A stretch of 64,000 nt of DNA from Alphaproteobacteria bacterium. Lineage in GTDB: Bacteria > Pseudomonadota > Alphaproteobacteria > CACZRW01. Positions within the stretch are counted from its first letter, which is position 1; each line of letters opens with the position of its first letter. The notes beneath the pieces are model-generated. The model was not told where the DNA came from. It saw only the letters and a list, made by a program, of their open reading frames with translations, and made no database searches. The DNA is taken from NCBI GenBank assembly GCA_017507765.1, contig JAFWAG010000032.1:20919-84918 (forward strand). The letters are read 5' to 3'. Positions 1 to 64,000 of the stretch are shown one piece after another. A program made the translations under genes and the position numbers.

Positions 1-153
1 GGAAAAGAATTATGGTTCTTTGCCGATTTCGGCTCGGCTCTTTTATGGGTCGCCGCAATCTTGACCTTGATTACCGGCTATGATTACTTGCGTGCCGGAA
101 TGAAATATATGGACGGAGTTCCTGCACCAAAGAAACCTGCCAATAAAAAATGA
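1..153 (+). CDS. 3' end (last ~50 codons) of a CDP-alcohol phosphatidyltransferase (PgsA-like) gene that begins upstream of the window
   Basis: Open frame from base 1 to TGA at 151-153; hydrophobic tail ADFGSALLWVAAILTLITGYDYL resembles the PgsA C-terminal helix; the stop overlaps the downstream RR start (ATGA). Confidence 0.4.
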   Translation, partial: GKELWFFADFGSALLWVAAILTLITGYDYLRAGMKYMDGVPAPKKPANKK

Positions 154-851
154 CCCGAATTAACCGAAGCCGTAATAAAAAACATATTTTAGTCATCGAT
201 GACGATGACAGGTTAAGGGCGCTTTTATGCCGTTACCTGCAGGAAAACGAGCTGATAGTTACCACGTCAAAAGATACGGCGGAAGCAAGAGAGCTTATGA
301 AGCTTTTCCTGTTTGACCTGCTTATCGTGGATATTATGATGCCGGGGGAAAACGGTATCGACTTTACCAATGATATCCGAAAATATAATAATGTGCCGGT
401 GTTAATGCTGACCGCTATGGGTGAGCCGGAAAACCGTATTTCCGGTTTGGAAAGCGGAGCAGATGATTACTTAAGCAAGCCCTTTGAACCACGGGAACTG
501 TTACTGCGGATACGGAATATTTTAAAAAGAATACCCTCGGCAAAAGAAGAAAACAAAGGCTTGTTAAAGCTTGGCGTTTGTACTTATGACATCGAAAACG
601 GCTGGCTTTTAAAAGACGGGGAAAAAGTCAAACTTACACCGGCGGAAAGCGCTTTGTTAAAGATTTTTGCCGAACAAGCCGGACAGATTTTAACCAGAGA
701 AGATATTATCCGCAAAACCGGTGATGAAAATAATCCTCGGACAATAGATGTACAGATAACCCGCCTGCGGAGTAAAATTGAAACTGATCCTAAACTGCCA
801 CGTTATTTGCAGACTATCCGTGGCAAAGGATATATTCTGTTGCCGGATTAA
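150..851 (+). CDS. OmpR/PhoB-family response regulator (receiver + winged-helix DNA-binding domain)
   Basis: 233 aa; receiver motifs ILVIDDDxRL, phospho-acceptor region LLIVDIMMPGENG, LTAMGE, GADDYLSKPF; C-terminal winged helix (LTPAESALL, RTIDVQITRLRSKIE). Confidence 0.85.
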   Translation: MTRINRSRNKKHILVIDDDDRLRALLCRYLQENELIVTTSKDTAEARELMKLFLFDLLIVDIMMPGENGIDFTNDIRKYNNVPVLMLTAMGEPENRISGLESGADDYLSKPFEPRELLLRIRNILKRIPSAKEENKGLLKLGVCTYDIENGWLLKDGEKVKLTPAESALLKIFAEQAGQILTREDIIRKTGDENNPRTIDVQITRLRSKIETDPKLPRYLQTIRGKGYILLPD

Positions 852-868
852 GCAAAGGAGCCAATGAT

Positions 869-2218
869 ATGATTAAGCGTTATCTGGCGTTTCCGAAAAA
901 GCTTATTAACTTTATACATCATCATATAATGCCCAAAGGTCTGTGGGCTAGGTCTTTGCTGATTATCGTTATTCCTTTGATACTTTTACAGCTGATTATC
1001 GCCATATTCTTTTATGAACAGCACTGGCAGACCATAAGCCGAAGAATGGCAAACAGCATTGCCGGAGACCTTACTTTTGTTATTGCGTTGATGCAAAAGA
1101 CAGATGAAGAAAACCGTAAACCTTTGTTCGATGCGGCACAGCGGCATTTAAAAATCGGCTTTTTCTTTACCAAAGACGCTATGTTGCCGGAGAAAACTTC
1201 TTTGGATACCGACAGCATGGTCATTTACGAACTGAGCCAAGCTTTGAAATATGCTTTCGGAGATACCTTCACCATTGAAGAAGGAAACTTGAAAAAAAGC
1301 GTAAATATTTATATCCGCCAAGCAGACGGACTGTTGACCGTAACCGTACCGAAAAAACGTTTCTTTAGTTCGACGGCGTATGTCTTTTCGGCGTGGATGC
1401 TTGGGTCTTCCCTTTTGTTATTTATTGTCGCCGTTCTGTTTTTGCGGATACAGGTGCGCTCGATACGAAGGCTAGCTAAAGCCGCAGATAGCTTTGGTAA
1501 AGGGCACGACGTGGAAAACTTTAAACCGGAGGGAGCTTTGGAAGTTCGCCAAGCAGCGGCGGCTTTTCTGGCAATGCGAGACCGTATTAAACGCCAACTG
1601 GACGAAAGAACAACAATGCTTGCCGGTGTTTCTCATGACTTACGCACTCCTTTAACCCGCATGAAACTCCAACTGGCTATGATGAGAAAAAATGATGCGT
1701 TGAACGATTTAAAACAAGATGTCCAAGAAATGGAAACTATGGTCGAAGGATATCTTAGCTTTGCCAGAGGAGAAGGAAAAGAACCATTCCAAAAAGTCGA
1801 AGTATCTAATCTGGTCAAAGAAATCGTAACCAAGATGCGCCGTAATAATGCTAATATCGATTTACATATAGAACAAAAGCAAGAACTGATGCTCCGGCCG
1901 AATGACTTTTCCCGCTGTATTGCCAATATTTTGGGAAATGCCGCACGATATGCAAAATACACAAAAGTTAATATCGGCGTACGAAATAACTTTTGGGAAA
2001 TTACCGTTGATGATGACGGCCCCGGCATACCGGAAAAAAGCCGCAATGAAGTCTTTAAAGCCTTTTTCCGCTTGGACGCTTCCCGTAATCAACAAACCGG
2101 AGGCGTAGGCCTTGGCTTGACAATAACTAAAGATATTGTGGTTGCTCACGGCGGGGAAATAACCTTGGCAGAAAGTCCTTTGGGAGGTTTACGAGTCCGT
2201 TTAATTTTCCCCTTATAG
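869..2218 (+). CDS. Sensor histidine kinase, EnvZ-like (2 TM, HAMP, HisKA, HATPase_c)
   Basis: 449 aa; two hydrophobic segments; H-box SHDLRTPLTRM; N/G boxes (GNAARYA, DDDGPGIP, GGVGLGLTI); 17 bp downstream of the RR with AAGGAG RBS. Confidence 0.85.
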   Translation: MIKRYLAFPKKLINFIHHHIMPKGLWARSLLIIVIPLILLQLIIAIFFYEQHWQTISRRMANSIAGDLTFVIALMQKTDEENRKPLFDAAQRHLKIGFFFTKDAMLPEKTSLDTDSMVIYELSQALKYAFGDTFTIEEGNLKKSVNIYIRQADGLLTVTVPKKRFFSSTAYVFSAWMLGSSLLLFIVAVLFLRIQVRSIRRLAKAADSFGKGHDVENFKPEGALEVRQAAAAFLAMRDRIKRQLDERTTMLAGVSHDLRTPLTRMKLQLAMMRKNDALNDLKQDVQEMETMVEGYLSFARGEGKEPFQKVEVSNLVKEIVTKMRRNNANIDLHIEQKQELMLRPNDFSRCIANILGNAARYAKYTKVNIGVRNNFWEITVDDDGPGIPEKSRNEVFKAFFRLDASRNQQTGGVGLGLTITKDIVVAHGGEITLAESPLGGLRVRLIFPL

Positions 2219-2296
2219 TTTTTATGTTTTGCTGTATGGACTTATATTTATTTTGTTGTTATATTTGCCAAGTTAACAAGAAAGGGTCGCAGCTTA

Positions 2297-3481
2297 ATGG
2301 TATCCTCATCGAGGAAAAAAACGGCAAGAAATGCCCGCCGGAAGAAGGTTGCTTCAACCGCCATAGAAATTATGGAGGTTGGAGAAGATGCTGTACCCTC
2401 TGTAAAAAAAGAAACTTCTTCCCCAAAAGTTGCCCCTAAAAAGCCTAAAAAAGCGCCTGCGAAAACAAAGCCTGCGGGCAAAAAAGCTCCGGAACCGGAT
2501 GTGGAAGAATCATATGAACCAGAATCATATGAAGAAGAAGCATACGAAGAGGCATATGAGCCAGAGCAATATGAAGAAGAATGGTATGAAGCTCCGGAAC
2601 CTGATGTGGAACCGATTACTTATACCTTCGGCTTCGGCGACGGAGAAAAGACTATTATCGGTGAAAATGCAAAAGGTATTTTGGAAATTACCGATATCGG
2701 CTCTCCTTTATATTCTTTGGCAGATTGGAATGTAATTATCAGCAAAACTGATATTATTCCGCTGTCCGGTCGAACCGGAGATACCATAGATTTCCCCAAA
2801 GGAATGACCCGTGGCGTTTTGTTAAGTGAAGACGGATACCGTGCGGATTTTTGTAATGCGGAAAAAATTACCATACCAAATCCGGAAGATGCCGAACCGA
2901 AAGAAGCAAAAAATCACCTGTTTTTAACGGGGGATTTAGGCAAAAACGGAGATGATGCCTGGGGATTGGTTGTTACCGGCTGCAAGACCCTTAACCTTGC
3001 CAAAATAACCGATTTTTCTTTGGCTTTAAATCCGGAAGAAATCGGCGTGTTGTCCGGCCCGCAGGGAAATATTCTGCACTTTTCCAATATCGCAGAAGTA
3101 AAGCTTCCGGTCACAAAAGATATAACGGAAGACTTTATAACCTATAACTTGCAAGAAACCTTGGAAGAAGTACCGTCGGCAACGGGCAACAAACAAGAGC
3201 TGTTCTATTTCTCTGCCAATGATGACAGTGCCGAGTTCGCCGGAACGCCAGACCGTTCGATTATTCGGATTGAAACTGACACTACTTATGGTTGGAATGT
3301 CTCCTTTGCCAACGGAATCCTGATGAGCTTGCAAGACCTGAAGGAGTTTCAATCTCGCCACGGTAAATTACCGGACAATACCGGTAAGATTATGCATGGC
3401 GACAAAACTCTGCGCTTTACGGGAGCAACGGCAATTTTAATTTACGAACCGCCAACCTATAGTTCTTTTGATTTAGAATAA
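2297..3481 (+). CDS. Hypothetical protein with Lys-rich N-terminus followed by an acidic Tyr-rich (E/P)ESYE repeat
   Basis: 394-aa ORF; KKxKK-rich first 60 aa, then EESYEPESYEEEAYEEAYEPEQYEEEWYE; no recognisable catalytic motif; start codon uncertain. Confidence 0.45.
   Translation: MVSSSRKKTARNARRKKVASTAIEIMEVGEDAVPSVKKETSSPKVAPKKPKKAPAKTKPAGKKAPEPDVEESYEPESYEEEAYEEAYEPEQYEEEWYEAPEPDVEPITYTFGFGDGEKTIIGENAKGILEITDIGSPLYSLADWNVIISKTDIIPLSGRTGDTIDFPKGMTRGVLLSEDGYRADFCNAEKITIPNPEDAEPKEAKNHLFLTGDLGKNGDDAWGLVVTGCKTLNLAKITDFSLALNPEEIGVLSGPQGNILHFSNIAEVKLPVTKDITEDFITYNLQETLEEVPSATGNKQELFYFSANDDSAEFAGTPDRSIIRIETDTTYGWNVSFANGILMSLQDLKEFQSRHGKLPDNTGKIMHGDKTLRFTGATAILIYEPPTYSSFDLE
2503..2592. repeat. 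Short degenerate in-frame tandem repeats (gaa..tcatatgaa units) encoding the (E/P)ESYE tract
   Basis: Repeated ga(a/g)tcatatgaa / gcatacgaa / gcatatgag units visible in the sequence. Confidence 0.5.
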
Positions 3482-3485
3482 ATAT

Positions 3486-4643
3486 TTATTGCTTAGCCGC
3501 CACGTTTTTAGCAGCTAAACGCTCCTTGACAATATACGAAACCGGAACCAGATAGATGCCCTTTTCCGCAAGGGTTGGCAACCATTCTGCCAAAGCTTTT
3601 ATTGTGCCGTCATGCGGGTGACCGATACCGATAGCCATACCGTTTCTGCGAGCCGATTTTTCCAAGATATGCAATTGCCCCAAGATGTAAGAAACGTCAT
3701 CTTTGTTATCAATAAAAACATTCCGTCCTGCGGCAGCAACCCCCAAAGAATCTGCAATGCTTACCGCTGAAGAACCGGGAGCGGTACGAGAATCTATAAA
3801 CAAGCGTTGATATGGAGCATAAGCTTTCATAAACGCACGGACACTTTCGGGATTTTTGGTAAACTTACTGCCCATATGATTATTTACACCGACTACGCCT
3901 TGGGCAAGAAGTTCCGGCGAAAGATTTTTCTTTAAAGCGGCAGCGATTTCTTCGGCAGACATTGCCGTGGTCAATGCGTCAGGACCGGTATCTACGCCGC
4001 TTCTGGCTTCCATAGGAATATGCAGCATGATTTCTTTGCCGTTTTCTTTGGCTTTGGTTATCTGTTTAGGTAAACCACCGGCATAGGTGATAAAGGAAGC
4101 GGTTATCGGCGCAGGTAAAGCAATAATCTTTGCCGTACGCTTTTTATCAATGCCTAAATCATCAATTATGATAGCAATTTTGGGTGCATCTTTGGGAAGC
4201 TTTGCGACCTTTACCGCAAAATCAGGCCAAAGGCTTTTGGCTTTGGTTACAACCGGTTTGGTTATTTTGACAACCGGATAAGCAGGAAGGACGCCACTGT
4301 CCAAATCCGCTTTTGCTTCTTCCGTATCGCTTACCGCATCTTCGGGCAGAGGCTCTTCAGCAATAAAAACTTTGGGAAACTCTGGCAAAGATATTTCCGA
4401 AGTTTCCAAAACAACTGCCGTGGCTTTAGGGTCAACAGAAACTTCATTTTTCAACGGCAATAAAACAAAAGAAAAAATTGTGGCAGCAATGCCAACAGCA
4501 GCACCGGTAGCAAAAGCAAATAACAGCTTTTTTTGTTCCGGTCTTGGCTTAGAAGAAGGAAGTTTCTTCCTTGCCGTGGTCTTGTTGGGCAAAGAAGAAA
4601 CTTTTCCCGGTCTTCTTTTTATCTGTTGGCGAGCCTTGTGCAT
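3486..4643 (-). CDS. Divergent polysaccharide deacetylase family protein (YibQ/DUF610-like), membrane-anchored
   Basis: 385 aa; N-terminal basic region plus TM; core KIAIIIDDLG...NHMGSKFT...FIDSRT...IGIGHPH matches the YibQ-type deacetylase signature. Confidence 0.6.
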   Translation of the reverse strand: MHKARQQIKRRPGKVSSLPNKTTARKKLPSSKPRPEQKKLLFAFATGAAVGIAATIFSFVLLPLKNEVSVDPKATAVVLETSEISLPEFPKVFIAEEPLPEDAVSDTEEAKADLDSGVLPAYPVVKITKPVVTKAKSLWPDFAVKVAKLPKDAPKIAIIIDDLGIDKKRTAKIIALPAPITASFITYAGGLPKQITKAKENGKEIMLHIPMEARSGVDTGPDALTTAMSAEEIAAALKKNLSPELLAQGVVGVNNHMGSKFTKNPESVRAFMKAYAPYQRLFIDSRTAPGSSAVSIADSLGVAAAGRNVFIDNKDDVSYILGQLHILEKSARRNGMAIGIGHPHDGTIKALAEWLPTLAEKGIYLVPVSYIVKERLAAKNVAAKQ

Positions 4644-4645
4644 GA

Positions 4646-6169
4646 TTAATAACTGCGGGCAAAAATTGCGTATTTAACTGCCGGCTTGCCGCTTAGAATG
4701 CACTTTCCGTCCTTGCCGTCTTGGTAAGCGAACGGAATACAACGGATAGTGATGCCCATTTCCTTTAACAACGGAATGGTGTCTTTATCCTCGCTCCATT
4801 TTGCCAAAACAAATGCAGGGTGAGACTTTTTATCGTCTTCAAGCCAACCGCTCTTCGGGGTAAAGTATTCTTTTAGCTCCTCTAAGGTTGTTATATCGGT
4901 ACGGATATTTGCTTCCATGCGAGCTTTGGCTTTGGCAAACATCTCGGCTTGGATTTCTTCCAATAAAGCTCCGGCAGTGGCAACAAAATCATTAAAAGGC
5001 AAAAGCTTTTTATGTTCCGGTGTGTTCATACGGCAACGGATTTTGCTCATGATTTTTTCGCCTTCAACGTCTCGGATACCTACTTCGCAGATTATCGGAG
5101 CGCCTTTGCGAGCCCATTCCCAATACTTATCAACAGATTCCTTATTTCTTTTATCCGTTTTAATCCGGATTTTTTCGCCAAATGCGGTTTGCGAACGTAA
5201 AGCAGCTTCCAACTTGGCAACATACGCCATGATAGGTTCCCGCATACTTTCGTCCTTTATCATAGGCACAATGACGATTTGATAAGGAGCTACTTTCGGA
5301 GGTGTGTTCATTCCTTCATCATCGGCATGAGACATTAAAAGTCCTCCGACCAGACGAGTGGAAACGCCCCAAGAAGTGGTATAGGCAAACTCTTTTTCCC
5401 CGTCCCTGTTTTGGAAAGCTATGTTCGCAGGACGGGAGAAGTTCTGCCCCAAATAATGCGAAGTTCCGGCTTGCAAAGCTTTGCCGTCTTGCATCATCGC
5501 TTCAACGCATAAGGTGGTTACGGCTCCGGGGAACTTTTCATGTTCGGGCTTTTGACCCGTAATAACCGGCATTGCCATAGTGTCTTCGCACATAGAGCGG
5601 TATACTTCCAACATCTGATTTGCTTCAGCTTCGGCTTCTTCGGCAGTGGCATGAGCGGTATGACCTTCCTGCCACAAAAACTCTCTGGTACGCAAAAACA
5701 GCCGAGGACGCATTTCCCAACGAACTACATTCGCCCACTGGTTCATTAATATCGGTAAATCACGGTAAGAAACTACCCACTTAGCAAAGGCATCGGCAAT
5801 GATGGTTTCCGAAGTAGGACGAACAACCAACGGTTCTTCCAATGCTCCGTATGGGACTAATTTCCCTTCCTCGTTCTTGCGAACTTTGCTGTGAGTTACC
5901 AATGCCATTTCCTTGGCAAAGCCTTCGACATGGTCAGCTTCTTTTTGGAAAAAACTTAACGGAATAAACATGGGAAAATAATAATTTTCATGGCCGGTTT
6001 CGGCAAACATATCATCAAGAGTCCGGCGGATACGCATCCATACGCCGTACCCCCAAGGCTTGATAATCATACAGCCGGGGGAAACCGAACCTTCCGCCAT
6101 GTCAGCCGCAGTTATTACGTCCTGAAACCATTCAGGATAATTGTTACTTCTTATATTTCTTAAGGTCAT
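4646..6169 (-). CDS. proS: Prolyl-tRNA synthetase, archaeal/eukaryotic-like class II type
   Basis: 507 aa; class II motifs; begins MTLRNIRSNNYPEWFQDVI; C-terminal domain ends ...KYAIFARSY (terminal Tyr typical of archaeal-type ProRS); no bacterial INS editing domain. Confidence 0.85.
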   Translation of the reverse strand: MTLRNIRSNNYPEWFQDVITAADMAEGSVSPGCMIIKPWGYGVWMRIRRTLDDMFAETGHENYYFPMFIPLSFFQKEADHVEGFAKEMALVTHSKVRKNEEGKLVPYGALEEPLVVRPTSETIIADAFAKWVVSYRDLPILMNQWANVVRWEMRPRLFLRTREFLWQEGHTAHATAEEAEAEANQMLEVYRSMCEDTMAMPVITGQKPEHEKFPGAVTTLCVEAMMQDGKALQAGTSHYLGQNFSRPANIAFQNRDGEKEFAYTTSWGVSTRLVGGLLMSHADDEGMNTPPKVAPYQIVIVPMIKDESMREPIMAYVAKLEAALRSQTAFGEKIRIKTDKRNKESVDKYWEWARKGAPIICEVGIRDVEGEKIMSKIRCRMNTPEHKKLLPFNDFVATAGALLEEIQAEMFAKAKARMEANIRTDITTLEELKEYFTPKSGWLEDDKKSHPAFVLAKWSEDKDTIPLLKEMGITIRCIPFAYQDGKDGKCILSGKPAVKYAIFARSY

Positions 6170-6192
6170 TTTTTTCTCTTATATATTTATTT

Positions 6193-6801
6193 TTATTCAA
6201 TACAGCAGTCTACTGCTTTACGGACAATACTTTTTAATTTACCAAATGCACCTTGCGGTCGCGGTTCCGGTTCAACTTCCGGAGCGACAGATGTCTCGGC
6301 AACAGAGGTAAGAGGAACTTCTGCTTTTAATGCTTCTGCCGAAAGTTTGGCAGGGTCATCTGCTATCCATTTGGCGTCTTTAACGTCGACAAGATTCAAG
6401 TTCAAGCCCCAAAACAGGCAATATAAATCATATGCTTGATTGAAAAGTTTATATGCTTCTTCGGAACGTCCCATGCTTTGCTGTTTGGTACCGACTTCCA
6501 TAAGACGCATAGAGGCAGCCAGAAGATGCTTTGATATGCACCAAACTTCGCCTTCATATTCTTTTATCATCTTCTGCATCAGGTTTTTACGCATTTCCCT
6601 GATGTCGGCTATCAAATCATAATAAGAGTTCTTGCCGGTCTTTGCACCGGAAAAGATTAAATGCTCTTCAATGCTTATCAAGTTCATGATAGCGATGCTT
6701 AAATCCTGATCGGAAGATAAGTCTTTGGGATTTTGTTTCTTTAAATTATCAATGCGTTCAACAAACTCTTTTACATTCTGTGCTTTTTTCATTTTCAACA
6801 A
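6193..6801 (-). CDS. Hypothetical protein (no recognisable domain; acidic EPEPRP tail)
   Basis: 202-aa ORF with coding-like composition; 23 bp after proS. Confidence 0.4.
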   Translation of the reverse strand: MLKMKKAQNVKEFVERIDNLKKQNPKDLSSDQDLSIAIMNLISIEEHLIFSGAKTGKNSYYDLIADIREMRKNLMQKMIKEYEGEVWCISKHLLAASMRLMEVGTKQQSMGRSEEAYKLFNQAYDLYCLFWGLNLNLVDVKDAKWIADDPAKLSAEALKAEVPLTSVAETSVAPEVEPEPRPQGAFGKLKSIVRKAVDCCIE

Positions 6802-6807
6802 TCCTGC

Positions 6808-7359
6808 TTATAATACCGAATCAAACTGCGGAAGAGCTATTGCCGGAGAAGCAAAAAGATAATCCGCAGCAAAATAAAAAATTACGCTGGCGATTAACAA
6901 GGAAACCACCGGAATGGCAACTTTTTCAAACGGGAAATGGGCATGACCGCCGTTTTTCGCCTTTAAATAACGGTATAAAATATCGGTTGACCAGATGATG
7001 AAAGCACCGACAAGAGAACTTAACAAAAAGGCATCAATCCCGAAAATCGTCCGCGCACCATAAGGAATGTAGTCAAAGGTATAAATCGGAATCATGGTGG
7101 AGAAAGTCAGAAGAACCAGAATAATATTCAAGCCCTTAAAACTCCACTTCCGACCGGCGCACAACTTTATCAGCCAGAAAGCCAACAACATAAGCAAAGC
7201 TCCGAACCATACGCCAACAACCGTATCATCAACGCCAAGCTTGCGGGAAATCTCTAAGAAAGCTCCGACAGCGACGGTACATACTGCACACGCCGGATTA
7301 GCCAAAGCGGGAAACGAAAGTGTTAACGATAGGCTCAAAAAGCTGATAAACTTAAACAT
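6808..7359 (-). CDS. Hypothetical integral membrane protein (about 5 TM)
   Basis: 183 aa; multiple hydrophobic helices; N-terminal signal-like segment with CAVC. Confidence 0.45.
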   Translation of the reverse strand: MFKFISFLSLSLTLSFPALANPACAVCTVAVGAFLEISRKLGVDDTVVGVWFGALLMLLAFWLIKLCAGRKWSFKGLNIILVLLTFSTMIPIYTFDYIPYGARTIFGIDAFLLSSLVGAFIIWSTDILYRYLKAKNGGHAHFPFEKVAIPVVSLLIASVIFYFAADYLFASPAIALPQFDSVL

Positions 7360-7387
7360 AATATTCCTTCTTTATCCTTTTGTTTGC

Positions 7388-8113
7388 TTAAATGTTGTTC
7401 AAATCTCTGCCGATAAGTTCGATATCATGACCAAAGAACTGCGATATCAAAGCCGCTGCCGGATTGCCGTTGCGGGAAGAAACTTTGAACCAATATTTTG
7501 CTTGGCGTTCATCTTGCTTTACACCGTCGCCGTTATAGTACATACCGCCAATGTTAAATGCGGCTTTGGGTTCGCCTTTGTCCGCCGCTTTGGTAAACCA
7601 TTCCAAAGCTTTGGTGTAGCTTTGTTCAACACCTTCGCCGGCATAATACATAGAACCGATATTAAAATCTGCTTCCGGCAAACCTTTTTCCGAAGCTTTC
7701 AAATAATACTTAAAGGCTTCTCCGTGATTTTGCGCAACTACTTTGCCTTTGTCATAAAACATACCGATTATCAACAAAGCCTCTGCATTGCCTTGCTTCG
7801 CCGCATGGTTATACAAAGACAACGCTTTTTTAATATCAGGTTTTATTCCTTCTTCCCCATGATGATATTTTTTGGCTTCGGTAAGAGCCTTTGCTCCTGC
7901 CATAGCATCTGCGACCACCGGAGTTTTAGGAGCCTCTGCTTTAGGCGCTTCGGTTTTAGATGCTTCTGCTTTAACGGGAGCTGCATCTTTAACCTCTTCG
8001 GTTTTAGACGTGTCGGCTTTGGGAGTCTCTGCCTCAATAGCCGTATCAGAATAGGCGGCAGTCTGATAAAAAACCAATCCCAAAAAAGCAACAGTAGATA
8101 TAAGAGTTTTCAT
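7388..8113 (-). CDS. Secreted Sel1-repeat (TPR-like) protein with N-terminal Lys/Ala/Glu-rich repeats
   Basis: 241 aa; signal peptide MKTLISTVAFLGLVFYQTAAYS; KAEASKTEAPKAEAPK repeats; four or more Sel1-like units (AxxGNAEAxxxxGxxYxxGxGVxQ...A..W[FY]xKAA). Confidence 0.7.
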   Translation of the reverse strand: MKTLISTVAFLGLVFYQTAAYSDTAIEAETPKADTSKTEEVKDAAPVKAEASKTEAPKAEAPKTPVVADAMAGAKALTEAKKYHHGEEGIKPDIKKALSLYNHAAKQGNAEALLIIGMFYDKGKVVAQNHGEAFKYYLKASEKGLPEADFNIGSMYYAGEGVEQSYTKALEWFTKAADKGEPKAAFNIGGMYYNGDGVKQDERQAKYWFKVSSRNGNPAAALISQFFGHDIELIGRDLNNI

Positions 8114-8200
8114 CTTGGTAACCCTTTAAATAGTTAGTATCGGTATTTTATACTGTTTTATGGATTTTTTTAAAGGGTAAAAAACATAAAAAAGCTTTTC

Positions 8201-8632
8201 TTAAAACAGACCTTCGACAAAAGTATATATAAGTTCAGAAAAACTTGGGGCAACTTGCGTAACCATAAAATCCGTACGGTCAACGCATTGATAGCGGTTA
8301 TCCTTGCCAGAGTAGACCAAAAGCTCTTCAGAGGCTCTGCCAAGAATCATCTTCCCCGCCAAAGCGTCAATGCCCATAAAATCCATATTGGCATCAATAA
8401 TGCCCGGTAAAGAATAGCCTTTGCTTTCCCTGTCATAGGCCTTGGTTCCGTAAAGCTCCATACCGTTCCAAACCAAACCGTCCGTAATCTTTAAAAAGTC
8501 TATGTATTCTTCCGGAATGGGAATAACCCCATGGCTGGTCAGCATTGCACCCGCAAACTTTATCGCTCGCTCGTCCGCCGGTTCAAAAGTTACGGCTATG
8601 TCTTTTTTTAACGTATCGACTATTCTTTGCAT
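8201..8632 (-). CDS. SMI1/KNR4 (SUKH-1)-like putative immunity protein
   Basis: 143 aa; IPxPEEYIDFLKITDGLVWNG and C-terminal VAPSFSELIYTFVE resemble SUKH conserved segments (LPxdYxxFL..NG ... vAxSFxEFl); lies directly downstream of a candidate toxin gene. Confidence 0.45.
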   Translation of the reverse strand: MQRIVDTLKKDIAVTFEPADERAIKFAGAMLTSHGVIPIPEEYIDFLKITDGLVWNGMELYGTKAYDRESKGYSLPGIIDANMDFMGIDALAGKMILGRASEELLVYSGKDNRYQCVDRTDFMVTQVAPSFSELIYTFVEGLF

Positions 8633-8640
8633 ATCATTAC

Positions 8641-9537
8641 CTATATGTTGGCGGAACGTCCAATGCTGCTTTTAATGGCTATTTGCTGTAAAGCTCCTTC
8701 GGAATAACCGGAAACTGCGGTTTTATCGCCTTTACCTTTACCACCGCCGATTACCGAAGAGTCTTTGGGAATATAAACTTTACCCGAAGCAACCGGAACA
8801 TAAAGCTTGCGAAGCTTGCAACCATACGGCTGAGAAGTTATCTGCATATCCAAAAACTTATGCAAATCTTCATGATAAGGGTGCGTTTGAATCAGTAAAA
8901 GATTGGAAAAATCATTAGTACCGGAATAGTCAAAAGGTATTTTTAAATGAACGTCAAAGTTTTCCGGAGCCTTACCTCTTTTTAAACTTCTGAGGCCGTT
9001 TTCATCAATGCCTGCCGCCAAGATATCCTGTTCGTTATAATAAGCGATATAGCGCAAGAAATCACGCCTTGCACGCTTGAAAGCTCTGCGCAATTCTCCA
9101 CGGGTGTTAACGTCAACAGGGTTTATTTCTACCTCTACCAACGACATACCGGGAAGATTAAACTGGGATAGCTGCCATTCCCAAATGCCGGCGTCTCCGC
9201 TTGGCTCGACAACAGAAAAAGCCGCATAATTGCTTTCCTTGACCGGATTGTTATCCGGCTCGGAAGGCGCAACCGTAGCACCGGCAGATAGCTCATTCAA
9301 AGTCCACGGAGCTTCGGATTTTTCATTGTTATGAACCGGTATCTGAGGAGGAATCCCATACATTGAAGCCTCTACTCTATCTTTGGGATCGCCGTAATTG
9401 ATAATGCGAGGATCACGGCGATAACCATGATGAACAGGACGAAAAGAAGGTGTGATGCCCTGTTCCAGAGCTTCTTCAGCCTCTGCATCCCGGCCTCTTG
9501 ACGGAGGCGGATTTTTTGAACCAGACCAATCCCACAT
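8641..9537 (-). CDS. Hypothetical cytoplasmic protein with a zincin-like HExxH motif (candidate toxin/effector)
   Basis: 298 aa; no signal peptide; motif LLIQTHPYHEDLHKFLD (bxHEbxHxb pattern); immediately follows virD4 and is followed 8 bp later by the SUKH-like gene. Confidence 0.4.
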   Translation of the reverse strand: MWDWSGSKNPPPSRGRDAEAEEALEQGITPSFRPVHHGYRRDPRIINYGDPKDRVEASMYGIPPQIPVHNNEKSEAPWTLNELSAGATVAPSEPDNNPVKESNYAAFSVVEPSGDAGIWEWQLSQFNLPGMSLVEVEINPVDVNTRGELRRAFKRARRDFLRYIAYYNEQDILAAGIDENGLRSLKRGKAPENFDVHLKIPFDYSGTNDFSNLLLIQTHPYHEDLHKFLDMQITSQPYGCKLRKLYVPVASGKVYIPKDSSVIGGGKGKGDKTAVSGYSEGALQQIAIKSSIGRSANI

Positions 9538-9645
9538 TCTTTCTGCTTGCCTTTCCTTTTTCTTACAAACTTAAATATACCAAAAAATCAGCTTTAAAGA
9601 CACATTTTTTTGCTTTATTTCCGTTTTTTAAAGCTTTCTTTATTC

Positions 9646-11847
9646 CTATTCGTCTTCATCATCGTCATCACTGTCAACAATCTCCAACTTCAAGTCTTTT
9701 TCCAAAACCATAAGCTGAGAAAGAATGCTGCTGTCGGTATCTTCACGCTGAGCAACTATCCAATACGGAACATTCGGTGCGGGAGGAAGCGAACATTTCT
9801 TAACCATACTTTTATCCAAGAACCAACGGGGAGATTCCGCTCTAATCGGGAACATCAAGAATCCTTGCATCAAAACAATTTGCTGAGTGGCAGGCAAGCT
9901 TAACATTTCCGACGCCGTGATAACCGAGGTACCTTGGATACCGCGTGTTACGTTCGATGCAAACGGCGTAACGTTTCTCGACCAACCTTCCGTCCGTGAA
10001 GAAGATAAGCTTTCAACCGTTCTGGTACCTATCATCGTTTCAAAACGTTTGGCAGTCTGTTCGTTGTTCTGAGCCAAAATTACTTTCGCCGCCGTGGTGG
10101 TGATAATCGTTTCCAAGTCATCTTTACCATACTGACCAGAAATCTGACCCAAATCTTGGCCGATAAGCAGATAAGAAACCTTCTGACCTCGGCCAACCGC
10201 AGGGCCGTCTTTAACCGCTGCAAGCTTTGGCATTTGCGGGAACTCGTCCAGAACAAACAAAACCGGATACGGGCCAACGGTTTTGCCGTCCGGTCTTACC
10301 ATGTTCGGAGTGTTCGCAATCAAATATCCGGACATCAATTCCACAAAAATACCCGTAATCAAGCTTAATGCCCGAGCATCAACCTGATTAACGCTTAAAT
10401 AAACGGCAATCGGGTTCATTTCTCCGGTAATCGGGTCCTTCATGCCTCGCAAATCCGCAAACGTAAAGTCACTGTTCTTGGTACGGGCGCGAACCGCAGA
10501 GTTTTTAAAGATACCAATACCGGTTAAGCCGGTCGACAAAATAGAACCTCTTTCCTTATCCGGAGTACCCGCTAACTGGCTTAATTCAACTACGCAACGG
10601 TGGGCATAACCAAACTTTCTGGCTTCCGCAACTGCGGCATCAAGCATATCCCTCATCGGGTCAGCCAACATAGCCATCTGGTCGCCTTCGTCAACACGGC
10701 GTTTGATATCCGCCGCAATCTTCATTTGAGCTTCCGTCAACCAATCCAAAATCAACGCAATACAAGGTTCTGCGCCAACCCAGTATTCCGGCAAACCTTC
10801 CCAAGTGCCAATCGGAACATAGTTTTCAAGCGTAAGCATACCTTCACGAAGGCGTTGCAAAGCCGTAGCCGCATCAACATCAACCATATCCAAATAGTAG
10901 GTTTCCAAAACTTTGGCGTCTTCGTCGTCAAAGGTTTCTTCGTAAAGACGAGAAATAAAGTAGTCGTTGGCACGAGCTTTTTCACACTTGCTACAAATAA
11001 AGTGCAAGAATCCGGCTAAGGCGTTACGACCGGTTTTATACCAGTGCGGATCCGCACCACCTTTGGCTTCTTCAACCAAAACCGCAACCATACTGTCGAT
11101 ATACATATCACGTCCGGGACCAGGCGCAGGAATACAAACCGCAGATAACGGGTTCCAGTTCGGATAGAAAACACCTTGGGCAGGGTCATCTTCCGCGCCC
11201 CAGTTAATGATAAAGACAGGTCCCATGGTCTGACGATAACCGCTGGTCTTAAAACATAATTCCGGCTTCGGGTCGTTTACAATGATACTTAAACCATGAG
11301 ATTCCAAAATTGTCGGGATAACCACCGCAACCGTTTTACCGGTTCCCGGAGGCGCAACAACCAAAGCCGAAAGAGTTTCCGGAAGCTTTAAAAGTTTACC
11401 TTTAAAGCGGCCTAAAACAATAATGAAACCGCTGAAAAGCTTCATCTTTCGGACGTCCATATAGGTTGCTATACGGCCGGAACCGTGCAAGGTGGACATA
11501 AACTCATGCGGGTTGGTAATTACACCGATAAAGACAATCATAAAGAACAGGAAAAACGGGAAAGACGGCAGATAAAGTGCGAGTTTAAAGTCTCCTTTAT
11601 AGTCCAAATACTGACGGAACCAGTTACCGTAAGTCGTTAACAAATGACCGGGGTTGTCCACCAAAACCCCAAGGTAACGTCCAACATAAGAAAAGTTATC
11701 CGCACTTAGACCGTAACCGACCAAATAACTTAACGGGAAAATAAAAATCGCCAAGATAAAGGACGCAACCAAAGCAATCAAAAAGGTAAAAACAACCCAC
11801 GTGACAGCCTTGTCATATTGAGCCCATTCTTCTCCTCTTCTAAGCAT
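9646..11847 (-). CDS. virD4: Type IV secretion coupling protein VirD4/TraG (RvhD4-like)
   Basis: 733 aa; two N-terminal TM helices; Walker A VVAPPGTGKTVAVVIPT; IIVNDPKPEL (VirD4 'DpKgE' motif); Walker B-like LFVLDEFPQMP; acidic C-terminal tail DSDDDDEDE. Confidence 0.85.
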   Translation of the reverse strand: MLRRGEEWAQYDKAVTWVVFTFLIALVASFILAIFIFPLSYLVGYGLSADNFSYVGRYLGVLVDNPGHLLTTYGNWFRQYLDYKGDFKLALYLPSFPFFLFFMIVFIGVITNPHEFMSTLHGSGRIATYMDVRKMKLFSGFIIVLGRFKGKLLKLPETLSALVVAPPGTGKTVAVVIPTILESHGLSIIVNDPKPELCFKTSGYRQTMGPVFIINWGAEDDPAQGVFYPNWNPLSAVCIPAPGPGRDMYIDSMVAVLVEEAKGGADPHWYKTGRNALAGFLHFICSKCEKARANDYFISRLYEETFDDEDAKVLETYYLDMVDVDAATALQRLREGMLTLENYVPIGTWEGLPEYWVGAEPCIALILDWLTEAQMKIAADIKRRVDEGDQMAMLADPMRDMLDAAVAEARKFGYAHRCVVELSQLAGTPDKERGSILSTGLTGIGIFKNSAVRARTKNSDFTFADLRGMKDPITGEMNPIAVYLSVNQVDARALSLITGIFVELMSGYLIANTPNMVRPDGKTVGPYPVLFVLDEFPQMPKLAAVKDGPAVGRGQKVSYLLIGQDLGQISGQYGKDDLETIITTTAAKVILAQNNEQTAKRFETMIGTRTVESLSSSRTEGWSRNVTPFASNVTRGIQGTSVITASEMLSLPATQQIVLMQGFLMFPIRAESPRWFLDKSMVKKCSLPPAPNVPYWIVAQREDTDSSILSQLMVLEKDLKLEIVDSDDDDEDE

Positions 11848-11856
11848 TCCGCACCT

Positions 11857-13140
11857 CTATCCTTTTAACGCTTTTTCACATTCGGTTACAAAACCGGACG
11901 ATGTTTCTTTTTCCGCTTTCTGAACTACGTCTTGGAAAATCGGCAAGGAAACCGGTCCACCGGTACCAAAACGACATACAGAAACATTCATGTCTTCCCA
12001 AATATCCATCATATCAACGGCATTGATAACTTTGCTGTCTTCAATAATCAGAATATTATCCGCTTCATAGGCATCATCAAGCCCAAGTTTTTCTTTTACG
12101 CCTCCGGCAATGTCAAGCAATCTGCGAACCGGAGAAACCCGATGGCTGGTTTCGGAAAACCATAACGGGTCTTCATCATTAAAGCGCTCTTCATCAGCCA
12201 ACCAATCACCTGCAACATTATCAATAACCGCCGTTAAAATCCGGTCGCCGGAAATGCCCACAAAATCAACCTTAATATCATTTACTCGGACGTCTTTAAT
12301 CAGGGCAAAACCGTTTCTTTCAATCGCCATTTCTATGCCTCGGATACCTTCATCACGCATACGCTTTTGGTCTTCCGGACTGACTTCCGGAGCCGGAGGT
12401 GGAGGTTCATCATCATATTCCCAAGGCGGGGCTTCTTCTCTGCGGCGCTGTTCAAACTCTTCTTCGGCGGAAAGCTGTGCCGATTTGACTGCCGGAACCG
12501 CTGCGGTTTCTTCACCAGAGGGCATTTTTAAATGTTTTAAGAAACTGTCACGGTCAAAAATATCGTCGTCATCATCATTATCAATTTCGTCTCTGGTAGG
12601 AATATATTCGGCATTTTTGGTTTTATTACTGCTTTTTTTGCCGGAAAGAACGTCCATACGGTCACGGATTTTGGCGTCATCTTTACTGTCTTTGCGAGAC
12701 TTTTTCTTTTTGGGCTTAGCTCTGGCGTTGGAAGAAATGACATAACTTAACGCAGGGGGTCTGACTTTACGATAGGATTTCTTGCGAGTTATCACCAAAA
12801 CTCTTTTTTTCAAATGCCGACGGTGGAACTTTTCCAACATAGACATCGGGTAATGCAAAAGCTTGAAAAACTTTTCTCCCCATGGGTATCTGGCCAACAA
12901 AAGCCACCCCAAAAGCCAAAACGGAAGGAAAAGGAAAATAGCAAGGAAAAAGAACCATTCACTCGGCGTGTCAATAACCCAACCGTCTCTCCACATCTGC
13001 CACAAAAAGCTCCAATGCTTCATAAACGCCGGATCAAAGCCCCAAATACCATAAACGAAGGAACGGAACAAAGTCGCAAAAACAATGCTCCATACAGTGC
13101 CTACAACTATGAACCTTACGGCAAGATTCAAATACTTCAA
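11857..13140 (-). CDS. Hypothetical membrane protein co-transcribed with virD4 (N-terminal TM helices, Lys-rich then acidic linker, C-terminal possible NERD/restriction-endonuclease-like fold)
   Basis: 427 aa; 10 bp upstream of virD4 on the same strand; TM segments IVVGTVWSIVFATLF and FFFLAIFLFLPFWLLGWLLL; C-terminal GFALIKDVRVNDIKVDFVGISGDRILTAVIDNVAGDW weakly resembles NERD. Confidence 0.5.
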   Translation of the reverse strand: MKYLNLAVRFIVVGTVWSIVFATLFRSFVYGIWGFDPAFMKHWSFLWQMWRDGWVIDTPSEWFFFLAIFLFLPFWLLGWLLLARYPWGEKFFKLLHYPMSMLEKFHRRHLKKRVLVITRKKSYRKVRPPALSYVISSNARAKPKKKKSRKDSKDDAKIRDRMDVLSGKKSSNKTKNAEYIPTRDEIDNDDDDDIFDRDSFLKHLKMPSGEETAAVPAVKSAQLSAEEEFEQRRREEAPPWEYDDEPPPPAPEVSPEDQKRMRDEGIRGIEMAIERNGFALIKDVRVNDIKVDFVGISGDRILTAVIDNVAGDWLADEERFNDEDPLWFSETSHRVSPVRRLLDIAGGVKEKLGLDDAYEADNILIIEDSKVINAVDMMDIWEDMNVSVCRFGTGGPVSLPIFQDVVQKAEKETSSGFVTECEKALKG

Positions 13141-13380
13141 TATTACCCCCGTCTTTCGTACGATTTGGCGCTGTTCTTTTTTTTAAACCTTAATCGTATA
13201 GAAAATGTTAATAACCCCTGCCTTTTATTTTATCGGGTGCGACTTCCTTAAAACTATGGAACCCCTATTTTCTTTGCTCCTATCTTTTCCCCAAAAAGCT
13301 AATTATTTTAAGAAATACACTCCCCCTTATCGGAGAAATATTAGAAAGATTTTTTGGTTTTGTCAACATTTATTGAAAGC

Positions 13381-13412
13381 AAAAGCCCCACCGTAAACGA
13401 CAGGGCTTTTTT
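13381..13412 (-). terminator. Putative rho-independent terminator downstream of the FadL-like gene
   Basis: AAAAGCCC...(14-nt loop)...GGGCTTTT; the reverse complement also gives a hairpin followed by TTTTGCTTT. Confidence 0.35.
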
Positions 13413-13435
13413 AGGGCTACTTTTTCTAAGAAAAC

Positions 13436-14674
13436 TTAGAAATTATACTGCATCTGCAAACCAAGCAAGTTTACTTCAGATTTGTAAACTGCCGTCAAAC
13501 GGTCTTGGAAAGCTCCGTTTTCATACAGGTTGTTAATATTGGCGTTATCCATAAAGATATGCATATAACCAACATCAATAAGCAAGTTATCGGTAACTTT
13601 ATAGCTGGCTCCGATGCTTAACAAATAACGGTAGCTGTCCGGAATACGAGCCGTACGGAACTCTGCGCTGCTAATCACGCTGTTATCATAGCCCCAACCG
13701 GCACGAAGAGTCAGCTTGTCGGTAGCAAAGTAATCAACACCAACACCAAAGTACCAAGTATCCTGCCACTTTTCCGGCGTATAGCTTATGCTGGCATTGG
13801 TCTGGTCGTCTTTAATATTAAGTTCTTGGAAACGCTTCCAATGAGTCCATTTGACGGTACCGGAAACGGCAAACTTATCATTTATCTTATGATAACCGCT
13901 TAAAAGAGCATATTCCGGTAAATCAACATTGGCATGAATATCTTTGATGCCATACGGATTATAGAAATGTCCTTCCAACTGATGCCGGATAACGGAACGA
14001 TAGCTTAAACCAAGACGAGTGTCGGGAGTAAACTCGTACATAAGTCCTAAGTTATAGCCGTATCCCCAATCATCACCTTTGACCATAGCGTAGCGGTCAG
14101 GGTCAGGAACAACCGGAATACCTTGGCTTAAACGAGCGCTTGCTTTTTCAATAACTACTCCGGCACCCAAAGTAAGATTGTCGGTTACCTTATAGGAAAT
14201 AGACGGGTTGACTTTAAGAGTTTCCAAACGGGAATCCAAAGCATGGTTGCGACCAAACCAATCGTTAGCATATTCCGTGCTTAACCCGTAATCAGAGAAA
14301 AAGCCGATACCAAGATTGATTTTATCGTTATAACGATGAATTAAAAAGGCGTTCGGGACTATTGCGGTGATATTAGGATCCGTAGAACCGGAAACCGAAC
14401 CGCCGATATTTCTTGTCGAAACGCCGTGAACTTTACTGCGAATATTGATTGCCGTAGCTCCGGCTTGTAAAACGGTGCCTTCGGTAAGGCTCATGCCGGC
14501 AGGGTTGTAAGCTATCGCCGAAGCATCATCGCCAACGATACCTGCACCACCAAAGGCTCTACCCAATGCCGTTACGCTTGATTCAGAGATTTGAAATCCG
14601 GAAGCATAAGCACTGCCGGCTTCCATAAGAACAGCCAACGCAATAACAGGGGCTACTTTTTTAAAACAAGACAT
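13436..14674 (-). CDS. Outer-membrane long-chain fatty acid/aromatic hydrocarbon transporter, FadL/OmpP1/TodX family
   Basis: 412 aa; signal peptide; N-terminal GFQISESSVTALGRAFGGAGIVGDDASAIAYNPAGM matches the FadL hatch motif; ends in aromatic residue (YNF). Confidence 0.7.
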   Translation of the reverse strand: MSCFKKVAPVIALAVLMEAGSAYASGFQISESSVTALGRAFGGAGIVGDDASAIAYNPAGMSLTEGTVLQAGATAINIRSKVHGVSTRNIGGSVSGSTDPNITAIVPNAFLIHRYNDKINLGIGFFSDYGLSTEYANDWFGRNHALDSRLETLKVNPSISYKVTDNLTLGAGVVIEKASARLSQGIPVVPDPDRYAMVKGDDWGYGYNLGLMYEFTPDTRLGLSYRSVIRHQLEGHFYNPYGIKDIHANVDLPEYALLSGYHKINDKFAVSGTVKWTHWKRFQELNIKDDQTNASISYTPEKWQDTWYFGVGVDYFATDKLTLRAGWGYDNSVISSAEFRTARIPDSYRYLLSIGASYKVTDNLLIDVGYMHIFMDNANINNLYENGAFQDRLTAVYKSEVNLLGLQMQYNF

Positions 14675-14777
14675 TTTATTTCCTTATCAAAAAATACAAA
14701 ACGCCCGTCTTTTAGCCGCAAAAAAGTAGCCTGTCAACAAAAATCACAATTTATTACAAATGTTACAAAATCTCCAT

Positions 14778-15257
14778 TTAATTGGCGTAAACAATATATC
14801 CGTTCAGGTAAGTTGCGAATAAAAGCCACGTTATATAAGGCGAAAGCAGCCATGCAGCCTTGGAAGAAAAGCGGTAAAAAACGGCAATGGTGATAATTAA
14901 AACCAAATCTAAACACAGGATATCAACAAAGCCTGCCAACGGATTTTGCAGATAAAAAAACAAAAAGCTCCACAAGCCATTCAAAAACAGCTGAACGGTG
15001 AATAAAACTCCGGCTACACGGAAAGATTCTTCTTTTCTTTCTTTCCAAGCGAACCAAAGCGCAAGACCCATCATAATATAAATGACACTCCAAACTGGAG
15101 CAAAAAGCCAATCCGGCGGATTAAACGGTGCTTTTACCAAATCAGGATACCAAAGCTTAAGTCCATCCGTCATGATAAAACTGGAAAAAAGTCCCGTTAA
15201 AACACACAAACCGACAAAAATAATTAAAGCACTTATATTCTTGTTTCTTTCGGTCAT
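14778..15257 (-). CDS. tspO: TspO/MBR family tryptophan-rich sensory protein
   Basis: 159 aa; 5 TM; LWYPDLVKAPFNPPDWLFAPVWSVIYIMMGLALW matches the TspO signature. Confidence 0.8.
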   Translation of the reverse strand: MTERNKNISALIIFVGLCVLTGLFSSFIMTDGLKLWYPDLVKAPFNPPDWLFAPVWSVIYIMMGLALWFAWKERKEESFRVAGVLFTVQLFLNGLWSFLFFYLQNPLAGFVDILCLDLVLIITIAVFYRFSSKAAWLLSPYITWLLFATYLNGYIVYAN

Positions 15258-15312
15258 CTTATCCTCCTTTATAAAAAGCTTTCCTTTTATCTTTTGTATG
15301 CGATAAGTATCG

Positions 15313-15341
15313 TTGACACAATAGATAGAAAGCTCTATTTT
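15313..15341 (+). promoter_or_regulatory. Putative sigma70-like promoter for leuS (-35 TTGACA, 17-bp spacer, -10 TATTTT)
   Basis: TTGACA at 15313-15318 and TATTTT at 15336-15341, about 45 bp upstream of the leuS ATG. Confidence 0.3.
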
Positions 15342-15384
15342 TCGGGGTTATTCTTGATTTTTATTATTTTTCAGTGGGGATAAA

Positions 15385-18303
15385 ATGGATACGGATAAAA
15401 AGGCTCCGGAATATCTTGAAGCAGCAAAGATTTTTGAAGAAAAATGGCGGAAAAATTGGGAAAAGGAGAATCTGTTTAAAACTCTTTCCCCAACAGATAA
15501 AAACTTTGATGCCGCAAAGCCGAAAAAAGTCATCTTAGACTTCTTCCCTTATCCAAGCGGATACGGTTTACATATCGGCCACCCATTGGGATATATTGCT
15601 ACCGACGTTATTTCCCGTACTTACCGAATGATGGGATACAATGTCTTGCACAGCATGGGTTTTGACTCTTTCGGTCTGCCCGCAGAACAGTATGCGATTC
15701 AAACCAACCGGCACCCCAGAGAAACTACGGCAGAAAACGTAGCAAATATTACCCGTCAGCTTAAGTTCTTAGGCTTTGACCATGACGATGATGCTCGTTT
15801 TTTAAGCTCGGAACCGGAATACTATAAATGGACACAATGGCTGTTCTTAAAACTTTACGACAGTTATTTTGATGAAGGTGAAAACTGGACGGACTCCCTT
15901 GGCAATAAAGTTAAAGGGCGGGCTAAACCAGTAGCAGACCTGCGCAAAAAGCTTAAAGACGGAGAGTGGCGGCAAAATGTCTTAGGAGAGATTGCTCCCA
16001 AAGACGATAAAAAGTTTACGAAAATCGTACCGGAAGACAAAATTGAAGAAGTTATTGACGCCAATCGTCTGGCAGTTTTGAAAAATGTTGATGTTAACTG
16101 GTGTCCGGGACTTGGAACCGTACTGGCTAACGAAGAAGTAACGGCTGACGGTCGCAGTGAACGAGGAAACTTTCCGGTTTACCGCAAGCCTTTAAAACAA
16201 TGGGTGTTGCGGATTACTTGCTATGCCGACCGTTTATATGATGACTTAAAGCTTATCGACTGGCCGCGTGGCGTAGTCGAAATACAAAGAGAATGGATTG
16301 GTCCAAGCCAAGGTGCTTTGGTTTCCTTTATCGCCGAAGACGGAAGCAAATTAAACGTATTTACCACCCGTCCGGATACTTTACCCGGAGTTACCTTTGT
16401 TGCCGTAGCTCCTGAACACCCATTGGCGGTCAAATATGCCGGCGAGGCGGCAAAGAAAATGGTTTCTTTGGCTCGCAACCGTGCTTATGACGATAAATCC
16501 GCTCATAACGGAGTCTTTACCGGACAATATGTAATGCACCCGATAACCGGTGCAAAAATACCGGTATGGGTCGGCGACTATGTGTTAAGCGGATATGGCG
16601 AAGGTGCGGTTATGGGTGTTCCGGCTCATGACCAGAGAGATTTTGAATTTGCTCACCGCTTTGACATATCTATTGTTCCGGTAATTGAACCTTCGCAGGA
16701 ATGGTTAAAAGAAAATGCTCCGGAAGGTGCAAGCGAAGATTTAAATGCTTTGTATCTGCGTGATGCCGGAAGCTTTAAAGCTTCGTATGAAGGAGACGGT
16801 AAAATCATCGCCGGATTGGCAGGAGCGGAAGAGTTTGCTTCTTTGCCAAACCGTGAAGCTTTGAAAAAGATTTGTGAAAAGTTGGAAGCTTTGGATAAAG
16901 GCTCGACGAAAAAGACTTATCGTCTGCGTGATTGGTTGTTCAGCCGCCAACGTTATTGGGGCGAACCGTTCCCCGTGGTTTATGACGTTGAAACCGGAAA
17001 AACTTATGCCTTGGAAGAAGACCAACTTCCCGTGCTTTTGCCGGAAGTTACCGACTTCCGTCCGGTTACCAGCGATGATAAAGATGCGGATCCGGTTACT
17101 CCGCTTGGCAGAGTTACCGACTGGGTAAAAGTAAAAGGTATTATCACCGAAAACGGCAAGGTTAAAATTACCGATGCCCCCAATGCCAAGGACTTTGTTC
17201 GTGATACCAATACTATGCCGAACTGGGCAGGCTCATGCTGGTATTATCTGCGCTATTTCGATCCGAATAACGATAATGCTTTTGTAAGCAAAGAAGCCGA
17301 ACAATATTGGGCAGGCAAACAAAACGGAGCTATAGACTTGTATGTCGGCGGAGCGGAACACGCAGTTTTACACCTCCTATACGCTCGGTTCTGGCATAAA
17401 GTATTTTATGACCTTGGTTTGGTTTCTACGCCGGAACCTTTCCAAAAGCTCTTTAACCAAGGAATGATTACAGCAGATGCTTTCCGTGATTCTCGAGGCT
17501 TTTATGTTGATGTCGATTTGGTGGAAGAAAAAGAAGAAAACGGTAAACGTGTTGCTTACCATAAAGAGACCGGAGAAAAGCTTTCTATTGACCCCGGTAA
17601 AATGGGTAAGCGCTATAAAAACGGTATTTCTCCGGAAGATGCGGCAATGCGTCATTCAACCGATGCTTTGCGCTGTTACATGATGTTCTTGGGACCACTT
17701 GATTCAACCAGTCCGTGGAGAGAAGCTCCAATTGTCGGAACGGAACGCTTTTTGACTTCGGTTTGGAAACTGGTTCACAGAGACGATTTGGATACAAGCG
17801 ATGCTCCGGCTGATGCCGAAAGCGAACGGTTGGTTCATAAAACTATCGAGTCGGTTACCAAAGATATTATGGCTTTGCATCTGAATACCCCGATAAGCAC
17901 AATGATGATTCTGGCTAACGCTTTAAGTCAGCAGAAAAATCCCAAAAAAGAACACGTGGAGATTTTAATCCGCTTGCTTTCGGTTTATACGCCGTTCATG
18001 GCAGAAGAAATATATGACACGGTTCCGAGCTTTACTTTGCCGGAAGGAATTAAATCAGTTGCTTTCTTACCATGGCCGAAGTGGGACGAAGCAAAAACCG
18101 CCGTAACCGAAATGAAAATAATCGTCCAGATTAACGGTAAAAAGCGTGCCGAGTTCATGATGCCGGCAGGTGCTTCGGATAAAGAAATTGAAGACGAAGC
18201 CTTAAAGCAAGATGCCGTTATCCGTCATATTGACGGCAAAGAAATCCGCCGCTTAATCCATATTCCGCAAAAGGAATGGAAAGTATTGGGAATTGTGGTT
18301 TAA
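15385..18303 (+). CDS. leuS: Leucyl-tRNA synthetase
   Basis: 972 aa; HIGH motif (PYPSGYGLHIGHPLGY); KMSKS-like (GKMGKRYKN); CP1 editing domain; anticodon-binding C-terminus. Confidence 0.9.
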   Translation: MDTDKKAPEYLEAAKIFEEKWRKNWEKENLFKTLSPTDKNFDAAKPKKVILDFFPYPSGYGLHIGHPLGYIATDVISRTYRMMGYNVLHSMGFDSFGLPAEQYAIQTNRHPRETTAENVANITRQLKFLGFDHDDDARFLSSEPEYYKWTQWLFLKLYDSYFDEGENWTDSLGNKVKGRAKPVADLRKKLKDGEWRQNVLGEIAPKDDKKFTKIVPEDKIEEVIDANRLAVLKNVDVNWCPGLGTVLANEEVTADGRSERGNFPVYRKPLKQWVLRITCYADRLYDDLKLIDWPRGVVEIQREWIGPSQGALVSFIAEDGSKLNVFTTRPDTLPGVTFVAVAPEHPLAVKYAGEAAKKMVSLARNRAYDDKSAHNGVFTGQYVMHPITGAKIPVWVGDYVLSGYGEGAVMGVPAHDQRDFEFAHRFDISIVPVIEPSQEWLKENAPEGASEDLNALYLRDAGSFKASYEGDGKIIAGLAGAEEFASLPNREALKKICEKLEALDKGSTKKTYRLRDWLFSRQRYWGEPFPVVYDVETGKTYALEEDQLPVLLPEVTDFRPVTSDDKDADPVTPLGRVTDWVKVKGIITENGKVKITDAPNAKDFVRDTNTMPNWAGSCWYYLRYFDPNNDNAFVSKEAEQYWAGKQNGAIDLYVGGAEHAVLHLLYARFWHKVFYDLGLVSTPEPFQKLFNQGMITADAFRDSRGFYVDVDLVEEKEENGKRVAYHKETGEKLSIDPGKMGKRYKNGISPEDAAMRHSTDALRCYMMFLGPLDSTSPWREAPIVGTERFLTSVWKLVHRDDLDTSDAPADAESERLVHKTIESVTKDIMALHLNTPISTMMILANALSQQKNPKKEHVEILIRLLSVYTPFMAEEIYDTVPSFTLPEGIKSVAFLPWPKWDEAKTAVTEMKIIVQINGKKRAEFMMPAGASDKEIEDEALKQDAVIRHIDGKEIRRLIHIPQKEWKVLGIVV

Positions 18304-18350
18304 ACACCGCAACTCTTTTGCTACGGATTTTAAAGAAAAATAATCCATAC

Positions 18351-18389
18351 AAAAAAGCCCCTTGCCGGATTTTGGCAGGGGGCTTTCGG
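18351..18389. terminator. Bidirectional rho-independent terminator between convergent leuS and dsbA-like genes
   Basis: AAAAAA-GCCCCTTGCC-ggatttt-GGCAGGGGGC-TTT: 10-bp stem (one G-U) flanked by an A-run and a T-run. Confidence 0.55.
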
Positions 18390-18405
18390 TTATAACGCCA
18401 GAAAA

Positions 18406-19146
18406 TTATTTCTTCTTTTCGGCTCTGATTTTCTTGGCAAGCTCGGGAAGTTCTTTTTCATCAAAAGCTCCGCCTTTCATTTCATCGCCGATAAAGAAAA
18501 CCGGAATGCCGGATACTTGCAGTTTTAAAGCCAATGCACGGTTGGCGTCCAAAATGTCTTGAATCTCTTTGGAAGCCATATCTTTTTGCAATTTAACCAT
18601 ATCAAGATTATGTTTTTTGGCGATTTCCAAAGCTTTCTTTTCGCCAATCTGACCTTTGTGTTCCATGAAGGCTTTATGAATCTCTTCATACTTGCCCTGC
18701 TTTTTTGCGGCAAGAGCGACTTTGGAGGCAGCCCCCGAACCTTCCATTAAAATCGGCATTTCTTTTAATACCCATTTCGTGTTGCCGTCTTTTTTCACAA
18801 AATCAATTACTTTCGGGAACATGACTTTGCAATAACCGCAGTTGTAATCAAAAAACTCTACGATAACAACGTCGCCCTTAGGATTGCCGATAATCGGGTC
18901 TTTAGGGTTGTCGGAAAGCTCTTTTTGGGAGGCTTTGATTTGCTTTTTAAGGGCAGCCTCTTGCTCTTTGAGCATTTTTTCCTGCAAAGCGTCTAAGGAC
19001 GAGGCAAGCTTTTCCGGATTATCTTTAATATAATCGGCAACTATCTTTTCGATAGCTTTCTTCTGTTCCGGCGTAAAGGTTTGAGCGTCGGCGGTTCCCA
19101 TGGCTGCCGAGATAAAAATTACTGCGGCAATAAATAAACGTATCAT
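18406..19146 (-). CDS. Periplasmic thiol:disulfide oxidoreductase, DsbA family
   Basis: 246 aa; signal peptide; thioredoxin CxxC motif in FFDYNCGYCKVMF; coiled N-terminal segment. Confidence 0.75.
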   Translation of the reverse strand: MIRLFIAAVIFISAAMGTADAQTFTPEQKKAIEKIVADYIKDNPEKLASSLDALQEKMLKEQEAALKKQIKASQKELSDNPKDPIIGNPKGDVVIVEFFDYNCGYCKVMFPKVIDFVKKDGNTKWVLKEMPILMEGSGAASKVALAAKKQGKYEEIHKAFMEHKGQIGEKKALEIAKKHNLDMVKLQKDMASKEIQDILDANRALALKLQVSGIPVFFIGDEMKGGAFDEKELPELAKKIRAEKKK

Positions 19147-19158
19147 GTTCTTTCCTTT

Positions 19159-20517
19159 CTAAAATTGAGGCTCTTTCGCTAAGGAACGCTCTGCCTCCTG
19201 TTTAATGTCTTCCAGCCGGATATACTTGGGACTGTCTTTGGGAATAAGCTTTTGGGCTTTTTCTATATGCTTTGCAGCTCCCTTATAATCTCCCATACTG
19301 AAAGTGTACTCGGCCATCGCATAGGCGGTTAAAGCTGTATCCTCTGTCTTTCCGGCGGCAACGGCAAGCAAACGCCATACCGACGGGTTATCTTTCTCGG
19401 TTATGAGAATCTTTTCAAGGTTTTTTATTCCTTCGGCAACTTCTTTTTTATCGTTGCTTTCAATTTGCACCGAAGCAAGGCTTAAACGGATAAGCGCCGC
19501 ATCGGGAGCAAGACGAACGGCTTCTTTATACGGAGACAATGCTTCATTTACTTTGCCGTTCTCATAAAGCATTTGACCTTTTAATTCATGAAAATAAGCA
19601 TCGTTCGGATTGTCTTTTAGCAGCTCGTCCATAATCTTTAATGCCTCGGAAAGCTCGTTTAAACGGAAATGCGCTATGGCTCTGGCATAACGGGAAGCCG
19701 TCCGCATATCGCTTTGCGGATACGCCTTTAAAACCAACCGAGGAGATGAAGACAGAAACGCTATCAGCTTGGCTCGAATGCGCTGATAGGAAAGCTCGGC
19801 TCTTTTATGCGCATCGTCGGTAAGGACGCTTTCTTTGCGAAGAGTGTTTTCCAAAAAGGATATGCGTTCTTCCGATAACGGGTGCGTCCGCAGGTACGAA
19901 TAATAATCCTGCGACATGGCGATTTTTTCCTGCTGTTGCAAAATGTACATAACATCGACAAAGCCTTTTACGCTGTATCCCATTTTGCTCAATATCTTGG
20001 TTGCTAGTTCATCGGCAGCATTTTCTTCGGAACGGCGATAGCTTAAATGCCCCTGCATCGCCGCATTAGAACCGCCCATCATAACCGCCATGCCGACATC
20101 AGGACGGCCGGTGGCTATTGCTGCAACTCCGCCTAAAACCGTCGAAATCAAAGAATTACGCTGGGCTATTTGCATATTGTCGTAAAGGCGGACTAAATGC
20201 CCGCCGGCTATATGTCCGGTTTCATGCGCCAAAACGCCAAGAGTCATGCCGACACGAGGAGAGTTCATTATAAGTCCGGTGTTAATAAATATATTAGAAC
20301 CCTTGGCAGCAAACGCATTTATGTTATTATCGGCAAGCAAATGAAGTTTGAGAGTATCCGGATTTAAGCCGGCAACTTCAAACATAGGAATAACATAAGA
20401 ACGGAGCGTATCTTCGGTTTCTTGGTCGCGGATAAGATTCATGTTTTGACTCTGAGCCGCAGCAAAACAAGAAAAACAGCTGAACGTCAGGACATAAAAT
20501 ATGAATCTTTTAAACAC
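19159..20517 (-). CDS. Periplasmic M48-family Zn metalloprotease with C-terminal TPR repeats (BepA/YfgC-like)
   Basis: 452 aa; signal peptide; HExxH in GVLAHETGHIAGGH; C-terminal TPR-like repeats. Confidence 0.75.
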   Translation of the reverse strand: MFKRFIFYVLTFSCFSCFAAAQSQNMNLIRDQETEDTLRSYVIPMFEVAGLNPDTLKLHLLADNNINAFAAKGSNIFINTGLIMNSPRVGMTLGVLAHETGHIAGGHLVRLYDNMQIAQRNSLISTVLGGVAAIATGRPDVGMAVMMGGSNAAMQGHLSYRRSEENAADELATKILSKMGYSVKGFVDVMYILQQQEKIAMSQDYYSYLRTHPLSEERISFLENTLRKESVLTDDAHKRAELSYQRIRAKLIAFLSSSPRLVLKAYPQSDMRTASRYARAIAHFRLNELSEALKIMDELLKDNPNDAYFHELKGQMLYENGKVNEALSPYKEAVRLAPDAALIRLSLASVQIESNDKKEVAEGIKNLEKILITEKDNPSVWRLLAVAAGKTEDTALTAYAMAEYTFSMGDYKGAAKHIEKAQKLIPKDSPKYIRLEDIKQEAERSLAKEPQF

Positions 20518-21820
20518 CCTCAGATTTTCTCCTTCTTTTACGATTTTTAAAACTAAACTTACAAAAGCGCCCCGTCAACGAGCCTTTTTGTCAACATTTG
20601 TATTTTTAATTTTGCCTGCCTGTTCCATTACAGACTTAAGCACCGGAATTATACCCGGGAAACAAGAGTTCAAAGGAATTGCCGTTGCCGATGACCCTCA
20701 TGCAACGTTAGCGGCCAAAGACGTATTACAAAGCGGGGGAAATGCTTTTGATGCCGCAACCGCAATGGCTTTTACCATGGCGGTAACTCTGCCTTCCCGT
20801 GCCGGTATCGGCAGCAGCGGCATATGTCAGGTTTATAATCCGGAGGCAAAAACAAGCTCTTTGTTAAACTTTGTGTATCAAGGGGAAAATACTTCTTATG
20901 CTTTGCCGGCTATGCCTAGGGCAATGATGGCTTTGCACGCAAAGGGCGGGAAATGGCATTGGGAAAGTGTTTTACTGCCGGCGGAAAAAATAGCTAAGCA
21001 AGGATTTGCGATTTCCCAAACTTTGGAAACCGACGGAAAACTATTCCCCGAAAAGTTTAAAGATAAAAACGGCAATCCTTTAAAAGCCGGTGATATGCTG
21101 ATACAGCAAGACTTAGCAAGCACGATTGCTTTATTGCGTTCCAAAGGTGTAGCGGGGCTTTACACTGCCGGAGGGGCAAAGCATTTTATGGATACGGCAG
21201 CGGCAAAAGACATAACTTTTACGGCGGAAGAACTGCGTGATTTTGTACCAAAATGGGAAACACCGAAAGAAATATCCTTCGGTAATGAAGCCGTATATTT
21301 ACTTACCGAAAGCCTGACAAATAAAGATGTAACCGCTTTGTGGAAAAAATATCAAAACAATGAAACAGTATCAAAAACCACGGAAAAGATGCCTGTCGGA
21401 GCGGGTTTTGCCGTGGCTGATGCCTATGGGAATGCCATAACCTGTAACTTTTCCATGGGGGATTTGTTCGGAACTCGGACAGAACTGTCCGGAACCGGAA
21501 TTATTCTTGCCAAGCCCTTAAAAATGCCGACAGATGATTTGGCAACGATTATGGTTGTAAACAACAATGTTAACGAGTTCCGTTATGCCGGATACGCAAG
21601 TTCTTTTGCCAGTACCGAAGATATGCTGCAAACGGCTTTGCAAGTTCTGCAAGGCAAAGAACCTTTGCAAATTAACTTTGAAACTGCCGAAAATATTCCG
21701 GCAAACTCCGGAGCAATTTCCTGCCCCAAAGGACTGCCGACAGAACCGGCAAGCTGTACTTTTGCCGTGGATAATCGAGCTTCCGGATATGGTTATCGAG
21801 TCGGGGAAATCAGTGATTAA
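20501..21820 (+). CDS. Gamma-glutamyltranspeptidase-family protein, short and probably non-catalytic (nucleophile Thr not conserved); start codon uncertain
   Basis: 439 aa; N-terminal region AVADDPHATLAAKDVLQSGGNAFDAATAMAFTMAVTLPSRAGIGSSG aligns with the GGT large subunit; at the position of the small-subunit TTHFSVVD nucleophile motif the sequence reads GAGFAVADAYGNAITCNF; possible lipobox LILPAC; the annotated start overlaps the divergent upstream gene. Confidence 0.5.
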   Translation: MNLLNTLRFSPSFTIFKTKLTKAPRQRAFLSTFVFLILPACSITDLSTGIIPGKQEFKGIAVADDPHATLAAKDVLQSGGNAFDAATAMAFTMAVTLPSRAGIGSSGICQVYNPEAKTSSLLNFVYQGENTSYALPAMPRAMMALHAKGGKWHWESVLLPAEKIAKQGFAISQTLETDGKLFPEKFKDKNGNPLKAGDMLIQQDLASTIALLRSKGVAGLYTAGGAKHFMDTAAAKDITFTAEELRDFVPKWETPKEISFGNEAVYLLTESLTNKDVTALWKKYQNNETVSKTTEKMPVGAGFAVADAYGNAITCNFSMGDLFGTRTELSGTGIILAKPLKMPTDDLATIMVVNNNVNEFRYAGYASSFASTEDMLQTALQVLQGKEPLQINFETAENIPANSGAISCPKGLPTEPASCTFAVDNRASGYGYRVGEISD

Positions 21821-21860
21821 CTTTTAGCCTAAAAGCCAAACTTGATTAAAGGGCAATAAA

Positions 21861-21889
21861 AAGGGGAAAGTTTACGCTTTCCCCTTTTT
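21861..21889. terminator. Rho-independent terminator shared by convergent GGT-like (+) and rne (-) genes
   Basis: GGGGAAAG-tttacg-CTTTCCCC followed by TTTTT; the A-run upstream serves the opposite strand. Confidence 0.6.
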
Positions 21890-21897
21890 CTATCGGC

Positions 21898-24408
21898 TTA
21901 ATTATTTAAAAGTTTCTGCCACCAACCACCGCGCTTTTTTGTAGGCTTTCCTTCGGTGTCGGTATGTGCCGGAGCTTCTTCCTTTGCCTTCGGTGTCGGT
22001 GCGGCAGGAGCTGTTTTTGGCGCATGGCTGTCAAACAAAATAACCGCTGCCGGAGCTTTGGTGCTTACCGCCTTAGAAGCTTCGGGCTTTTTCGGAGCCG
22101 GAGTTTCCACTGCTTCTGATGATACCGGAGCAGTTTTGGGCGGACGGCCTCGACGTTTTGCTTTCGGCGTTTCGTCATCGGCAGAAACCGGAGATACTTC
22201 CGGAACAGTTTCAGCGGCAACCGGTAAATCTTTTTCCGGTGCGGCTTCATTATTGCGTCCATGACGACGACGGCGGTCAAAACGTCCTTTCCGAGGCTTT
22301 TCTTCCGCACCCGTATCGGCAGGAACGGTATTTTCTGCCTCTGCTTCCGGCGAAAGGTTGGTTTCTGCGGGTTCGGCATTTTGCGCTTCTTCATTACGCT
22401 CATAATGCTCTTTGTCACGATTGAATCTACGGCCACGACGGCGGCCATACAGTCCTCGACGGCCACGGCGACGTTCCGGCATTGCTTCCGGTGCGTCAAT
22501 AACTTCTGCTTCGCCACGGATTTCCGCAGTTTCAGTTTCTTCAACTTCAGCCGGTTCTGGTTCGGCTTCTTCCATTACCGGAAGATGCTTTTCCGGTGCC
22601 GGAGTGCGAACGGCTTTTTTAACCCGCTCTATCCGGTAATCAGTCGGCGCAAGGAAGCTGTCATCGCCGTTAATGACAATCTTTACATCATAGCTTTTTT
22701 CAATGTCCGCCAATAAATCACGTTTGTGATTTAAAACGTATAAAGCAACGTTTGACGGAACGGTCAGAGTGATAACACTGGAACGCTGACGAACGCCCTC
22801 TTCCTCGATTACACGAAGCAAATGAACTGCTATTGATTCCGTGGAGCGAAGAACGCCTTTGCCTTGGCAATACGGGCAAATGTGATAGCTGGTTTCAATA
22901 AAACTGGAATGAAGCCGCTGACGAGATACCTCCATTAAACCAAAACCGCTGATTCTTGCCATTTGCACCCTAGCACGGTCACGGCGAAGAGCTTCTTTCA
23001 TACGGCGTTCAACCGCATAATTGTTTTTCGGCTCTTCCATATCAATAAGGTCAACAACAACCAAGCCGGCTAAATCCCTTAACCGGAGCTGTCGGGCTAC
23101 TTCATCGACTGCTTCCAGATTGGTTTTAAGAGCAGTATCTTCGATATTTCTTTCCTTGGTCGCTTTACCGGAGTTTACGTCAATCGCAACCAATGCTTCG
23201 GTCGGATTGATAACCAAATAACCGCCGGATTTAAGCTGAACTATCGGATTGTGCAAAGCTTCAAGCTGCGGTTCCACCTGATAACGGTGGAATAAAGGTA
23301 TGTTTTCCTGATAGTTGATAACCTTTTTCGCATGGCTTGGTATCAACATTTTCATAAAATCCCGAGCCGCTTTGTATTCGCCTTCACCTTCAATCAAAAC
23401 TTCGGTTATGTCCGGAGTGTAAAGGTCACGAAGGCTGCGCTTTATAAGGTTGCCTTCTTCGTGAATCAAACAGGGAGCAACGGATTGCATCGTCATATCC
23501 CTTATCTGCACCCAAGTCTTTATCAAGTAATCATAATCACGTTTGATTTCCGCTTTGGTACGCTCACGGCCTGCCGTTCTGACAATCACCGACATTCCGG
23601 TCGGAACGGGAAGAGCGGTAACAATCTCTTTTAAACGATGACGGTCGGCAATGTTCGTAATCTTACGAGATACACCGCCGCCTCGAGCATTGTTCGGCAT
23701 TAAAACACAATATCTGCCCGCCAAAGACAAATAGGTGGTAATGGCTGCGCCTTTGTTGCCCCGTTCTTCTTTGGTAACCTGTACCAACAAAATCTGATTG
23801 CGATGAATAACTTCTTGAATCTTATATTTGCGGATTAAATCAAAATAACCGCTTTTGCGGCTTTCTTCTTCCGGTTCGGTCTTTTCTTCTTCCGCGGCAG
23901 CTTCGATTTCCGGAGTTTCCTGCGCATTTTCCGCCATGATTTCCGCTGGAGATTCACTCGCTTGGGCAACCGTTTCTTCCGTTGCTTCGGTTGCAGTTTC
24001 TTCATTTTCCGCATCGGGGGCAGAAGAAGTGTGATGCTCTTCTATCTCCGGCGCCGGAAGTTCCGCCGACTTCATTTCTTTTTCGACAAACTCATCTTCA
24101 TCACGGGCAGAAGCCTTTTGATTTTCCGCCAAAGCTTCTTTTAAAGCTTCACGGTCCGCTATCGGAATCTGATAATAATCAGGGTGAATCTCGCTAAACG
24201 GAAGGAAGCCATGGCGCTCGTTGCCGTAATCGACAAACGCTGCCTGCAATGATGGCTCTACTCTGATAACTTTTGCGAGATAAATATTTCCTTTTAACTG
24301 TTTCTTGGTCGAAGTCTCTACGTCGAATTCCTCAATCCGAGTTCCGTCAACGACAACAACACGCATCTCTTCCTGATGCGTGGCGTCGATAAGCATTTTC
24401 TTAGCCAT
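21898..24408 (-). CDS. rne: Ribonuclease E (S1 + catalytic core; Arg-rich and acidic disordered C-terminal scaffold)
   Basis: 836 aa; begins MAKKMLIDATHQEEMRVVVVDGTRIEEFDVE...GNIYLAKVIRVEPSLQAAFVDYG (S1 domain); conserved core; C-terminal RRGRRGLYGRRRGRRF and RGRPPK motifs. Confidence 0.85.
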   Translation of the reverse strand: MAKKMLIDATHQEEMRVVVVDGTRIEEFDVETSTKKQLKGNIYLAKVIRVEPSLQAAFVDYGNERHGFLPFSEIHPDYYQIPIADREALKEALAENQKASARDEDEFVEKEMKSAELPAPEIEEHHTSSAPDAENEETATEATEETVAQASESPAEIMAENAQETPEIEAAAEEEKTEPEEESRKSGYFDLIRKYKIQEVIHRNQILLVQVTKEERGNKGAAITTYLSLAGRYCVLMPNNARGGGVSRKITNIADRHRLKEIVTALPVPTGMSVIVRTAGRERTKAEIKRDYDYLIKTWVQIRDMTMQSVAPCLIHEEGNLIKRSLRDLYTPDITEVLIEGEGEYKAARDFMKMLIPSHAKKVINYQENIPLFHRYQVEPQLEALHNPIVQLKSGGYLVINPTEALVAIDVNSGKATKERNIEDTALKTNLEAVDEVARQLRLRDLAGLVVVDLIDMEEPKNNYAVERRMKEALRRDRARVQMARISGFGLMEVSRQRLHSSFIETSYHICPYCQGKGVLRSTESIAVHLLRVIEEEGVRQRSSVITLTVPSNVALYVLNHKRDLLADIEKSYDVKIVINGDDSFLAPTDYRIERVKKAVRTPAPEKHLPVMEEAEPEPAEVEETETAEIRGEAEVIDAPEAMPERRRGRRGLYGRRRGRRFNRDKEHYERNEEAQNAEPAETNLSPEAEAENTVPADTGAEEKPRKGRFDRRRRHGRNNEAAPEKDLPVAAETVPEVSPVSADDETPKAKRRGRPPKTAPVSSEAVETPAPKKPEASKAVSTKAPAAVILFDSHAPKTAPAAPTPKAKEEAPAHTDTEGKPTKKRGGWWQKLLNN

Positions 24409-24755
24409 AAATAAGATTTCTCCATATTCGGGCGCAAGCCGATTAAACGTTGCGCCGTATTATTATAAAAACAGATAAAGCCGAGGGTTAACAGTCCCCA
24501 GAGTCGTGTGGTTATCGTATTTTTCTTGACGACTTTTAACATAAATCTCTTCCCAACACCGGTATCTTCATAATCGTTGAAGACCTGCTTTATCACAAAA
24601 ACTTTTTCCGCTCAAAGGCGTGCTTTTATTTGCTATATACTAACCAAACGAATCAAGCTACACTCCTTTGATGCGATAAAGATAACCGCCTATTAACTAA
24701 ATAACAACGATATTCGTGAAAAATATTTTAATTAGCAGTTTTTTTTGAGTATCCA
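24409..24755. promoter_or_regulatory. About 350-bp divergent intergenic region: likely long structured rne 5' UTR/promoter plus amiC promoter
   Basis: Unusually long non-coding gap upstream of rne (rne genes characteristically carry long autoregulatory 5' UTRs); the only ORF here (24318-24596, minus) is low-complexity and overlaps. Confidence 0.3.
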
Positions 24756-25910
24756 ATGATTAAAGTTTTACGATTTTTCGCCATCTTTTTGCTGTTTGCG
24801 GCATCTGCTCCTGCTGTTTCCCAAGCCGGAGAGTCAAGCATTCAGAATATAAGAGTGGCGAATCATGCCGATAACGTTATGCGCTTGGTTATCGATTTAT
24901 CCGAAAAAAGCGGATATAAAGTTTTTACCTTAAAAAATCCCGAACGCTTGGTCATTGATATTGAAAATACGGATTTTGCCGAAGACCTTAATCCTCAGCT
25001 AGCGAATATAAATTATTTGAATAAACTCCGATTTGGAAAAATGGAAAACGGAGTCGGGCGCATAGTCGCCGAAGTAGACTTCCCGCCAGAAGTAAAAAAA
25101 GATTTTATTTTGCCGCCCCAAAGCGGTTTTGCATGGCGTTTGGTTGTCGATGTGGAAACCACCAAAAGCGATTACGCCGAAGTTGAAAAGAAGAAAGAAG
25201 TTGCCGCAAAGCCTGTTCGTAAACCTTTGCTGATGATTGATGCAGGACACGGCGGAAAAGATTGCGGCGCTATCAGTATAAGCGGCTCGTACGAAAAACA
25301 CTTAACTTTGAAAATGGCAAAAGAATTACGGGATAAGCTGTTAAAAACCGGACGATATAATGTAATGATGACCCGCAGTGATGACAGAGCATTGGCCTTA
25401 CGTCAACGGGTGCAAATGGCAAGAAATGCTAAAGCTGACGTATTTATATCTATTCATGCGGACAGTGCGCATAATTCTGCGGCAAAGGGGCTTTCCGTTT
25501 ATACCTTATCCGAAAGAGCTTCCGACAGTGAAGCGGCGGCTTTGGCGGAACGAGAAAACAAAGCCGATGCGGTAATAGGTATGGATTTCAGCGATAAACC
25601 CCAAGACGTTGCAACCATTTTAATTGATTTGGTACGCCGTGATACGATGAATAACTCTTCTATTCTGGCGGATTATATGGTCGTAGAAATGAAAAAGAAT
25701 GTAACCGTTCTGCCAAACACGCATCGCTTTGCCGGATTTGCGGTTTTAAAAGCTCCGGATATACCTTCGGTGTTGGTAGAAATCGGTTACTTATCAAACC
25801 GCAAAGAAGAGCTTATGCTCCGGCGACCGGAATACAGAGAAAAACTCGCTTCTTCCATGGTGAAAGCTTTGGATAAGCTGTTTAAAAACCACAATATTAT
25901 GGATAAATAA
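24756..25910 (+). CDS. amiC: N-acetylmuramoyl-L-alanine amidase with N-terminal AMIN domain (AmiC-like)
   Basis: 384 aa; signal peptide; AMIN-like beta domain; amidase_3 motifs MIDAGHGGKDCGAI, ISIHADS, VLVEIGYLSN. Confidence 0.85.
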   Translation: MIKVLRFFAIFLLFAASAPAVSQAGESSIQNIRVANHADNVMRLVIDLSEKSGYKVFTLKNPERLVIDIENTDFAEDLNPQLANINYLNKLRFGKMENGVGRIVAEVDFPPEVKKDFILPPQSGFAWRLVVDVETTKSDYAEVEKKKEVAAKPVRKPLLMIDAGHGGKDCGAISISGSYEKHLTLKMAKELRDKLLKTGRYNVMMTRSDDRALALRQRVQMARNAKADVFISIHADSAHNSAAKGLSVYTLSERASDSEAAALAERENKADAVIGMDFSDKPQDVATILIDLVRRDTMNNSSILADYMVVEMKKNVTVLPNTHRFAGFAVLKAPDIPSVLVEIGYLSNRKEELMLRRPEYREKLASSMVKALDKLFKNHNIMDK

Positions 25911-25915
25911 ACTAA

Positions 25916-27799
25916 CTACCTTACCGGCGGAACGTTAAACTGGGCGATATAGCCAGGCTTTATCGTTGTATAGCCATAACGCATATTGCCGGTTTCTATC
26001 AGATATCTTTGAACGCCGGTCATCTGGGCAACCAACGGATAGAAATCTTTTGCCTGAACATCACGGCGCTGATAGTTCATTAAATACAATACGCAACCTT
26101 GACTCTTTTCGGCAATACCGCAACGCTGACGACCACGAGGCACTTCCGGATTGGAAACTACACCACTTAAACCGGAAGGCTTGTTGGAACAAGAATCACC
26201 GCCGCCCATAAAGGTGCCTAAAATAATTCCAAACAGTAAAATACCGCCGAAAATAAAGCTTATGTACTTAGTCGTAAGTACCTTGGGCGGAAGATTAAAG
26301 CGAACGGCAAAATTATCATCATATAAACCGGAAGACGCTGTTTCTTGGGCTTCTTGGTTCGCCAGTTCTTCCGCTGTACGAGCGAAATTATGGCTTGGCT
26401 TTTCTTCCTTATGGTCAGGAAGTTCTTTGGCAATTCCCATAGGCTTATCCGATGCCGGAACATGAGGTGCCGGAATAGGAGAAGCAGAAGAAACAGGAGG
26501 AGTTTTTGGTTCTTCTTTGTTATCTGTACGAACTTCTTGGAACATATGCATTGATTTCTGTACCGGAGGTACACCATGACCGCCACCAAGTACCGGAGGA
26601 GGCGCAACACGTTGCCCCAAAGAAACCGGAGGCGGAACTTTCGGCATGGCAGGCTCTGACGGTGCAGATGCAGGAACCGGCGCCGGAGATACAGGAGCCG
26701 GAGTAGCCGGAATAGTCTCAACCGGAGTAGCCGGCGCAGGGGGAACAGGTGCCGGAGTAGCCGGAATAGGCTCAACCGGAGTAGCCGGCGCAGGGGGAAC
26801 AGGCGCCGAAGGAACAGCTTCTGCCTCCATGGCTACGGGGTCAGATGCCGGAGCGGCGGGCATTTCCGGAACAACAGGTTCGGATATTTCTGAAGCGGCA
26901 GGCTCGAGAACTTCTGTAACAGGATTTTCCGGTGCAGCGTCTTCCTGCTTTTGATAGCTTTCCGGCACCGAAATGTCTTCGGCAAAATCATGAATATCCT
27001 TCACGTCTTGCATAGGTGTTGTAAGAGACGGTGTTACTTCGGTGATATTAAATGCCGGCATAGAACTTGGTGCTTGTTCGGGAACCGGTTCAGGTTCAGG
27101 CTCAGGTTCCGGCGTTATTTCTACTTCCGGAGCGGGAGCGGAGTCTTCCTCCAATGCCGGAGCTTCGGCAGGGAGTTCTTCAACCGGTTCAGGCTGAGGC
27201 AAAGCGTCTTCATCTTCATCATCAAAGATTGACGGTGCAGGTTCTGGCGCAGGAAACTCGTTAACTTCCGCCTCAACAGAAACTTCTGCTTCGCTTTCCG
27301 TTTCCGGAGCGGGAACGGAGTCTTCCTCTAATGCCGGAGCTTCGGCAGGAAGTTCTTCAAGCGGCTCTGGCTGAGGCAACGAATCTTCGTCATCAAAGAT
27401 TGACGGTGCAGGTTCAGGTGCAGGAAACTCGTTAACTTCGGATTCCACAGGAGCTTCCGGCTCTGCTTCCGGTTCGGCTGTCGGTTCAGCGGGAGCTTCT
27501 TCCACAGGTTCGGCAATGTCTTCTATGTTTTCTGCGACAGGGGCTGCTTCAATCTCCGCTTCCGGAGTAGAAGCAGACGGTGCGTCCATAACCGGATTTT
27601 CCGGCGCAGGAACAGCTTCCTCTGAGGCAACAGGAGGTATTGTATTCATATCAACGGTCGGTTCTTCAGATGCTTGAGCAACTGCCGATACCGGAGCGGA
27701 AGAAACTGCCGCAGGAGCTTTTACCGCTATGGGGCGCTTGATTACCTTAACCACTTTTTTGATTACATGGGGTCTACGTTTCAAATCCCGCTCGTCCAT
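25916..27799 (-). CDS. Pro/Glu/Ala-rich repetitive protein with a single TM helix near the C-terminus and a small Cys-containing C-terminal domain
   Basis: 627 aa; basic N-terminus; long EP/AP-rich acidic region with internal repeats; TM YISFIFGGILLFGIILGTFMGG at about aa 525-547; about 90-aa C-terminal domain (GRQRCGIAEKSQGCVLYLMNYQRRD...). Confidence 0.5.
   Translation of the reverse strand: MDERDLKRRPHVIKKVVKVIKRPIAVKAPAAVSSAPVSAVAQASEEPTVDMNTIPPVASEEAVPAPENPVMDAPSASTPEAEIEAAPVAENIEDIAEPVEEAPAEPTAEPEAEPEAPVESEVNEFPAPEPAPSIFDDEDSLPQPEPLEELPAEAPALEEDSVPAPETESEAEVSVEAEVNEFPAPEPAPSIFDDEDEDALPQPEPVEELPAEAPALEEDSAPAPEVEITPEPEPEPEPVPEQAPSSMPAFNITEVTPSLTTPMQDVKDIHDFAEDISVPESYQKQEDAAPENPVTEVLEPAASEISEPVVPEMPAAPASDPVAMEAEAVPSAPVPPAPATPVEPIPATPAPVPPAPATPVETIPATPAPVSPAPVPASAPSEPAMPKVPPPVSLGQRVAPPPVLGGGHGVPPVQKSMHMFQEVRTDNKEEPKTPPVSSASPIPAPHVPASDKPMGIAKELPDHKEEKPSHNFARTAEELANQEAQETASSGLYDDNFAVRFNLPPKVLTTKYISFIFGGILLFGIILGTFMGGGDSCSNKPSGLSGVVSNPEVPRGRQRCGIAEKSQGCVLYLMNYQRRDVQAKDFYPLVAQMTGVQRYLIETGNMRYGYTTIKPGYIAQFNVPPVR
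26697..26810. repeat. 57-bp perfect-ish tandem repeat x2 (encodes PAPATPVExIPATPAPVxP)
   Basis: agccggagtagccggaatag(t/g)ctcaaccggagtagccggcgcagggggaacagg(t/c)gcc is repeated back-to-back. Confidence 0.6.
27125..27440. repeat. Two about 140-bp direct repeats (178-bp period) encoding VNEFPAPEPAPSIFDDED..LPQPEP.EELPAEAPALEEDS.PAPE
   Basis: Copies at 27125-27268 and 27303-27440 are about 90% identical. Confidence 0.6.
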
Positions 27800-27831
27800 T
27801 TCTTTCCTCGATATATTCCTGTTGGTTTATA

Positions 27832-29070
27832 TTATTGGCTATTGCCTTCTTTGATAATCCGGACAATCTTCGGGCTTAATACCATGGCAATTTCCGAATT
27901 GGCGTATTGTGGTCCTAAGATATCCGAAGGTATGCCGATGATAAGGAAGTTATCACCGATTTCCGATGCAAAAGACGGGAAATTGGTTATTTCACCTTTG
28001 GTTGAATCTATGACCAAAGAACCAACAATCTTATCCGTACCTTCAACGGTAGCTTGCGCCAAAACCGATAATTGCGATTCCGGATTTTCTATCTTTCCGC
28101 AACGGCCAACATCAAAACGGGAACGCCAGTTATCCGGAACCATAAAGACACCTTCGGAAACCGGAACTACAGAAGCGTGCTGACCAACAAAATTCAAGAA
28201 ACGGCGAGTGCTGATTTCATTATTTTCCGTAATAATCATACGGCCGATAACGCCTTTGACACTGCTGCGTATGCTGTTCGTGCCATATTTATCAACCAGT
28301 TTCTGCCAATCTATGGTGGAAGTTCCAGCATAAGGAGTAATCCGGAAAACCCGTACATCAAAAGCAACAATGTTTGGTTCGGTATCAAAAACTTTTATCA
28401 GTTTTTCAACTTTCTGCTGAACTTCTTTGGTACCAAGGAAGGTGATGGTTTTATTATCCCAGTCGGCAACAACATCACGAATGCCCGCACCTCTTAATGC
28501 GTCCAGAACCGCAATCATAACCGGACGGGAATCAGGAACCTGTAATTTCCACTGGTTATGCCGCATAAGGCGAAGCGTTTTTGTTTCGGCATTATAGCGG
28601 TAATAAACACCCGAAGTGTTAGCAATATTATTCAAAACCGTACCAAGTTCGCCCTTCATATTTTTGCCGGACAAAACCGGATAAGGGCCTTTTTCCGCAA
28701 CGACTTTAATTCCGGCTTCCTTCACCAATTTTAAAAAGACTTTATCGGCACTTAATCCGGCGAAAGAAAATCCGGTTACTTCGTAACGAGGCAAGGCATC
28801 GGAAGCTCTGGCTCCGCTGAGTTTAAATGCAGACTGGCGGAAAGGAACCGTGGTGATGATGTCCTGTTCATTAAAACGGACAAAACAACGGCTGGCAGCT
28901 TCCAAACTAAACAACTCTGCCGTCTTGGTAGTGCGGGGAGCAAGCAATTTCGTATCTTTAAAAACTCCGGGAGCAACCGCATCGGCGGCAACTGTCTCGC
29001 TTGAAAAAACGGCTAAACCGGCAACCAATCCTAAAACGGCGAACAGTTTTTTATAAATCTTGTCTGACAT
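27832..29070 (-). CDS. Periplasmic/outer-membrane protein with a secretin-N (NolW-like) domain and a possibly degenerate secretin-like C-terminal motif
   Basis: 412 aa; signal peptide; segment VMIAVLDALRGAGIRDVVADWDNKTITFLGTKEVQQKVEKLIKVFDTEPNIVAFDVRVFRI fits the secretin N1 pattern (...D.rtNsli..g.......v..lI..lD....v.iev.i.ev); C-terminal GIPSDILGPQYANSEIAMVLSPKIV resembles the secretin C-terminal 'PiLG..F.....EL.vf.TP.iv' motif. Confidence 0.45.
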   Translation of the reverse strand: MSDKIYKKLFAVLGLVAGLAVFSSETVAADAVAPGVFKDTKLLAPRTTKTAELFSLEAASRCFVRFNEQDIITTVPFRQSAFKLSGARASDALPRYEVTGFSFAGLSADKVFLKLVKEAGIKVVAEKGPYPVLSGKNMKGELGTVLNNIANTSGVYYRYNAETKTLRLMRHNQWKLQVPDSRPVMIAVLDALRGAGIRDVVADWDNKTITFLGTKEVQQKVEKLIKVFDTEPNIVAFDVRVFRITPYAGTSTIDWQKLVDKYGTNSIRSSVKGVIGRMIITENNEISTRRFLNFVGQHASVVPVSEGVFMVPDNWRSRFDVGRCGKIENPESQLSVLAQATVEGTDKIVGSLVIDSTKGEITNFPSFASEIGDNFLIIGIPSDILGPQYANSEIAMVLSPKIVRIIKEGNSQ

Positions 29071-29244
29071 TTTTCGCTAATACCTCTTAAAAAACCATAG
29101 TCTTAAACTTTATAAATCCTGAAAACAGCCTCTAAACCTTCGGAGCGGACGAAGGCGCTCCCGTTACAACAACTTTCTTTATCACATTTCTTACCACATC
29201 AAGGTTCATAGATACAGTATTTTCTTTCGTAGTTTTTGCCATAT

Positions 29245-30150
29245 CTATGCGTCCGGAGCAGTATTGTTATCACTTGCCGGTTCAAAATCACCCAAATCCG
29301 GTATCGGTTCAAAGCCATCTGGAGCAGGACCGATTGGACCTTCGTCTTCATCTGTGGCCAAATCCCCCAAGCCGGCACGGATTTTTACAACATCAATCTC
29401 TTCATCAACCATTTCCGGAGGTGCGTTGTCGGCAAGTTCTTTTTTAAAGTCAGATAAAAGCTTGGCAAAAGCCTCTTCCTTGCCGGGGAACTTTGCATCA
29501 ACAATGGCTTTATAGTCATCATTATCGGAAATTGCTTCACCAAAGCCGACGATTTCGTCCAAAACGTCCAGAACATACCCATAATACTTATAATGGCTCA
29601 TTTCCATACCGCCAAGCTGAACACAGCGAGCGCCGACCCTTGAAATCGTTTGATCATAATAATCTTTAAGACGCATAAAATGGTCAAAGTTCCATAATAA
29701 TTCTTCCGAAAACTCCGGTGAAGGTTCCGGAACAGGTTCGTCGTTTACCGATGCTTGTGTTTCGCCTTCCGGCATATCGGCGACCAAAATCTTTAACTTT
29801 TCCGTAACGGCCTTGCCGGCGTCGCCGAAAATGGCAAGCCAATATTCCAAAACCGGCAGTCGTTCACTGATATGCGCTTTATCGACACCATCTGCTTCCA
29901 AAAGACGGTTGGCTTCGTCCCACGCCAAAACACCGTTTTCATAATCCAATGCCCGCTGGAAATTAGCTCTGGAAGTATCTCCGTCCGGCGGAGGAAGCTC
30001 GGCAAGCAAAGAAGGAATGATATCTCGCCAGTTGTTACCAAAGCTCTGCTCTGCCGCAGTGGACAAACGAGTCAAAACTTCTATGTCATCTTGATAAGCA
30101 AGAAGCAGAGGAATTAGCTGCGTCAGGGCTTTTCTTTCATCTTCGGTCAT
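29245..30150 (-). CDS. Hypothetical acidic cytoplasmic protein
   Basis: 301-aa ORF; strongly acidic (DE-rich) C-terminal third; no TM or signal peptide. Confidence 0.45.
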   Translation of the reverse strand: MTEDERKALTQLIPLLLAYQDDIEVLTRLSTAAEQSFGNNWRDIIPSLLAELPPPDGDTSRANFQRALDYENGVLAWDEANRLLEADGVDKAHISERLPVLEYWLAIFGDAGKAVTEKLKILVADMPEGETQASVNDEPVPEPSPEFSEELLWNFDHFMRLKDYYDQTISRVGARCVQLGGMEMSHYKYYGYVLDVLDEIVGFGEAISDNDDYKAIVDAKFPGKEEAFAKLLSDFKKELADNAPPEMVDEEIDVVKIRAGLGDLATDEDEGPIGPAPDGFEPIPDLGDFEPASDNNTAPDA

Positions 30151-30245
30151 TTTCTTATCCGTACCTTATTGTCCTTTGTCGTATATTAAAAGCTGTTTGG
30201 CAATATTTCAACTGTTGCTGTCATGATTTATGTTTTTCCTGTTTC

Positions 30246-33200
30246 CTATGCTGCTCGACCTAAATCCAATCGGACTTTTACACCTTTGGAAGAGGCAAAA
30301 ACCAAACATGGACCGGTAGCTTTCTTCCTTTTCTTTGATTTATCCTTTAACCAGAAAGATGCACCCGTATTTAAAGGCTTTTCTCGAACCGGAGAAATTA
30401 TAACTTTTTCGATAATCGTATTTGTGGCTAGGTTCTTATAATCGACAGGCTCGGAAATATCCTCTTCAGAAACGGCGGAGACAGTTTCGGCAGCAGTTTC
30501 TGTTTCCTTTGCTTCCGGCTCTTCTTTGGAGACAGTAACCGGTTCGCTTGCTTCTGCCTCAGGTTCTGTTTTCGGAACTACAGGCTCGTCAATTTGTACG
30601 GTCGGTTCATTTGCTGCTTCGGAGTAGTCAATATCAATAGCAACGGTTTGTTCCGGTATTAAAGGAATGGCCGAAGGACGCATCGGAGTTGCAAAAGAAA
30701 CCGGATCAAGCATTTCCATTTCTTCGTCAAAGATTAAATCTTCACTGGTAAGATTTTCATCAAAATACAAATCTTCGGGAAGAGGTGTGGCATAAGTCGA
30801 TGAAACATCGCTACCGAAGGAAGATATAACCTCATCAAGATAGGCATCAACCGTAAACTCTGCAGCATCGGCGGTATCAGCAAAGTATAAATCTTCTTTA
30901 ATCGGTTCCGGTTCGGGAACAACTTCTTTGACGGCTTCGACCTTGGGTTCGGATACAACAGGTACCGGTTCTTGGGCGGTTTCGGAAAGTGCCTCTTGTA
31001 TGGCTTCGACTTCTTCTACAGGTTCCGGCTCGGTGGCGGCAAGCTCTTCCGGTTCGGTTTCAAGAACGGGTATATCTTCTTGGGCGGCTTCAATCTCAGA
31101 TACCTGCGGTTCGGCTTGCTCATAAACAGCCTCTTCATCAGCACTTGCCTGCAAGGCTTCAAACTCTGAGGCAGAAACCGTGATTTCATTACCGTCTTGG
31201 TCAACGGTTATGTATTCGTATTCATACTCATATTCGGCATCATCGGAAACATCTGCTTCGCTTACAACTTCCTCTGCTGTTACCGCTTCAGCTGTGAAGT
31301 CAAGTTCTCCGGATTGGTCGTCAACATAAACAGTGTCTTCGCTTTCTTCCGTTTCGGCGGTAAGGGCGGCGGCTTCTATTTCTTCTGCGGTTTCGGCAGT
31401 TAAGGCAAAGCCATCATCTTTGGCAACCGGAGCTTCACTTATAACTTCCAGAACTTTTGCAGGTTCAGCCGTGAAATCAAGTTCGCCGGACTGTTCATCA
31501 ACAAAAACAGGCTCGGAAGGTTCTGCTTCGGTTTCAATGGCGGTTGAAGCAAGTTCTTCCTCTGTTTGCGGAGTTAAAGTAAAGCCGTCATCTTCGGCAA
31601 CCGGAGCTTTGGTATCATTTTCCGTGATAACTTCATATTCGACCGCTTCTGCTTCCGCTTCAAGTACAGGCTCCGGTTCAACTTCCGGCATCGCTTCGGG
31701 CAATGCTTCTTCCCAAACTGCTTCCGGTTCCGGCTCGGGTTCAGTGACGGCAAGCGGTTCCGGTTCGGGTTCGGCGGTCTCTTGTATGGCTTCGATTTCT
31801 TCTACAGATTCCGGCTCTGGTTCCGGTTCGGAGATTACTTCTTCCCAAACTTCTTCCGGTTCAGGTTCGGGTTCAGGCTTGGGCATTACCACGAATTCGT
31901 CTTCATCAAAAGAACCGTAATCCGGCTCTAAGTATGTATCATCGTACATATCCGAAGCGGAAATATCTTCTTCGTATACTTCTTCCGCCTCTGCGCTTTC
32001 CTCTTCAAAATCTTCGGCGCTGACGTATTCGTATTCAACGTTTTCACGTTCAACCATTTTTTCCAAAATGGAGCTTAAAACCTGACTGGTTTTTTCCTGA
32101 CTGGCAACCAACATTTCCATAACGTTGCGATTGTCATTACCCGCAGAGACCGGCAAACCGGTAACCACAGCCAAAGCATCAGAGACTATCTGCGCAGTCT
32201 TTTCCTGACTTTGGGCAAGCATAGCGGCAATTTCTTTGATTGCGGCGTCTTTATCTTCTTCCGGTTCGTCCTTTTCTTTACTGGCGGTTAAAGCATCGGA
32301 AATGATATGAGCGGTTTTTTCTTGGCTTTCGGCTAACATAGCCGCTATTTCTTTGATTGCGGCGTCTTTGTCTTCTTCCGGCTCGTCCTTTTCTTTACTG
32401 GCGGTTAAAGCGTCAGAAATAATCTTTGCGGTTTTTTCCTGACTTTCGGAAAGCATGGAAGCGACTTCTTTCAAGTCTTCGTTATGTTTTTCTTCCGGTC
32501 GGTTTAAGGTGGCTTTTACGGCTTCGGAAATAATTTGAGCCGTTTTTTCCTGACTTTCTGCCAACATATCGGCAAAATCATGGATATTTCCTCCGCTATC
32601 GCTTACTTGCACCGGAGGACGTTTAGTTAACGCTTCGCCCAAAGCTTTGGAGATAATTTCCGAAGTACTTTCCTGACTTTTTACCAAAGCATCGGCAACG
32701 GCGGAAGCTATGGCATCTGCGGTATTGCCCGCAGAAGCCATGGGAGGATAATAACCGTCGTCATATTCCTCTACATATTCGTATTCTTCGTCTTCATCGC
32801 CATCTTCGCCTTCTTCGGAGTTTTCATATCCTTCTTCATCGGAAACACCTTCGCCCTCTTCGTCTCCCTTTTTGCGTTTGCGGCGTTTTTTCTGATGAGC
32901 GGTAAAGAAATTACTTTGGGCTTCCTGTAATGCGGCGGTTATCTTGGTTATATCTTCAGCAGAAGCATTGCGGTTTTGCGCTGCGGCTAAGGTTTTAGTC
33001 AACTGTTCGACCTGAGCCATAGATTGCTCTTGCATCTTTTCTGCGGTCTGCTGATGACTTAAAGAAATGGCTTCCGCAATTATCTTTGCTCTGGCCTTTT
33101 CCTCTTCCAGTTTTTCTTCATCAATCTCTATCTCTTCTTCAACGACAATGCCTCGCTGTTCCTGAAGATAGGCAATATAACCACGAACGTCGGCACTGAA

Positions 33201-33431
33201 AGGAAGCTTAGAAAGCTCTTCCTTCGTTTCCGGCGTAATGTTTAAAAGCATTTCGTTATAACGTTCTTGAGCTTCGGGACTTAAAACCGAAAGCTGACGG
33301 AAGATATTTATAAACTTTTGAGCGCGATCACGGTTGGTTTCTGAGGTAGCTCCGTCTCCGCCCCCTTCGGTAACCCCGAGGAACTTCCTTTTCCAACGAT
33401 TTAAATCTGACAAACGTGTAGATTTAGCCAT
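30246..33431 (-). CDS. Giant highly acidic repeat protein (candidate secreted effector/surface protein) with a basic C-terminal tail
   Basis: 1061 aa; three internal repeat families (39-aa ESQEKTAxIISDAL units x6; about 60-aa xDDGFxLTxxTxEExxxxAxxTExEx...VDxQSGELDFTAE x2; EPEPEP tracts); C-terminus WLKDKSKKRKKATGPCLVFASSKGVKVRLDLGRAA is net positive. Confidence 0.55.
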   Translation of the reverse strand: MAKSTRLSDLNRWKRKFLGVTEGGGDGATSETNRDRAQKFINIFRQLSVLSPEAQERYNEMLLNITPETKEELSKLPFSADVRGYIAYLQEQRGIVVEEEIEIDEEKLEEEKARAKIIAEAISLSHQQTAEKMQEQSMAQVEQLTKTLAAAQNRNASAEDITKITAALQEAQSNFFTAHQKKRRKRKKGDEEGEGVSDEEGYENSEEGEDGDEDEEYEYVEEYDDGYYPPMASAGNTADAIASAVADALVKSQESTSEIISKALGEALTKRPPVQVSDSGGNIHDFADMLAESQEKTAQIISEAVKATLNRPEEKHNEDLKEVASMLSESQEKTAKIISDALTASKEKDEPEEDKDAAIKEIAAMLAESQEKTAHIISDALTASKEKDEPEEDKDAAIKEIAAMLAQSQEKTAQIVSDALAVVTGLPVSAGNDNRNVMEMLVASQEKTSQVLSSILEKMVERENVEYEYVSAEDFEEESAEAEEVYEEDISASDMYDDTYLEPDYGSFDEDEFVVMPKPEPEPEPEEVWEEVISEPEPEPESVEEIEAIQETAEPEPEPLAVTEPEPEPEAVWEEALPEAMPEVEPEPVLEAEAEAVEYEVITENDTKAPVAEDDGFTLTPQTEEELASTAIETEAEPSEPVFVDEQSGELDFTAEPAKVLEVISEAPVAKDDGFALTAETAEEIEAAALTAETEESEDTVYVDDQSGELDFTAEAVTAEEVVSEADVSDDAEYEYEYEYITVDQDGNEITVSASEFEALQASADEEAVYEQAEPQVSEIEAAQEDIPVLETEPEELAATEPEPVEEVEAIQEALSETAQEPVPVVSEPKVEAVKEVVPEPEPIKEDLYFADTADAAEFTVDAYLDEVISSFGSDVSSTYATPLPEDLYFDENLTSEDLIFDEEMEMLDPVSFATPMRPSAIPLIPEQTVAIDIDYSEAANEPTVQIDEPVVPKTEPEAEASEPVTVSKEEPEAKETETAAETVSAVSEEDISEPVDYKNLATNTIIEKVIISPVREKPLNTGASFWLKDKSKKRKKATGPCLVFASSKGVKVRLDLGRAA
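31291..31610. repeat. Two about 145-bp degenerate direct repeats (176-bp period) inside the acidic giant gene
   Basis: Copy 1 at 31291-31437 and copy 2 at 31467-31610 (agc(t/c)gtgaa(g/a)tcaagttc(t/g)ccgga...ggcaaccggagctt). Confidence 0.55.
32100..32720. repeat. About 5-6 tandem copies of a 117-bp (39-codon) repeat inside the acidic giant gene
   Basis: Recurrent ...gcggttttttc(c/t)tg(a/g)ctttcgg(a/c)(a/t)a(g/a)catagc(g/c)gc(a/t)atttctttgattgcggcgtcttt(a/g)tcttcttccgg(t/c)tcgtccttttctttactggcggttaaagc(a/g)tc(g/a)gaaat...; the two central copies are near-identical and the outer ones degenerate. Confidence 0.6.
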
Positions 33432-33512
33432 CTCGTTCTCTAATAAACCAAGCCTTAAACTTTAACCGCTTCTTGATTCTAAAGGAAAGAAAGTTAACAT
33501 ATGGTAATTTTA

Positions 33513-33546
33513 ATAAAAAAACCTCTTGAATCAGAGGTTTTTTTTA
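33513..33546 (-). terminator. Rho-independent terminator after the HTH regulator gene (symmetrical, usable in both directions)
   Basis: AAAAAAA-CCTCT-tgaatc-AGAGG-TTTTTTTT: 6-bp GC stem extended by A/U pairs and flanked by T-runs on both strands. Confidence 0.55.
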
Positions 33547-33568
33547 TAAAGATATGTAAGTTTAAAAA

Positions 33569-34636
33569 TTAAGCCAGCGAAATGTATACGATTTTATGCA
33601 AAACTTCACCGGCAGAGATTTTTACTCTTTCGTCCGGATTAAGCTGAAGACCATAGATATTTCCTTCGCCATCTTCTCTCAGGCTGAGCAATTTTACCGT
33701 ATTTTCCGCAGTGTATAACAGACCGAGGTCTCCGGGACCTGCCTCTTTACCGGGGTCAACAACAAATATCGCCCGAGCCGGAAGGAAAGTTCCCAAACGG
33801 CGAGAGGAAGATATGCTGACTGCATAGGCTTGATGCGGGTTAGAAACGGACGGAGGACACATGATTGCACCGGACGGATTGTTTTTATCAATAATGATAT
33901 CTCCGTTATCACCAGGTTTGCCGTAAACATTTAAGGAAACTTCACTGCGTTCCCGAGATTTAAGCCCCATACGGCCAATCGGCAAATCAGCGTAAGAGTT
34001 CTTTGCCGAAGTTACGGCACGGAACTTTGCATCTCCGGGCTGAATAAACTCTTCCAAAGCTCCGGTCTTATCCAAATCATAGACTTTGAGCTGAAGCTCT
34101 TCCGGTGTAAAACCAAGTGCCAAGGAAATATCCGAAAACTCTTTTTGGGTAACTTCTCTTTGACCCATTTCTATCCGGTGGTAAACCGAAAGCGTCAAAC
34201 CGGCTGCCGCTGCAACTTCCGCCAAAGTTAAATCCTTTTGCCCGCGAAGATAACGGAAACCGGCACCCATAGTCTTTATACCGCTTCGTTCATTGATTTT
34301 GCTGCGACGTTCCTGTTCTTGCCGCCAAGCAGCTACGACTTCCGGCTGAGACGTGGCTTCGTTGACAAAAATGTCCTGAGGATTGCATTTCAGAAAATCC
34401 GCAACTCTGACTAATTGCTCTTTATCTATCCGGCGGTATCCTTTTTCAATTTTGCTGACCGCAGAAAGGCTGATGCCTAAGAAATCGGCAAGCTCCTGCA
34501 TCGAAAGATTGCGGATACGGCGATATATTCTTATCTGGTTCGGAAATATAATTTCTTCCATGGTTCTTCCCCTTAATGATAAATCATGCAAAAACCCTTT
34601 TAAACACGGGATTTTATGCCGTAACTTTAACAGCAA
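33569..34636 (-). CDS. Transcriptional regulator with two XRE-type HTH domains and a C-terminal LexA/CI-like (peptidase S24-like) domain
   Basis: 355 aa; HTH1 IRIYRRIRNLSMQELADFLGISLSAVSKIEKG; HTH2 FRYLRGQKDLTLAEVAAAAGLTLSVYHRIEMG; C-terminal beta-rich segment ending ...TVKLLSLREDGEGNIYGLQLNPDE...GEVLHKIVYISL resembles the S24 fold, but the canonical GxSM Ser motif is not obvious. Confidence 0.6.
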   Translation of the reverse strand: MLLKLRHKIPCLKGFLHDLSLRGRTMEEIIFPNQIRIYRRIRNLSMQELADFLGISLSAVSKIEKGYRRIDKEQLVRVADFLKCNPQDIFVNEATSQPEVVAAWRQEQERRSKINERSGIKTMGAGFRYLRGQKDLTLAEVAAAAGLTLSVYHRIEMGQREVTQKEFSDISLALGFTPEELQLKVYDLDKTGALEEFIQPGDAKFRAVTSAKNSYADLPIGRMGLKSRERSEVSLNVYGKPGDNGDIIIDKNNPSGAIMCPPSVSNPHQAYAVSISSSRRLGTFLPARAIFVVDPGKEAGPGDLGLLYTAENTVKLLSLREDGEGNIYGLQLNPDERVKISAGEVLHKIVYISLA

Positions 34637-34680
34637 TTTGACAAAAATCCAGTAATTTTCTCAAAAAATTAGCGAAAAAA

Positions 34681-36387
34681 TTATGAATTGCGATCTGCTT
34701 CGTCGTTAAAGTGGCGATTCCAACGGTCGGCAGCATTGCGGGCAATGTTCTTAGCGCTAAATCTTTGCTTGGCAGAGGTTTTAAACTTATCTTTAAGATT
34801 TTCGCCAAAATTATTCTGAATATTCTTAAGGTTATCCTTAACTCTTTGCGGAGCGGCAGCAATATTATTTCCAAACGTTTTAACCTTATCTCCGGCGAAG
34901 TCTTTAAACTGTTTCGGCATGGCTTTAGCCCGACTTTTAGCATCATTAGCAAACTTCTTCACCGAAGCTCTGGCAGCTGCTCGTCCAGACTTGGTAGCCA
35001 AAGAAGTTATTGCTTTAGCGGCTTTGGCGGCACCGGCTGCCGCAGTGGCCGCTCCCTTGGCAGCAAAACCGACAGCTGCCGCACCACCCGTAGCAACCGT
35101 GGTCGCAAGCATGGCAACCGTAACCGCCGCCTGAACGGTGGTGGTAACCATGGCCGCCATTTTTGCGCCCACAGCCGCACCGATATTCGTACTTTGCAAT
35201 TGGGAATCAATGGAAACAAAATGGTTGGCTACGGCTTCCGACTTACTTAACAACATTAAAGCGATAATAGCGATAGCGAGGAATAAAAGCCAATCTACAC
35301 CATTGACATAAATATGCTGATATAACTGCTGAACCTGATCATTATTTAACATACTGTCAAGCTCTTCGGAACGGCCGATAGATTCCATAACTATCTTTAA
35401 AATCAACGCCATGCCTATGGCAAGAGCAAGCAATGCGACCAGTGCGTGCAGGAATAAATCCCAAGCTTTCTTCGTATACTTCCGTGTTATCGGGAAAACC
35501 CATGCGACCATAAGCAACGGCAACAGCATGGTTACAAAGCTGATACGAATGACAAAATCGATAACTCGGAAGGAAAAGCTTAAAGTAATTATAAAGAAAA
35601 CCAGCATTACCAAGAGACCGATAACAAACATACCCATATCGGGAATCTTGATTATCCACAAGTCTACTCGTCCCATGGAATAGCAATAAATACAGTTGCC
35701 GAGTGCGGTTCCTTTGGCGGCTTCTATATACATAGAGCGAATTACACAGCTTAGAGCGCTTTTAATCTGAGGAGACAGCGCCAGATGAGAAGAAGAGTCT
35801 CCGTAAACAACGTTGCCTTTTGAATCATATGAAATCGAAGAGCTTTCAGAGTTCTGAAACTGTTGGCAAATATCGTTTTTGATAAGTCCGGAAGCAATCG
35901 CAGTATCCGCACTTTGGACATTTAAGTCCGTAGATAAAATCCCCAAAGTAAGCTCTGTCGCCATGGAAACTACCGGCGAAACGACAAGGTCAAAAGCCTT
36001 TTGCGTCGGAATGGTCAAAATCGCAGCTATTAACGTCGTACGGAAAAAACATTTACCGATTTCGGTGAAAAAACCTTCCGGAGCTTGATACTTATAATTC
36101 ACAAAATACATACCGAAATGCCACAGTATCCAAAGCCCTAAACCAATTATCAGCAAATATAAGGACGGTTTTTTCAACGTGTTGTAACAAGCCGTAACAA
36201 CATTGTTGACGGCATCAAAAATCATATCGACAAAGGTACAAATAAGACAGCTGCTATAAAGCTCTGACATTACTTCGGTAGCTGTTTTACACGCAGCATA
36301 AGCAGAATCGGGAAACAAGCATACGCAGACAAGCGCAATTGCAAACGCTATTTTTCCGACCGTATTTTGTCCCTTTTTCGTAAACAT
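34681..36387 (-). CDS. virB6: VirB6/TrbL-like type IV secretion polytopic membrane protein, paralog 5
   Basis: 568 aa; signal peptide; CxxC motif (SSCLICTFVDMIFDAV) followed by a W-rich TM (GLGLWILWHFG) as in the four paralogs upstream; about 6 TM; Lys/Ala-rich hydrophilic C-terminal tail. Confidence 0.65.
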   Translation of the reverse strand: MFTKKGQNTVGKIAFAIALVCVCLFPDSAYAACKTATEVMSELYSSCLICTFVDMIFDAVNNVVTACYNTLKKPSLYLLIIGLGLWILWHFGMYFVNYKYQAPEGFFTEIGKCFFRTTLIAAILTIPTQKAFDLVVSPVVSMATELTLGILSTDLNVQSADTAIASGLIKNDICQQFQNSESSSISYDSKGNVVYGDSSSHLALSPQIKSALSCVIRSMYIEAAKGTALGNCIYCYSMGRVDLWIIKIPDMGMFVIGLLVMLVFFIITLSFSFRVIDFVIRISFVTMLLPLLMVAWVFPITRKYTKKAWDLFLHALVALLALAIGMALILKIVMESIGRSEELDSMLNNDQVQQLYQHIYVNGVDWLLFLAIAIIALMLLSKSEAVANHFVSIDSQLQSTNIGAAVGAKMAAMVTTTVQAAVTVAMLATTVATGGAAAVGFAAKGAATAAAGAAKAAKAITSLATKSGRAAARASVKKFANDAKSRAKAMPKQFKDFAGDKVKTFGNNIAAAPQRVKDNLKNIQNNFGENLKDKFKTSAKQRFSAKNIARNAADRWNRHFNDEADRNS

Positions 36388-36396
36388 TTTCTTCTC

Positions 36397-36618
36397 TTAT
36401 GCGTCCTTTTCTTCGGCGGTTTCTTTAGGTTGAAGAGACGGAAGCTTAGCCTTCTTTGTCTTCCAAGTCAGCCATCCGGCGGCAGCAAAACTTAAAATTA
36501 TCACTGCTCCGGAGGTTATATAAACCAACCTGCTGTCAAGCAATCCGGAAAGTCCGGTTGCTCCAAAAATAATTATCAGAACTATAAAACTAAGATAGTA
36601 TACCAGATTTCTTAACAT
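36397..36618 (-). CDS. Small 2-TM membrane protein embedded in the virB6 array (possible VirB3/VirB2-like accessory subunit; unassigned)
   Basis: 73 aa; two hydrophobic helices then a charged tail; tight spacing (20 bp after paralog 4 stop, 9 bp before paralog 5 start). Confidence 0.4.
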   Translation of the reverse strand: MLRNLVYYLSFIVLIIIFGATGLSGLLDSRLVYITSGAVIILSFAAAGWLTWKTKKAKLPSLQPKETAEEKDA

Positions 36619-36638
36619 CTTAGTCCCCTTTTTTCCAA

Positions 36639-38099
36639 TTACGGCTGAGCATTATTGCCTCCGCCTTTTTTCATTGCCGCCAACATGGCTAAACCAACAC
36701 CGCCTTGAGCTATCAATGCACCCGCTCTCATAAGGCGGCTCATCGCCTTACTGAATACCGCCGAGTTTGCTTTTGCTCCCGCAAACTGCGCCGCCATGCG
36801 GTTCATCGTGCCGATAAGCTTTATCAAATAAAGACCCAAGAATATCATCAAAAACATAGCTATCGGGAAGTTAAGGTTCGATTCAACAAACTTTGGATTG
36901 GCATCAATAATCTTTCCCGTCTCCATATAGCATATATCACCTACGGAACTTTTATCTCCGACCATAAGCTCATCAGATACACATTTCCAAAGGCTGTCGG
37001 ATTTATAGCCAACTACGCAAGTTTCCTTTTCTTCACCAATAGTGGTTTTATATTTTATACAGGTTCTGGGCATAACAACGCCAGAGGACGGATCCAACAT
37101 TTCATCTTGTCTGGAAACATATCCTTGTAAAACTTCCGGTTGATTCAAAATCAGCTTTTCCGGATCAAAGATATCCAGCTTCATAGTAAACTGTACCATG
37201 ATTTCTATCGCTAAGATTAGGAAGATAGCTATCATCACTATTTGCATAAACGTGGATAGGAAAATGTTCCAACCGACAATGGCGTATTGCCGCAAAAGCT
37301 TAAACGGCCAAAAGGCGATAAATATCGGCAGTAAGACAAATGCAATGCCAAGCTTGAACAAGCCGTCAACAATATAAAACGGGAAAAGAAAGTTCAAAAC
37401 ACCGAAAACAAGGAAGATGCAAATACCGAAAACTACGGCAATAAAGTCTCCGCTAGCTATCATTTTCTGGGCAAAAAAGTTACCGTACACCATGCGGGTA
37501 TGCATCTTTGCTATCAGACAGGAAAACGCATCGGATACGCCTTGCTGTAAAGCGTGGCCGCTGTCAATAACCATACTGTCAAAGGTATTGTTACAAGCAC
37601 TGTAATTAGTTCCATAACTGCCAAAACCGGAATTGATTACCGCCAGCGATAAATCAATAAATCCTTGGAAGACCGGCACAATCGTATAGCTTATCAGAGC
37701 AAAAATCGTATCTGCGCTCATCAGCAAAACGCCGCAGCATAAAACCGCAAAACTGGTTTTAAGCGAGTCGGTCCAGAACTGATTAACATCAGGCATTTTA
37801 TAGCTTAAAAACAATTTGCCGACATGGAAGAGTATCCAAATCGCAAAGCTTATCGCCATTAAAGCAAGCGCACCGTTCGCTATTTCATGATAAAAGACGA
37901 TAATCAAACTGTCCAAAGCGGCAAAAATCGTTTTGAAGATTGAGCAGCTCCAACAATGGCTCATATAGTCTTTTTCCAGTTCTTCCAAAGAAACGTCATA
38001 ATCCTTTGGGTTGCAGCCGGACAAAAGCAAGCAGGCTACTATTCCCACAAACAGGAAAAGCAGTTTAAAAAGCATCTCTTTTTTTTGTTTTTTATCCAT
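36639..38099 (-). CDS. virB6: VirB6/TrbL-like T4SS membrane protein, paralog 4 (lipoprotein-type signal peptide)
   Basis: 486 aa; LLSGC lipobox; MSHCWSCSIFKTIFAALD motif; multiple TM. Confidence 0.65.
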   Translation of the reverse strand: MDKKQKKEMLFKLLFLFVGIVACLLLSGCNPKDYDVSLEELEKDYMSHCWSCSIFKTIFAALDSLIIVFYHEIANGALALMAISFAIWILFHVGKLFLSYKMPDVNQFWTDSLKTSFAVLCCGVLLMSADTIFALISYTIVPVFQGFIDLSLAVINSGFGSYGTNYSACNNTFDSMVIDSGHALQQGVSDAFSCLIAKMHTRMVYGNFFAQKMIASGDFIAVVFGICIFLVFGVLNFLFPFYIVDGLFKLGIAFVLLPIFIAFWPFKLLRQYAIVGWNIFLSTFMQIVMIAIFLILAIEIMVQFTMKLDIFDPEKLILNQPEVLQGYVSRQDEMLDPSSGVVMPRTCIKYKTTIGEEKETCVVGYKSDSLWKCVSDELMVGDKSSVGDICYMETGKIIDANPKFVESNLNFPIAMFLMIFLGLYLIKLIGTMNRMAAQFAGAKANSAVFSKAMSRLMRAGALIAQGGVGLAMLAAMKKGGGNNAQP

Positions 38100-38118
38100 G
38101 CTTTACTTTCCTTTACAG

Positions 38119-40581
38119 CTATGACCGAGTTGCTTCCGAAGCTTTAATTGCGCTCTGATAATTTGCGAATTGAGTTTCACTCATCGTCAGAACCCGCTTT
38201 ACATCTTCACTGCCGTTAGCAATCCGTTCATAAACCTTTTGCTCTTCATAGGTAGTGGCCGTGCCTTGGCGGACTTTTGCCACTAAGTCTACATCATTTT
38301 TCATTTTATAAAAACTGTTGCCGTCAAGAGCGTTCATTTCCGCAAGACGCTGCTCGGAAGTCGTTCCGGTTATACCGTAAACTTCGCCTTTATAAACCAA
38401 AGCCTCTCTTTCCGCTGCGGACATTCTTTCAACCGCATCGGCACCGTAAACATTGCGGAGTATTTGAGCATTTCTATATGCTTGTTCGGCACTGTTTACC
38501 CCACCAATACCTTCGTTATAGATACTGTTGGCATTGGCATTACGACGCAAAGCAATTTTTGCCTGTAAAGATTCCCGGGTGGAATAAGAACCGTCTACAT
38601 TTAAGGCTTTCTTCGCCAATTCGATATCCTGCGGTACGGCATTAAAAGAAGCACTGTTCATACCGGCGTATCTTGAAGTTTTTGCATCGGCAACATAGGT
38701 ATTATATCCGGCGCTTGAAGCACTGCCGGAACCTGAACCTCCGCCTGCCCCACCACTGCCGGAGCTGGAAGAGCCGCCGCCTTTATATCTTTGTTTAGGT
38801 GCAGCGCCCATAGAGCTAATCATACTCCGGCTAGCACGCCAGTTGGCTAAACGACCGTTGCCTTTTTGAGATTCCAGAACTCCCATTGTCGCAGAGGCTT
38901 GGGTTACAACCGCAGCGACATTGGCGCTTACCATGCCTAAGCGGTCGCCAATGTCTGAGCCTATGGAAACGTTGGAAAAGTCTGTCGCAATCTGATCAAT
39001 CAAAGATAAAATCTTTATGGCAAAAACACAGCAAATAGCCGCAATGATGAAGTTAAAGGTGGAAAATTGTATTGCTTCATTCATTTTGTATACTTGGTTC
39101 GTGTTAAAGTAATCCTGCAAGGTTGAGGCTTCTTTTAGAAGCGTACTGCTGGATATGGTTTCACTGTTACCGCCAAAAGCTATTTCCACCAAAGCTATCG
39201 CTAATGACAAGACTATAGCCATGGAAATAAATACCATCACGACATGAAGCAAAAGATAGAAACCTTTTTTCGCAAACTCTATCGTTGGCGGAAATACCCA
39301 CGCAACAATTAACATCGGCAATAAAACCAATAAAAATCCCAACCGGAAACAAGCGTCTATCAGTTTAAAGACAAAAAGCAATGTCAAAAGGAAACAAACT
39401 AGCCAAATGACAACGCCCGTAAACAACATTTTAAGACTGGGGAATTGAACCGGTAAAATACCGGACTGTTCCGCCGTCCAAGCATGGCATAAAATCGAAG
39501 ATGACATGGCAAGTCCATAGGCGGTAGTATTATATAAATTACCGACCATACACATAAGTGCGTTATAAAGCTGACTGTTCAAAGCGGCGTTTTCCGTGCC
39601 GGACGGTTCGGTTTCCATAAGAACACAATAATGCGGAAGCATACTTACACCCAGAAGACCTATAATAGCATCGTTCTGGTCTTGCTCCATAGCTTGAATC
39701 TCGCTCTCTTTCTTTCTATCTAAGTCATGGATAGCCGCCTGACAATGGACAGAAAGCGTACAGGCTCCTTCCGGAGGATTGGCTTTACATTCGTTACATT
39801 CTGCTTTTTGTTTCGCATTCATTAATATATCCAACCCACCACATGGAGAAGCACAGGCATAACGAGCGTACACTTCGTTCTTTTGCAAGCGGTATTTTTC
39901 TTCTATCTGTTGCCTTTCCACCTGATAATTACGGTCTAAGTCGGAAATCTGGTCAGCGTTGGGACGTATCTTATCCGTTCCGGTAAAGCCTTGGGTAACC
40001 GCCATGCTGACTTCTGTCGCTCCGACAATTATGGGCGAAATCAATAAATCCGTAACCATGCTGACCGGCTGAACAAGGATTGCTCCGGCAAGCATTGCTT
40101 TGCACAAAATGGAAATAATGCCTTCAAAAAACTCAACCGGATTTTGTTCCGCCAGAGAACCGATATACCTGCCGACCTGAATAATCAGCCAAATACCAAG
40201 GAATACAGTTAAAATCTCTATACAGCCATGGGCTATTTTGTTGTAAACCGCCGTGGCTAAGGTGTTAATTGAACGGAAAATCGTATCAAATAAAGTACAC
40301 GCCCAACAATTATTGACATGAGCAAGCAGAACCGAACCGCTTGCCGGACAGTCGCCGTGCAAAGCATCACTGTAAACTGCGGCGGATTGCCCAATGTCTT
40401 GAGCCCCTTCGGTGATAATTTCGTTGGCTCCGCTGACAACGTCATCAACGGTTTCTGTTTGCGTCTCGGTCGTATACTGCGTACCGGTTGTCTGAGCAAA
40501 GACAGGAGCGGACATCAGCCATAAAGCTATGGCTGCGCATGATATAGCCTTGATAAAAAATGTCTTTGGCAATTTTATCAT
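38119..40581 (-). CDS. virB6: VirB6/TrbL-like T4SS membrane protein, paralog 3, with long Gly/Ser-rich hydrophilic C-terminal extension
   Basis: 820 aa; signal peptide; VNNCWACTLFDTIFRSIN motif; about 6 TM; C-terminal GGGSSSSGSGGAGGGSGSGS plus about 200-aa hydrophilic tail. Confidence 0.65.
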   Translation of the reverse strand: MIKLPKTFFIKAISCAAIALWLMSAPVFAQTTGTQYTTETQTETVDDVVSGANEIITEGAQDIGQSAAVYSDALHGDCPASGSVLLAHVNNCWACTLFDTIFRSINTLATAVYNKIAHGCIEILTVFLGIWLIIQVGRYIGSLAEQNPVEFFEGIISILCKAMLAGAILVQPVSMVTDLLISPIIVGATEVSMAVTQGFTGTDKIRPNADQISDLDRNYQVERQQIEEKYRLQKNEVYARYACASPCGGLDILMNAKQKAECNECKANPPEGACTLSVHCQAAIHDLDRKKESEIQAMEQDQNDAIIGLLGVSMLPHYCVLMETEPSGTENAALNSQLYNALMCMVGNLYNTTAYGLAMSSSILCHAWTAEQSGILPVQFPSLKMLFTGVVIWLVCFLLTLLFVFKLIDACFRLGFLLVLLPMLIVAWVFPPTIEFAKKGFYLLLHVVMVFISMAIVLSLAIALVEIAFGGNSETISSSTLLKEASTLQDYFNTNQVYKMNEAIQFSTFNFIIAAICCVFAIKILSLIDQIATDFSNVSIGSDIGDRLGMVSANVAAVVTQASATMGVLESQKGNGRLANWRASRSMISSMGAAPKQRYKGGGSSSSGSGGAGGGSGSGSASSAGYNTYVADAKTSRYAGMNSASFNAVPQDIELAKKALNVDGSYSTRESLQAKIALRRNANANSIYNEGIGGVNSAEQAYRNAQILRNVYGADAVERMSAAEREALVYKGEVYGITGTTSEQRLAEMNALDGNSFYKMKNDVDLVAKVRQGTATTYEEQKVYERIANGSEDVKRVLTMSETQFANYQSAIKASEATRS

Positions 40582-40672
40582 CGCTTTGTCCTTTTAAAAA
40601 GCCTCCTATCCTTCAAATATTATAACCTTTTTCCCGTTCCTTTAGTATGACAGTTTTTTGATTCCTATCCCT

Positions 40673-42715
40673 TTATGGAGTAACCATATCCTGCTCTCTG
40701 GCATACTTTGTGTAATCTAATCTGTCTTTAGCACTTGGAACAGCATCTCTTATTTCATTAATCTTATTAACATTCTTGGAGAATGATGCCTGTTCTTCCG
40801 GCGACAAACGATCATAATAACGTTGTTTAAGCTTCTGATATTCAAGCTTTCCTTCAAGCTTGTCCAGTCTTTCACGAGCAGCGTCTTGAGCCTCTGGTGA
40901 ATGTCTGCCGCTGGTATCGTTAATAATCATCATCTGATCCGACATTTCTTTAACCCTCTTAAAGTCGTCTTCGGCTATATTCAACAAAGAGGCGTTATGA
41001 GAATTAAACTTGCCGGTAGATTGATTATACAATACATCGTCCATTAATTTTGCTTGATAATTAGGAATATCAGGCTTAGTTCTTTCGGGTTCCGTATCAT
41101 TATGAGTATCCGGAACAACATCTTTCTTCGATGAAGACGACGATTTACTGTTCTTTACGCTTATCGCCATAATCGTTGCCGTAGCTTGCAGAGTCGTTGC
41201 CGTTACATAAGAAGCCATAGCACCGACTTTATCTCCTGCCTGCGAGCCAAACTCTACTTCCGTGTATTCACTGGCGGTTTTATCAACAACGTTCATTACC
41301 TTTACGCCAAAGAAACAGCAGGCAAAGGCAAAGAAGAACGATGAGCCGGATAAATCCATAGCGTCCCTAAGGCCTTGGATATCGTTAAGCATACACATCT
41401 GCCGCAAGTTTTCGTTTTCAAGCTCGAATGCCGTTATAAGCATAAGTATTGCCAAGGCTATGACTATCGCCAAGACAATGAAGTTCATCATAACATGAAC
41501 CAACATCTTGAAGCCTTGTTTCGCATAGTTCATAGATGACGGGAAAACCCATGCGACAATCAAAAACGGTAAAACTGAAGCTAAAATACCCAAACGAATA
41601 AGTGCGTCCAATACTTTGAAAACAAAGACAACCAAAATTATCAGACAGGTAAGCCAAATCATAATACCGGATATCAGCATAACAAAATCCGGACCGTTAA
41701 AGAAGAAATACGATGCTGCGTGCCAAGATTTACAAATAATCGCAGACGCAAACGCCATACCAAACGATACTTCTTTGTGTATCATCTCGGTCAAACACCC
41801 AAGAGCATTATAAATCTGCGTGTTAAGCATACGGCCTTCGTCCATATCCGGCTCTGCCAACGAAAGAGAACAACCGCTCATGGTCGCAAATGACGGGGCA
41901 GCAGAAAGGTTTTCGTAGGCGTCCATTTCTTCAAGCCACCTTAAAACGATACCAAACGCCGCATGGGTATTTATACCAAGAGGAAGAGTCAACGGGAAAG
42001 AAGAATAAATGTCGGCGGTAAACTGTCCGGTTTCCGATATTAAACGCCACATATTGCGCTGGTCTTTGGAAATCGCATCATAAAAAAGCGGCTTATCAAG
42101 TTCGGTTTTCCGGCTAAGCGTTTCCGTGGTTTCATCAAGTCCGGCATAGCTTTTTATAATAACTTGGTTAAACTCTACCGCTCCGACGACAATCGGCGAA
42201 ATCAACAGGTTGGATACATAGCTTATCGGCATGGTTAAAAGCGCACCGGCAAACATGGCTTTGAACAATGTCTTGCCCATTTTCGTCCAAAAGTCAGCAG
42301 GCTCTTGCGGACTGAAAGACATAAGATGTTTGCCAAGGTGATACAAAAGCCAAAGTCCAAGCAAAACCGTTAAAACCATCCGGCTTGGTCCGGCGGTAAG
42401 TTCATAAACTCCGGTACTTACCGTATCAATGGCATCAAAAATCTTTTCCACCAAAAAACAAGACCAACAGTTTGATACATGGTCGGCAACAATCTGGCTG
42501 CAAGTATCACAGTCGCCCAAAATTACTTTAACGACATTGTCATACATATCGTTAATGTTGGCGCCCATCCGGATTAAAGACAGGAACGTATCACGCAGAA
42601 TATTAACATCGGCAACTTCATCGGCGGCAAAAGAGCGCAAAGGAGCAAGAACAGAAGCAACAAACGCCGCAACTGCCGGAAGATATCTTTTAATGATGTT
42701 TTTCATTATCATCAT
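40673..42715 (-). CDS. virB6: VirB6/TrbL-like T4SS membrane protein, paralog 2, with hydrophilic C-terminal extension
   Basis: 680 aa; signal peptide; VSNCWSCFLVEKIFDAID motif; multiple TM; about 170-aa charged C-terminal tail. Confidence 0.65.
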   Translation of the reverse strand: MMIMKNIIKRYLPAVAAFVASVLAPLRSFAADEVADVNILRDTFLSLIRMGANINDMYDNVVKVILGDCDTCSQIVADHVSNCWSCFLVEKIFDAIDTVSTGVYELTAGPSRMVLTVLLGLWLLYHLGKHLMSFSPQEPADFWTKMGKTLFKAMFAGALLTMPISYVSNLLISPIVVGAVEFNQVIIKSYAGLDETTETLSRKTELDKPLFYDAISKDQRNMWRLISETGQFTADIYSSFPLTLPLGINTHAAFGIVLRWLEEMDAYENLSAAPSFATMSGCSLSLAEPDMDEGRMLNTQIYNALGCLTEMIHKEVSFGMAFASAIICKSWHAASYFFFNGPDFVMLISGIMIWLTCLIILVVFVFKVLDALIRLGILASVLPFLIVAWVFPSSMNYAKQGFKMLVHVMMNFIVLAIVIALAILMLITAFELENENLRQMCMLNDIQGLRDAMDLSGSSFFFAFACCFFGVKVMNVVDKTASEYTEVEFGSQAGDKVGAMASYVTATTLQATATIMAISVKNSKSSSSSKKDVVPDTHNDTEPERTKPDIPNYQAKLMDDVLYNQSTGKFNSHNASLLNIAEDDFKRVKEMSDQMMIINDTSGRHSPEAQDAARERLDKLEGKLEYQKLKQRYYDRLSPEEQASFSKNVNKINEIRDAVPSAKDRLDYTKYAREQDMVTP

Positions 42716-42723
42716 TTCAACCT

Positions 42724-44454
42724 TTACCCCGGATCCGAAAACAGCTTTTTACCCGTATTGGCAACCAACGAAGCACTTGACTGACCTATGGTAGCCAACG
42801 AACGACCTGCCGAAGCACCCATTTTATCGCCGACAGCATTACCAAAACCGGCACCCGCAACCGAAGAAAACTCTAAGCTGACATTGTCGACAATACCAAC
42901 AATTAAAATCGCAAAGACGAAACAAGCCAAAGCAACCAACATACTGGTACCGGAAAGATTCAAGTTCTTTGCCAGTTCTTCTATGTGGTTTAAGTAAAAC
43001 AGCGTGCGGATATCGTTAACTCCCGCCTGACCGGCATCGCCTTGGAATGCCATCATAACCAGTAAAATTGCCAACGCTAAGATAATGGCCAAGATGATAA
43101 ACATCATCACGATATGAACCAGCGATTTAAATCCTTGGCGTGCATAGCAAGATGTTGACGGGAATACCCAACAAATGATTAACAACGGCAGTAAAACACA
43201 TAAAATGCCAAGCCGCAAACAAGCGTCCAAAACCTTAAACGTGAAAATAAGCAGTAATAAGAAACTGGCGAGCCAGATTAAAGCTCCGGCGATGAAAGTT
43301 GGAATATCCGGATAGGAAATTACCGCATAGTGGTTAGCACCCTTGGCATAACAAACTATACACGAACCGACGGATATACCGAAGCTAAGCTCCTCTTGCA
43401 TATTTTTTACCATGCACATCAAAGCGGCTTTGATTTCCGGATTCAAGGCGCCGTACAAGGTTGCTTTATCTCCGCTTTCTTGAGCTGCGGCCATGGCGGC
43501 TTCGGCATCTTCGGCAACGTTATCCGTACAGTTGGTAAGAGAAGCAACATCTCTGCCGCCGCTTAAACGTCCCAAAGTTATAGATTTGTACATCTCGTCA
43601 AGCTGCCTATCCGCATCAACGCTTATCGCAACGCCGCCGGCAACAATAACAGCTCCGAAAGTAACAAAAACCGGATTTGCGGTTACGCTGCCGCCAAGCA
43701 TTGAAGCTCCGCCGACGGTACTGACGTAATCGGCGGCCTTGGAAATAGCGGCGATTTCCTCTTTGCGAGTTTCCATTTGCTCTTCCGTCCAGCGTTCGCC
43801 GGTCTTGCCGTCAACCAAATAGCTTTTGCCATACTCTGCCGACAAAGCCGCCTGCCCTCCGCTTTCATTGGCAAAACTGCGCACAACTACCGTAGAAAAC
43901 TCACTGGCGCCGACAATTATCGGCGATATAACAACTCCGGTAAAATGGCCTATGTTCAAGCTTAAAAACGCAAATGCAACTATCGCCTTTAAAAAGGTTC
44001 TTGCCATTTTTGTCCAAAACTCTTCCGGATCTTGGGGGACAAAGGCGCTGATGTGTCCTGCTATATGATACAAAATCCAAAACGCAAGCAAAAGCGCAAG
44101 CAAAGCCATAAAACCAGTTTTGGAAGCTTCAAAAACTGCGTAAGAAAGCTCATTTATCGCATCAAAAATGATGCTGAACATACGGCATGACCAACAATCT
44201 AAAAGATTGTCCGATAATACTTTGGCAGAATTGGGACAGGGGCCGGCAAAAAAGTTTAAAAAAGATTTGACCGCATCGTTAATGCTGCCTCCGGTCGCAT
44301 CGACAACGCCGTCAATAAAGCCCGCCGCCATTTGACCAAGGCTTTCCAAAAACGTCATGTCATCGCTTTGGGCGCGAGCCGTCCCCGGCATCAGCAAAAC
44401 AAGCAGTGCAAACAGTAATCCGGGGAAGCCGGCTATAATCTTAAACTTTGTCAT
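42724..44454 (-). CDS. virB6: VirB6/TrbL-like T4SS membrane protein, paralog 1
   Basis: 576 aa; signal peptide MTKFKIIAGFPGLLFALLVLLMPGTARA; LLDCWSCRMFSIIFDAIN motif; multiple TM. Confidence 0.65.
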   Translation of the reverse strand: MTKFKIIAGFPGLLFALLVLLMPGTARAQSDDMTFLESLGQMAAGFIDGVVDATGGSINDAVKSFLNFFAGPCPNSAKVLSDNLLDCWSCRMFSIIFDAINELSYAVFEASKTGFMALLALLLAFWILYHIAGHISAFVPQDPEEFWTKMARTFLKAIVAFAFLSLNIGHFTGVVISPIIVGASEFSTVVVRSFANESGGQAALSAEYGKSYLVDGKTGERWTEEQMETRKEEIAAISKAADYVSTVGGASMLGGSVTANPVFVTFGAVIVAGGVAISVDADRQLDEMYKSITLGRLSGGRDVASLTNCTDNVAEDAEAAMAAAQESGDKATLYGALNPEIKAALMCMVKNMQEELSFGISVGSCIVCYAKGANHYAVISYPDIPTFIAGALIWLASFLLLLIFTFKVLDACLRLGILCVLLPLLIICWVFPSTSCYARQGFKSLVHIVMMFIILAIILALAILLVMMAFQGDAGQAGVNDIRTLFYLNHIEELAKNLNLSGTSMLVALACFVFAILIVGIVDNVSLEFSSVAGAGFGNAVGDKMGASAGRSLATIGQSSASLVANTGKKLFSDPG

Positions 44455-44622
44455 TACTTTATACTGTCCCCATTTTTACACTTTAATTTTATTATAATAC
44501 GAAAAAATGACAAGAAGTATGACACTTTTTTGATTTTCTTTTTTGAGAGATAATTTTGCTGGGAAAAAATTAAAACTACTTTAATATGTATTTTATAGAT
44601 TAACTTCCGTTAAAAGACCTTT
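44455..44622. promoter_or_regulatory. AT-rich divergent promoter region between the virB6 array (-) and a hypothetical gene (+)
   Basis: 168-bp AT-rich gap; palindromic ATTATAAT at 44491-44499 gives a TATAAT -10 on either strand about 35 bp upstream of the virB6 paralog-1 ATG; -35 elements are weak. Confidence 0.25.
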
Positions 44623-45327
44623 ATGGAGCAGATTATGCAAAATCCCGAAGATTTAGCCGACTACAGACAAAATACCATTTTTTTGTATATGACATTATAC
44701 AACATTGCCCAAAGACGCTGTAAAGAAGCCGGCATACCCTTCCCTTCCATTTCTTTATCTTTGGAGGATTTAAGAAACGTAGACCCTCTGAATTGGGACG
44801 ATATGCAGGGGGTTATGGATAATGCAAAAGAAATAATCCGATATTTAAAGGAAACAGGTCTTGGTCCGAAGTCATCGCCGGAAGAAAGAGAAGCTCTTAT
44901 CGAAGAAAACTTTGATGCCGATAATCCGGAAGGTGCTTTTTTACGGGAAATTATGGCAAGAAGTAGAAACTTTAAGACTTTTGCGGAAAAGCTTTCTTTG
45001 GTGGATACCTTCCTTCTGATTGAAGAGTCCAAAAACGAATTAGCCGCTATTGAAGAAACCAGAAAAGAAGTGATAGCTAAAGTGGCAAAAGAAATCGAAA
45101 AAGCCGGCTTCCCCGTTGATGGGCAAAAATTAATCACTAACTATATGAAAGCATACGAAAAAGATAAAAAGGAAGCTTTTAAAATCTTAACCACGAATCC
45201 GGCTATGTTTGCTCCTTTGCAAATGGATAAGGCAAAAAAAGGACTGTTCGGCGGAAAGCCAAAACCGGAAGAAGGGCATCGTATAAACAAAGAATTAGGA
45301 AGATTTTTAAAGCACCTAAAGATATAA
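44623..45327 (+). CDS. Hypothetical cytoplasmic protein (helical, Lys/Glu-rich; basic C-terminus)
   Basis: 234-aa ORF with good coding composition; no TM or signal peptide; ends GRFLKHLKI. Confidence 0.45.
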   Translation: MEQIMQNPEDLADYRQNTIFLYMTLYNIAQRRCKEAGIPFPSISLSLEDLRNVDPLNWDDMQGVMDNAKEIIRYLKETGLGPKSSPEEREALIEENFDADNPEGAFLREIMARSRNFKTFAEKLSLVDTFLLIEESKNELAAIEETRKEVIAKVAKEIEKAGFPVDGQKLITNYMKAYEKDKKEAFKILTTNPAMFAPLQMDKAKKGLFGGKPKPEEGHRINKELGRFLKHLKI

Positions 45328-45464
45328 AAGTACTTGATTTTTATATCTTTTTGCGCAACTCCAAAAAGTTTTCACAAAATATTAACAAAAAAATTAAAGA
45401 CAGAGGCATTCCTTTGTGATATGGTTGTATCATAACTTTTAAAGGGCTTTTAGGAGGTCTTAAA

Positions 45465-46394
45465 ATGAGCGAAGAAGAAAAGCTTGAGATTGATGAAACA
45501 ACTTCCGGTACTGGAGACGATGTAACCGGTGATACCGATACTACTGGAGCGGATACAGATACAGCTCCGGCAGAACCGGAAAATGATATGCCTTCACCGG
45601 AAGCAGAAAAGGTTGTTTACGGAGACGGTAGCGAAGGAGAACGTGAACGCGCCGAGCCGGAAACCGAGTCTGGAGATGAGACGGGAACAGAGCCGGAAGC
45701 GGAAAGAGAAAAAAATGTTCATGGTTCCGGAGAGCAAGAGGAAGGACGAGAGAAAAACGTCCATGGTGCCGAGCAGTCCGAAGAACGGGTCGGTGAACTT
45801 CACGACGAAGTTAATGATGATGAAAACGAATGGGCATATGAAAATGCGCAACAATACTTCGGTGATTTATTGCCTCGTCCGAATATTCCGAAATCTTCGA
45901 CAGCGGAAGATTTTGCCATTGATTTATTTGTAGAACTCGTCGCTGATTGGCCGAACAACTGTGTTGCGATATTAAGAGCAAATGCCTATAAAGAGCGGGT
46001 CGAAAAATTACGTTCCAGAGAAAACGGCATTCGGGAAAACTTGGCCAAGGGAATTAAAACCCAAATAAGTGCTTTGGAAGCCAACAACCAAGAATTGTTT
46101 ATAAAGACCGGTGCCGATATGTTGGCAAAAATGGAGTCTTTCTCGGCCGAAGAAAAGAGAACCTTTAAAAAGGGAATGCAGTCAATTGCTTATAATTTGC
46201 AGGAAATGGAGACTTTAAACCGCAATGATCCTCGTTATCTTTCTTTACAAAAGTCAAATAACGAATGGATGAAATATCTTGAACAGCGTACAGCAGGAAA
46301 ATCTGCTGTTGAAGTTTCCAAAAGAAGCCAGAAAGAGGCTCTGGACTTTATGCAGCAAACTTTCAATGCAAACAAACAAAATAACCGCGCTTAG
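45465..46394 (+). CDS. Hypothetical protein with strongly acidic, Thr/Gly/Glu-rich disordered N-terminal third
   Basis: 309-aa ORF; N-terminal TSGTGDDVTGDTDTTGADTDT...EREKNVHG repeats; helical C-terminal domain. Confidence 0.45.
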   Translation: MSEEEKLEIDETTSGTGDDVTGDTDTTGADTDTAPAEPENDMPSPEAEKVVYGDGSEGERERAEPETESGDETGTEPEAEREKNVHGSGEQEEGREKNVHGAEQSEERVGELHDEVNDDENEWAYENAQQYFGDLLPRPNIPKSSTAEDFAIDLFVELVADWPNNCVAILRANAYKERVEKLRSRENGIRENLAKGIKTQISALEANNQELFIKTGADMLAKMESFSAEEKRTFKKGMQSIAYNLQEMETLNRNDPRYLSLQKSNNEWMKYLEQRTAGKSAVEVSKRSQKEALDFMQQTFNANKQNNRA

Positions 46395-47659
46395 ACTTTA
46401 CGGCGCACAACAGTTAAAGGCGGGAGAAGTTTTTGGACTTCTCCTGTTTTTATATCTGAAAGCGCAAAGAAATCATACGGGATTAAAATGCTCTGCCCTG
46501 CTTTTCCGGCGGATATTTTGGGAACTTCCGTTTCATTGCGGGCGTCAATAACTTTGGTCATTTTTACCCTTATCGGGTCAAAACGATACGGCGAAAGAAA
46601 CTCTATTTCATCGCCTTGGCAAATACGGTTGCGGACTTCAAGCACAAGAGCATTTTCCGTAAAACCGGCAACCGAACCGACGCACAAAGCATTACCCGTA
46701 CTTAAAGTTGTTGTGTAGTTATAATCTTTTGCTTCCGGCATACCGAAGAAAAATCCTTGGGTATAGCCACGGCTTTGCATGGTTTCCAACTCTGCCATAA
46801 ATGTATCGGCTTGCCAAGCTTCGGGATTTTCCCGCCAAGCATCTATTGCTCGGCGATAAACTCTGGTGGTCATCGCAACATAATAATCGCTTTTGTTGCG
46901 GCCTTCGATTTTAAGACTGTCAATCCCCAAGGTCAGAATCTTATCCAAATGCGGAAGAAGGCATAAGTCTTTAGAGTTCATAAGATAGGTGCCTTTGTCA
47001 TCTTCTTCTATCGGAATATAGGCTCCGGGGCGTTCTTCCTCCTCCAAATAAACTTTATACTTCCAACGGCAAGAGTGGGCGCATTGTCCTTTATTCGCCG
47101 GACGGGAAGCCATAAAACTGGATAAAAGGCAACGTCCGGAATAGCTCATACACATTGCACCGTGGATAAACATTTCCAACCGGATATCAGGACAAAGTTT
47201 CCGAATCTCGGTTAATTCGGCAAAGCTTACCTCTCGCCCCAGAACGCACATCTTGGCGCCCATATCCTGCCAGAACTTGACCGTCAGCCAAGAACAAACA
47301 TTCGCTTGCGTAGATATATGCAAAGGTATATCCGGAGCGTGTTCTTTCATATACGCAAAAACTCCGGGGTCAGATACAATCAACCCGTCCGGCGACGCTT
47401 CCCTCACCGCTTTTAAAAACATGGGAAGCTTTGCAACGTCCGGATTGTGGGTAAACAAATTAAGCGTTAAATAAACCTTTTTGCCGATACCATGAGCATA
47501 GGATATGCCGGCAGAAAGCTCTTGCAACGGGAACTCTGAATGCGCACGCAAAGATAAGTCCGGAGCGCCCGCATAAACAGCATCGGCTCCATATAAAAAG
47601 GCGGTTTTTAAACGGCTTAAAGAACCGGCGGGAAGTAATAACTCTGAATTGCCAAGCAT
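46391..47659 (-). CDS. Peptidase U32 family protein (collagenase-like / RlhA-TrhP-type hydroxylase family)
   Basis: 422 aa; N-terminal ELLLPAGSLSRLKTAFLYGADAVYAG; conserved Cys cluster (CMSYSGRCLLSS...GQCAHSCRW). Confidence 0.8.
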   Translation of the reverse strand: MLGNSELLLPAGSLSRLKTAFLYGADAVYAGAPDLSLRAHSEFPLQELSAGISYAHGIGKKVYLTLNLFTHNPDVAKLPMFLKAVREASPDGLIVSDPGVFAYMKEHAPDIPLHISTQANVCSWLTVKFWQDMGAKMCVLGREVSFAELTEIRKLCPDIRLEMFIHGAMCMSYSGRCLLSSFMASRPANKGQCAHSCRWKYKVYLEEEERPGAYIPIEEDDKGTYLMNSKDLCLLPHLDKILTLGIDSLKIEGRNKSDYYVAMTTRVYRRAIDAWRENPEAWQADTFMAELETMQSRGYTQGFFFGMPEAKDYNYTTTLSTGNALCVGSVAGFTENALVLEVRNRICQGDEIEFLSPYRFDPIRVKMTKVIDARNETEVPKISAGKAGQSILIPYDFFALSDIKTGEVQKLLPPLTVVRRKV

Positions 47660-48171
47660 TATTCCGTCACCTTATTTTTAAGAAAAGTTATCAGATTTTT
47701 ACAGCCCTTTTCTATCGTTTGGTACATACGCTCAAAACCGTCTGCTCCGCCGTAATACGGGTCATGGACATCGTTTCCGGCTTCATCAGGCACAAAGTCC
47801 ATAAATAATTTAAGTTCGGCTTTTTTAAACTCTTCTCCATAATGCGGACGAAGGCTTTTAAGCTCGCTAAAAACGTTTTCTTCCATTGCCAAAATTAAAT
47901 CATAATCCGCAAAATCATCGTCATCTATCTTGCGGACGATGAAGGAACTTAAATCTATGCCTCGGGAAGCCGCCGTATTTATGGTTCTTTCGTCCGGAGG
48001 AAGCCCTTTGCGGTAAGCCATGGTTCCCGCCGAAGCAACTTCTATCTCACCTGCCAAGCCTTCTTCTTGTAAAAAACGGCGGAAAACGCCTTCCGCCATG
48101 GGAGAGCGGCATATATTCCCAATACAGACAAATAATATTTTCATTGCTTTCTCTAAATATCTACTAAGCAT
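47659..48171 (-). CDS. Low-molecular-weight protein tyrosine phosphatase
   Basis: 170 aa; P-loop ILFVCIGNICRSPMAE (CX5R); DP dyad later in the sequence. Confidence 0.8.
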   Translation of the reverse strand: MLSRYLEKAMKILFVCIGNICRSPMAEGVFRRFLQEEGLAGEIEVASAGTMAYRKGLPPDERTINTAASRGIDLSSFIVRKIDDDDFADYDLILAMEENVFSELKSLRPHYGEEFKKAELKLFMDFVPDEAGNDVHDPYYGGADGFERMYQTIEKGCKNLITFLKNKVTE

Positions 48172-48233
48172 CTATTGATATTTTTTAAAATAAATCTCAT
48201 ATTATAGCTACAATTTTTTATGAGGAGAAAATT

Positions 48234-48968
48234 ATGTCTGACTTAAACGCAAGAGATTTTGCTACCCAAAGAACTACAGGAATGGCTATTGATCAAGGTT
48301 TGCGCAGTTATATGTTGAAAGTATATAACTATATGACAACCGGACTTTTAATGACGGCTTTTGTCGGTTATTTAATCGCTAACACGCCTTTGTTCAATTT
48401 GTTCTATACCTTGCAGGGTAATGTTTACACCTTGAACGTATTGGGCTGGATTGCCGTAATATCACCCTTGATTTTGGTGTTTGCAATTAATCCGGTAATT
48501 GCTTCCGGACGCATGAAAGCGGCGTTCTTGGTCTTTATGCTTTTTTCGGCTTTGATGGGCGTATCTTTGGCTAATGTCTTGCTTGCTTATACCGGCGTAA
48601 GCGTAGCCAGAATCTTCTTTATCACCGCTGCTATGTTTGCGGCGATGAGCCTTTATGGCTATACCACCAAAAAAGATTTAACCGGTATGGGTTCCTTCCT
48701 GATGATGGGACTTATCGGTATTATTATTGCCATGGTGGTAAACTGGTTCTTGAAAAGCCCTGCGCTTTATTACGGTATATCGATTATCGGCGTATTCATA
48801 TTTGTCGGCTTGACCGCCTATGATACCCAGAAAATCCGCCAGATGTACTATGCCGGTGATGCCCAGAACGTTATGATGTCAAAAGCGGTTATGGGGGCTT
48901 TGTCCTTATATCTGGATTTCATAAATCTGTTCTTTATGCTGATTTCTTTGTTCGGCGACCGCAGATAA
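48234..48968 (+). CDS. Bax inhibitor-1/YccA family inner-membrane protein
   Basis: 244 aa; 7 TM; typical BI-1 layout with cytoplasmic N-terminus and conserved central helices. Confidence 0.75.
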   Translation: MSDLNARDFATQRTTGMAIDQGLRSYMLKVYNYMTTGLLMTAFVGYLIANTPLFNLFYTLQGNVYTLNVLGWIAVISPLILVFAINPVIASGRMKAAFLVFMLFSALMGVSLANVLLAYTGVSVARIFFITAAMFAAMSLYGYTTKKDLTGMGSFLMMGLIGIIIAMVVNWFLKSPALYYGISIIGVFIFVGLTAYDTQKIRQMYYAGDAQNVMMSKAVMGALSLYLDFINLFFMLISLFGDRR

Positions 48969-48986
48969 AAAATCCTTAAGAAAAAG

Positions 48987-49017
48987 AAAGCCCCCGTATG
49001 GTTTGCGGGGGCTTTTG
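48987..49017. terminator. Rho-independent terminator between convergent BI-1 and histidine phosphatase genes
   Basis: AAA-GCCCCCG-tatggtttg-CGGGGGC-TTTTGCTTT. Confidence 0.6.
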
Positions 49018-49019
49018 CT

Positions 49020-49652
49020 TTATAAAGAAACAAAATCTTTCGGCTTTAGGTTCCATTCATCGCATAGCCAGCGTGTTCCGTCAAAGCGGAAAATACATAA
49101 ACAGCCGGTACCGACTTTAATATCATGAGAGGCGGAAAAAGCCGCAAAGTCTCCGGTTATATACGGAGCAAAGCGGGCAATACCGTTACTGGTAACCGCC
49201 AAGACCGTCGAGTTTCCCGAACTTAGCAAACCGGAGGCAAAATCCTGCCAGTTTTGAATAATTTCTGCCGGATTAACCTGCCAACCTTCGGGGACTATAG
49301 CCTCTTTATTCCAAGCAGAGATAGCGTCTTCGCCAATGCGGGAAATAACCTCTTCTTCGGTTTTGTTTTCATCGGGACCGTAATCAATTTCGGTAAAAAT
49401 ATCCAAGGGCTTAACCGTTTGGACAAGGTTCATTTCCTTTAAAGCTCCTTGGGCGGTTTCCATGGTTCGCTTTAACGGTGCGGAATACGTTACCTCAGGA
49501 ATTAAGTTACGGCTGAACAGATATTTACCAAGCAAGCTTGCCTGTTCCTGTCCGCTTGCCACCAAAGGAATATCTGTGCGGGCGCCTACTCTGGTTGGAG
49601 TTTCGCCTTTGGAAAACGTGTTGCCGTGACGAGCAATAATTAATGTGGTCAT
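49020..49652 (-). CDS. Histidine phosphatase superfamily protein (phosphoglycerate mutase-like)
   Basis: 210 aa; catalytic LIIARHGNT (RHG motif). Confidence 0.7.
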   Translation of the reverse strand: MTTLIIARHGNTFSKGETPTRVGARTDIPLVASGQEQASLLGKYLFSRNLIPEVTYSAPLKRTMETAQGALKEMNLVQTVKPLDIFTEIDYGPDENKTEEEVISRIGEDAISAWNKEAIVPEGWQVNPAEIIQNWQDFASGLLSSGNSTVLAVTSNGIARFAPYITGDFAAFSASHDIKVGTGCLCIFRFDGTRWLCDEWNLKPKDFVSL

Positions 49653-50485
49653 ACAAACTCTCCATGTTCGGCAAATAATGCTTCGGCACGGATAATGTCT
49701 TCCGGAGAATCAACTCCGCTCATACTGCCGTAGCCTTTATAATCAACTTCAACAACCTTTACTTTCATGCCGTTTTCCAAAAAGCGGAGCTGTTCCAATC
49801 CTTCCAGTTTTTCATAATAAGATTCCGGTAAAGAGGCAAAAGCATCTAAAGCCTTATGGCTGTAACCATAAAGTCCGACATGACGCAAAACCGGAGATTT
49901 TTCTTCGCTTTCACGCAGGCCGTCTTCTTTACGCAGAGCCGGTATGATATTCTTGGAAAACCAAATGGCGTAACCGTCTTTGTCAACAACCGCCGTAGTA
50001 CCGCTGAACGGGGTAAGTTTTTTGCTTTCCCGCAATTGGGACAGCTCCTCCCATGACATACGAACGCAAGGAGTAACAACTTCCAAAGCATTATCCTTCG
50101 TATATGCCTCGATAAGAGCCTTGACAAACCATGGCGGGCACATCGGGTTATCGCCTTGCAAATTAACGATAAAGCGCGGAGAAATATTAAGTTTGGAAAT
50201 TACTTCTCTGACCCTGTCGGTTCCGGTTTTGCAGCTTTGAGAAGTCAATACGCATTCCATATTACGTTCTTGGCAAAAAGAAACTATCCGTTCGTCTTCG
50301 GTGGCGATTACTGCCCGACAGCCGGAAAAACCTTCGGCGGCTTTGGCGGCTATTTCCCAAACCCGAATCAGCATCTCTTTCCCTGCAATTTTCGCCAAAG
50401 GCTTGCCAGGAAAACGAGTCGAAGCGTAACGTGCCGGAATGGCTATTAAAATATCCGTATCCATAGATTTTCTCCTTAGATTCAA
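49649..50485 (-). CDS. kdsB: 3-deoxy-manno-octulosonate cytidylyltransferase (CMP-Kdo synthetase)
   Basis: 278 aa; IPARYASTRFPGKPL signature; typical KdsB length; 4-bp overlap with the downstream gene. Confidence 0.85.
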   Translation of the reverse strand: MNLRRKSMDTDILIAIPARYASTRFPGKPLAKIAGKEMLIRVWEIAAKAAEGFSGCRAVIATEDERIVSFCQERNMECVLTSQSCKTGTDRVREVISKLNISPRFIVNLQGDNPMCPPWFVKALIEAYTKDNALEVVTPCVRMSWEELSQLRESKKLTPFSGTTAVVDKDGYAIWFSKNIIPALRKEDGLRESEEKSPVLRHVGLYGYSHKALDAFASLPESYYEKLEGLEQLRFLENGMKVKVVEVDYKGYGSMSGVDSPEDIIRAEALFAEHGEFV

Positions 50486-50566
50486 TTTGTTTCAGGATAC
50501 TTTAAAAACTATGGAAGACAAGAATAAACATTGTTCCGGTCTGACAAATATTTCCGCATGGTGATT

Positions 50567-51463
50567 TTAGTTTTGTTGAGCTTCAACCTGATTGCGGCCA
50601 TTTCTTTTCGCCCGATACAAAGCTTCGTCTGCACGCTCGAAAAGGCTTAAGAAACTCTCGCCGTCTTCTGCCAATAACTGCGATACGCCGATGCTGACCG
50701 TAACCTTTATAACTTGCTCGGAAAAAACAACCTCGCTTGCTTCTATTTTCTTTCGGATTCTTTCCGCAACTTTTAAAGCTCCCTCTATGTCGGTATCCGG
50801 AAGTAAAATCGCAAACTCCTCTCCACCTACTCTGGCGAAAGAGTCTATTTCTCGCAAACAGCTTTCCGTTACCTTGGCAATGTGCTTTAAAACCATATCT
50901 CCGGCTAAATGACCATAGGTGTCATTAACCTTTTTAAACCAGTCAATATCAAACATCGCTCCGCTTAACGACTTTTTATGGCGGCGAGCTCTTTGGACTT
51001 CTTTTTTGGCGGTGCCGTCAAAACAACGGCGGTTGCAAATGCCCGTTAAAACATCGGTGCCGGCTTGGCTGAGTAGCTTGTTTTCCGTTGCCTTTTGTTC
51101 GGAAATGTCCATGAAGGAAGTCAAAAGGCAGTCATAGCCACCAAACATAATTCTGGTTACCGAAATCAAAGCCCAAAAAGGTTCGTTACGGCCGATTTTC
51201 ATCTTTACTTCCAAGCCTTCTACGGAACCGTTTTTAATAACTCTGCCGATTATTTTTGTTTGCTCACGAAGGTTTTCATAAAGATACGGATACCTATCGC
51301 CCAAAACCTTGGATACCGGACGGCCGAAAAACTTTCCGGCTTTCGCATTAAGAAATAACACCTCCCCGTTGTCTAAACGAGTGATGATAATCGGCACCAA
51401 AGAAGCATTTAATACCGCAAGCCAGTTTTTACCTTCGTCAATAGAATTAGTAGCCATTTGCAA
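50567..51463 (-). CDS. PAS-domain diguanylate cyclase (GGDEF)
   Basis: 298 aa; PAS-like N-terminus; GGDEF core FDIDWFKKVNDTYGHLAGD...RVGGEEFAILL. Confidence 0.8.
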   Translation of the reverse strand: MQMATNSIDEGKNWLAVLNASLVPIIITRLDNGEVLFLNAKAGKFFGRPVSKVLGDRYPYLYENLREQTKIIGRVIKNGSVEGLEVKMKIGRNEPFWALISVTRIMFGGYDCLLTSFMDISEQKATENKLLSQAGTDVLTGICNRRCFDGTAKKEVQRARRHKKSLSGAMFDIDWFKKVNDTYGHLAGDMVLKHIAKVTESCLREIDSFARVGGEEFAILLPDTDIEGALKVAERIRKKIEASEVVFSEQVIKVTVSIGVSQLLAEDGESFLSLFERADEALYRAKRNGRNQVEAQQN

Positions 51464-51513
51464 ACCTTTAATATTATGTTATAAAAAGTTATTCATACCC
51501 TTTTTAAGGGCTT

Positions 51514-51774
51514 TTGTGCGTATTCTCCAGAAAGGATAGCAAAATGTTTGATAACTCCAAGATAGAAAAAATAACAGTACAGCCCGGTGATGCTTTTATT
51601 AAAGTCGGCGGCATAGATTCCGTATGGAAAGTGGATAGAATATTGGAATATACAGACCTTCCGCCCCATATACGTTTGATAGAAAACGGCGGAAATAACC
51701 GTACCGCAACGGTTGCTTTGTCCGCTTTGATGGATACCAAGAGTTGGCTGCCGGTTAAAAATCATGACTTTTAA
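51514..51774 (+). CDS. Small hypothetical protein (true start possibly Met at 51544)
   Basis: 86-aa ORF with coding-like composition in an otherwise gene-free gap; convergent with ligT, with abutting stops. Confidence 0.3.
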   Translation: MCVFSRKDSKMFDNSKIEKITVQPGDAFIKVGGIDSVWKVDRILEYTDLPPHIRLIENGGNNRTATVALSALMDTKSWLPVKNHDF

Positions 51775-52323
51775 TCAGATTAAGCTTAAAGCGTAACGAG
51801 CTTCAACCTGATAAAAAGCACCTTCTCCGTTCTGATGGTGATGAGTGGAGAATAAGGTAAAATATTCGACAGTATAATCTTTCGTATGGAAAAGATTATT
51901 ATGGGCAATGTATTCTTGAGCATCAACCATAGAGGTTCCTTTTAACTTTGCTATGCGGACATGAGCATGAAACTTATGCCTATCCGGCGGAACTCCGCAA
52001 AAAGAAACCGCTTTATCAATTTTATTATGCAAAATATCAAGTTCCGTATAGTTGGAAACTCCCGTCCATAAATCTCTGGGGTCGTTACCCGTGGAAAAAA
52101 TACCTATTTCCGTAAACGCCAAGCCAAAAGCAGGAGCCCGTATCCGGCTTAAAGACGCATGAATATCTGCGGCCATAGGTTCTTCCACTTCGCCGATAAA
52201 ACGCAAATCAAGATGCAGATTTTCTTTCTTTATCCAATGAGCGTTCGGAACTCCGCCACGCAAAGTGTAAATATGTTCTTTGATATCTTCCGGCAGTTCC
52301 AGCCCTACAAACAAACGTATCAT
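51775..52323 (-). CDS. LigT/ThpR-like 2H phosphoesterase homolog with atypical HxD / HxR in place of the two HxT motifs
   Basis: 182 aa; aligns along its length to LigT (MIRLFVGLELPEDIKEHI...NLHLDLRFIGEVEE...FHAHVRIAKLKG); both His are conserved but both Thr are replaced. Confidence 0.55.
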   Translation of the reverse strand: MIRLFVGLELPEDIKEHIYTLRGGVPNAHWIKKENLHLDLRFIGEVEEPMAADIHASLSRIRAPAFGLAFTEIGIFSTGNDPRDLWTGVSNYTELDILHNKIDKAVSFCGVPPDRHKFHAHVRIAKLKGTSMVDAQEYIAHNNLFHTKDYTVEYFTLFSTHHHQNGEGAFYQVEARYALSLI

Positions 52324-52342
52324 TTTTTTACCCTTCTCAAGT

Positions 52343-53059
52343 TTACTTGGCGGTAAAAGGCTCTAAAAGCTTTTTTATATACGGCATAATATTATTAACG
52401 ATTACCTTTACCCCTTCTTCATTCGGGTGCGCTCCGTCGGCAAGTAAAAGCTCTGCGGCATTCGGAACGTCCAGAACTCCCTGCATAAAGAAAGGATAGA
52501 AAATAACGTTATGCTTTTTGGCTTGGCGTTCGTAAAGGTCTTCAAATTGGTCGGTATAAGCATTGCCGAGTCCTTTGGGTGCTTGCATTCCGGCAAACAA
52601 AATGCTGATTCCTCGGTCTTCCAAAATGCTTAAAATATTATCCAGATTCTTTTCCGTTGTCGCAGGAGGGTGTCCTCTTAAAGCATCGTTTACGCCAAGT
52701 TCGACAATCGCAATATCCGGATTATACTCTATCGCCGCATTTAAACGGCTTAAACCGCCGGCAGAGGTATCTCCGCTTATTCCGGCGTTCTTTACCACAA
52801 CATCATAGCCGTCTAAACGTAACGCTTGCTCTAACTGTGCGGCAAAAGACATATTTTCCGGAAGGCCGTAACCGGCGGTAAGACTGTCCCCCAACGCAAC
52901 AACTTTTATCTGCCGAACAACTTTTTGCGCCGGCTCTACATCAGAATAAATCGTCCGGTTTTTCATATATTCGGTAAAGAAAACAAAACCCGCAACTGCG
53001 GCTAAAATCACAATCAGAATAAGGCGCTTGATTAAAATCCGCTTGGCAATCGGTGTCAT
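52343..53059 (-). CDS. SGNH/GDSL hydrolase (TesA-like lipase/arylesterase), membrane-anchored
   Basis: 238 aa; N-terminal TM; VVALGDSLTAGYG block I; GxND block; DGAHP block V. Confidence 0.75.
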   Translation of the reverse strand: MTPIAKRILIKRLILIVILAAVAGFVFFTEYMKNRTIYSDVEPAQKVVRQIKVVALGDSLTAGYGLPENMSFAAQLEQALRLDGYDVVVKNAGISGDTSAGGLSRLNAAIEYNPDIAIVELGVNDALRGHPPATTEKNLDNILSILEDRGISILFAGMQAPKGLGNAYTDQFEDLYERQAKKHNVIFYPFFMQGVLDVPNAAELLLADGAHPNEEGVKVIVNNIMPYIKKLLEPFTAK

Positions 53060-53078
53060 TTAATGCTCCTTTACTATA

Positions 53079-54056
53079 TCAGGTAACTTCGGTAACTGCT
53101 CTTATATTACCTTCGCGGTTTATTTGTACAACCCTTAACTTTTCATGCATTTCCTTGATGGTTTTGGCTCGGTCAATGGTCGGATAACTATGCAAAATAC
53201 GGTCTGTAAAGGCTTTGTAGGCTGCTTCGGAGTTTTCTGCATGAATGGTCGCAAAACAGTTTTCATGGCCGGAACCCATAAGCTCCCATAAAGCACCCGC
53301 ATTTGCCGTGGAAATCTCTCCGCCGATAATTGCGTCCGGCGTAAAACGAACAACCAAGTCAATAATCTTCGGATAGGTTAAATTGTTGGTTTGCTCCGTT
53401 CGGGATAAAACCAAGTGAACTCGGTTTAAATGAGGGACTATCAATTCGCGCGTATCTTCAATCGTAACAATACGCTTACTGGGTTCCAAGATTTTTAAAA
53501 GATTGTTCAAAAACGTTGTTTTACCGGTTGCCGTTGCACCGCTGACCAAAATATGGTCGCCACGTTTTATCGAAAACATAAGACGTTCAAACGGGTCTTC
53601 CGGTTCCGCCATATGCGCCAACGGATTTAATTGATGAAGCTTTTCACCTTTGCGAAGACCGTAATCGCCAAAGCCAAACTTTACATCTTCGGTATGAACA
53701 CGCACACACATTGCAACACCGCCGGTCAAATCTTCATTGTCATACATGACATTACGACCGGCAATTGCCGAAAAACGGTGGTCTCCGGGAAGGGTAGCAT
53801 AAACTACCGGCGTTCCTCTGTCCGGATCAAAGGGAAGTTCATACGTATTCGCAATAATATGAATAATATCATTTAAATATGTACGGGAAAGGTTTGCATC
53901 TTGCTGACAAACCCAAGGAATAGCTCTGCGGCCACGCAAACGGAGCCAGATTTCCCCCGGGCGGTTAACCGATATTTCTTCCACATTATCTTGGCTGTAC
54001 CAATAGGAAAGATAACGCAAAGTAGATTCAAGAACTTTAAAATTAGAATCCGTCAT
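53079..54056 (-). CDS. virB11: Type IV secretion ATPase VirB11
   Basis: 325 aa; Walker A ILVSGATATGKTTFLNNLL; Asp/His boxes; typical VirB11 length; 39 bp downstream of virB10. Confidence 0.9.
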   Translation of the reverse strand: MTDSNFKVLESTLRYLSYWYSQDNVEEISVNRPGEIWLRLRGRRAIPWVCQQDANLSRTYLNDIIHIIANTYELPFDPDRGTPVVYATLPGDHRFSAIAGRNVMYDNEDLTGGVAMCVRVHTEDVKFGFGDYGLRKGEKLHQLNPLAHMAEPEDPFERLMFSIKRGDHILVSGATATGKTTFLNNLLKILEPSKRIVTIEDTRELIVPHLNRVHLVLSRTEQTNNLTYPKIIDLVVRFTPDAIIGGEISTANAGALWELMGSGHENCFATIHAENSEAAYKAFTDRILHSYPTIDRAKTIKEMHEKLRVVQINREGNIRAVTEVT

Positions 54057-54095
54057 AACGTAACTCTCCCGCTTTCTATTACCTTAGTCAAGCTA

Positions 54096-57000
54096 TCAGA
54101 AAAGCCGAGGTACAGGATTCCCCGCAGAAGAAGGACTACGCTGACCTTCCGGCAAGGGAGGAGGTTCATAAACCGGCACACTGCTCTGTTTCGGCTGACT
54201 GGGAGCTATCAACGGAACTTCGTTAGGATTCTTCCGTTTAGCCAAAGAACCGGAACCTGCTCCACCGGCTACCGTTGCGGCGTTACCGGGCTGATAAACC
54301 GTCGTGGTTTTAACCTGAGAGCTGCTGCCTGCCAAAGGACGCTCCGGCTTCTTATCCGCAATCAACGGACGCTCCTCTTTGATTATATCATCATCAATAG
54401 AGTTAGCAGCATCCGGAGAACGTATCCACAAATCCTGATTAGCAAATGCCGTAAGCTTGGTTCCCGAAGGTATGGTAACCACGGTCATAATATCCGAGTA
54501 ATCTTTCAACATCTGCTGAATAATGGAGCTTGATGTATCCGTCCAGCTATCACGAGCATCTTCATACGCTTCCTGACGGTCGGACTTCGCAGACTCTCCG
54601 CCATAGGCTCCCGGTACAGGCTTGCTGCTAGAAGCCATAGCAATTGTAATGGCATCGGCGGCAATTTCACTGACCAGAGGCGTGAAGTATTTATCAAACA
54701 AGCGACGGTCAAGATATCCCGGAATGCCTCCACGGCCTTGGGCGTCTCCGCTTATACCTTCAAAGACAAAGGCAATGCCGTCAGGACGAATCAAGCGTTC
54801 CCAAGTAATATCAACCTTGGATACAAAGCCGCCACCTTGCGAATCTCCGCCAGAGACTCCAATCAAACGGCTACCCGCAGGAATGACTATGTTTCTTCCG
54901 TCTTCGGCATAGATATTTCTTTCCACAATCGCCGTAACCGGAGTATCCGTAAAGCGGGAATCAATCGTGTTAACCAAGACTGCCGGTATAGCTTTGCCTT
55001 TGACAATCAAACGATTCATCTTCACAGGAAGACTGGAAACCGATTTCTTAATACCTAAGCTTGACCAATCTTCATCTTCCGTGTTGTTTTTAAAGTTCGG
55101 TGCCTTGAAATGTCCCCATTCAACATTAGCTCTGCGGTCTTGCTGTAAAGCCATAATTCTTCTGACCCGAGAGCTGTCATACCGTTCTCCGGGGCCAAAT
55201 CCGCCGCCTTTACCAAGGTTCTTATTACCGTAGTCGCCGAAAGCTCCTAGATTATCAAATACCGGCGGAGTTTTCGAAGCGTCTCCGGCAATCGAAGAAG
55301 CCATAGATTGCTGCGACGGAAGACGAGAAATGCTTCCTTCGTTACGAGCAAACGACCGTATCTTTTCGGCAATGACGTCTTTAACCGAAGCAACAACTTC
55401 GCCAAGAGTATTCAAAAGCTCGCCGTCTTCATTGAGACTGCCGACAACAACGCCGTCCATATCGACAACATCTCCGTTTTCGTCAAGCCAACCGATATTA
55501 TTTCCTTCGGTATCAACCAAGAAATCTTTTTCCGAAACGGTACCGATATGACGGCCTCTGGCATCAACAATGGAACCATCAGCCATGACTCTGCCGTCAA
55601 TTACGTTGCCTTTTAAATCAACCAATTCGCCGTCTTCGTTAACAAAGCCAACAACTTTGCCGTCTTTGTTCACAATCGCTCGACGAGTGTCTGTATAGCC
55701 GATGACCTTACCGGAACTATCGGTTAAGACCCTGCTCTTGGGTGCGACACCTATTCTTTTGCCCTGTAAGTCAACTACGGTACCGTCTTCGACAACTCGC
55801 CCAACAATCTTTCCGACTTTGTCACGAACCATGCCGTCAGCACCGACTGTACCCATAAGAACGCCGTTTTTGTTGTATGCTTTCTTGCCGCCGAAGCCAC
55901 CCAAAGCTTGTTCCACAGTGGAAACAACTCCGATAGTCTCTCCTTTAGCATTAACAACAACGCCGCTTTCCAAACAATTACCGATGACACGTCCGGTCGC
56001 ATCACGGACAGTTCCGTCTTCCCAGATAATACCGCTAAAGTTTCCGGTTTTGCCGATAACCGGCTGACCGACAAGACGCATAGCCTTTTTAGGCTGGAAT
56101 GCTGTAGTTGAGGCAACGCCAATTTTCTTACCAAGCATATCTCTTACTACACCGCTGATTTCAGCTCTGCCAACGATTTTATCGCCGGAAGCACGGACTA
56201 ATCCGTCTTTACCAATCGTGCCGACTGCAAGCCCGCTAGAAGCTAAGACCCGACGGCCGACAAGTTCGTTGCGAATATCAAGATTAGAGTTGGGAACAAA
56301 ACCAAGCAATTTGCCGGAAGTGTCTTTTGCGATGCTCTGCGCATCAACCGAACCGATAACTGCACCGTCCGAAAGAATCATACCGTCTTCGTCTATGGTA
56401 CCGATTACTTTTCCTTCCCGACCGTAAACTTTCAAGGCAAGCATCTTAGAAACTGCCTTGGCAGGAACAAAGGCTATAGGACGACCTTGGGAATCTTTGA
56501 CGATTGCCCGACTGTTAACTGTGCCTAAAGCCGTACCCGTCTTGGTAATCAAATTACCTGTATCATTTATGGTACCGACCGCTAAACCGGTAGAACCGTA
56601 TGCGGTAAGTCCGCTGTACGGATTTTTCATAACCGCAGGAACGAAACCAATAATTGTACCTTCGGCATTATGAGCAATACCTTTGCCATCTACGGTACCC
56701 AACGGAGCATCAGAACTATCCCTAACAACACCTTCGGCATCAACTTTACCTAAGACTGCTCCTCTGGCATTGACAACGGATTTATCAATGTAGGAACTGC
56801 TTACCTTCATGGAAACGTATCCTAATACTTCTCCCATAGTGTTGCGGAACAAGCCATGTTCATCAACCAGACCTACGGTATTACGCTCTCCGTCCAAAAT
56901 CTTGCCCGTTGTATCCGGAATACCGATTAAGTTACCTTCGCTGTCATAAACCGTGCTAGCATCTTTTGAGCGAACAAAGCCAATTACTTCACCGGAGAAG

Positions 57001-60000
57001 CTTCTGGCAATGCCATAGTTTTCAATCGTTCCTATCTCGTTACCGTTTAAGCCAAGAACCATTCCGTTTTGACCGACACGACCGATAACTTTTCCGTCAG
57101 CTGCCTGAACTTCCTCCAAATCCGAGAAGGCGCTTTTTACTGCTTCGGGGATAAAGCCGACTATCTTACCGGACGAATTAACGACAACTGCCTTATCGTT
57201 AGCTTTGCCGTAAATAACTCCTTTGGAATCACGAACATCGCCAGCGTTATCAACTACTCCCATTAAAAGCCCAGAAGCATCATACGCTTTATCGCCGGCA
57301 AAACCGTTGACCTTAACCGCCGGAACAAAACCGGTAATGTTTCCGTTTGCTTCAAGCATAAAGCCGAACTTGTTCAAAACGCCTAAAAGCTTGGCATTAG
57401 CATTCAATACCTGACCGTCTGCATTGGCTGTTCCTATCGGGTCTCCGTTCGGATTGTATACCGTCATGCCAAAGAAAGCATTCTTGGTGTCAGCCGGAAT
57501 AAAGCCAATAATACGATTAGAGCTATCTTTGGCTATGCCTAAAGCGTCTATCTCTCCGATTGTGCGACCGGAAGTGTCAGTTACTTTACCATACGGAGAA
57601 ACAATGCCGACAACCATTCCCGTCGAACCTAAGACTAACCTGCCGGAAAATACTGATAATTCACCTTCTGCGGCTTCGTTTGAAGAAACTCTGCCGATAT
57701 CACGACCGTCATTGCCTCGGATTGAACCGTCCGGCATACGCTCGCCAATAATCATATTTCCGCCGCCACGAACTTTCAAATCAGGAACTACACGTCCCAG
57801 AACTTTACCGTCTACACCGACAACACGTCTGTCGTTCAAAGTTCTGCCTATGACATTGTTGCGATTGTCGATAACCGTACCGTCGGCAAGAACTCTTCCC
57901 AAATGGTTGCCGTTTTCATCAATCAGCATTCCACGGGTTAAAACTTTCCCAAGAACATTGCCATTGGCATCAACAACATCTCCGGATATGGTCAAGCAAT
58001 CCATAATCTTGCCGTCAGCTCCGACAACATTACCGTTTACCAAAACTCTGCCAAGGAAACGGCCGTCCAAACCAATTACCGAAGAAGCATACTTTACCAA
58101 AGAACCGATATTATTGCCGTCACTGCCGGTAACTTTGCCGTCAGCTCCGATACAACCAAGATAAGAACCGTTTTTGTTAATAACGTTAGCTCCCAAACCG
58201 GTGTAACCGATAACTTGACAAGCTCCACGAATTACCGTGCCTTTATAAGAAGCAATTACCGCAATCAAACGATTATCATCGTCAATTACCGACCCGTCGG
58301 TAGCAATCCGTCCTATGGTGCGACCGTTATCATCGCTTACGGTAGCGGACGGTTCTGCCAAACCAATCTGTTCACAGTTCGGAGTTACCGCAGGACCGTA
58401 GGCAACTATACCGCCAATGATAGAGCCGCTTCGGTCAATAATTGAACCGTCATCGGTAATCATGCCAAGCTGGGCGCCTTCTGCATCAATAACCGTACCG
58501 TCAAAAGACTGGAAGCCTTTTGATTGATATCCGGCAAAAATCGGCATACCCATACGCATACTCATACCGACATATGGGACTAAGCTTTTACTGTTGCTGT
58601 TTCCTCCGATAGCCGTGCCATCCGGAAGAACTCGACCGGATAATCCGTTTTCTCCCAATAAAGAGCCGTTTGGATTGATAACACCAACAAACTGACCTCT
58701 ATCATTAACCGCAGTTTTTCCCGTTAAAATACCGCCAATAACTCTGCCTGCCGAATCAATAGCAAAACCGGAAGGAAGGATAGTGGCAAACTGCCGTCCC
58801 TGAACATCGACAACATCGCCGGAAACAGTTAACCAACCGGCAAAAGTTCCGTCTTCGGTAAATACATTATAAGAAGAAACCGTTGAACCGATAACGTGTT
58901 TGCGGGCGTTAATAACCATACCATAAGGAAGCGCCTTACCAATTACGGTTCCGGTTGTATCAATTACGGAGCCGTCAATGTCTATCCACCCCAAAGGCTT
59001 AGCTTCGGCGCTGAAAGCAATACCGGTGGGAACCGTACCTGCGGTAACGGAACCACGTTCCAAAACATCTCCGACGGCGGAAAGGCTGCCAAAAGCACGC
59101 ACCCCGTCCCAAGCCGAACCGTCAGGCATAGCAAAACCGGCTAAGCTTCCGTCATAACGGATTAAAGCTCCTTCCGGAATTACCGCACCGGCAGGGATTT
59201 TATTACGGTTTAAAACAACACCGTTTGCCGAAACGCTTCCTAAGGCAACTTTGTCTGTCAGGCTTTCAACCAAAGCGTCGGGGCGAACTATACCCATAAT
59301 ACCGCCTTTGGACGACATCGCTAAAGTTCCAAGCTCCCAAACTTTACCGATAATATCCTTACCTTGGGAGTTAACTACGGTAGCGTCAGCCAAAACTTTA
59401 CCGATAACCTTGCCGTTTGGTCCCATGGCTATACCGTTGTCCGCCGTATAGCCGATAACGTCTCCACGATTACCGATAACCATTCCTTCGGGAACAATCC
59501 GACCTATAGCTATTCCGGCAGAAGAAACCACAATCCCTGATGCACGAACCGTTCCAATAATTTTGCCGGTTTCATCGGTAACTTTACCTGCCGGACCTAC
59601 TTTACCGGCTTGTTTGCCGTCAAAGCTTACAAATAAGCCTGTGGGCATAATCCGACCGACATAGGCACCTTTTTCATTCATAACCGAACCGTCAGGCATA
59701 ATCCTGCCGATATTGTTATTACGATTATCGACTACATCTCCGTTCGGCAAGGCGTTACCGATAACTTCACCGCTACGGCCGATAACACTTCCAAGCCGAA
59801 CAGCTTTGCCCAAAACTTTACCGTCATTGGAAATAATGAACAATGCAGGAGTCATGCGACCAATCTGGGCGCCGGTACGGTCGTAAACCGCACCTTTACT
59901 ATCAATACGACCTAACATACGGCCGGAAACACCCAAAGCAACAACCCGAGACGGAACAACTTTACCGACAATATTACCTTTGGTATCAATAACCATTCCG

Positions 60001-62591
60001 GTAGAAATTGCTCTGCCTATGATTGTTCCGGAATTATTTCTTACGATTGTACCGTCGGAACTTAAACGACCTATATTATTACCGGCATAATCAATAACTT
60101 CGGCTCCTGTGGACATATTGCCGTTTGCCCAACCGATAACGTTTCCAGAGTTATCAACAACCGTACCGTCAGAAGAAACTTTACCAATTACTTTACCGGA
60201 AGCATCAACCACGGAAGAGTCCGCCATAACTCTGCCAATAACATTTCCAGATTTATCAACAACCCGTCCGAATACTTTTTCGCCAGAGCTGCCGATAACA
60301 TTTCCTTCTTTGTCAACAACCGTACCGTCAGGAGCAGCTTTACCAATTACCTTACCGGAAGCATCAACTACGGAAGAGTCCGGCATAACCCAACCGACAA
60401 CTTTTCCGGCTTTATCAACAACGGGATTGAATACCTTTTTATTCGACCAACCAATGATATTTCCTGCGGTATCAACAACCGTGCCGTCCGGAACTGCTTT
60501 ACCGATTACCGTACCGGAAACGTCAACTACGGAAGCGTCCGGCATAACCCAACCAACAACCTTACCGACCGCATCAACAACCGTGCCGAAAGGAACGTTT
60601 GAGCCGATAATCTTATTATTCGCATCGTATAAGATGCCACCGGCACCAAGACAGCCTATGTAATCACCTTTGCGGTTATATATCTTACCGTCCAAACGAG
60701 TCTGGCCAAGGACTTCACCCTGTTGGTTAATAACCGAACCACCATGGCGGACATAACCGGATTCAAGCGTGCTTCCTTTGCGTTTAATCAAACCATCAGG
60801 ATAAACTTTTGCCGAATCATCACCAAGAATGGTTCCGGAGACATCAATAGCCCCCAGAATGCCGCAACCTTTTGTCAAAGCAATATCCGAAGAAATTACT
60901 TTACCAAGATTTCCGCCTTCGGCATTGATGATATTGCCGTTGGGCATAACATTGCCAAGAACGTTACCGTCTTCGGAAACAACCATAAAATTAGGAGCGA
61001 CATAGCCAATAGTTCCGCCTTCGGTACCGATAGGCAGACCTTTGGAGGGTATTTTACCGATTACTTCAGCGTTATCGTTTACAACACTGCCGTCCGGCAT
61101 TGCGCAACCCAAAGCATTGGAAGCAGCGTCAAAAGCTTTACCTTCGGAATTGATGTAACCGGCGATTTTACCTTCTTTATTCATGAACAAGCCGTCACGA
61201 ATTACGCCACCGATAACACTGCCCGTAAGGTTCGTAACAACACCGTCAATATCAACCGAACCGATTTGACGGCGGCCTTTATCAATTACCAAGCCGTCCG
61301 GCATAACCATACCAAGGAACTTACAACCGGAGCCAACAGCTACACCCGAAGGAAGAAGTTTGGCAACAACTTGATTTTCTGCGGATACAGCAACTCCAGA
61401 GGGAAGAATGCGCCCAACAACACCTTTTCTGCCTTTTACTTCGGCATTAGGCATAACAATTCCGGCAACGACATCTTCGGCATTTACGGCAACTCCGCGA
61501 GGAGCCAAATAACCGATTGTGGTTCCGTCCAAACCAACTACTCTGGTATCGCCCAACACCGTACCGATAATATCGCCGTTTTTGCCAAGTACCGTAGCGT
61601 CAAGACCTACGGTTCCAAGGAATATACCGCTTTTATCAACTACCGGTCCTAACTCTATGGCTCCACCGATAACATTCAATTTGGCATCAACAATAGTTCC
61701 GTCCCCCAAAGTCCGACCGACAACAGTTCCGTTGTCGTCCAAAACTATTGAATCCTTCATTATCCTACCAAGGATTTTACCGTCCAAAGAAACCGGTATT
61801 TTATCTGGTTGAACAATACTGATAACAGCTCCGGTTTCATCAAGTACGGCGCCGTTTTCTCCCATTTTGCCAAGGACGTTGCCGTTTTCATCAACGACAT
61901 TGCCGGCTTCGTTCAAATAACCAAGAACTTTGCCGTCAAAGCCCATAACCAGACGGCCTTTTTGAATAATTGTATCTCCGGAAGGTCCGGCTTCACAAAC
62001 TCCACACAAGCTTGTATCAGTTGCGACACCGGCAACGGTAACAATAAGTTTGCGGGTAACATTAAGCCCGCCCTCTTCCGTCCAACGAACGGCAAGATTG
62101 TTCTGTAAGCTACGTCCCATAACCGGTTTCCAGAAAACCCGAATGTTACAGGTTGCATCTGCGGACAAAACCTGATTGGGTTCGCACTTACTTTCATACG
62201 AAAAACCGTCTTGCTGCGGTTCTTCCAAATCAACGGAAACAATCCGGATTTTTCCTCCGGTCGCAATCAAGGTGATTACAGATTCCGCTTTGGTACCCAA
62301 AACCACCGGATCCAAAACCAAGGCTTCCGGTTTGGCTTCAAGCTTTGCACTGCCTTCAGCCGGAGCCGTCGGCAAAGCTATCGGAGCGTTGTTTCCGGTG
62401 TTTAAAGCGGCAAATGGATCAACCGTAGCCGTCAAATCAGGGTCTGTGTCCTCCACTCCCCGTCCCCCTAAGTCAATAAGGGAAAGAAGCCCGATAAGAA
62501 AAGCCAAAGCCATAACCAAACCAACAATCAAAACGATGCGGTTGGTTTTCTTTAAATAACGATCCGATGCGCTTAAAAGTTCTTTTTTCAT
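54096..62591 (-). CDS. virB10: Giant VirB10: N-terminal TM anchor + about 2,150-aa array of 17-residue repeats + canonical TrbI/VirB10 C-terminal domain + Pro-rich tail
   Basis: Uninterrupted 8,496-nt ORF (2,831 aa); TM IVLIVGLVMALAFLIGLLSLI; C-terminal region RLIVKGKAIPAVLVNTIDSRF...IVIPAGSRLIGVSGG...KVDITWERLIRPDGIAFVFEGISGDAQGRGGIPGYLDRRLF...TVVTIPSGTKLTAFANQDLWI aligns with the A. tumefaciens VirB10 barrel; start ATG overlaps the virB9 stop (ATGA). Confidence 0.8.
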   Translation of the reverse strand: MKKELLSASDRYLKKTNRIVLIVGLVMALAFLIGLLSLIDLGGRGVEDTDPDLTATVDPFAALNTGNNAPIALPTAPAEGSAKLEAKPEALVLDPVVLGTKAESVITLIATGGKIRIVSVDLEEPQQDGFSYESKCEPNQVLSADATCNIRVFWKPVMGRSLQNNLAVRWTEEGGLNVTRKLIVTVAGVATDTSLCGVCEAGPSGDTIIQKGRLVMGFDGKVLGYLNEAGNVVDENGNVLGKMGENGAVLDETGAVISIVQPDKIPVSLDGKILGRIMKDSIVLDDNGTVVGRTLGDGTIVDAKLNVIGGAIELGPVVDKSGIFLGTVGLDATVLGKNGDIIGTVLGDTRVVGLDGTTIGYLAPRGVAVNAEDVVAGIVMPNAEVKGRKGVVGRILPSGVAVSAENQVVAKLLPSGVAVGSGCKFLGMVMPDGLVIDKGRRQIGSVDIDGVVTNLTGSVIGGVIRDGLFMNKEGKIAGYINSEGKAFDAASNALGCAMPDGSVVNDNAEVIGKIPSKGLPIGTEGGTIGYVAPNFMVVSEDGNVLGNVMPNGNIINAEGGNLGKVISSDIALTKGCGILGAIDVSGTILGDDSAKVYPDGLIKRKGSTLESGYVRHGGSVINQQGEVLGQTRLDGKIYNRKGDYIGCLGAGGILYDANNKIIGSNVPFGTVVDAVGKVVGWVMPDASVVDVSGTVIGKAVPDGTVVDTAGNIIGWSNKKVFNPVVDKAGKVVGWVMPDSSVVDASGKVIGKAAPDGTVVDKEGNVIGSSGEKVFGRVVDKSGNVIGRVMADSSVVDASGKVIGKVSSDGTVVDNSGNVIGWANGNMSTGAEVIDYAGNNIGRLSSDGTIVRNNSGTIIGRAISTGMVIDTKGNIVGKVVPSRVVALGVSGRMLGRIDSKGAVYDRTGAQIGRMTPALFIISNDGKVLGKAVRLGSVIGRSGEVIGNALPNGDVVDNRNNNIGRIMPDGSVMNEKGAYVGRIMPTGLFVSFDGKQAGKVGPAGKVTDETGKIIGTVRASGIVVSSAGIAIGRIVPEGMVIGNRGDVIGYTADNGIAMGPNGKVIGKVLADATVVNSQGKDIIGKVWELGTLAMSSKGGIMGIVRPDALVESLTDKVALGSVSANGVVLNRNKIPAGAVIPEGALIRYDGSLAGFAMPDGSAWDGVRAFGSLSAVGDVLERGSVTAGTVPTGIAFSAEAKPLGWIDIDGSVIDTTGTVIGKALPYGMVINARKHVIGSTVSSYNVFTEDGTFAGWLTVSGDVVDVQGRQFATILPSGFAIDSAGRVIGGILTGKTAVNDRGQFVGVINPNGSLLGENGLSGRVLPDGTAIGGNSNSKSLVPYVGMSMRMGMPIFAGYQSKGFQSFDGTVIDAEGAQLGMITDDGSIIDRSGSIIGGIVAYGPAVTPNCEQIGLAEPSATVSDDNGRTIGRIATDGSVIDDDNRLIAVIASYKGTVIRGACQVIGYTGLGANVINKNGSYLGCIGADGKVTGSDGNNIGSLVKYASSVIGLDGRFLGRVLVNGNVVGADGKIMDCLTISGDVVDANGNVLGKVLTRGMLIDENGNHLGRVLADGTVIDNRNNVIGRTLNDRRVVGVDGKVLGRVVPDLKVRGGGNMIIGERMPDGSIRGNDGRDIGRVSSNEAAEGELSVFSGRLVLGSTGMVVGIVSPYGKVTDTSGRTIGEIDALGIAKDSSNRIIGFIPADTKNAFFGMTVYNPNGDPIGTANADGQVLNANAKLLGVLNKFGFMLEANGNITGFVPAVKVNGFAGDKAYDASGLLMGVVDNAGDVRDSKGVIYGKANDKAVVVNSSGKIVGFIPEAVKSAFSDLEEVQAADGKVIGRVGQNGMVLGLNGNEIGTIENYGIARSFSGEVIGFVRSKDASTVYDSEGNLIGIPDTTGKILDGERNTVGLVDEHGLFRNTMGEVLGYVSMKVSSSYIDKSVVNARGAVLGKVDAEGVVRDSSDAPLGTVDGKGIAHNAEGTIIGFVPAVMKNPYSGLTAYGSTGLAVGTINDTGNLITKTGTALGTVNSRAIVKDSQGRPIAFVPAKAVSKMLALKVYGREGKVIGTIDEDGMILSDGAVIGSVDAQSIAKDTSGKLLGFVPNSNLDIRNELVGRRVLASSGLAVGTIGKDGLVRASGDKIVGRAEISGVVRDMLGKKIGVASTTAFQPKKAMRLVGQPVIGKTGNFSGIIWEDGTVRDATGRVIGNCLESGVVVNAKGETIGVVSTVEQALGGFGGKKAYNKNGVLMGTVGADGMVRDKVGKIVGRVVEDGTVVDLQGKRIGVAPKSRVLTDSSGKVIGYTDTRRAIVNKDGKVVGFVNEDGELVDLKGNVIDGRVMADGSIVDARGRHIGTVSEKDFLVDTEGNNIGWLDENGDVVDMDGVVVGSLNEDGELLNTLGEVVASVKDVIAEKIRSFARNEGSISRLPSQQSMASSIAGDASKTPPVFDNLGAFGDYGNKNLGKGGGFGPGERYDSSRVRRIMALQQDRRANVEWGHFKAPNFKNNTEDEDWSSLGIKKSVSSLPVKMNRLIVKGKAIPAVLVNTIDSRFTDTPVTAIVERNIYAEDGRNIVIPAGSRLIGVSGGDSQGGGFVSKVDITWERLIRPDGIAFVFEGISGDAQGRGGIPGYLDRRLFDKYFTPLVSEIAADAITIAMASSSKPVPGAYGGESAKSDRQEAYEDARDSWTDTSSSIIQQMLKDYSDIMTVVTIPSGTKLTAFANQDLWIRSPDAANSIDDDIIKEERPLIADKKPERPLAGSSSQVKTTTVYQPGNAATVAGGAGSGSLAKRKNPNEVPLIAPSQPKQSSVPVYEPPPLPEGQRSPSSAGNPVPRLF
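55540..62020. repeat. About 6.5-kb in-frame array of >120 degenerate 51-bp units encoding [VI]VDxxGxVIGxVxxDG[ST]-type 17-aa repeats inside virB10
   Basis: Protein-level periodicity, e.g. VVDKAGKVVGWVMPDSS/VVDASGKVIGKAAPDGT/VVDKSGNVIGRVMADSS/VVDASGKVIGKVSSDGT; DNA copies are divergent (not recent slippage). Confidence 0.7.
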
Positions 62592-63997
62592 TGCGTCCGC
62601 ACAACAATACAGTTAAGACCACGGCGACTTAATTGCCCACAAATCTTATCGCCAACTTTAATATCACTGATGGGCCCGACCCGAAGACGGAATAAATCCT
62701 GTTCCCCGCTTTCTGCCGAAGTATCAACCGAGAAATACGGCTGATAACTGCCGATTAAGTCTCGATTACGGCGAGAAATGGTATTCCAAGAATCTTCCAA
62801 CTTAGAAATCTCTTTATCCGAACCAAGTTCTATGGCTATTTTTTCCTGTCCGGCAGGTGCGGCGGCAAAATATCCAAGACGCTGACCGTCTTTGGCCATA
62901 GAGGAAAGAGTGCTGCGAATGTCGGCTTTAGCACGGCTGTCCGCTACTCCCGTCGGAAGGGGACGCATACCGGCAGGTACGCTGTTAACACTGCCAGACT
63001 TGCCGTTGTTGCCAAGCCAAGCGGAAAAACTTTCTTCAATTACCATGTCTTCCGGCATTGCTTGTCCCGCAGCTTGCTTTGCGGCGGCATTCTGTGAACC
63101 GGGCATCTTTGTGGCATTAGGTCCGATAGGTGCTTGAACGTCCCAATGCTTTTCATTATAGGTGCTGTAATCTATGTAATCCAAGCCAAAAGCAGGATCT
63201 TTGCGCAGTTTAAGACATACTATTTTTTGTCCGTTTCTTAAAACCATGTCTCCGACTGCTTCAACAATAATTAAACGGCCGTTAGGACCGCGGGTACGAA
63301 AGCCAACTGGAACTTCACTATCCTGCACTATCAGATTGACAATCGGCCGCTCTAACATCGCCAAGGCTTTGGGGCCAAAATCTATGTAAGTAAAAATCTC
63401 ATCGTGCCAGACTCTTTCCGGCGCAATGTCAATATCGTTCGGGTTAGGAAGATATACTTCTATATCGAAGCGAAACTTCTCGGGATTCGTAGGAATCCCC
63501 TCCAACCAGTTCTTAGGTGCATTACTTGCTACGTTTAAAGCCGCCGAGGGATTCAGCGAATTACCCGGAATGGCGGGGTTCATTCCGCTGCCGCGCATAC
63601 CGCTTACCCAACCGGGGGTGTTACTGCTGACACCGCCGGTAACTCCGCTGCCGGAAGGAGCATTCGGAACAATAACATCAACAACTGCGTTGGTTATTCT
63701 GTCCGTATTGTATCCTTCGCTGCGAAGATAGAAGGCATAACGATTGCCGGAACGACCGAAAACGATAAGGTTGGAATCAACGCCAATCATACCCGGCTGC
63801 GTAAACAGCAATAACGAATTAGGAGAAGGAAACTCTCCGACAAAGGAAGAAGTATCGCCTATCCAAATGGAATCAATTACTTCCCAAGCAGGAAAATTGA
63901 TAAGCGTTGCCATGCTTTCCCGCAAACGAACCGGAAGAACTTTTTCCGGAGCCCAGCTGTAACGGGAATATCCCGGACTGGTTTGACCTTCGCCCAT
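62588..63997 (-). CDS. virB9: VirB9 (TrbG/CagX family) with a Gly/Ser/Asn/Pro-rich insertion between the N- and C-terminal domains; 5' end may lie beyond the window
   Basis: 469 aa or more; N-domain LFTQPGMIGVDSNLIVFGRSGNRYAFYLRSEGYN; C-domain HDEIFTYIDFGPKALAMLERPIVNLIVQDSEVPVGFRTRGPNGRLIIVEAVGDMVLRNGQKIVCLK matches the VirB9 C-terminal motif (dDG.fTYf.F....lP.vf.v..dG.E.lvN.r..g..lvV......l.LR.G); stop overlaps the virB10 start. Confidence 0.7.
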   Translation of the reverse strand: MGEGQTSPGYSRYSWAPEKVLPVRLRESMATLINFPAWEVIDSIWIGDTSSFVGEFPSPNSLLLFTQPGMIGVDSNLIVFGRSGNRYAFYLRSEGYNTDRITNAVVDVIVPNAPSGSGVTGGVSSNTPGWVSGMRGSGMNPAIPGNSLNPSAALNVASNAPKNWLEGIPTNPEKFRFDIEVYLPNPNDIDIAPERVWHDEIFTYIDFGPKALAMLERPIVNLIVQDSEVPVGFRTRGPNGRLIIVEAVGDMVLRNGQKIVCLKLRKDPAFGLDYIDYSTYNEKHWDVQAPIGPNATKMPGSQNAAAKQAAGQAMPEDMVIEESFSAWLGNNGKSGSVNSVPAGMRPLPTGVADSRAKADIRSTLSSMAKDGQRLGYFAAAPAGQEKIAIELGSDKEISKLEDSWNTISRRNRDLIGSYQPYFSVDTSAESGEQDLFRLRVGPISDIKVGDKICGQLSRRGLNCIVVRTQ

Positions 63998-64000
63998 GTT

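Follow-up and report, generated by a model that had tools for sequence, protein, structure and literature searches.

The 64,000-nt stretch of alphaproteobacterial DNA analyzed here (the window) carries, next to an array of VirB6-like genes, a gene for a protein built like a phage repressor, and the question that the locus raises is whether this protein is an autocleaving repressor left behind by a mobile element or a chromosomal regulator of the genes around it. The gene is real and intact. Its open reading frame, which had been read from the sequence alone as a gene at 33569-34636, spans those positions on the minus strand in the ORF listing of the window, with a start that had to be corrected. 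The start was placed at the ATG at 34561, giving 330 aa, because every homologue listed opens with MEEIIFPNQIR; a Shine-Dalgarno sequence, GGGGAAG, lies upstream of this ATG, and the TTG at 34636, to which the homologue N termini do not extend, was rejected as a mechanical ORF extension. With this change, the gap to the last virB6 stop grows from the 44 bp given earlier to 119 nt. The gene and its neighbors are as follows.

33569..34561, minus strand: regulator coding sequence, 330 aa plus stop, starting at the ATG at 34561
34681..36387, minus strand: last of five VirB6/TrbL-like paralogues, the upstream neighbor, assigned by paralogy to a 680-aa protein (E 1e-34)
30246..33431, minus strand: acidic repeat protein of 1061 aa, the downstream neighbor, from the ORF listing
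27832..30150, minus strand: p301 and p412, the neighbors most persistently linked to the regulator, from synteny

The 680-aa VirB6-like protein has a near-threshold TrbL match in Pfam, and p412 is a secretin by fold, its model matching PilQ, InvG, BfpB, and GspD in Foldseek. The 1061-aa ORF confirmed that an acidic repeat protein gene comes next after the regulator gene.

The N-terminal half of the regulator contains two helix-turn-helix (HTH) domains of the XRE/Cro-C1 type, at residues 10-63 and ~98-156 (Pfam HTH_3, E 7.7e-25); the PF01381 match, which falls into two stretches, scored 87.1 bits (cut-off 23).

34373..34534, minus strand: HTH domain 1, XRE/Cro-C1 type, residues 10-63 (Pfam HTH_3)
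34094..34270, minus strand: HTH domain 2, XRE type, residues ~98-156 (second stretch of Pfam HTH_3/HTH_31)

The two domains are 26% identical (BLASTP E 3e-7), an identity consistent with an old internal duplication. HTH1 is the best-conserved segment of the protein, with a mean column conservation of 0.94. Searches of PHROGs, PADLOC, and NCBIfam with the regulator returned generic HTH matches only, with no membership in a defense system or a named regulator family.

By its model, the C-terminal domain adopts the LexA/lambda-CI (S24) fold. In a Foldseek search with the AF2 model, the top PDB match was 2HO0, the C-terminal fragment of lambda CI (E 2.2e-6, target TM 0.72, rmsd 3.3 A, 127 columns), and LexA (3K2Z) and UmuD (8GMT) were also among the matches. 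The top BFVD matches of the regulator were phage CI/LexA-like repressors, some of them 290-340 aa long and aligned over >330 columns. Fold searches and transitive profile matches were needed because direct sequence searches of this domain gave no S24 match: the regulator itself had no match to PF00717 (Peptidase_S24) at E<=1 in Pfam, and neither phmmer with the whole protein nor hmmsearch with the C-terminal profile found an S24 chain in the PDB. In addition, hhalign returned nothing for the domain against Escherichia coli LexA and a weak alignment with lambda CI (46% probability, 53 columns), which sets K192 opposite Leu. The C-terminal profile did pick up two true PF00717 proteins, P0180 and P0184, and it is only through these two that sequence homology of the domain to S24 becomes visible in our searches. 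The sequence-only reading, which had proposed two XRE HTH domains followed by an S24-like domain and had left the fold to be checked, was thus borne out by the two HTH_3 matches and by the fold matches to the lambda CI C-terminal domain, LexA, and UmuD.

The fold has been retained without its catalytic residues. The catalytic columns were located by MAFFT alignment with LexA, CI, and UmuD, and their residues were tallied over 81 distinct sequences of the family.

33572..33940, minus strand: LexA/CI-type (S24-like) beta domain, residues ~208-330, predicted to be catalytically degenerate (AF2 model, Foldseek, and MAFFT)
33797..33799, minus strand: Arg255 codon, aligned with the catalytic Ser column (LexA S119, CI S149)
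33686..33688, minus strand: Leu292 codon, aligned with the catalytic Lys column (LexA K156, CI K192)
33692..33694, minus strand: Lys290 codon, the Lys of the "VKLL" motif, two residues before the catalytic column
33902..33907, minus strand: Asn219-Gly220 codons, aligned opposite the scissile Ala-Gly of LexA and CI

All 81 family members (81/81) have Arg at the Ser column, where it forms part of an invariant R-R-L-G motif; this agrees with the earlier remark that the canonical Ser was not evident. The Lys column holds I, L, V, or M in all 81 sequences and never Lys. The VKLL Lys, which had been put forward as a candidate for the dyad, lies off the column and is variable (K51/R22/Q4/S2/H1/M1 at residue 290). 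Position 219 is D or N across the family, next to the invariant Gly220. The alignment thus shows none of the S24 hallmarks, namely the Ser of G-x-S-M, the Lys base, and the Ala-Gly (or Cys-Gly) bond, and on this comparison the domain has lost both the Ser-Lys dyad and the cleavage site and is predicted to be catalytically dead. The proposal of an autocleavable repressor fails at the same point, since the equivalents of Ser, Lys, and Ala-Gly have all been replaced by invariant or consistently noncatalytic residues. A Ser-rich segment, SISSSRR, adjoins the catalytic column in the window protein; across the family, residue 252 is C or S and residue 253 is T or S.

A scan of one genome per species yielded 386 matches to the regulator, and all of those among the matches listed were from gut or rumen alphaproteobacterial metagenome-assembled genomes (MAGs). 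The copies were intact in 83/83 extracted cases, with lengths of 321-331 aa and identities of 50-86%, the relative L003 being 86% identical. The regulator gene is a conserved chromosomal gene of an uncultured group of gut Alphaproteobacteria. The idea that the window comes from a reduced intracellular genome does not fit these gut and rumen relatives or a window in which housekeeping functions such as RNase E, AmiC, and a PAS-GGDEF protein are encoded. The combination of two HTH domains and a dead S24 domain was also found in free-living Sphingomonas (P0350); a search for homologues that started from P0173, the Sphingomonas relative, yielded P0350 alone. A search of the literature on this gut lineage and its type IV secretion system (T4SS) found nothing relevant.

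In most of 80 loci, the gene order was VirB6-like array, regulator, acidic protein, p301, p412, and p627, and in most relatives the N-terminal part of the acidic protein was kept beside the regulator. A subset of loci had the regulator inverted relative to one or both of the flanking blocks, yet it still abutted the downstream block at its p627 end, and most of these loci still had the VirB6-like genes upstream of the regulator. Two distant relatives lacked a VirB6-like upstream neighbor: P0141, which follows dnaB, and P0126 (locus L084), which follows unrelated small genes and retains, of the neighbors, only those resembling p301 and p412. The conserved neighborhood expected of a locally acting regulator was found in most of the 80 loci and, in part, in the distant P0126 locus.

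The regulator gene appears to form a separate transcription unit, because it has its own conserved promoter block and is followed by a terminator. The elements around it are the following.

34620..34649, minus strand: conserved block GATTTTTGTCAAATTGCTGTTAAAGTTACG in the 5' region of the regulator gene, a candidate promoter with an overlapping candidate operator
Upstream of the regulator gene in clade-B loci: clade-B conserved block ATTTGTACACAAATTGTCTTTTTTTGTACTA-ATTTTCTTGATT
33515..33544, no strand assigned: bidirectional terminator-like hairpin, A7-CCUCU-loop-AGAGG-U7, past the regulator stop
33490..33507, minus strand: block TTACCATATGTTAACTTT, shared by the window, L003, and L004, on the upstream side of the acidic-protein gene
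34653..34671, no strand assigned: palindrome TAATTTT-N5-AAAATTA just past the stop of the upstream gene, a weak candidate
44551..44572, no strand assigned: TAATTTT-N8-AAAATTA, the palindrome arms in a second copy, ahead of the first VirB6-like gene

The GATTTTTGTCAAATTGCTGTTAAAGTTACG block contains TGnTAAAGT as a candidate extended -10 element, with hexamers assigned by eye, and the palindromes TTTGTCAAA and CAAATTG as a candidate operator overlapping the promoter. The block is near-identical in L003 (one G/A difference), where its flanks differ, and is partly conserved in L004. An analogous and much better sampled block, ~45 bp long, was found upstream of the regulator in 52 clade-B loci; the majority of its columns are conserved in 90% or more of these loci. 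In this block, TTGT(A/C) half-sites lie about one helical turn apart and run into the -35 element. The 16-mer core of the clade-B block was found only upstream of the regulator in most loci, the few other matches being scattered and carrying 2-3 mismatches, and the clade-B palindrome and triple TTGT pattern were concentrated in the -100 to -200 bin. No second site for the 16-mer, its palindromes, or the triple TTGT repeat was found within +/-10 kb. Inverted repeats were also enriched over 82 upstream regions, an enrichment that is not independent evidence because one clade dominates it.

The hairpin at 33515-33544 has a predicted free energy of -15.7 kcal/mol (z -4.6), and its position is kept both in L003 and L004 and in the loci of clades A and B; the automated terminator scan did not call it. 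A bidirectional terminator had thus been rightly seen at this place, and "strong" was a generous word for a hairpin whose G+C core is a short 5 bp, lengthened by A:U pairs. In clade-A loci, a terminator also lies between the last VirB6-like gene and the promoter of the regulator gene. Placement of the gene as the last cistron of a virB6 operon was considered and rejected in view of these clade-A terminators and of its own promoter block. Past the hairpin, TTACCATATGTTAACTTT is probably the promoter region of the acidic-protein gene. Its core, TGTTAAC, resembles a CtrA box; the sequence at this place is a perfect TTAA-N7-TTAA in clade A and TTGTTAACC in clade B.

The operator search covered the 64-kb window and the 20-kb loci. 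A search for shared palindromic operators, which had been suggested as a check for 33.4-33.6 and 44.45-44.62 kb, gave a divided result over three intergenic regions: the TAATTTT/AAAATTA arms are shared by the sites at 34653 and 44551, and with spacings of 4-9 nt they occur twice in 64 kb where none is expected by chance, for a pattern that was picked post hoc. In L003, the arms are degenerate at the regulator site and only partly conserved at the VirB6-like site. No operator common to the promoters of the regulator and its neighbors and kept in relatives was found by k-mer and palindrome comparison of these regions or by the clade-B scans.

Taken together, these results make it reasonably probable that the protein is a chromosomal, non-autocleaving regulator of the CI/LexA class, which regulates its own gene and probably also the secretion genes on either side. 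By analogy with lambda CI and LexA, the dead S24 domain would serve as a dimerization or oligomerization module, so that a dimer would present four HTH units, two from each chain. The regulator would bind the conserved block overlapping its own promoter, the candidate site for autoregulation, and would act locally on the flanking secretion-system operons. Since canonical self-cleavage would be impossible, any inducing signal must act otherwise, and it may come through a partner protein or antirepressor, through an external protease, or through a ligand that occupies what used to be the active-site cleft. That the regulator controls the T4SS/effector block, as already suggested from the position of the gene, is plausible because the synteny is strongly conserved; a shared operator conserved in relatives, which would be the counterpart of such control in the DNA, was not among the elements found. 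Against this explanation, a different factor could occupy the promoter block, the promoters of the regulator and its neighbors have no element in common that is kept in relatives, the acidic-protein promoter has a motif resembling a CtrA box instead, and HTH1 is nearly invariant in a family whose overall identity falls as low as 50%.

The last of these points bears on the alternative of a global or cell-state regulator with targets throughout the genome, which would lie between the secretion blocks by history or because they are some of its many targets. Near-invariance of the recognition region of HTH1 is more typical of a many-target regulator than of a purely local one, and the occurrence of the same architecture in free-living Sphingomonas, the two distant relatives whose upstream neighbor is not VirB6-like, and the failure to find an operator shared with the neighbors all point the same way. 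However, most of the 80 loci, including rearranged ones, and also the remote P0126 locus keep the regulator next to the p301/p412 block, and on balance a global role seems somewhat unlikely. A more elaborate form of local control is decidedly doubtful: the regulator would be the dedicated master switch of an unusual envelope machine composed of the five VirB6-like proteins, VirB9/VirB11-like parts, and the secretin, and its dead S24 domain, once self-cleaving, would have become a receiver. A partner peptide, a secreted substrate, or an antirepressor would bind to the invariant Arg-Arg-Leu-Gly where the active site used to be, thereby coupling the status of the machine to transcription, and the four HTH units of a dimer would read the extended array of half-sites spaced by one helical turn.

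It is very unlikely that the protein is the leftover immunity repressor of a prophage, an integrative and conjugative element (ICE), or a plasmid that once carried the VirB6 cluster. Its architecture is that of phage repressors, as are its top BFVD matches, and its PHROG matches, which involve the HTH only, are to repressor families. The earlier suggestion of a mobile-element remnant is nevertheless at odds with a gene that is intact in every copy extracted, is maintained at 50-86% identity in a one-genome-per-species scan that gave 386 matches, and has conserved chromosomal synteny close to genes for RNase E, AmiC, and a KdsB-like protein; no integrase, relaxase, or phage gene was seen among the window ORFs scanned. 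The regulator may have an ancient origin in a mobile element, which would not make it a remnant. Least probable of all is a functional autocleaving, SOS/RecA-responsive CI/LexA repressor using the VKLL Lys and an unrecognized Ser, for which the S24-like fold and the Ser/Thr/Cys residues beside the catalytic column could be cited, and against which stand the invariant Arg, the hydrophobic Lys column, the variable K290, the D/N in place of the scissile Ala, the absence of a PF00717 match, and a profile that finds no S24 sequence in the PDB.

The regulator speaks neither for a mobile element nor for SOS control. It is the only recognizable regulator in a conserved secretion locus where almost everything else lacks annotation, in a common, uncultured gut lineage, and for this reason it offers a practical entry point to the timing of secretion machine expression. 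Furthermore, it adds a well-sampled, lineage-wide pseudo-peptidase regulator of the CI/LexA type, with a duplicated HTH and an invariant Arg replacing the nucleophile in 81 distinct sequences, to the single characterized alphaproteobacterial case, RogA.

[quoted passage not shown] Unlike them, it lacks the Ser (Arg), the Lys (Leu/Ile/Val), and the Ala-Gly and falls below Pfam detection. The regulator has two XRE HTH domains, where CI has one HTH and the HTH of LexA is winged. Two such domains in one polypeptide of alphaproteobacterial source are also found in Wmk, the WO male-killing protein, a tandem-HTH XRE protein of the Wolbachia prophage that has no S24-like domain; the regulator scored 32.6 against a cut-off of 300 for Wmk membership (NCBIfam NF047948), and only one HTH matched.

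The small XRE-family regulators EcxR, ApxR, ErxR, and wBmxR1-2 control vir (T4SS) genes in Rickettsiales (PMC3518464, PMC9657007) and, like the regulator, are alphaproteobacterial XRE HTH proteins from genomes with a VirB6 array. These proteins are ~11-12 kDa in size, with a single HTH and no S24-like domain, and unlike theirs, the link of the regulator to a T4SS is one that we infer; no significant PDB match of the regulator to the 2O38-type fold family was found.

By analogy, the closest characterized counterpart is RogA (CCNA_00080) of Caulobacter crescentus, a direct repressor of the gene transfer agent (GTA) activators gafYZ that consists of an HTH and a LexA/cI-like S24 domain without the key catalytic residues (PMC9632790). 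Its operator is GGAA-N4-TTCC (PMC9632790); the window has four matches to this sequence, all inside long ORFs and none near the regulator or in its intergenic regions. Compared by description rather than by sequence, both proteins are alphaproteobacterial and chromosomal and combine an N-terminal HTH with an S24-like domain that is, or is predicted to be, noncatalytic. RogA, however, has 213 aa and one HTH, while the regulator has 330 aa and two, and whereas RogA acts in GTA regulation, the regulator sits at a secretion locus.

The gene encodes a CI/LexA-like regulator whose HTH is duplicated and whose S24-like domain is non-catalytic. It had been placed at 33569-34636, starting 44 bp after the last virB6 stop; the observation was largely correct, and strand and start codon were corrected to the minus strand and an ATG at 34561. 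This ATG matches the MEEIIFPNQIR N-terminus found in 12 fetched homologues and in a 26-sequence alignment (two sequences have 10 extra residues before it) and is preceded by a GGGGAAG Shine-Dalgarno sequence; the real product therefore has 330 aa, and its ATG is separated from the upstream gene's stop (34681) by 119 nt instead of 44 bp. The genes of the region are as follows.

27832..29070, minus strand: p412, annotated "hypothetical protein" and lineage-specific; signal peptide present, no Pfam match
30246..33431, minus strand: acidic repeat protein, 1061 aa
33569..34636, minus strand: regulator ORF as called mechanically (ORF listing), 355 aa, TTG start
34681..44454, minus strand: five tandem VirB6/TrbL-like paralogues of 576, 680, 820, 486, and 568 aa, plus a 73-aa ORF
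53079..54056, minus strand: VirB11-like T2SSE ATPase
54096..62591, minus strand: giant protein of 2831 aa
62588..63997, minus strand: CagX/VirB9-like protein with a SPOR domain

Pfam identified two HTH_3 domains in the regulator (residues 10 to 63 and about 98 to 156; E 7.7e-25) and no further domain, Peptidase_S24 being unmatched, and NCBIfam, PHROGs, and PADLOC returned only generic HTH matches. HTH1 and HTH2 are 26% identical. The AlphaFold2 model, built on 26 homologues (mean pLDDT 77.6; 80 to 92 across most of the C-terminal domain, CTD), predicted a pair of helical HTH units, a linker of low order at residues 178 to 206, and a beta-rich domain starting at about residue 208. In Foldseek, the top PDB matches were lambda CI C-terminal fragments (2HO0, E 2.2e-6, target TM 0.72, rmsd 3.3 A over 127 columns; 2HNF just behind), followed by full-length CI, LexA (3K2Z, 3JSP), and UmuD (8GMT). 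The best viral-model matches were phage CI/LexA-like repressors, several of 290 to 340 aa and aligned over >330 columns, so phages probably also have CI-type proteins with a doubled HTH. A CTD profile search against solved structures returned no S24 protein, and hhalign of the CTD with lambda CI was weak (46% probability, residues 160 to 212). When the CTD profile was run exhaustively with HMMER on 1.84 billion representatives, 132 proteins were returned, and a Pfam scan of 10 of them identified P0180 and P0184 as true PF00717 members (E about 1e-12). The S24-like assignment of the CTD therefore holds on the fold and on transitive homology at the sequence level, and the sequence-only reading of the architecture, two XRE HTHs plus an S24-like domain, was right by Pfam and Foldseek; the outcome that it had named as refuting, absence of an S24-like fold, did not arise.

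The family CTDs were aligned in MAFFT with eight profile matches carrying an S24-type G-x-S/T-M motif, including the Pfam-confirmed P0180 and P0184, and with E. coli LexA, lambda CI, and UmuD. Residues at the catalytic columns were counted in 81 distinct family sequences.

Ser nucleophile column (G-x-S-M): Arg255, the second Arg of T-R-R-L-G; Arg in 81 of 81
Lys general base column: residue 292; I in 35, L in 29, V in 16, M in 1; Lys in 0 of 81
Ala-Gly scissile bond columns: residues 219-220; D or N (plus two G and one E), then an invariant Gly

CI K192 fell opposite the same Leu (residue 292) in a separate hhalign alignment. The canonical Ser had been suspected to be missing, which is borne out, but the Lys of a "VKLL" motif, put forward as a dyad candidate, is residue 290, two positions ahead of the catalytic column, and is variable (K in 51, R in 22, Q in 4, S in 2, H in 1, and M in 1). 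Judged from these columns, the CTD is predicted to be catalytically dead. Several more distant, single-HTH relatives (for example, P0173, P0166, P0195, and P0146) have x-R/T-L-G/E where S-M-x-P is expected, a like degeneration that makes the window protein one member of a wider set of non-catalytic S24-like regulators.

A scan of GTDB representatives, one genome per species, found 386 stretches encoding a relative. The hosts of the 80 listed were all uncultured gut, rumen, or faecal Alphaproteobacteria, including Acetobacter sp. CAG:977, Proteobacteria bacterium CAG:495, "uncultured Azospirillum," and Candidatus Scatocola, a group that we take to be the GTDB order RF32. Pairwise identity within the family fell as low as 50%, and column conservation was 0.94 in HTH1, the highest of any part of the protein, and 0.70 in the CTD. 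All 83 extracted copies were intact (321 to 331 aa); the regulator is therefore not a pseudogene in relatives. Outside this lineage, P0350, a 353-aa protein of a Sphingomonas sp. MAG, also has two HTHs and a dead S24 domain. P0173, P0166, and P0350, from other Alphaproteobacteria including Sphingomonas, share the same degenerate S24-like domain with the motif R-A-T-L-G-G-G-L-P, and one such protein with two HTH domains has the N-terminus IVFPNRLRELRR, reminiscent of MEEIIFPNQIR, so the family extends beyond the gut lineage. The window also encodes RNase E, an AmiC-type amidase, a U32 peptidase, a cytidylyltransferase, and a PAS-GGDEF protein. It is a stretch of ordinary chromosome without signs of an obligate intracellular, highly reduced genome.

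The regulator occupies a conserved position between a VirB6-like array and a block containing a secretin-like gene. When the window neighbours were used as tblastn queries against 80 loci, most showed the order VirB6/TrbL-like array, regulator, homologue of the acidic 1061-aa protein, p301, p412, and p627. In others (for example, L039, L043, L044, L047, L051, and L077), the regulator is inverted relative to one or both blocks and adjoins p627 instead of the acidic-protein gene, with VirB6-like genes remaining upstream in most. The 568-aa protein upstream and the 680-aa protein are paralogues (E 1e-34), and the latter, like two other array members, gave a near-threshold TrbL/VirB6 Pfam match; the TrbL matches were all slightly under the gathering score. 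The array is reminiscent of the Rickettsiales rvh arrangement. The p412 protein shows 100% identity to NCBI [quoted passage not shown] Its predicted fold is that of a secretin: the model, of good quality (pLDDT 81.8, pTM 0.74), had the secretins PilQ, InvG, BfpB, and GspD as top Foldseek matches (E about 4e-9). A secretin next to VirB6-, VirB9-, and VirB11-like genes is unusual in a type IV secretion system. The distant member P0126 has no VirB6-like gene upstream, yet genes resembling p301 (E 3e-18) and p412 (32% identity, E 5e-77) come after it; another distant member, P0141, follows dnaB on a short contig. From the synteny and the neighbours of P0126, p301 and the secretin-like protein are thus the partners that stay with the regulator most persistently, and the VirB6-like array is an addition on its other side in the gut lineage. 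Only the N-terminal 60 to 300 residues of the acidic protein are conserved in relatives (24 to 76% identity), the rest, internal repeats included, diverging fast. In clade-B loci, the protein directly upstream of the regulator is not plain VirB6-like; it is a 1239-aa peptidoglycan hydrolase (L001/L002 6115..9834) with C-terminal Peptidase_M23 and T6SS VgrG3-like domains.

The regulator stop is followed by a terminator hairpin, A7-CCUCU-loop-AGAGG-U7 (33515-33544; dG -15.7 kcal/mol, z -4.6), which the terminator pattern scan missed, presumably since the stem absorbs the T-run; equivalent hairpins lie at the same position in L003, in L004, and in clades A and B. Several clade-A loci have a clear terminator past the last VirB6-like gene and then TTGTAT-N17-TATAAA. 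In clade B, a 52-locus alignment revealed a roughly 45-bp block upstream of the regulator, ATTTGTACACAAATTGTCTTTTTTTGTACTA..ATTTTCTTGATTAAT, with most columns at least 90% conserved and a -35-like TTGATT at its end. Its 16-mer core is unique to the regulator upstream region in most of the 52 loci, other matches being few and scattered, with 2 to 3 mismatches, and a TTTGT-N2-ACAAA palindrome and three TTGT(A/C) repeats 10 to 11 bp apart are concentrated at the block position. The reverse complement of the 16-mer, with 2 to 3 mismatches, within the regulator VNLCTR codons of L066, L071, L081, and L082 (about 10721-10736) is probably coincidence. Given the terminators and the conserved upstream block, the regulator thus looks like a separate transcription unit whose control region is conserved. 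The corresponding elements of the window are as follows.

33490..33507, minus strand: block upstream of the acidic-protein gene, conserved across clades
34575..34618, minus strand: small hairpin with a U-run in the regulator 5' leader, AAAATCCC-GTGTTTAAAA-GGGTTTTT
34620-34649: block common to the window and L003, GATTTTTGTCAAATT(G/A)CTGTTAAAGTTACG, with flanks that differ between the two

We read 34620-34649 as a candidate promoter of the extended -10 type, with small TTTG-N-CAAA palindromes overlapping it. The leader hairpin, between this promoter-like block and the Shine-Dalgarno sequence, falls in a stretch missing in L003 (86% identical), so it is probably not essential. A comparison of 34562-34680, 33432-33568, and 44455-44622, as the sequence-only reading had proposed, did find a TAATTTT...AAAATTA palindrome with identical 7-bp arms at 34653-34671 and 44551-44572 (2 occurrences in 64 kb, 0 expected by chance for a pattern derived from those regions; post-hoc chance about 1e-3 by our rough arithmetic), but in L003, where the regulator shares 86% identity, both sites have degenerate arms, and the palindrome is a weak candidate for a shared operator. 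The block upstream of the acidic-protein gene, TTACCATATGTTAAC in the window (ATTA-N7-TTAAC), a perfect TTAA-N7-TTAA in clade A, and TTGTTAACC in clade B, lies about 40 to 80 nt past the regulator's terminator in the two clades. We take it to resemble a CtrA box and not the regulator's promoter elements, a likeness suggesting that the downstream block is under cell-cycle or CtrA control.

By analogy with CI and LexA, the CTD would be an oligomerisation module, and a dimer would carry four HTH units. At its own promoter, the protein would occupy the conserved block, autoregulation being the usual explanation for a CI/XRE protein; the flanking operons are probably also targets, and control of the flanking secretion genes is plausible. 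Any induction would proceed otherwise than by RecA-stimulated self-cleavage. That HTH1 is nearly invariant would also suit a regulator that recognises many sites, which makes a broader regulon a serious rival, if the less probable one. Origin as a remnant of a mobile element, proposed from the placement beside the virB6 cluster, was judged wrong from the ordinary chromosomal setting and intactness in relatives and is very unlikely. Canonical autocleavage, to which the CI/LexA-type architecture had pointed, was judged wrong too and is likewise very unlikely, with the Ser, Lys, and Ala-Gly columns all replaced.

As a putative local, non-cleaving regulator, the protein stands out for the invariant Arg in its former active site and for its position: no other regulator is recognisable in this secretion locus, which is conserved and mostly without annotation in a gut lineage that is widespread but uncultured. 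It has the fold of peptidase S24 (LexA/CI/UmuD), yet by alignment appears to fall outside that family on every catalytic criterion. Compared by description, its closest characterised analogue would be RogA (CCNA_00080) of Caulobacter, an HTH plus S24-like repressor without catalytic residues (PMC9632790), whose operator, GGAA-N4-TTCC, was absent from the regulator's intergenic regions in a motif search of the window. Unlike RogA, the window protein has a second HTH, is longer (330 versus 213 aa), and lies in a different genomic context. By possible function, the nearest precedent is EcxR/wBmxR, small XRE-family regulators of Rickettsiales T4SS genes with a single HTH and a mass of about 11 kDa (PMC3518464).

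What the first reader, a model, noticed from the sequence alone, without database searches (positions are those of the whole stretch)
34681..44454. Five tandem VirB6-like paralogs sharing an N-terminal periplasmic CW[SA]C (CxxC) motif and lacking upstream virB3/virB4
All five large polytopic proteins start with a signal peptide (one with a lipobox). About 70-100 residues in, they share an almost invariant block [DN]CW[SA]CxxFxxIFxAIxxΦxxxΦY...ΦΦΦΦΦGΦWΦΦΦHΦG (SSCLICTF in paralog 5). They then diverge, with variable hydrophilic C-terminal extensions (up to 820 aa total). Multiple virB6 paralogs are the hallmark of rvh-type T4SS. The strictly conserved Cys pair in a predicted periplasmic segment next to the first channel helix suggests a disulfide or metal site, and a DsbA-family oxidoreductase is encoded at 18.4 kb. 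Upstream of paralog 1 there is a divergent hypothetical gene rather than virB3/virB4, so the usual virB3-virB4-virB6 operon is broken here.
Basis: seen in the sequence. Interest (0 to 1): 0.6.

Follow-up and report, generated by a model that had tools for sequence, protein, structure and literature searches.

The report
Five VirB6-like paralogs with periplasmic CxxC
Five neighbouring genes in an uncultured gut or rumen alphaproteobacterium encode divergent copies of VirB6, the inner-membrane subunit of a type IV secretion machine, and their conserved cysteine pair marks a large, undescribed VirB6 subfamily rather than this one lineage.

Summary
Five co-oriented ORFs (34681-44454, minus strand) each have a signal peptide (P4 a lipobox), a conserved CxxC block before the first membrane helix, and variable tails.

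They are VirB6/TrbL-superfamily proteins:
- Pfam TrbL scores are just sub-threshold in three of the five.
- TrbL hits 33 of 59 family relatives.
- AlphaFold models of P1 and P4 find R388 TrwI/VirB6 as their best solved-structure matches.

The CxxC is not lineage-specific. It is present in 157 of 158 sampled members of a family with 1,752 representatives at 50% identity, almost all from metagenomes. A. tumefaciens VirB6 and all five Rickettsia RvhB6 paralogs lack it, and the family profiles give no significant match to RvhB6a-d (RvhB6e was not scored).

The motif sits at the N-cap of the long helix that becomes TM1, on the periplasmic side. A second cysteine pair (C73-C368) is gained and lost together, which implies a disulfide that ties the N-terminal segment to the central loop.

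The missing upstream virB3/virB4 is the conserved layout in the relatives examined, not a local break. The module is a divergent ORF, three to five VirB6 genes, then a double-HTH regulator. VirB9, VirB10, VirB11 and VirD4 lie elsewhere in the window.

What the CxxC does is inferred, not shown.

The parts
42724..44454 (-). P1, VirB6-like paralog 1 (576 aa). Sec signal peptide, C73, C87-W-S-C90, a large central loop and a second CIVC at 365-368.
   Evidence: TrbL 19.4 bits; AF2 pLDDT 77; best PDB matches are TrwI/VirB6.
40673..42715 (-). P2, VirB6-like paralog 2 (680 aa). CWSC at residues 83-86 and a hydrophilic C-terminal tail of about 150 aa.
   Evidence: TrbL 25.1 bits against a gathering score of 25.9; 1:1 orthologues L002_2 and L003_2.
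38119..40581 (-). P3, VirB6-like paralog 3 (820 aa). CWAC at residues 92-95, a Cys-rich central loop and a C-terminal tail of about 250 aa.
   Evidence: (TrbL 22.9 bits).
36639..38099 (-). P4, the lipoprotein-type VirB6-like paralog (486 aa). Lipobox LLSGC, CWSC at residues 49-52 and a four-Cys insert in a late periplasmic loop.
   Evidence: AF2 pLDDT 78. TrwI/VirB6 takes nine of the ten best PDB matches, E down to 1.5e-4, TM 0.51-0.59; a lipobox paralog is present in every array examined.
34681..36387 (-). P5, VirB6-like paralog 5 (568 aa). CLIC at residues 47-50, a second CIYC at 232-235 and a Lys/Ala-rich tail of about 130 aa.
   Evidence: (weak NCBIfam TrbL hit on the tail).
44185..44196 (-). 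CxxC codons of P1 (CWSC). The equivalent codons are at 42458-42469 (P2), 40297-40308 (P3), 37944-37955 (P4) and 36238-36249 (P5).
   Evidence: translated back; 157 of 158 family members.
44486..44513 (-). Best sigma-70-like promoter match (TTGTCA-16-TAAAAT, 10 of 12), upstream of P1. Gaps between the paralogs are 8-251 bp with no intergenic terminator-like site, so a single operon is likely.
   Evidence: This is a consensus match only; the total number of matches is not above the shuffled expectation.
33569..34561 (-). Regulator with two HTH_3 (XRE-type) domains, immediately downstream of P5. It is a conserved partner of every array examined.
   Evidence: HTH_3 twice, E 9e-25; 48-86% identity in L002, L003, L005, L014 and L015, and orthologues start at MEEIIFPNQ.
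44623..45327 (+). Divergent 234-aa ORF upstream of P1, with no family assignment. It is conserved in the same position in L002, L003 and L015.
   Evidence: no hits; 29-67% identity.
53079..54056 (-). VirB11-type ATPase.
   Evidence: T2SSE; TIGR02788 VirB11, E 3e-40.
54096..62591 (-). Giant VirB10/TrbI (2831 aa) with beta-flower repeats N-terminal to the TrbI domain.
   Evidence: (VirB10/ComB10 models).
62588..63997 (-). VirB9/CagX-like protein with a C-terminal SPOR domain.
   Evidence: In relative L006 it is preceded by VirB8, a VirB7-like lipoprotein and a second VirB8.
9646..11847 (-). VirD4-type coupling protein, detached from the other T4SS genes.

Best explanation
The five genes are anciently duplicated, non-redundant copies of VirB6. 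VirB6 is the polytopic inner-membrane subunit that forms the pentameric base of the T4SS stalk. These copies belong to a chromosomal VirB/D4-type system whose genes lie in separate islets in an uncultured gut or rumen alphaproteobacterium. The islets in this window are VirD4 at 9.6 kb, the VirB6 array at 34-44 kb and VirB11-VirB10-VirB9 at 53-64 kb.

The proteins belong to a large, so far unnamed VirB6 subfamily. Members are exported with a cleavable signal peptide or a lipobox, so the N-terminus is periplasmic.

The near-invariant CxxC caps the N-terminus of one long helix. The first half of that helix is periplasmic and amphipathic, and the second half is TM1. A second, dispensable cysteine pair (C73 and C368 in P1) most likely forms a disulfide that staples the N-terminal segment to the large periplasmic loop.

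No other cysteine is conserved as strongly as the two in the CxxC. I therefore infer that they work as a unit: a Dsb-made intra-motif disulfide/dithiol at the periplasmic tip of VirB6. In canonical systems this is where VirB5 and the pilus assembly site sit. The unit would stabilise or gate that end of the channel.

The array is probably one operon. It travels with its own double-HTH regulator.

Shown: VirB6 homology and fold, the motif's distribution, the topology indicators, the Cys covariation and the conserved module.

Inferred: the oxidation state and role of the CxxC, co-assembly of the paralogs and the operon structure.
For: VirB6 identity:
- Pfam TrbL matches P1-P3 at E 1e-3 to 2e-5, on profile positions 79-189.
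- TrbL hits 33 of 59 family members.
- hhalign of the family core against A. tumefaciens-type VirB6 gives E 4.8e-4 and aligns LLPxLIxxWVFPxT with IGPLILVGYIFDRT.
- AF2 models of P1 and P4 have pLDDT 77 and 78 and pTM 0.72. TrwI/VirB6 chains take 8 and 9 of their ten best PDB matches, prob 0.95-1.0, and E down to 1.5e-4 for P4.

Motif distribution:
- The family has 1,752 representatives.
- CxxC is present in 157 of 158 sampled sequences, mostly with hydrophobic XX, and is followed by Pro in 86.
- Every paralog in L002, L003, L005, L014 and L015 has it.

Periplasmic location:
- A signal peptide or lipobox is followed by no TM segment before the motif.
- The mature N-terminus and the central loop are acidic, while the loops after TM3 and TM4 are basic.
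- The CxxC is at the N-cap of helix 88-136 in P1 and helix 50-98 in P4.
- The upstream Cys and C368 co-occur: both present in 122, both absent in 31, discordant in 4; Fisher p 3e-28.

Non-redundancy of the paralogs:
- Orthology is 1:1 and in the same order in L002 and L003, and the lipoprotein class is present in every array.

T4SS context.

Pentameric VirB6 at the stalk base, under VirB5: PMC12624023.
Against: - No individual paralog reaches Pfam's gathering score, and P4 and P5 have no Pfam TrbL hit.
- Sequence profiles find no solved VirB6.
- The hhalign probability is only 32%.
- The Cys covariation may reflect one or a few evolutionary losses, because the 31 sequences lacking both cysteines are mostly the CWFC subgroup.
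- Three family members (P0138 and the two L004 paralogs) have lost the CxxC, so it is not indispensable.
- virB2, virB3, virB4 and virB5 were not located. A complete machine is therefore not demonstrated.
Confidence: 0.7

Rival explanations
1. This is a true rvh (Rickettsiales vir homolog) system. The five proteins are orthologues of RvhB6a-e, the host is a Rickettsiales relative, and the virB3-virB4-virB6 islet has simply been broken.
For: - There are five large VirB6 paralogs with extensions.
- The T4SS genes are scattered.
- In relative L006, two VirB8 genes flank a small lipoprotein carrying ELKRSPC, which resembles Rickettsia VirB7 EIKSPC (PMC2653234).
- One paralog is a lipoprotein, as are R. 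typhi RvhB6e and A. phagocytophilum VirB6-3.
Against: - Profiles built from 158 family sequences give no significant score on RvhB6a-d.
- No RvhB6 paralog has the CxxC before TM1.
- The stand-alone array plus regulator is conserved across the family, so it is not a recent break.
- Related MAGs are labelled only Alphaproteobacteria or Proteobacteria.
- The window carries genes for a free-living style, including GGDEF-PAS, FadL, TspO and two-component systems.
- VirB4 and VirB9 duplication was not seen.
Confidence: 0.2
2. The CxxC cysteines form intermolecular disulfides between neighbouring VirB6 protomers, possibly between different paralogs. This would covalently close the pentameric ring at its periplasmic tip.
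For: - Both cysteines are kept in all paralogs of all arrays, and no equally conserved partner exists elsewhere in the protein.
- VirB6 is pentameric (PMC12624023).
- Arrays hold three to five paralogs in 1:1 orthology, which suggests co-assembly.
Against: - No multimer model or distance data are available.
- A CxxC at a helix N-cap more commonly forms an intra-motif disulfide.
- The number of paralogs varies (3, 4 or 5), so a fixed 1:1:1:1:1 ring is not general.
Confidence: 0.2
3. The CxxC is a metal-binding site for Zn, Cu or Fe, alone or together with C73 or with the motifs of other subunits.
For: - CxxC at a helix N-terminus is a common metal-binding knuckle.
- A third Cys lies 13-14 residues upstream in about 80% of members.
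Against: - The upstream Cys covaries with C368, not with the CxxC.
- The site is periplasmic, where Dsb enzymes oxidise cysteine pairs.
- The intervening residues are hydrophobic, and no second CxxC or His is conserved nearby.
Confidence: 0.12
4. The CxxC next to a membrane helix acts like the quinone-coupled CxxC of DsbB or VKOR, which would make these proteins membrane oxidoreductases.
For: Resemblance only, drawn from my own knowledge of DsbB and VKOR. Both have a CxxC with hydrophobic XX at the periplasmic end of a helix that enters the membrane, plus further loop cysteines. I ran no direct DsbB or VKOR comparison.
Against: - The motif lies about 20 residues before the hydrophobic TM segment.
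- Foldseek returns VirB6 and neither DsbB nor VKOR.
- The other cysteines are dispensable in subclades.
Confidence: 0.04
5. The array is not part of the T4SS. It would be an independent set of membrane proteins that only share an ancestral TrbL-like core.
For: - The array is physically separate from the other vir genes.
- It has its own regulator and its own conserved divergent ORF.
Against: - Arrays and VirB9-11 lie on the same contigs here.
- The fold matches the T4SS stalk subunit.
- No other VirB6 candidate is seen near the vir genes.
Confidence: 0.05

Closest known systems
VirB6/TrbL family (Pfam PF04610): A. tumefaciens VirB6 and R388 TrwI
   Same: - Polytopic inner-membrane protein with a periplasmic N-terminus, a large periplasmic loop after TM2 and a cytoplasmic C-terminus.
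- The LLPxxIxxWxFPxT / IGPLILVGYIFDRT signature is conserved.
- The predicted fold matches TrwI best.
   Different: - These proteins are two to three times longer.
- They are made with a cleavable signal peptide or a lipobox and an extra N-terminal segment.
- They carry a near-invariant CxxC at the start of helix 1 and further loop cysteines. A. tumefaciens VirB6 has a single Cys and no CxxC, and two Acetobacteraceae plasmid VirB6 proteins also lack it.
- They occur as three to five tandem paralogs, and sequence similarity falls below Pfam's threshold.
Rickettsiales RvhB6a-e (rvh T4SS)
   Same: - Multiple large, very divergent tandem VirB6 paralogs with N- and C-terminal extensions, one of them a lipoprotein.
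- A scattered T4SS archipelago.
- In a close relative, a VirB8 pair flanks a VirB7-like lipoprotein (PMC2653234).
   Different: - RvhB6a-e have no CxxC before TM1.
- There is no detectable profile similarity beyond the TrbL signature.
- The rvh genes are arranged virB3-virB4-virB6a-e. Here the array stands alone, between a divergent ORF and a double-HTH regulator.
- VirD4 is detached from VirB11.
- VirB10 is giant at 2831 aa.
Bartonella Trw system (tandem trwJ-trwI-trwH copies), from my own knowledge
   Same: Another T4SS in which the VirB6 homologue is amplified in tandem.
   Different: - Trw amplifies short R388-type VirB6 together with VirB5 and VirB7.
- It has no CxxC block and no large extensions. 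This was not tested here.

Membership tests
TrbL/VirB6 superfamily (PF04610) | Sequence match to the family profile at or above the curated threshold | tested here: inconclusive
   - P1, P2 and P3 score 19.4, 25.1 and 22.9 bits against a gathering score of 25.9. P4 and P5 have no hit.
- Transitively, 33 of 59 family members hit TrbL at E<=1e-3, best 2e-9.
- hhalign of the family core against A. tumefaciens-type VirB6 gives E 4.8e-4, prob 32%.
TrbL/VirB6 superfamily (PF04610) | VirB6 fold, as in R388 TrwI in the T4SS stalk | tested here: met
   - P1 model: 8 of the top 10 Foldseek PDB matches are TrwI/VirB6, prob 0.95-1.0.
- P4 model: 9 of the top 10, E 1.5e-4 to 0.33, TM (target) 0.51-0.59.
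TrbL/VirB6 superfamily (PF04610) | Polytopic inner-membrane topology with N-terminus out, a large periplasmic loop and C-terminus in | tested here: met
   This rests on prediction only:
- hydropathy;
- AF2 helices;
- charge distribution;
- Cys covariation linking the N-terminal segment to the central loop.
TrbL/VirB6 superfamily (PF04610) | Conserved Trp after the 'FxxT' signature, reported as essential in A. tumefaciens VirB6 (PMC2653234) | tested here: inconclusive
   - P4 (VGW) and P5 (KAW) and the family consensus (kGw) have Trp within one residue of the aligned position.
- P1-P3 have Phe there.
TrbL/VirB6 superfamily (PF04610) | Encoded together with other VirB/D4 genes | tested here: met
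   VirD4, VirB11, VirB10 and VirB9 are in the same window. A VirB8 pair lies just upstream of VirB9 in relative L006.
rvh-type T4SS (Rickettsiales vir homolog); hallmarks as listed in PMC11077975 | Multicopy VirB6 | tested here: met
   Five tandem paralogs here, and three to five in relatives.
rvh-type T4SS (Rickettsiales vir homolog); hallmarks as listed in PMC11077975 | Duplicated VirB8, VirB9 and VirB4 | tested here: inconclusive
   - VirB8 is duplicated in relative L006.
- Only one VirB9 is seen in the window or in L006.
- VirB4 was not found in the window or in the flanks fetched, and the whole genome could not be searched.
rvh-type T4SS (Rickettsiales vir homolog); hallmarks as listed in PMC11077975 | No VirB5 | not testable with these tools
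   No VirB5 was recognised among the window ORFs scanned, but the rest of the genome is not available.
rvh-type T4SS (Rickettsiales vir homolog); hallmarks as listed in PMC11077975 | virB3-virB4-virB6 islet | tested here: not met
   A divergent 234-aa ORF lies upstream of P1. The layout is the same in L002, L003 and L015, and L005 and L014 also have no VirB4 upstream.
rvh-type T4SS (Rickettsiales vir homolog); hallmarks as listed in PMC11077975 | VirB6 paralogs related to RvhB6a-e | tested here: not met
   - The N-block and core profiles from 158 sequences give no significant score on R. typhi and R. africae RvhB6a-d.
- RvhB6e was inspected by eye and has no pre-TM1 Cys.
- Anaplasma VirB6 was not reached in the text available.
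Thiol-disulfide oxidoreductases (thioredoxin fold, DsbB, VKOR) | Thioredoxin fold or a DsbB/VKOR four-helix core around the CxxC | tested here: not met
   The models are all-helical VirB6-like, and no such protein appears among the Foldseek matches. Only the position of the CxxC at a helix N-cap is shared.

The most novel reading that the evidence does not exclude
The CxxC-VirB6 proteins define a major, undescribed branch of type IV secretion systems that is chromosomal and widespread in uncultured gut and rumen Alphaproteobacteria.

In this branch the pentameric stalk base would be a hetero-oligomer of the tandem paralogs, always including one lipoprotein paralog. The invariant periplasmic CxxC would sit at its tip as a redox-controlled or covalently cross-linking element, taking over part of the role of the missing VirB5.

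If the system shares ancestry with rvh, then rvh-like machines would not be a signature of Rickettsiales alone.
Probability: 0.15. Interest if true: 0.8.

Novelty: new variant of a known kind. Interest (0 to 1): 0.5.

Why it matters
VirB6 is the least understood core subunit of type IV secretion systems, and why Rickettsiales keep four or five copies of it is an open question.

This window shows that tandem VirB6 amplification also occurs in an abundant group of uncultured gut and rumen Alphaproteobacteria. In that group the copies carry a conserved periplasmic cysteine motif, and each array has its own dedicated regulator.

A motif kept in 157 of 158 sampled relatives, at the end of the helix that faces the pilus assembly site, gives a simple handle for experiments on VirB6 assembly and gating. 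Suitable experiments include cysteine mutants, redox trapping and cross-linking.

The finding also bears on whether rvh-like architecture is restricted to Rickettsiales.

Tried and rejected
- **Word-indexed protein search.** It returned only 5 relatives with either alignment as query. The exhaustive profile search was needed instead.
- **Sequence profiles against PDB.** They found no VirB6, only low-complexity noise from the tails.
- **Family naming.** Cluster look-ups gave almost no names, and tblastn of a family member against plasmids found nothing.
- **Literature.** Searches for the motif strings, for VirB6 or TrbL with CXXC, and for RF32 with T4SS found nothing relevant.
- **N block against the A. 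tumefaciens VirB6 N-terminus.** hhalign was not significant. The by-eye match of IFDxA...LW spacing is only a lead.
- **RvhB6a N-terminus.** Its 'C-x16-CIVAPFF' looks like a degenerate CxxCP block but scores -3 bits. I rejected it as evidence.
- **Window extension.** The exact window VirB9 protein is not on record, so I could not extend the window directly.
- **Anaplasma.** The VirB6-3 supplement text does not reach the TM region.
- **DsbA link.** I considered the DsbA gene at 18.4 kb as a specific partner and rejected it. It sits among housekeeping genes, with no conserved linkage tested or seen.

Full report
**What is there**

Five co-oriented ORFs fill window 34681-44454 on the minus strand.

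| Paralog | Coordinates | Length | N-terminus | CxxC |
|---|---|---|---|---|
| P1 | 42724-44454 | 576 aa | ARA\|Q | CWSC, residue 87 |
| P2 | 40673-42715 | 680 aa | SFA\|A | CWSC, residue 83 |
| P3 | 38119-40581 | 820 aa | VFA\|Q | CWAC, residue 92 |
| P4 | 36639-38099 | 486 aa | lipobox LLSG\|C | CWSC, residue 49 |
| P5 | 34681-36387 | 568 aa | AYA\|A | CLIC, residue 47 |

- Gaps between the genes are 8, 91, 19 and 251 bp.
- P2 to P5 are 24-35% identical to P1.
- Invariant positions include C73, C87, C90, W126, P178 and C347, plus the block LLPxLIxxWxFP.
- I checked the CxxC codons by translating them back.
In P4 and P5 the motif is about 48 residues in, not 70-100. The flanking consensus is also looser than written.
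- GC content matches the rest of the window.
- The best promoter-like site lies just upstream of P1, and no terminator-like site falls between the genes. One operon is therefore plausible but not shown.

**What the proteins are**

Pfam TrbL/VirB6 matches P1-P3 just below the gathering score (19-25 bits against 25.9), always on profile positions 79-189. P4 and P5 have no hit.

A profile of the five paralogs plus four close relatives was searched against 1.84 billion representative proteins. It found 1,752 matches at E<=1e-3 and 490 at E<=1e-30. Typical hits are 400-1600 aa, with one N-terminal and one C-terminal matched stretch.

- Of 59 diverse family members, 33 hit Pfam TrbL, the best at E 2e-9.
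- hhalign of the family core against A. tumefaciens-type VirB6, fetched from Ti and Acetobacteraceae plasmids, gives E 4.8e-4. It aligns LLPLLIICWVFPSTSCYARQGF with IGPLILVGYIFDRTRDIAAKWI.
- The AlphaFold2 model of P1 (pLDDT 77, pTM 0.72) has R388 TrwI/VirB6 stalk chains as 8 of its 10 best PDB matches.
- The model of P4 (pLDDT 78, pTM 0.72) has TrwI/VirB6 as 9 of its 10 best matches, with E down to 1.5e-4, prob 1.0 and TM 0.51-0.59. P4 is the paralog with no Pfam signal.

I conclude that all five are VirB6-superfamily proteins, in a divergent long form.

**The CxxC is a family hallmark**

- All ten orthologues in two related MAGs keep the motif.
- Among 158 family sequences aligned to the N-terminal block, 157 have CxxC at the same position.
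- XX is mostly hydrophobic (WF, IF, LF, WS), and the next residue is Pro in 86.
- The motif lies anywhere from residue 32 to 460, because N-terminal extensions vary.
- Every paralog in three further, distant loci also has it.
- Three members have lost it: P0138 and the two paralogs of L004.

Canonical and Rickettsia VirB6 proteins lack the motif.

- A. tumefaciens VirB6 has a single Cys, and two Acetobacteraceae plasmid VirB6 proteins also have no CxxC.
- I read the full-length Rickettsia VirB6a-e alignments from the supplement of PMC2653234. Before TM1 they read ECIRQMIARLLISKDVCSF (a), QCLSETLNKIFFAGKSCSA (b) and MVCYKSTDNTSC (c). Paralogs d and e have no Cys there.
- The only CxxC strings in RvhB6a-d are in the C-terminal TM region of b and c.
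- N-block and core profiles built from 158 sequences give no significant score on RvhB6a-d.
- No paper in the library mentions a VirB6 or TrbL CxxC.

**Topology and cysteines**

- A signal peptide or lipobox is followed by an acidic segment with no TM helix.
- In both models the CxxC is the N-cap of a 49-residue helix, 88-136 in P1 and 50-98 in P4. The first half is amphipathic and the second half is TM1.
- The central loop is net acidic, and the loops after TM3 and TM4 are basic.
- P4's late-loop insert carries four extra cysteines.
- This fits the N-out, C-in five-TMS model with a large periplasmic loop that PMC2653234 describes for A. tumefaciens VirB6.
- Across 157 family sequences, a Cys 13-14 residues upstream of the motif (C73 in P1) and C368 are both present in 122, both absent in 31 and discordant in 4 (Fisher p 3e-28).
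- This co-occurrence is best explained by a disulfide between the N-terminal segment and the central loop, which places both in the periplasm.
- The caveat is phylogenetic. The sequences lacking both cysteines are mostly one subgroup.
- P4 fits the pattern. Its only upstream Cys is the lipid-modified lipobox Cys, and it lacks C368.

**Context**

The window also encodes these T4SS genes, all on the minus strand:

- VirD4 (9646-11847);
- VirB11 (53079-54056);
- a 2831-aa VirB10 (54096-62591);
- a VirB9 with a SPOR domain (62588-63997).

No VirB4 is present. A relative of the VirB9 locus (L006, 69% identity) shows VirB8, then an 80-aa lipoprotein (LSSC...ELKRSPCAC), then a second VirB8, directly upstream of VirB9.

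The array itself is a conserved module. Every array examined (L002, L003, L005, L014, L015) ends with the same regulator carrying two HTH_3 domains. That regulator is 48-86% identical across loci, whereas the VirB6 proteins are only 20-38% identical. L002, L003 and L015 also keep the divergent upstream ORF.

- None of these arrays has virB3 or virB4 upstream.
- Orthology between the window, L002 and L003 is 1:1 and in the same order.
- A lipoprotein paralog is present in every array.
- The duplications are therefore old and each copy has been retained.
- VirB11 has more than 120 relatives at 75% identity or above. Every one that carries a source name is a MAG labelled Alphaproteobacteria or Proteobacteria, and one sits on a 1.95-Mb contig.
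- Related contigs come from rumen and gut-type assemblies.

**How it most likely works**

*Shown.* These are VirB6-fold proteins of a VirB/D4-type machine. The CxxC is periplasmic and nearly invariant in a large subfamily. A second Cys pair covaries.

*Established knowledge* (PMC12624023). VirB6 forms a pentamer at the base of the stalk, embedded in the inner membrane. VirB5 and the pilus assembly site sit on top of it.

*Inferred.*
- No other cysteine matches the conservation of C87 and C90, so the two act together. The most likely form is a Dsb-made intra-motif disulfide/dithiol at the periplasmic tip of helix 1, which would stabilise or gate that end.
- The paralogs probably co-assemble or alternate in the pentamer.
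- The double-HTH protein probably controls the operon from the 168-bp divergent intergenic region.

*Rivals.* Inter-subunit disulfides, a metal site, and a DsbB/VKOR-like activity. None could be tested without model coordinates or experiments.

**Comparison and novelty**

The proteins belong to the VirB6/TrbL superfamily by fold and by transitive sequence evidence. The system resembles rvh in multicopy VirB6, the VirB8 pair around a VirB7-like lipoprotein, one lipoprotein VirB6, and scattered genes.

It fails two rvh features that I could test:
- the virB3-virB4-virB6 islet;
- relatedness to RvhB6.

The other hallmarks (VirB4 and VirB9 duplication, absence of VirB5) could not be tested.

I file it as a new variant of a known kind: a large, unnamed, CxxC-bearing VirB6 subfamily with a conserved array-plus-regulator module.

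Noticed in passing
window 54096-62591 (-): Giant VirB10/TrbI of 2831 aa. About 19 beta-flower repeat stretches (Bflower_2, Bflower) and DUF3659 precede the C-terminal TrbI domain. The ORF in the equivalent position in L008 is 3309 aa.
   Followed up: partly
window 62588-63997 (-): The VirB9/CagX-like protein carries a C-terminal SPOR (peptidoglycan-binding) domain.
   Followed up: no
window 33569-34561 (-): A regulator with two HTH_3 domains and an unassigned C-terminal domain of about 130 aa follows every VirB6 array examined. It is far better conserved (48-86% identity) than the VirB6 proteins. Judging from orthologues, the listed TTG start at 34636 is probably 25 codons too far upstream.
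   Followed up: partly
window 44623-45327 (+): A divergent 234-aa soluble protein with no family assignment is conserved upstream of the arrays in L002, L003 and L015.
   Followed up: partly
L005 9026-12931; L014 5382-8711: In two distant arrays, one gene within the array (1301 and 1109 aa) carries a Peptidase_M23 (peptidoglycan endopeptidase) domain.
   Followed up: no
L006 8034-9770: The order is VirB8, an 80-aa lipoprotein (LSSC; ELKRSPCAC), then a second VirB8, directly upstream of VirB9. The small protein resembles Rickettsia VirB7 (EIKSPC motif, PMC2653234). Five secreted proteins of 239-900 aa with no Pfam hit lie further upstream.
   Followed up: partly
window 36639-38099 (-); PMC2653234 and PMC3556328 supplements: The lipoprotein paralog class (P4) is present in every array. 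R. typhi RvhB6e (LLSSC) and A. phagocytophilum VirB6-3 (VLSSC) also begin with a lipobox. This parallel may reflect homology or convergence.
   Followed up: partly
window 29245-33431 (-): Two very acidic proteins lie just downstream of the regulator. One is 1061 aa with repeated '...AESQEKTAxIISDAL...' units and long E/P-rich stretches, and the other is 301 aa. Neither has a family assignment. They could be secretion substrates.
   Followed up: no
window 43351-43362 (P1 residues 365-368) and 35683-35694 (P5 residues 232-235): P1 (CIVC) and P5 (CIYC) have a second CxxC that includes the C368-equivalent cysteine. P2 and P3 have a single Cys there.
   Followed up: no
window 9646-13140 (-): VirD4 is detached from VirB11. 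It is preceded by a 427-aa ORF and followed by a 298-aa ORF, neither with a Pfam assignment; the 427-aa ORF also has no NCBIfam hit.
   Followed up: no
L004 2561-7343: Two tandem family members from 'Proteobacteria bacterium UR.bin47' match the N block (64 bits) and the core (125 bits) but have lost the CxxC.
   Followed up: partly

Follow-up and report, generated by a model that had tools for sequence, protein, structure and literature searches.

The window analysed here, a DNA stretch of 64,000 nt, carries genes of a type IV secretion system (T4SS), including an exceptionally long virB10 located between virB9 (upstream) and virB11 (downstream) (Table 1). The virB10 start codon and the virB9 stop codon overlap as ATGA, the reading frame contains no internal stop codons, and the predicted product is ~7.5 times the usual size of a VirB10. 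To our knowledge, no larger VirB10 is known. In relatives, virB8 is found upstream of the block, and a second VirB8-like ORF was seen in relative L060. The tandem VirB6/TrbL-like paralogs match one another in BLASTP (E 1e-9 to 1e-89) and each has 4-8 hydrophobic segments. Housekeeping genes separate virD4 from the other vir genes, and virB9-virB10-virB11 lies at 53-64 kb. With multiplied VirB6 paralogs and vir genes in scattered islets, the system appears, from its gene content and arrangement, to be rvh-like.

Table 1. Coordinates of the secretion genes in the window and of the modules encoded by the giant virB10
Feature	Position (nt)	Strand	Details
virD4 coupling protein	9646..11847	-	733 aa
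Five tandem VirB6/TrbL-like paralogs	34681..44454	-	568, 486, 820, 680, 576 aa; Pfam TrbL
virB11 ATPase	53079..54056	-	325 aa; TIGR02788, E 3e-40; exact protein MBR7158673.1
Giant virB10 ORF	54096..62591	-	2,831 aa, 291.5 kDa; stop codon 54096-54098 included
Pro-rich C-terminal tail, predicted disordered	54099..54410	-	residues 2728-2831 (104 aa); ends ...VPRLF
VirB10/TrbI beta-barrel domain	54411..55046	-	residues 2516-2727
Putative antenna, two long helices and loop	54495..54704	-	residues ~2630-2699
Low-confidence linker	55047..55379	-	residues 2405-2515; GxGGGFGPGERY and predicted helix
17-aa beta-hairpin array	55380..61946	-	residues 216-2404; ~112-129 units, 223 kDa; Pfam beta-flower families
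Most recent internal duplication	60133..60609	-	three copies of 159 nt, each of three units + 2 aa; identity 67-79%
Periplasmic ASH/PapD-like Ig domain	62019..62357	-	residues ~79-191; then conserved CxxC (C196, C199)
Cytoplasmic N-terminus and single TM helix (~18-39)	62475..62591	-	residues 1-39; motif LSxSDRYLKKTNR
virB9: CagX and C-terminal SPOR domain	62588..64000	-	runs past window end; 538 aa in L001

The initial annotation of this DNA reported a giant, repeat-bearing VirB10 ORF, and that observation is confirmed. An ORF of identical length (8,496 nt) was found in three further assemblies, comprising an ENA MEGAHIT contig (318 kb) and two Logan runs, with 19-20 nt differences from the window ORF, 3-5 of them non-synonymous and 15-16 synonymous. 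Such an ORF could in principle be an artefact: a chimeric assembly, two genes joined through a sequencing error, or a pseudogene in decay. Short-read assemblies are frequently broken or wrongly joined at repeats, many of the family's database records are fragments, and the exact protein is missing from the protein collection in which its neighbors are present. However, the equal ORF length in the three further assemblies and the divergence of the DNA repeats, which share merely 60-79% identity and include no long identical copies, eliminate an assembly collapse or chimera; the initial annotation had argued the same from the divergent copies. The family also includes 55 fused orthologues in other species, and its strong purifying selection (dN/dS of 0.03-0.10 between sister species) excludes a pseudogene or neutral low-complexity filler. 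The likelihood of an artefact is thus vanishingly small, and the giant virB10 ORF is genuine and under selection.

Assignment of the product to VirB10 was originally based on the N-terminus with its TM helix, a TrbI-like C-terminus, the virB9 and virB11 flanks, and the ATGA overlap, and the profile match, the fold, the topology, and the order of the genes all support this identity. The Pfam search proposed for the C-terminus recovered TrbI (PF03743) over residues 2529-2722, with 99.6 bits (cut-off 35; E 2.7e-28) and coverage of profile positions 2-187 of 188. Sequence matches were to ComB10, VirB10, and TrwE, and ComB10 was the top PDB and NCBIfam match of the barrel. The scores for the NCBIfam equivalogs NF038091 (87.4 bits; cut-off 220) and NF038092 (107.1 bits; cut-off 300) reached neither threshold. 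Judged by these profiles, the giant VirB10 is a member of the family and an equivalog of neither Agrobacterium-type VirB10 nor ComB10. AF2 models the C-terminal domain as a beta-barrel bearing an antenna of two helices (fragment residues 501-525 and 542-570), the arrangement known from solved core complexes of the outer membrane. These helices, which would span the outer membrane, are taken as the antenna, and the modeled fold aligns to solved, antenna-bearing VirB10 C-terminal domains. The proline-rich tail beyond the barrel, which had been described as atypical, is real and family-wide; AF2 assigns it pLDDT values below 50, and 17 relatives all share its terminal L-F. The GxGGGFGPGERY motif of the linker that precedes the barrel is conserved across the family, and AF2 places a helix at fragment residues 344-360.

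At the other end of the protein, the only hydrophobic segment of TM grade (residues 19-37; Kyte-Doolittle hydropathy 2.93) is preceded by KKTNR, and the LSxSDRYLKKTNR motif is kept in relatives. From these features we infer a bitopic topology, in which a short cytoplasmic N-terminus would be followed by one TM helix. The next domain was modeled by AF2 with pLDDT 70-89, and Foldseek related it to the PapD-like domains of HYDIN (2ys4, 2e6j), the ASH domain of CEP192 (6fvi), and MSP (1m1s), with TM scores of 0.60-0.69. Pfam matches of the protein to ASH were sub-threshold. This ASH-like domain is kept in relatives, including a short form described below.

The claim that a repeat array replaces the customary linker of VirB10 also held: ~2,190 residues consist of 17-aa units. 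Autocorrelation of the sequence at lag 17 was 0.219 (background ~0.07), and the strict motif G..hG occurred 97 times in residues 200-2420, compared to 27 ± 4.6 in shuffled sequences. A PWM chain recognized 112 units, spaced by exactly 17 residues in 80 of 111 cases; it was used in place of a strict per-unit HMM (hmmsearch), which undercounts at 65 units. The earlier figure of more than 120 copies is therefore correct by length alone (2,189/17 = 129) but not by recognizable units. The computed consensus, V-[VI]-D-x-x-G-x-V-[IL]-G-x-V-x-x-D-G-x, matches the one proposed initially. Position 3, three residues before the anchoring glycine, is D in 38% and N in 18% of the 98 glycine-anchored units, and the array units contain the [DNEQ]xxG hairpin-tip motif of beta-flowers (as defined in PMC10584680).

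Profile searches assigned the array to the Pfam families Bflower_2 (405 bits, cut-off 38; E 1e-123) and Bflower (134 bits, cut-off 25). When ten 220-aa slices were searched separately, all ten matched Bflower_2 (5-fold beta-flower hairpins) and nine scored above the gathering threshold, a profile result that differs from the beta-solenoid suggested in the initial annotation. In the AF2 models, each 17-aa unit forms two short strands, with pLDDT 80-94 across residues 2130-2404, and fragment residues 106-275 contain 20 strands followed by a helix. A four-sequence alignment gave a low-confidence model of the array's N-terminal third, the homologue queries with residues 1-420 and 1-215 having returned one and three matches, respectively. 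The array units are homologous to the "petals" of beta-flowers. No clear 5-unit super-period was found in the array sequence, where the regular 17-aa runs comprise 10, 10, 6, 16, 16, and 9 units, and closure of the units into discrete beta-flowers, shallow barrels of 8, 10, or 12 strands with 4-, 5-, or 6-fold symmetry, is therefore putative. Foldseek found no solved structure in the PDB that resembles the repeats.

An alternative is a single continuous beta structure for the array, a beta-solenoid or else a spiral shell of the RHS/YD type, which would produce a long fiber or a hollow cocoon. Consistent with this, unbroken runs of 10-16 units lack 5-unit periodicity; the YD-repeat profile TIGR01643 gave a weak match (E 0.003) in which no single stretch passes alone; several homologues carry precomputed RHS (PF05593) matches, and JGI named one of these homologues a YD-repeat protein; and the low-confidence model gave weak, poor Foldseek matches to teneurin YD shells. 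PF05593 is absent from the Pfam matches of the giant VirB10 itself, and neither profile nor fold searches related the array to pentapeptide, solenoid, or beta-helix structures. We regard a continuous structure as unlikely and favor serial small barrel or hairpin modules for the array.

The search for expanded virB10 orthologues, as proposed in the initial annotation, identified 73 complete relatives among MAGs of gut and rumen Alphaproteobacteria. All 73 are giant, so the protein is not an isolated case. The single-ORF form is found in 55 (1,930-2,666 aa), and the remaining 18 encode the protein as two translationally coupled ORFs. The 18 form a monophyletic group that is nested among the fused forms in the phylogeny. 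In the split species, the final codons of the N-terminal half hold a GGAGGA ribosome-binding site for the C-terminal half, and the latter starts with a signal-peptide-like sequence (...AQ|EITAIDFNGD) in 17 species. At the equivalent of the split junction in the window protein (residues ~1330-1360), hydropathy was below the threshold for an internal TM segment or signal-peptide relic. Division into two genes, which the initial annotation had named as a case against its reading, thus exists naturally in the sister clade but not in the window's genome, where the ORF is intact.

Between sister species, dN/dS is 0.03-0.10 for the array and 0.02-0.26 for TrbI, and the array alignments are collinear with few indels. 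The array is thus conserved position by position, purifying selection acts on it as strongly as on the barrel, and the initial description of it as old and selected is borne out. Its length varies between close species (for example, 2,201 vs 2,335, 2,438 vs 2,666, and 2,279 vs 2,609 aa). One relative, P0039 (GCA_964521375.1; 579 aa), has the N- and C-terminal modules and no array. It aligns to residues 7-206 and 2476-2724 of the window protein (E 1e-8 and 2e-52) with 7 residues between the two blocks, where the giant VirB10 has an insertion of ~2,270 residues, ~2,190 of them array. P0039 shares the cytoplasmic motif, the TM helix, the ASH-like and TrbI domains, and the virB9-virB10-virB11 order; it differs in having zero repeats and in being encoded by a compact conjugative-type virB4..virB11-virD4 operon with a TraI-like helicase nearby. 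Bflower+TrbI matches of 550-724 aa were considered as intermediate, normal-sized forms and rejected; they are N-truncated fragments.

Taken as a whole, the data are probably best explained by a genuine VirB10 of a chromosomal, scattered, rvh-like P-type T4SS in an uncultured gut alphaproteobacterium, in which the array serves as a periplasmic scaffold, its location being deduced from topology and from the split species. Along the chain, the array follows an N-in TM helix and precedes the periplasm-facing side of the barrel, and the C-terminal half in 17 split species carries its own signal-peptide-like start. The TM helix would anchor the protein in the inner membrane, and the barrel and the SPOR-bearing VirB9 would jointly make the outer-membrane core and pore. 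Between them, the array would fold as a series of small modules, either beta-barrels or hairpins. Against this model, so long a chain would, if extended, exceed the usual width of the periplasm, and dense packing or partial export is therefore assumed. The array may act as a structural module rather than as a simple tether. In an oligomeric core of ~14 copies, a number borrowed from other T4SSs, the arrays would add ~3 MDa and could surround the translocation channel with a large cage, skirt, or ring in the periplasm. The outcome would be an "expanded" T4SS core, reached by another route than in the Cag and Dot/Icm systems. More tentatively, and with rather less confidence, the ~14 copies of ~130 hairpins might assemble around the channel into a ~3-MDa periplasmic beta-flower lattice or cage of a kind not seen before, within which the two halves of the split-clade protein would re-associate through repeat-repeat contacts.

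In a different role, the array would be displayed on the cell surface or on a pilus and make contact with mucus, host cells, or other bacteria, a function proposed for the CagY repeats. CagY sets a precedent for surface location and engagement of host receptors (PMC6761968, PMC10706595), the bacteria are gut-associated, and array length differs among close species. However, both membrane-embedded elements have the array on their periplasmic side, the split C-terminal half has a Sec-type signal peptide and not a surface-export signal, and low dN/dS with positional conservation is the opposite of immune- or host-driven diversification. The divergence of the DNA copies and the constant ORF length in four assemblies also mean that there is no CagY-like switch. 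Surface display is improbable on this evidence. Binding might instead be the chief role of the array, with contacts to peptidoglycan or membrane lipid throughout the envelope that would anchor or position the machine, and no function as a scaffold; the Pfam clan holds the lipid-binding Tubby domain (PMC10584680), and the partner VirB9 has gained a peptidoglycan-binding SPOR domain. No ligand motif or binding site was found in the array, more than 110 copies go far beyond the needs of anchoring, and the annotations that favor binding are themselves predictions, which leaves this a doubtful explanation.

VirB10 is the sole T4SS subunit that crosses both membranes and is believed to pass conformational signals powered by ATP on to the pore in the outer membrane. 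The sister clade makes two polypeptides, the second with a Sec signal peptide, and an unbroken chain from inner to outer membrane would therefore be dispensable. If true, the envelope-spanning, energy-sensing role of VirB10 needs no continuous chain, and the natural two-gene variant provides a ready test of whether covalent continuity matters. Strong purifying selection has kept the giant VirB10 in >70 species-level genomes of Alphaproteobacteria that are widespread in gut and rumen. The protein also points to an uncharacterized rvh-like secretion system in common commensals. We know of no experimental structure and no established function for the beta-flower hairpin; the array would represent the most extreme use of this recently named element, and its blocks are attractive structure targets.

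Literature searches for this repeat type, VirB10 size, and split form found no description of them. Queries for VirB10 with RF32, RF32 with type IV secretion, and DUF3659 yielded nothing on the giant VirB10 family, and those for unusually large, repeat-bearing VirB10 proteins yielded only CagY, Anaplasma, and Xanthomonas. The initial statement that no described T4SS has such a subunit overlooked CagY and DotG, and the earlier interpretation overall is partly supported. CagY and DotG are known independent repeat expansions of VirB10, alpha-helical in the former and built from pentapeptides in the latter; the giant VirB10 would add a third, all-beta type.

In Helicobacter pylori CagY (1,927 aa), alpha-helical repeats spanning ~1,000 aa separate the TM segment from the VirB10 domain (PMC10706595, PMC9371333), and this repeat-expanded VirB10 reportedly decorates the surface and engages host receptors (PMC6761968, PMC10706595). 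The CagY repeats are alpha-helical and Cys-rich, and their near-identical DNA repeats recombine and vary among strains. In contrast, the array here consists of 17-aa beta-hairpins, is encoded by divergent DNA at a constant 8,496 nt, evolves under low dN/dS, and is about twice as long; the large cytoplasmic repeat region of CagY is absent. A recombination switch like that of CagY is excluded by the divergent DNA copies and the single ORF length in all four assemblies. Legionella and Coxiella DotG (1,048 to >1,500 aa; pentapeptide repeats) is also similar in outline: DotG (IcmE) has a C-terminal TrbI domain and a variable, repeat-bearing middle, with species-dependent size from 1,000 to >1,500 aa (PMC6761968), and Foldseek aligned the fold to 9ngw and 7muq. 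DotG nevertheless belongs to a type IVB system, reaches at most about half the size of the giant VirB10, and recombines at a high rate, whereas the array here is strictly conserved. No pentapeptide families occur among the Pfam matches of the giant VirB10, and its gene context is virB-type, unlike that of DotG/IcmE.

The rvh T4SS resembles the present system in its scattered chromosomal islets, five tandem enlarged VirB6 paralogs, virB8-virB9-virB10-virB11 block, and ComB-like barrel (PMC2653234). RvhB10 is, however, normal-sized, and its oddity is an extended antenna of ~127 residues (bioRxiv 10.1101/2025.08.29.673095); the antenna here has ~70 residues, and it is the periplasmic linker that has expanded. 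The hosts also differ, being gut-lumen MAG lineages rather than Rickettsiales. With beta-flowers (PF21784/PF21785, clan CL0395) the array shares the hairpin unit with its [DNEQ]xxG tip and profile matches across its whole length. As described (Durairaj et al. 2023), beta-flowers are single small domains of ~100 residues with 4-6 petals, whereas here ~112-129 petals form an array within a secretion subunit, with flower closure putative.

The C-terminal region of the giant protein was matched by Pfam TrbI (residues 2529–2722, E 2.7e-28, far over the gathering score) and, at the sequence level, by ComB10 (2bhv, 2.8e-18), Xanthomonas VirB10, and TrwE. The AlphaFold2 model of residues 2130–2831 contains a confident barrel and two long helices, and Foldseek aligned this modelled domain to the solved VirB10 C-terminal domains 6gyb, 7o3j, and 3jqo (1e-12). 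Given these matches and the barrel fold, the VirB10 assignment is secure. The protein fell below the NCBIfam equivalog cut-offs for both Agrobacterium-type VirB10 and ComB10 and is a divergent member of the family. It has a single TM-grade hydrophobic segment (residues 19–37). Its ATG and the stop codon of the upstream CagX/VirB9 gene share an ATGA overlap, and the downstream gene encodes a VirB11 ATPase (MBR7158673.1; TIGR02788, E 3e-40). VirB9 of the same system is also enlarged, with a terminal SPOR (peptidoglycan-binding) domain; typical VirB9 proteins have ~270–300 aa, and this one has 538 aa (read in another assembly), with relatives at 548–597 aa. The predicted disordered tail of VirB10 terminates in ...[VI]PxLF, with the L and F invariant across 17 relatives, and a family-conserved motif, GPGGGFGPGERYDP...RR, immediately precedes the barrel. 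Neither the tail end nor this motif is known to have a role in characterised VirB10s.

Features of the giant virB10 locus, its surroundings, and related loci (window positions unless a locus is named)
Feature	Position	Strand	Remarks
Giant virB10 ORF	54096..62591	-	2,831 aa, 291.5 kDa, uninterrupted
Pro-rich tail of VirB10	54099-54410	-	predicted disordered
Region with the pre-barrel motif	55047-55379	-
Three 159-nt repeat copies	60133-60609	-	sole TRF-detectable array
CxxC directly after the ASH-like domain	61992-62006 (residues 196-200)	-	CGVCE; CVICE or CNYCE in relatives; conserved
CagX/VirB9 gene	62588-64000	-	upstream of virB10; C-terminal SPOR domain; continues beyond window edge
GDSL lipase, LigT-like phosphoesterase, PAS-GGDEF diguanylate cyclase	52343-53059 and 50567-51463	-	directly after virB11, same strand
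Five tandem VirB6/TrbL-like paralogs	34681-44454	-	568, 486, 820, 680, 576 aa; mutual E 1e-9 to 1e-89
Four consecutive ORFs	25916-33431	-	627, 412, 301, 1,061 aa; near VirB6 cluster, HTH regulator gene between; no Pfam match
427-aa ORF	11857-13140	-	upstream of virD4, 9 nt apart; two hydrophobic segments; no Pfam match
virD4	9646-11847	-	~40 kb from virB9-11, amid housekeeping genes (LeuRS, RNase E/G, ProRS)
Split giant virB10	L060:3318-11155		two adjacent ORFs; likewise L034, L046, L067, L069, L074, L077-L082, L086-L090
Short-form VirB10 (P0039)	L091:6001-7740		579 aa, complete; GCA_964521375.1

Between the N-terminal domains and the barrel lies the repeat array (residues 216–2404, 223 kDa), equivalent by length to 129 units. 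Identity autocorrelation peaked at lag 17 and its multiples (0.219 vs ~0.07), and the strict core motif G..hG occurred 97 times in residues 200–2420 vs 27 ± 4.6 in shuffled sequences, at an even density throughout. A PWM chain recovered 112 units, with a spacing of exactly 17 in 80/111 cases, and the computed consensus, V-[VI]-D-x-x-G-x-V-[IL]-G-x-V-x-x-D-G-x, agrees with the 17-aa repeat described in the initial annotation. At residues ~1690–2250 the pattern shifts to three units plus an insert of 7–12 residues. The DNA copies are 60–79% identical. In Pfam, the array was matched by Bflower_2 (5-fold beta-flower; E 1e-123, 19 stretches), Bflower (4-fold), and DUF3659; each of ten 220-aa slices matched Bflower_2, nine exceeding the gathering score. 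Durairaj et al. 2023 (PMC10584680) defined these families on AlphaFold models; they describe a shallow 8–12-stranded barrel built of beta-hairpin "petals", each tipped by [DNEQ]xxG, a fold that is without a PDB counterpart and shares a clan with Tubby (PMC10584680). The model of residues 2130–2404 (pLDDT 80–94) has two strands of 3–5 residues per 17 aa, with 20 strands in one 170-residue block followed by a helix. The protein is almost certainly a VirB10 with a conserved beta-hairpin array.

An ORF of identical length (8,496 nt) is present in three other assemblies, a 318-kb ENA contig and two Logan runs, which differ from the window by 19–20 nt, only 3–5 of them protein-changing. When the C-terminal region was searched against a single genome for each GTDB species, 281 stretches encoding a relative were identified. 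The best 80 come nearly all from Alphaproteobacteria MAGs of gut, rumen, or faecal origin, "Acetobacter sp. CAG:977" among them, and at all 73 of these loci uncut by a contig end the TrbI-bearing ORF is giant. Five virB-locus contigs (L011, L013, L062, L079, and L085) were deposited as Lactobacillales, Limosilactobacillus gorillae, Lactobacillaceae, or Holdemanella biformis MAGs, names that probably reflect mis-binning or mislabelling. Single-ORF giants account for 55/73 loci (1,930–2,666 aa, median 2,290) and have the N-terminal motif, TM helix, and next domain of the window's protein, whose 2,831 aa make it the longest single chain seen.

That next domain (residues ~79–191) is a predicted beta sandwich (pLDDT 70–89) matching ASH/PapD-like Ig structures (HYDIN 2ys4 and 2e6j, CEP192 6fvi, and MSP 1m1s; TM 0.60–0.69); Pfam ASH matches to it were sub-threshold. 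It contains two further conserved Cys (ESKC...ATC), and ASH-like domains also occur as 16–34 tandem copies in giant proteins unrelated to VirB10 (P0077, of 4,358 aa, P0078, and P0079). The short relative P0039 shares the cytoplasmic motif, the TM helix, and both the ASH-like and TrbI domains with the giant form; it lacks the repeats, and its C-terminus reads ...FPRLN. Its operon is compact (virB4...virB8-virB9-virB10-virB11-SLT-virD4, with a TraI-like helicase nearby). P0039 aligns to the window's protein in two blocks, residues 7–206 and 2476–2724, with seven P0039 residues between them. The giant form thus reads as a P0039-like VirB10 carrying an insertion of ~2,270 residues behind its ASH-like domain.

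At the remaining 18/73 loci, the TrbI ORF opens with a signal-peptide-like sequence followed by repeats and TrbI. In 17 of them the adjoining upstream ORF (the N-half; 1,108–1,402 aa) carries the cytoplasmic motif, TM helix, Ig-like (ASH) domain, and further repeats; L025 was counted as split from the N-terminus of its TrbI ORF only, the locus covered there not including the upstream position. Across the 17 species the junction is conserved: the N-half has the C-terminal sequence ...QEVAKNRRN*, with a GGAGGA ribosome-binding site within its last codons (AACCGGAGGAAT TAA), and the C-half has ...AQ|EITAIDFNGD at its signal-peptide-like start. Together the halves reach ~3,500 aa (L089). A neighbour-joining tree built on the TrbI domain, which carries no support values, places all 18 split forms in one monophyletic group, nested among fused forms and sister to the window's protein. 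With the conserved junction, this looks like one gene fission, since retained. The initial annotation had named a separation of repeats and TrbI domain into two genes as a finding that would refute it; that arrangement is real in the neighbouring clade but not in this genome, where the ORF is uninterrupted.

Arrays of sister species can be aligned collinearly, interrupted only by occasional block indels (121, 48, and 13 aa), and the array dN/dS is 0.03–0.10, compared with 0.02–0.26 for the TrbI region and 0.04–0.05 for the N-terminal module. Array length drifts among related species (e.g., 2,201 vs 2,335 aa and 2,279 vs 2,609 aa). On these alignments, the signature is that of a structurally constrained module and not of a region of antigenic variation.

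With an N-in TM helix before it and, after it, the side of the barrel that faces the periplasm, the array would be periplasmic. We slightly favor its role as a periplasmic scaffold. The domain order, the single TM helix, and strong constraint throughout the array are observed, as is a signal-peptide-like sequence of Sec type on the split C-half. At ~14 protomers, as in other T4SS cores (PMC9371333), the arrays would contribute ~3.1 MDa. With 22–26 five-petal modules, each chain would exceed the width of the periplasm, so the arrays would have to pack laterally or fold back, forming a cage, skirt, or ring round the channel. The VirB9 SPOR domain suggests attachment of the enlarged core to the cell wall. 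In the split clade, the half next to the anchor and the half next to the barrel can be separate chains, from which we infer an assembling structural module rather than a simple covalent tether.

Housekeeping genes stand between virB9-11 and both virD4 and the VirB6-like cluster; in relatives, virB8 lies upstream of virB9, with two VirB8-like ORFs in one. The four consecutive ORFs near the VirB6 cluster could encode system-specific components or substrates. An archipelago of vir genes with proliferated VirB6 is the pattern of the Rickettsiales vir homolog (rvh) T4SS (PMC2653234), and the scattered genes, multiple VirB6 paralogs, and ComB-like barrel match it here in a gut MAG lineage. The systems differ after virB11, where rvh operons have virD4 and this locus has the lipase, phosphoesterase, and cyclase genes, in an order unchanged in other assemblies. 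They also differ in VirB10 itself, expanded here in the linker and in RvhB10 in the antenna (bioRxiv 10.1101/2025.08.29.673095).

Full-text literature searches found no description of a giant beta-hairpin-array VirB10 family, and database entries, where a source name was given, read "hypothetical protein", "TrbI/VirB10 family protein, partial", or "YD repeat-containing protein". The initial statement that no described T4SS has such a subunit was nevertheless too strong, since two repeat-expanded VirB10s precede it: CagY (1,927 aa), with alpha-helical, recombining repeats (PMC10706595), and DotG (1,048 to >1,500 aa), with pentapeptide repeats (PMC6761968). Repeat expansion of VirB10 was thus already known, and the present case is set apart by the all-beta, beta-flower-like repeat type, the scale (an array ~2x the CagY repeat region), strict conservation without DNA-repeat recombination, and a natural two-chain form.
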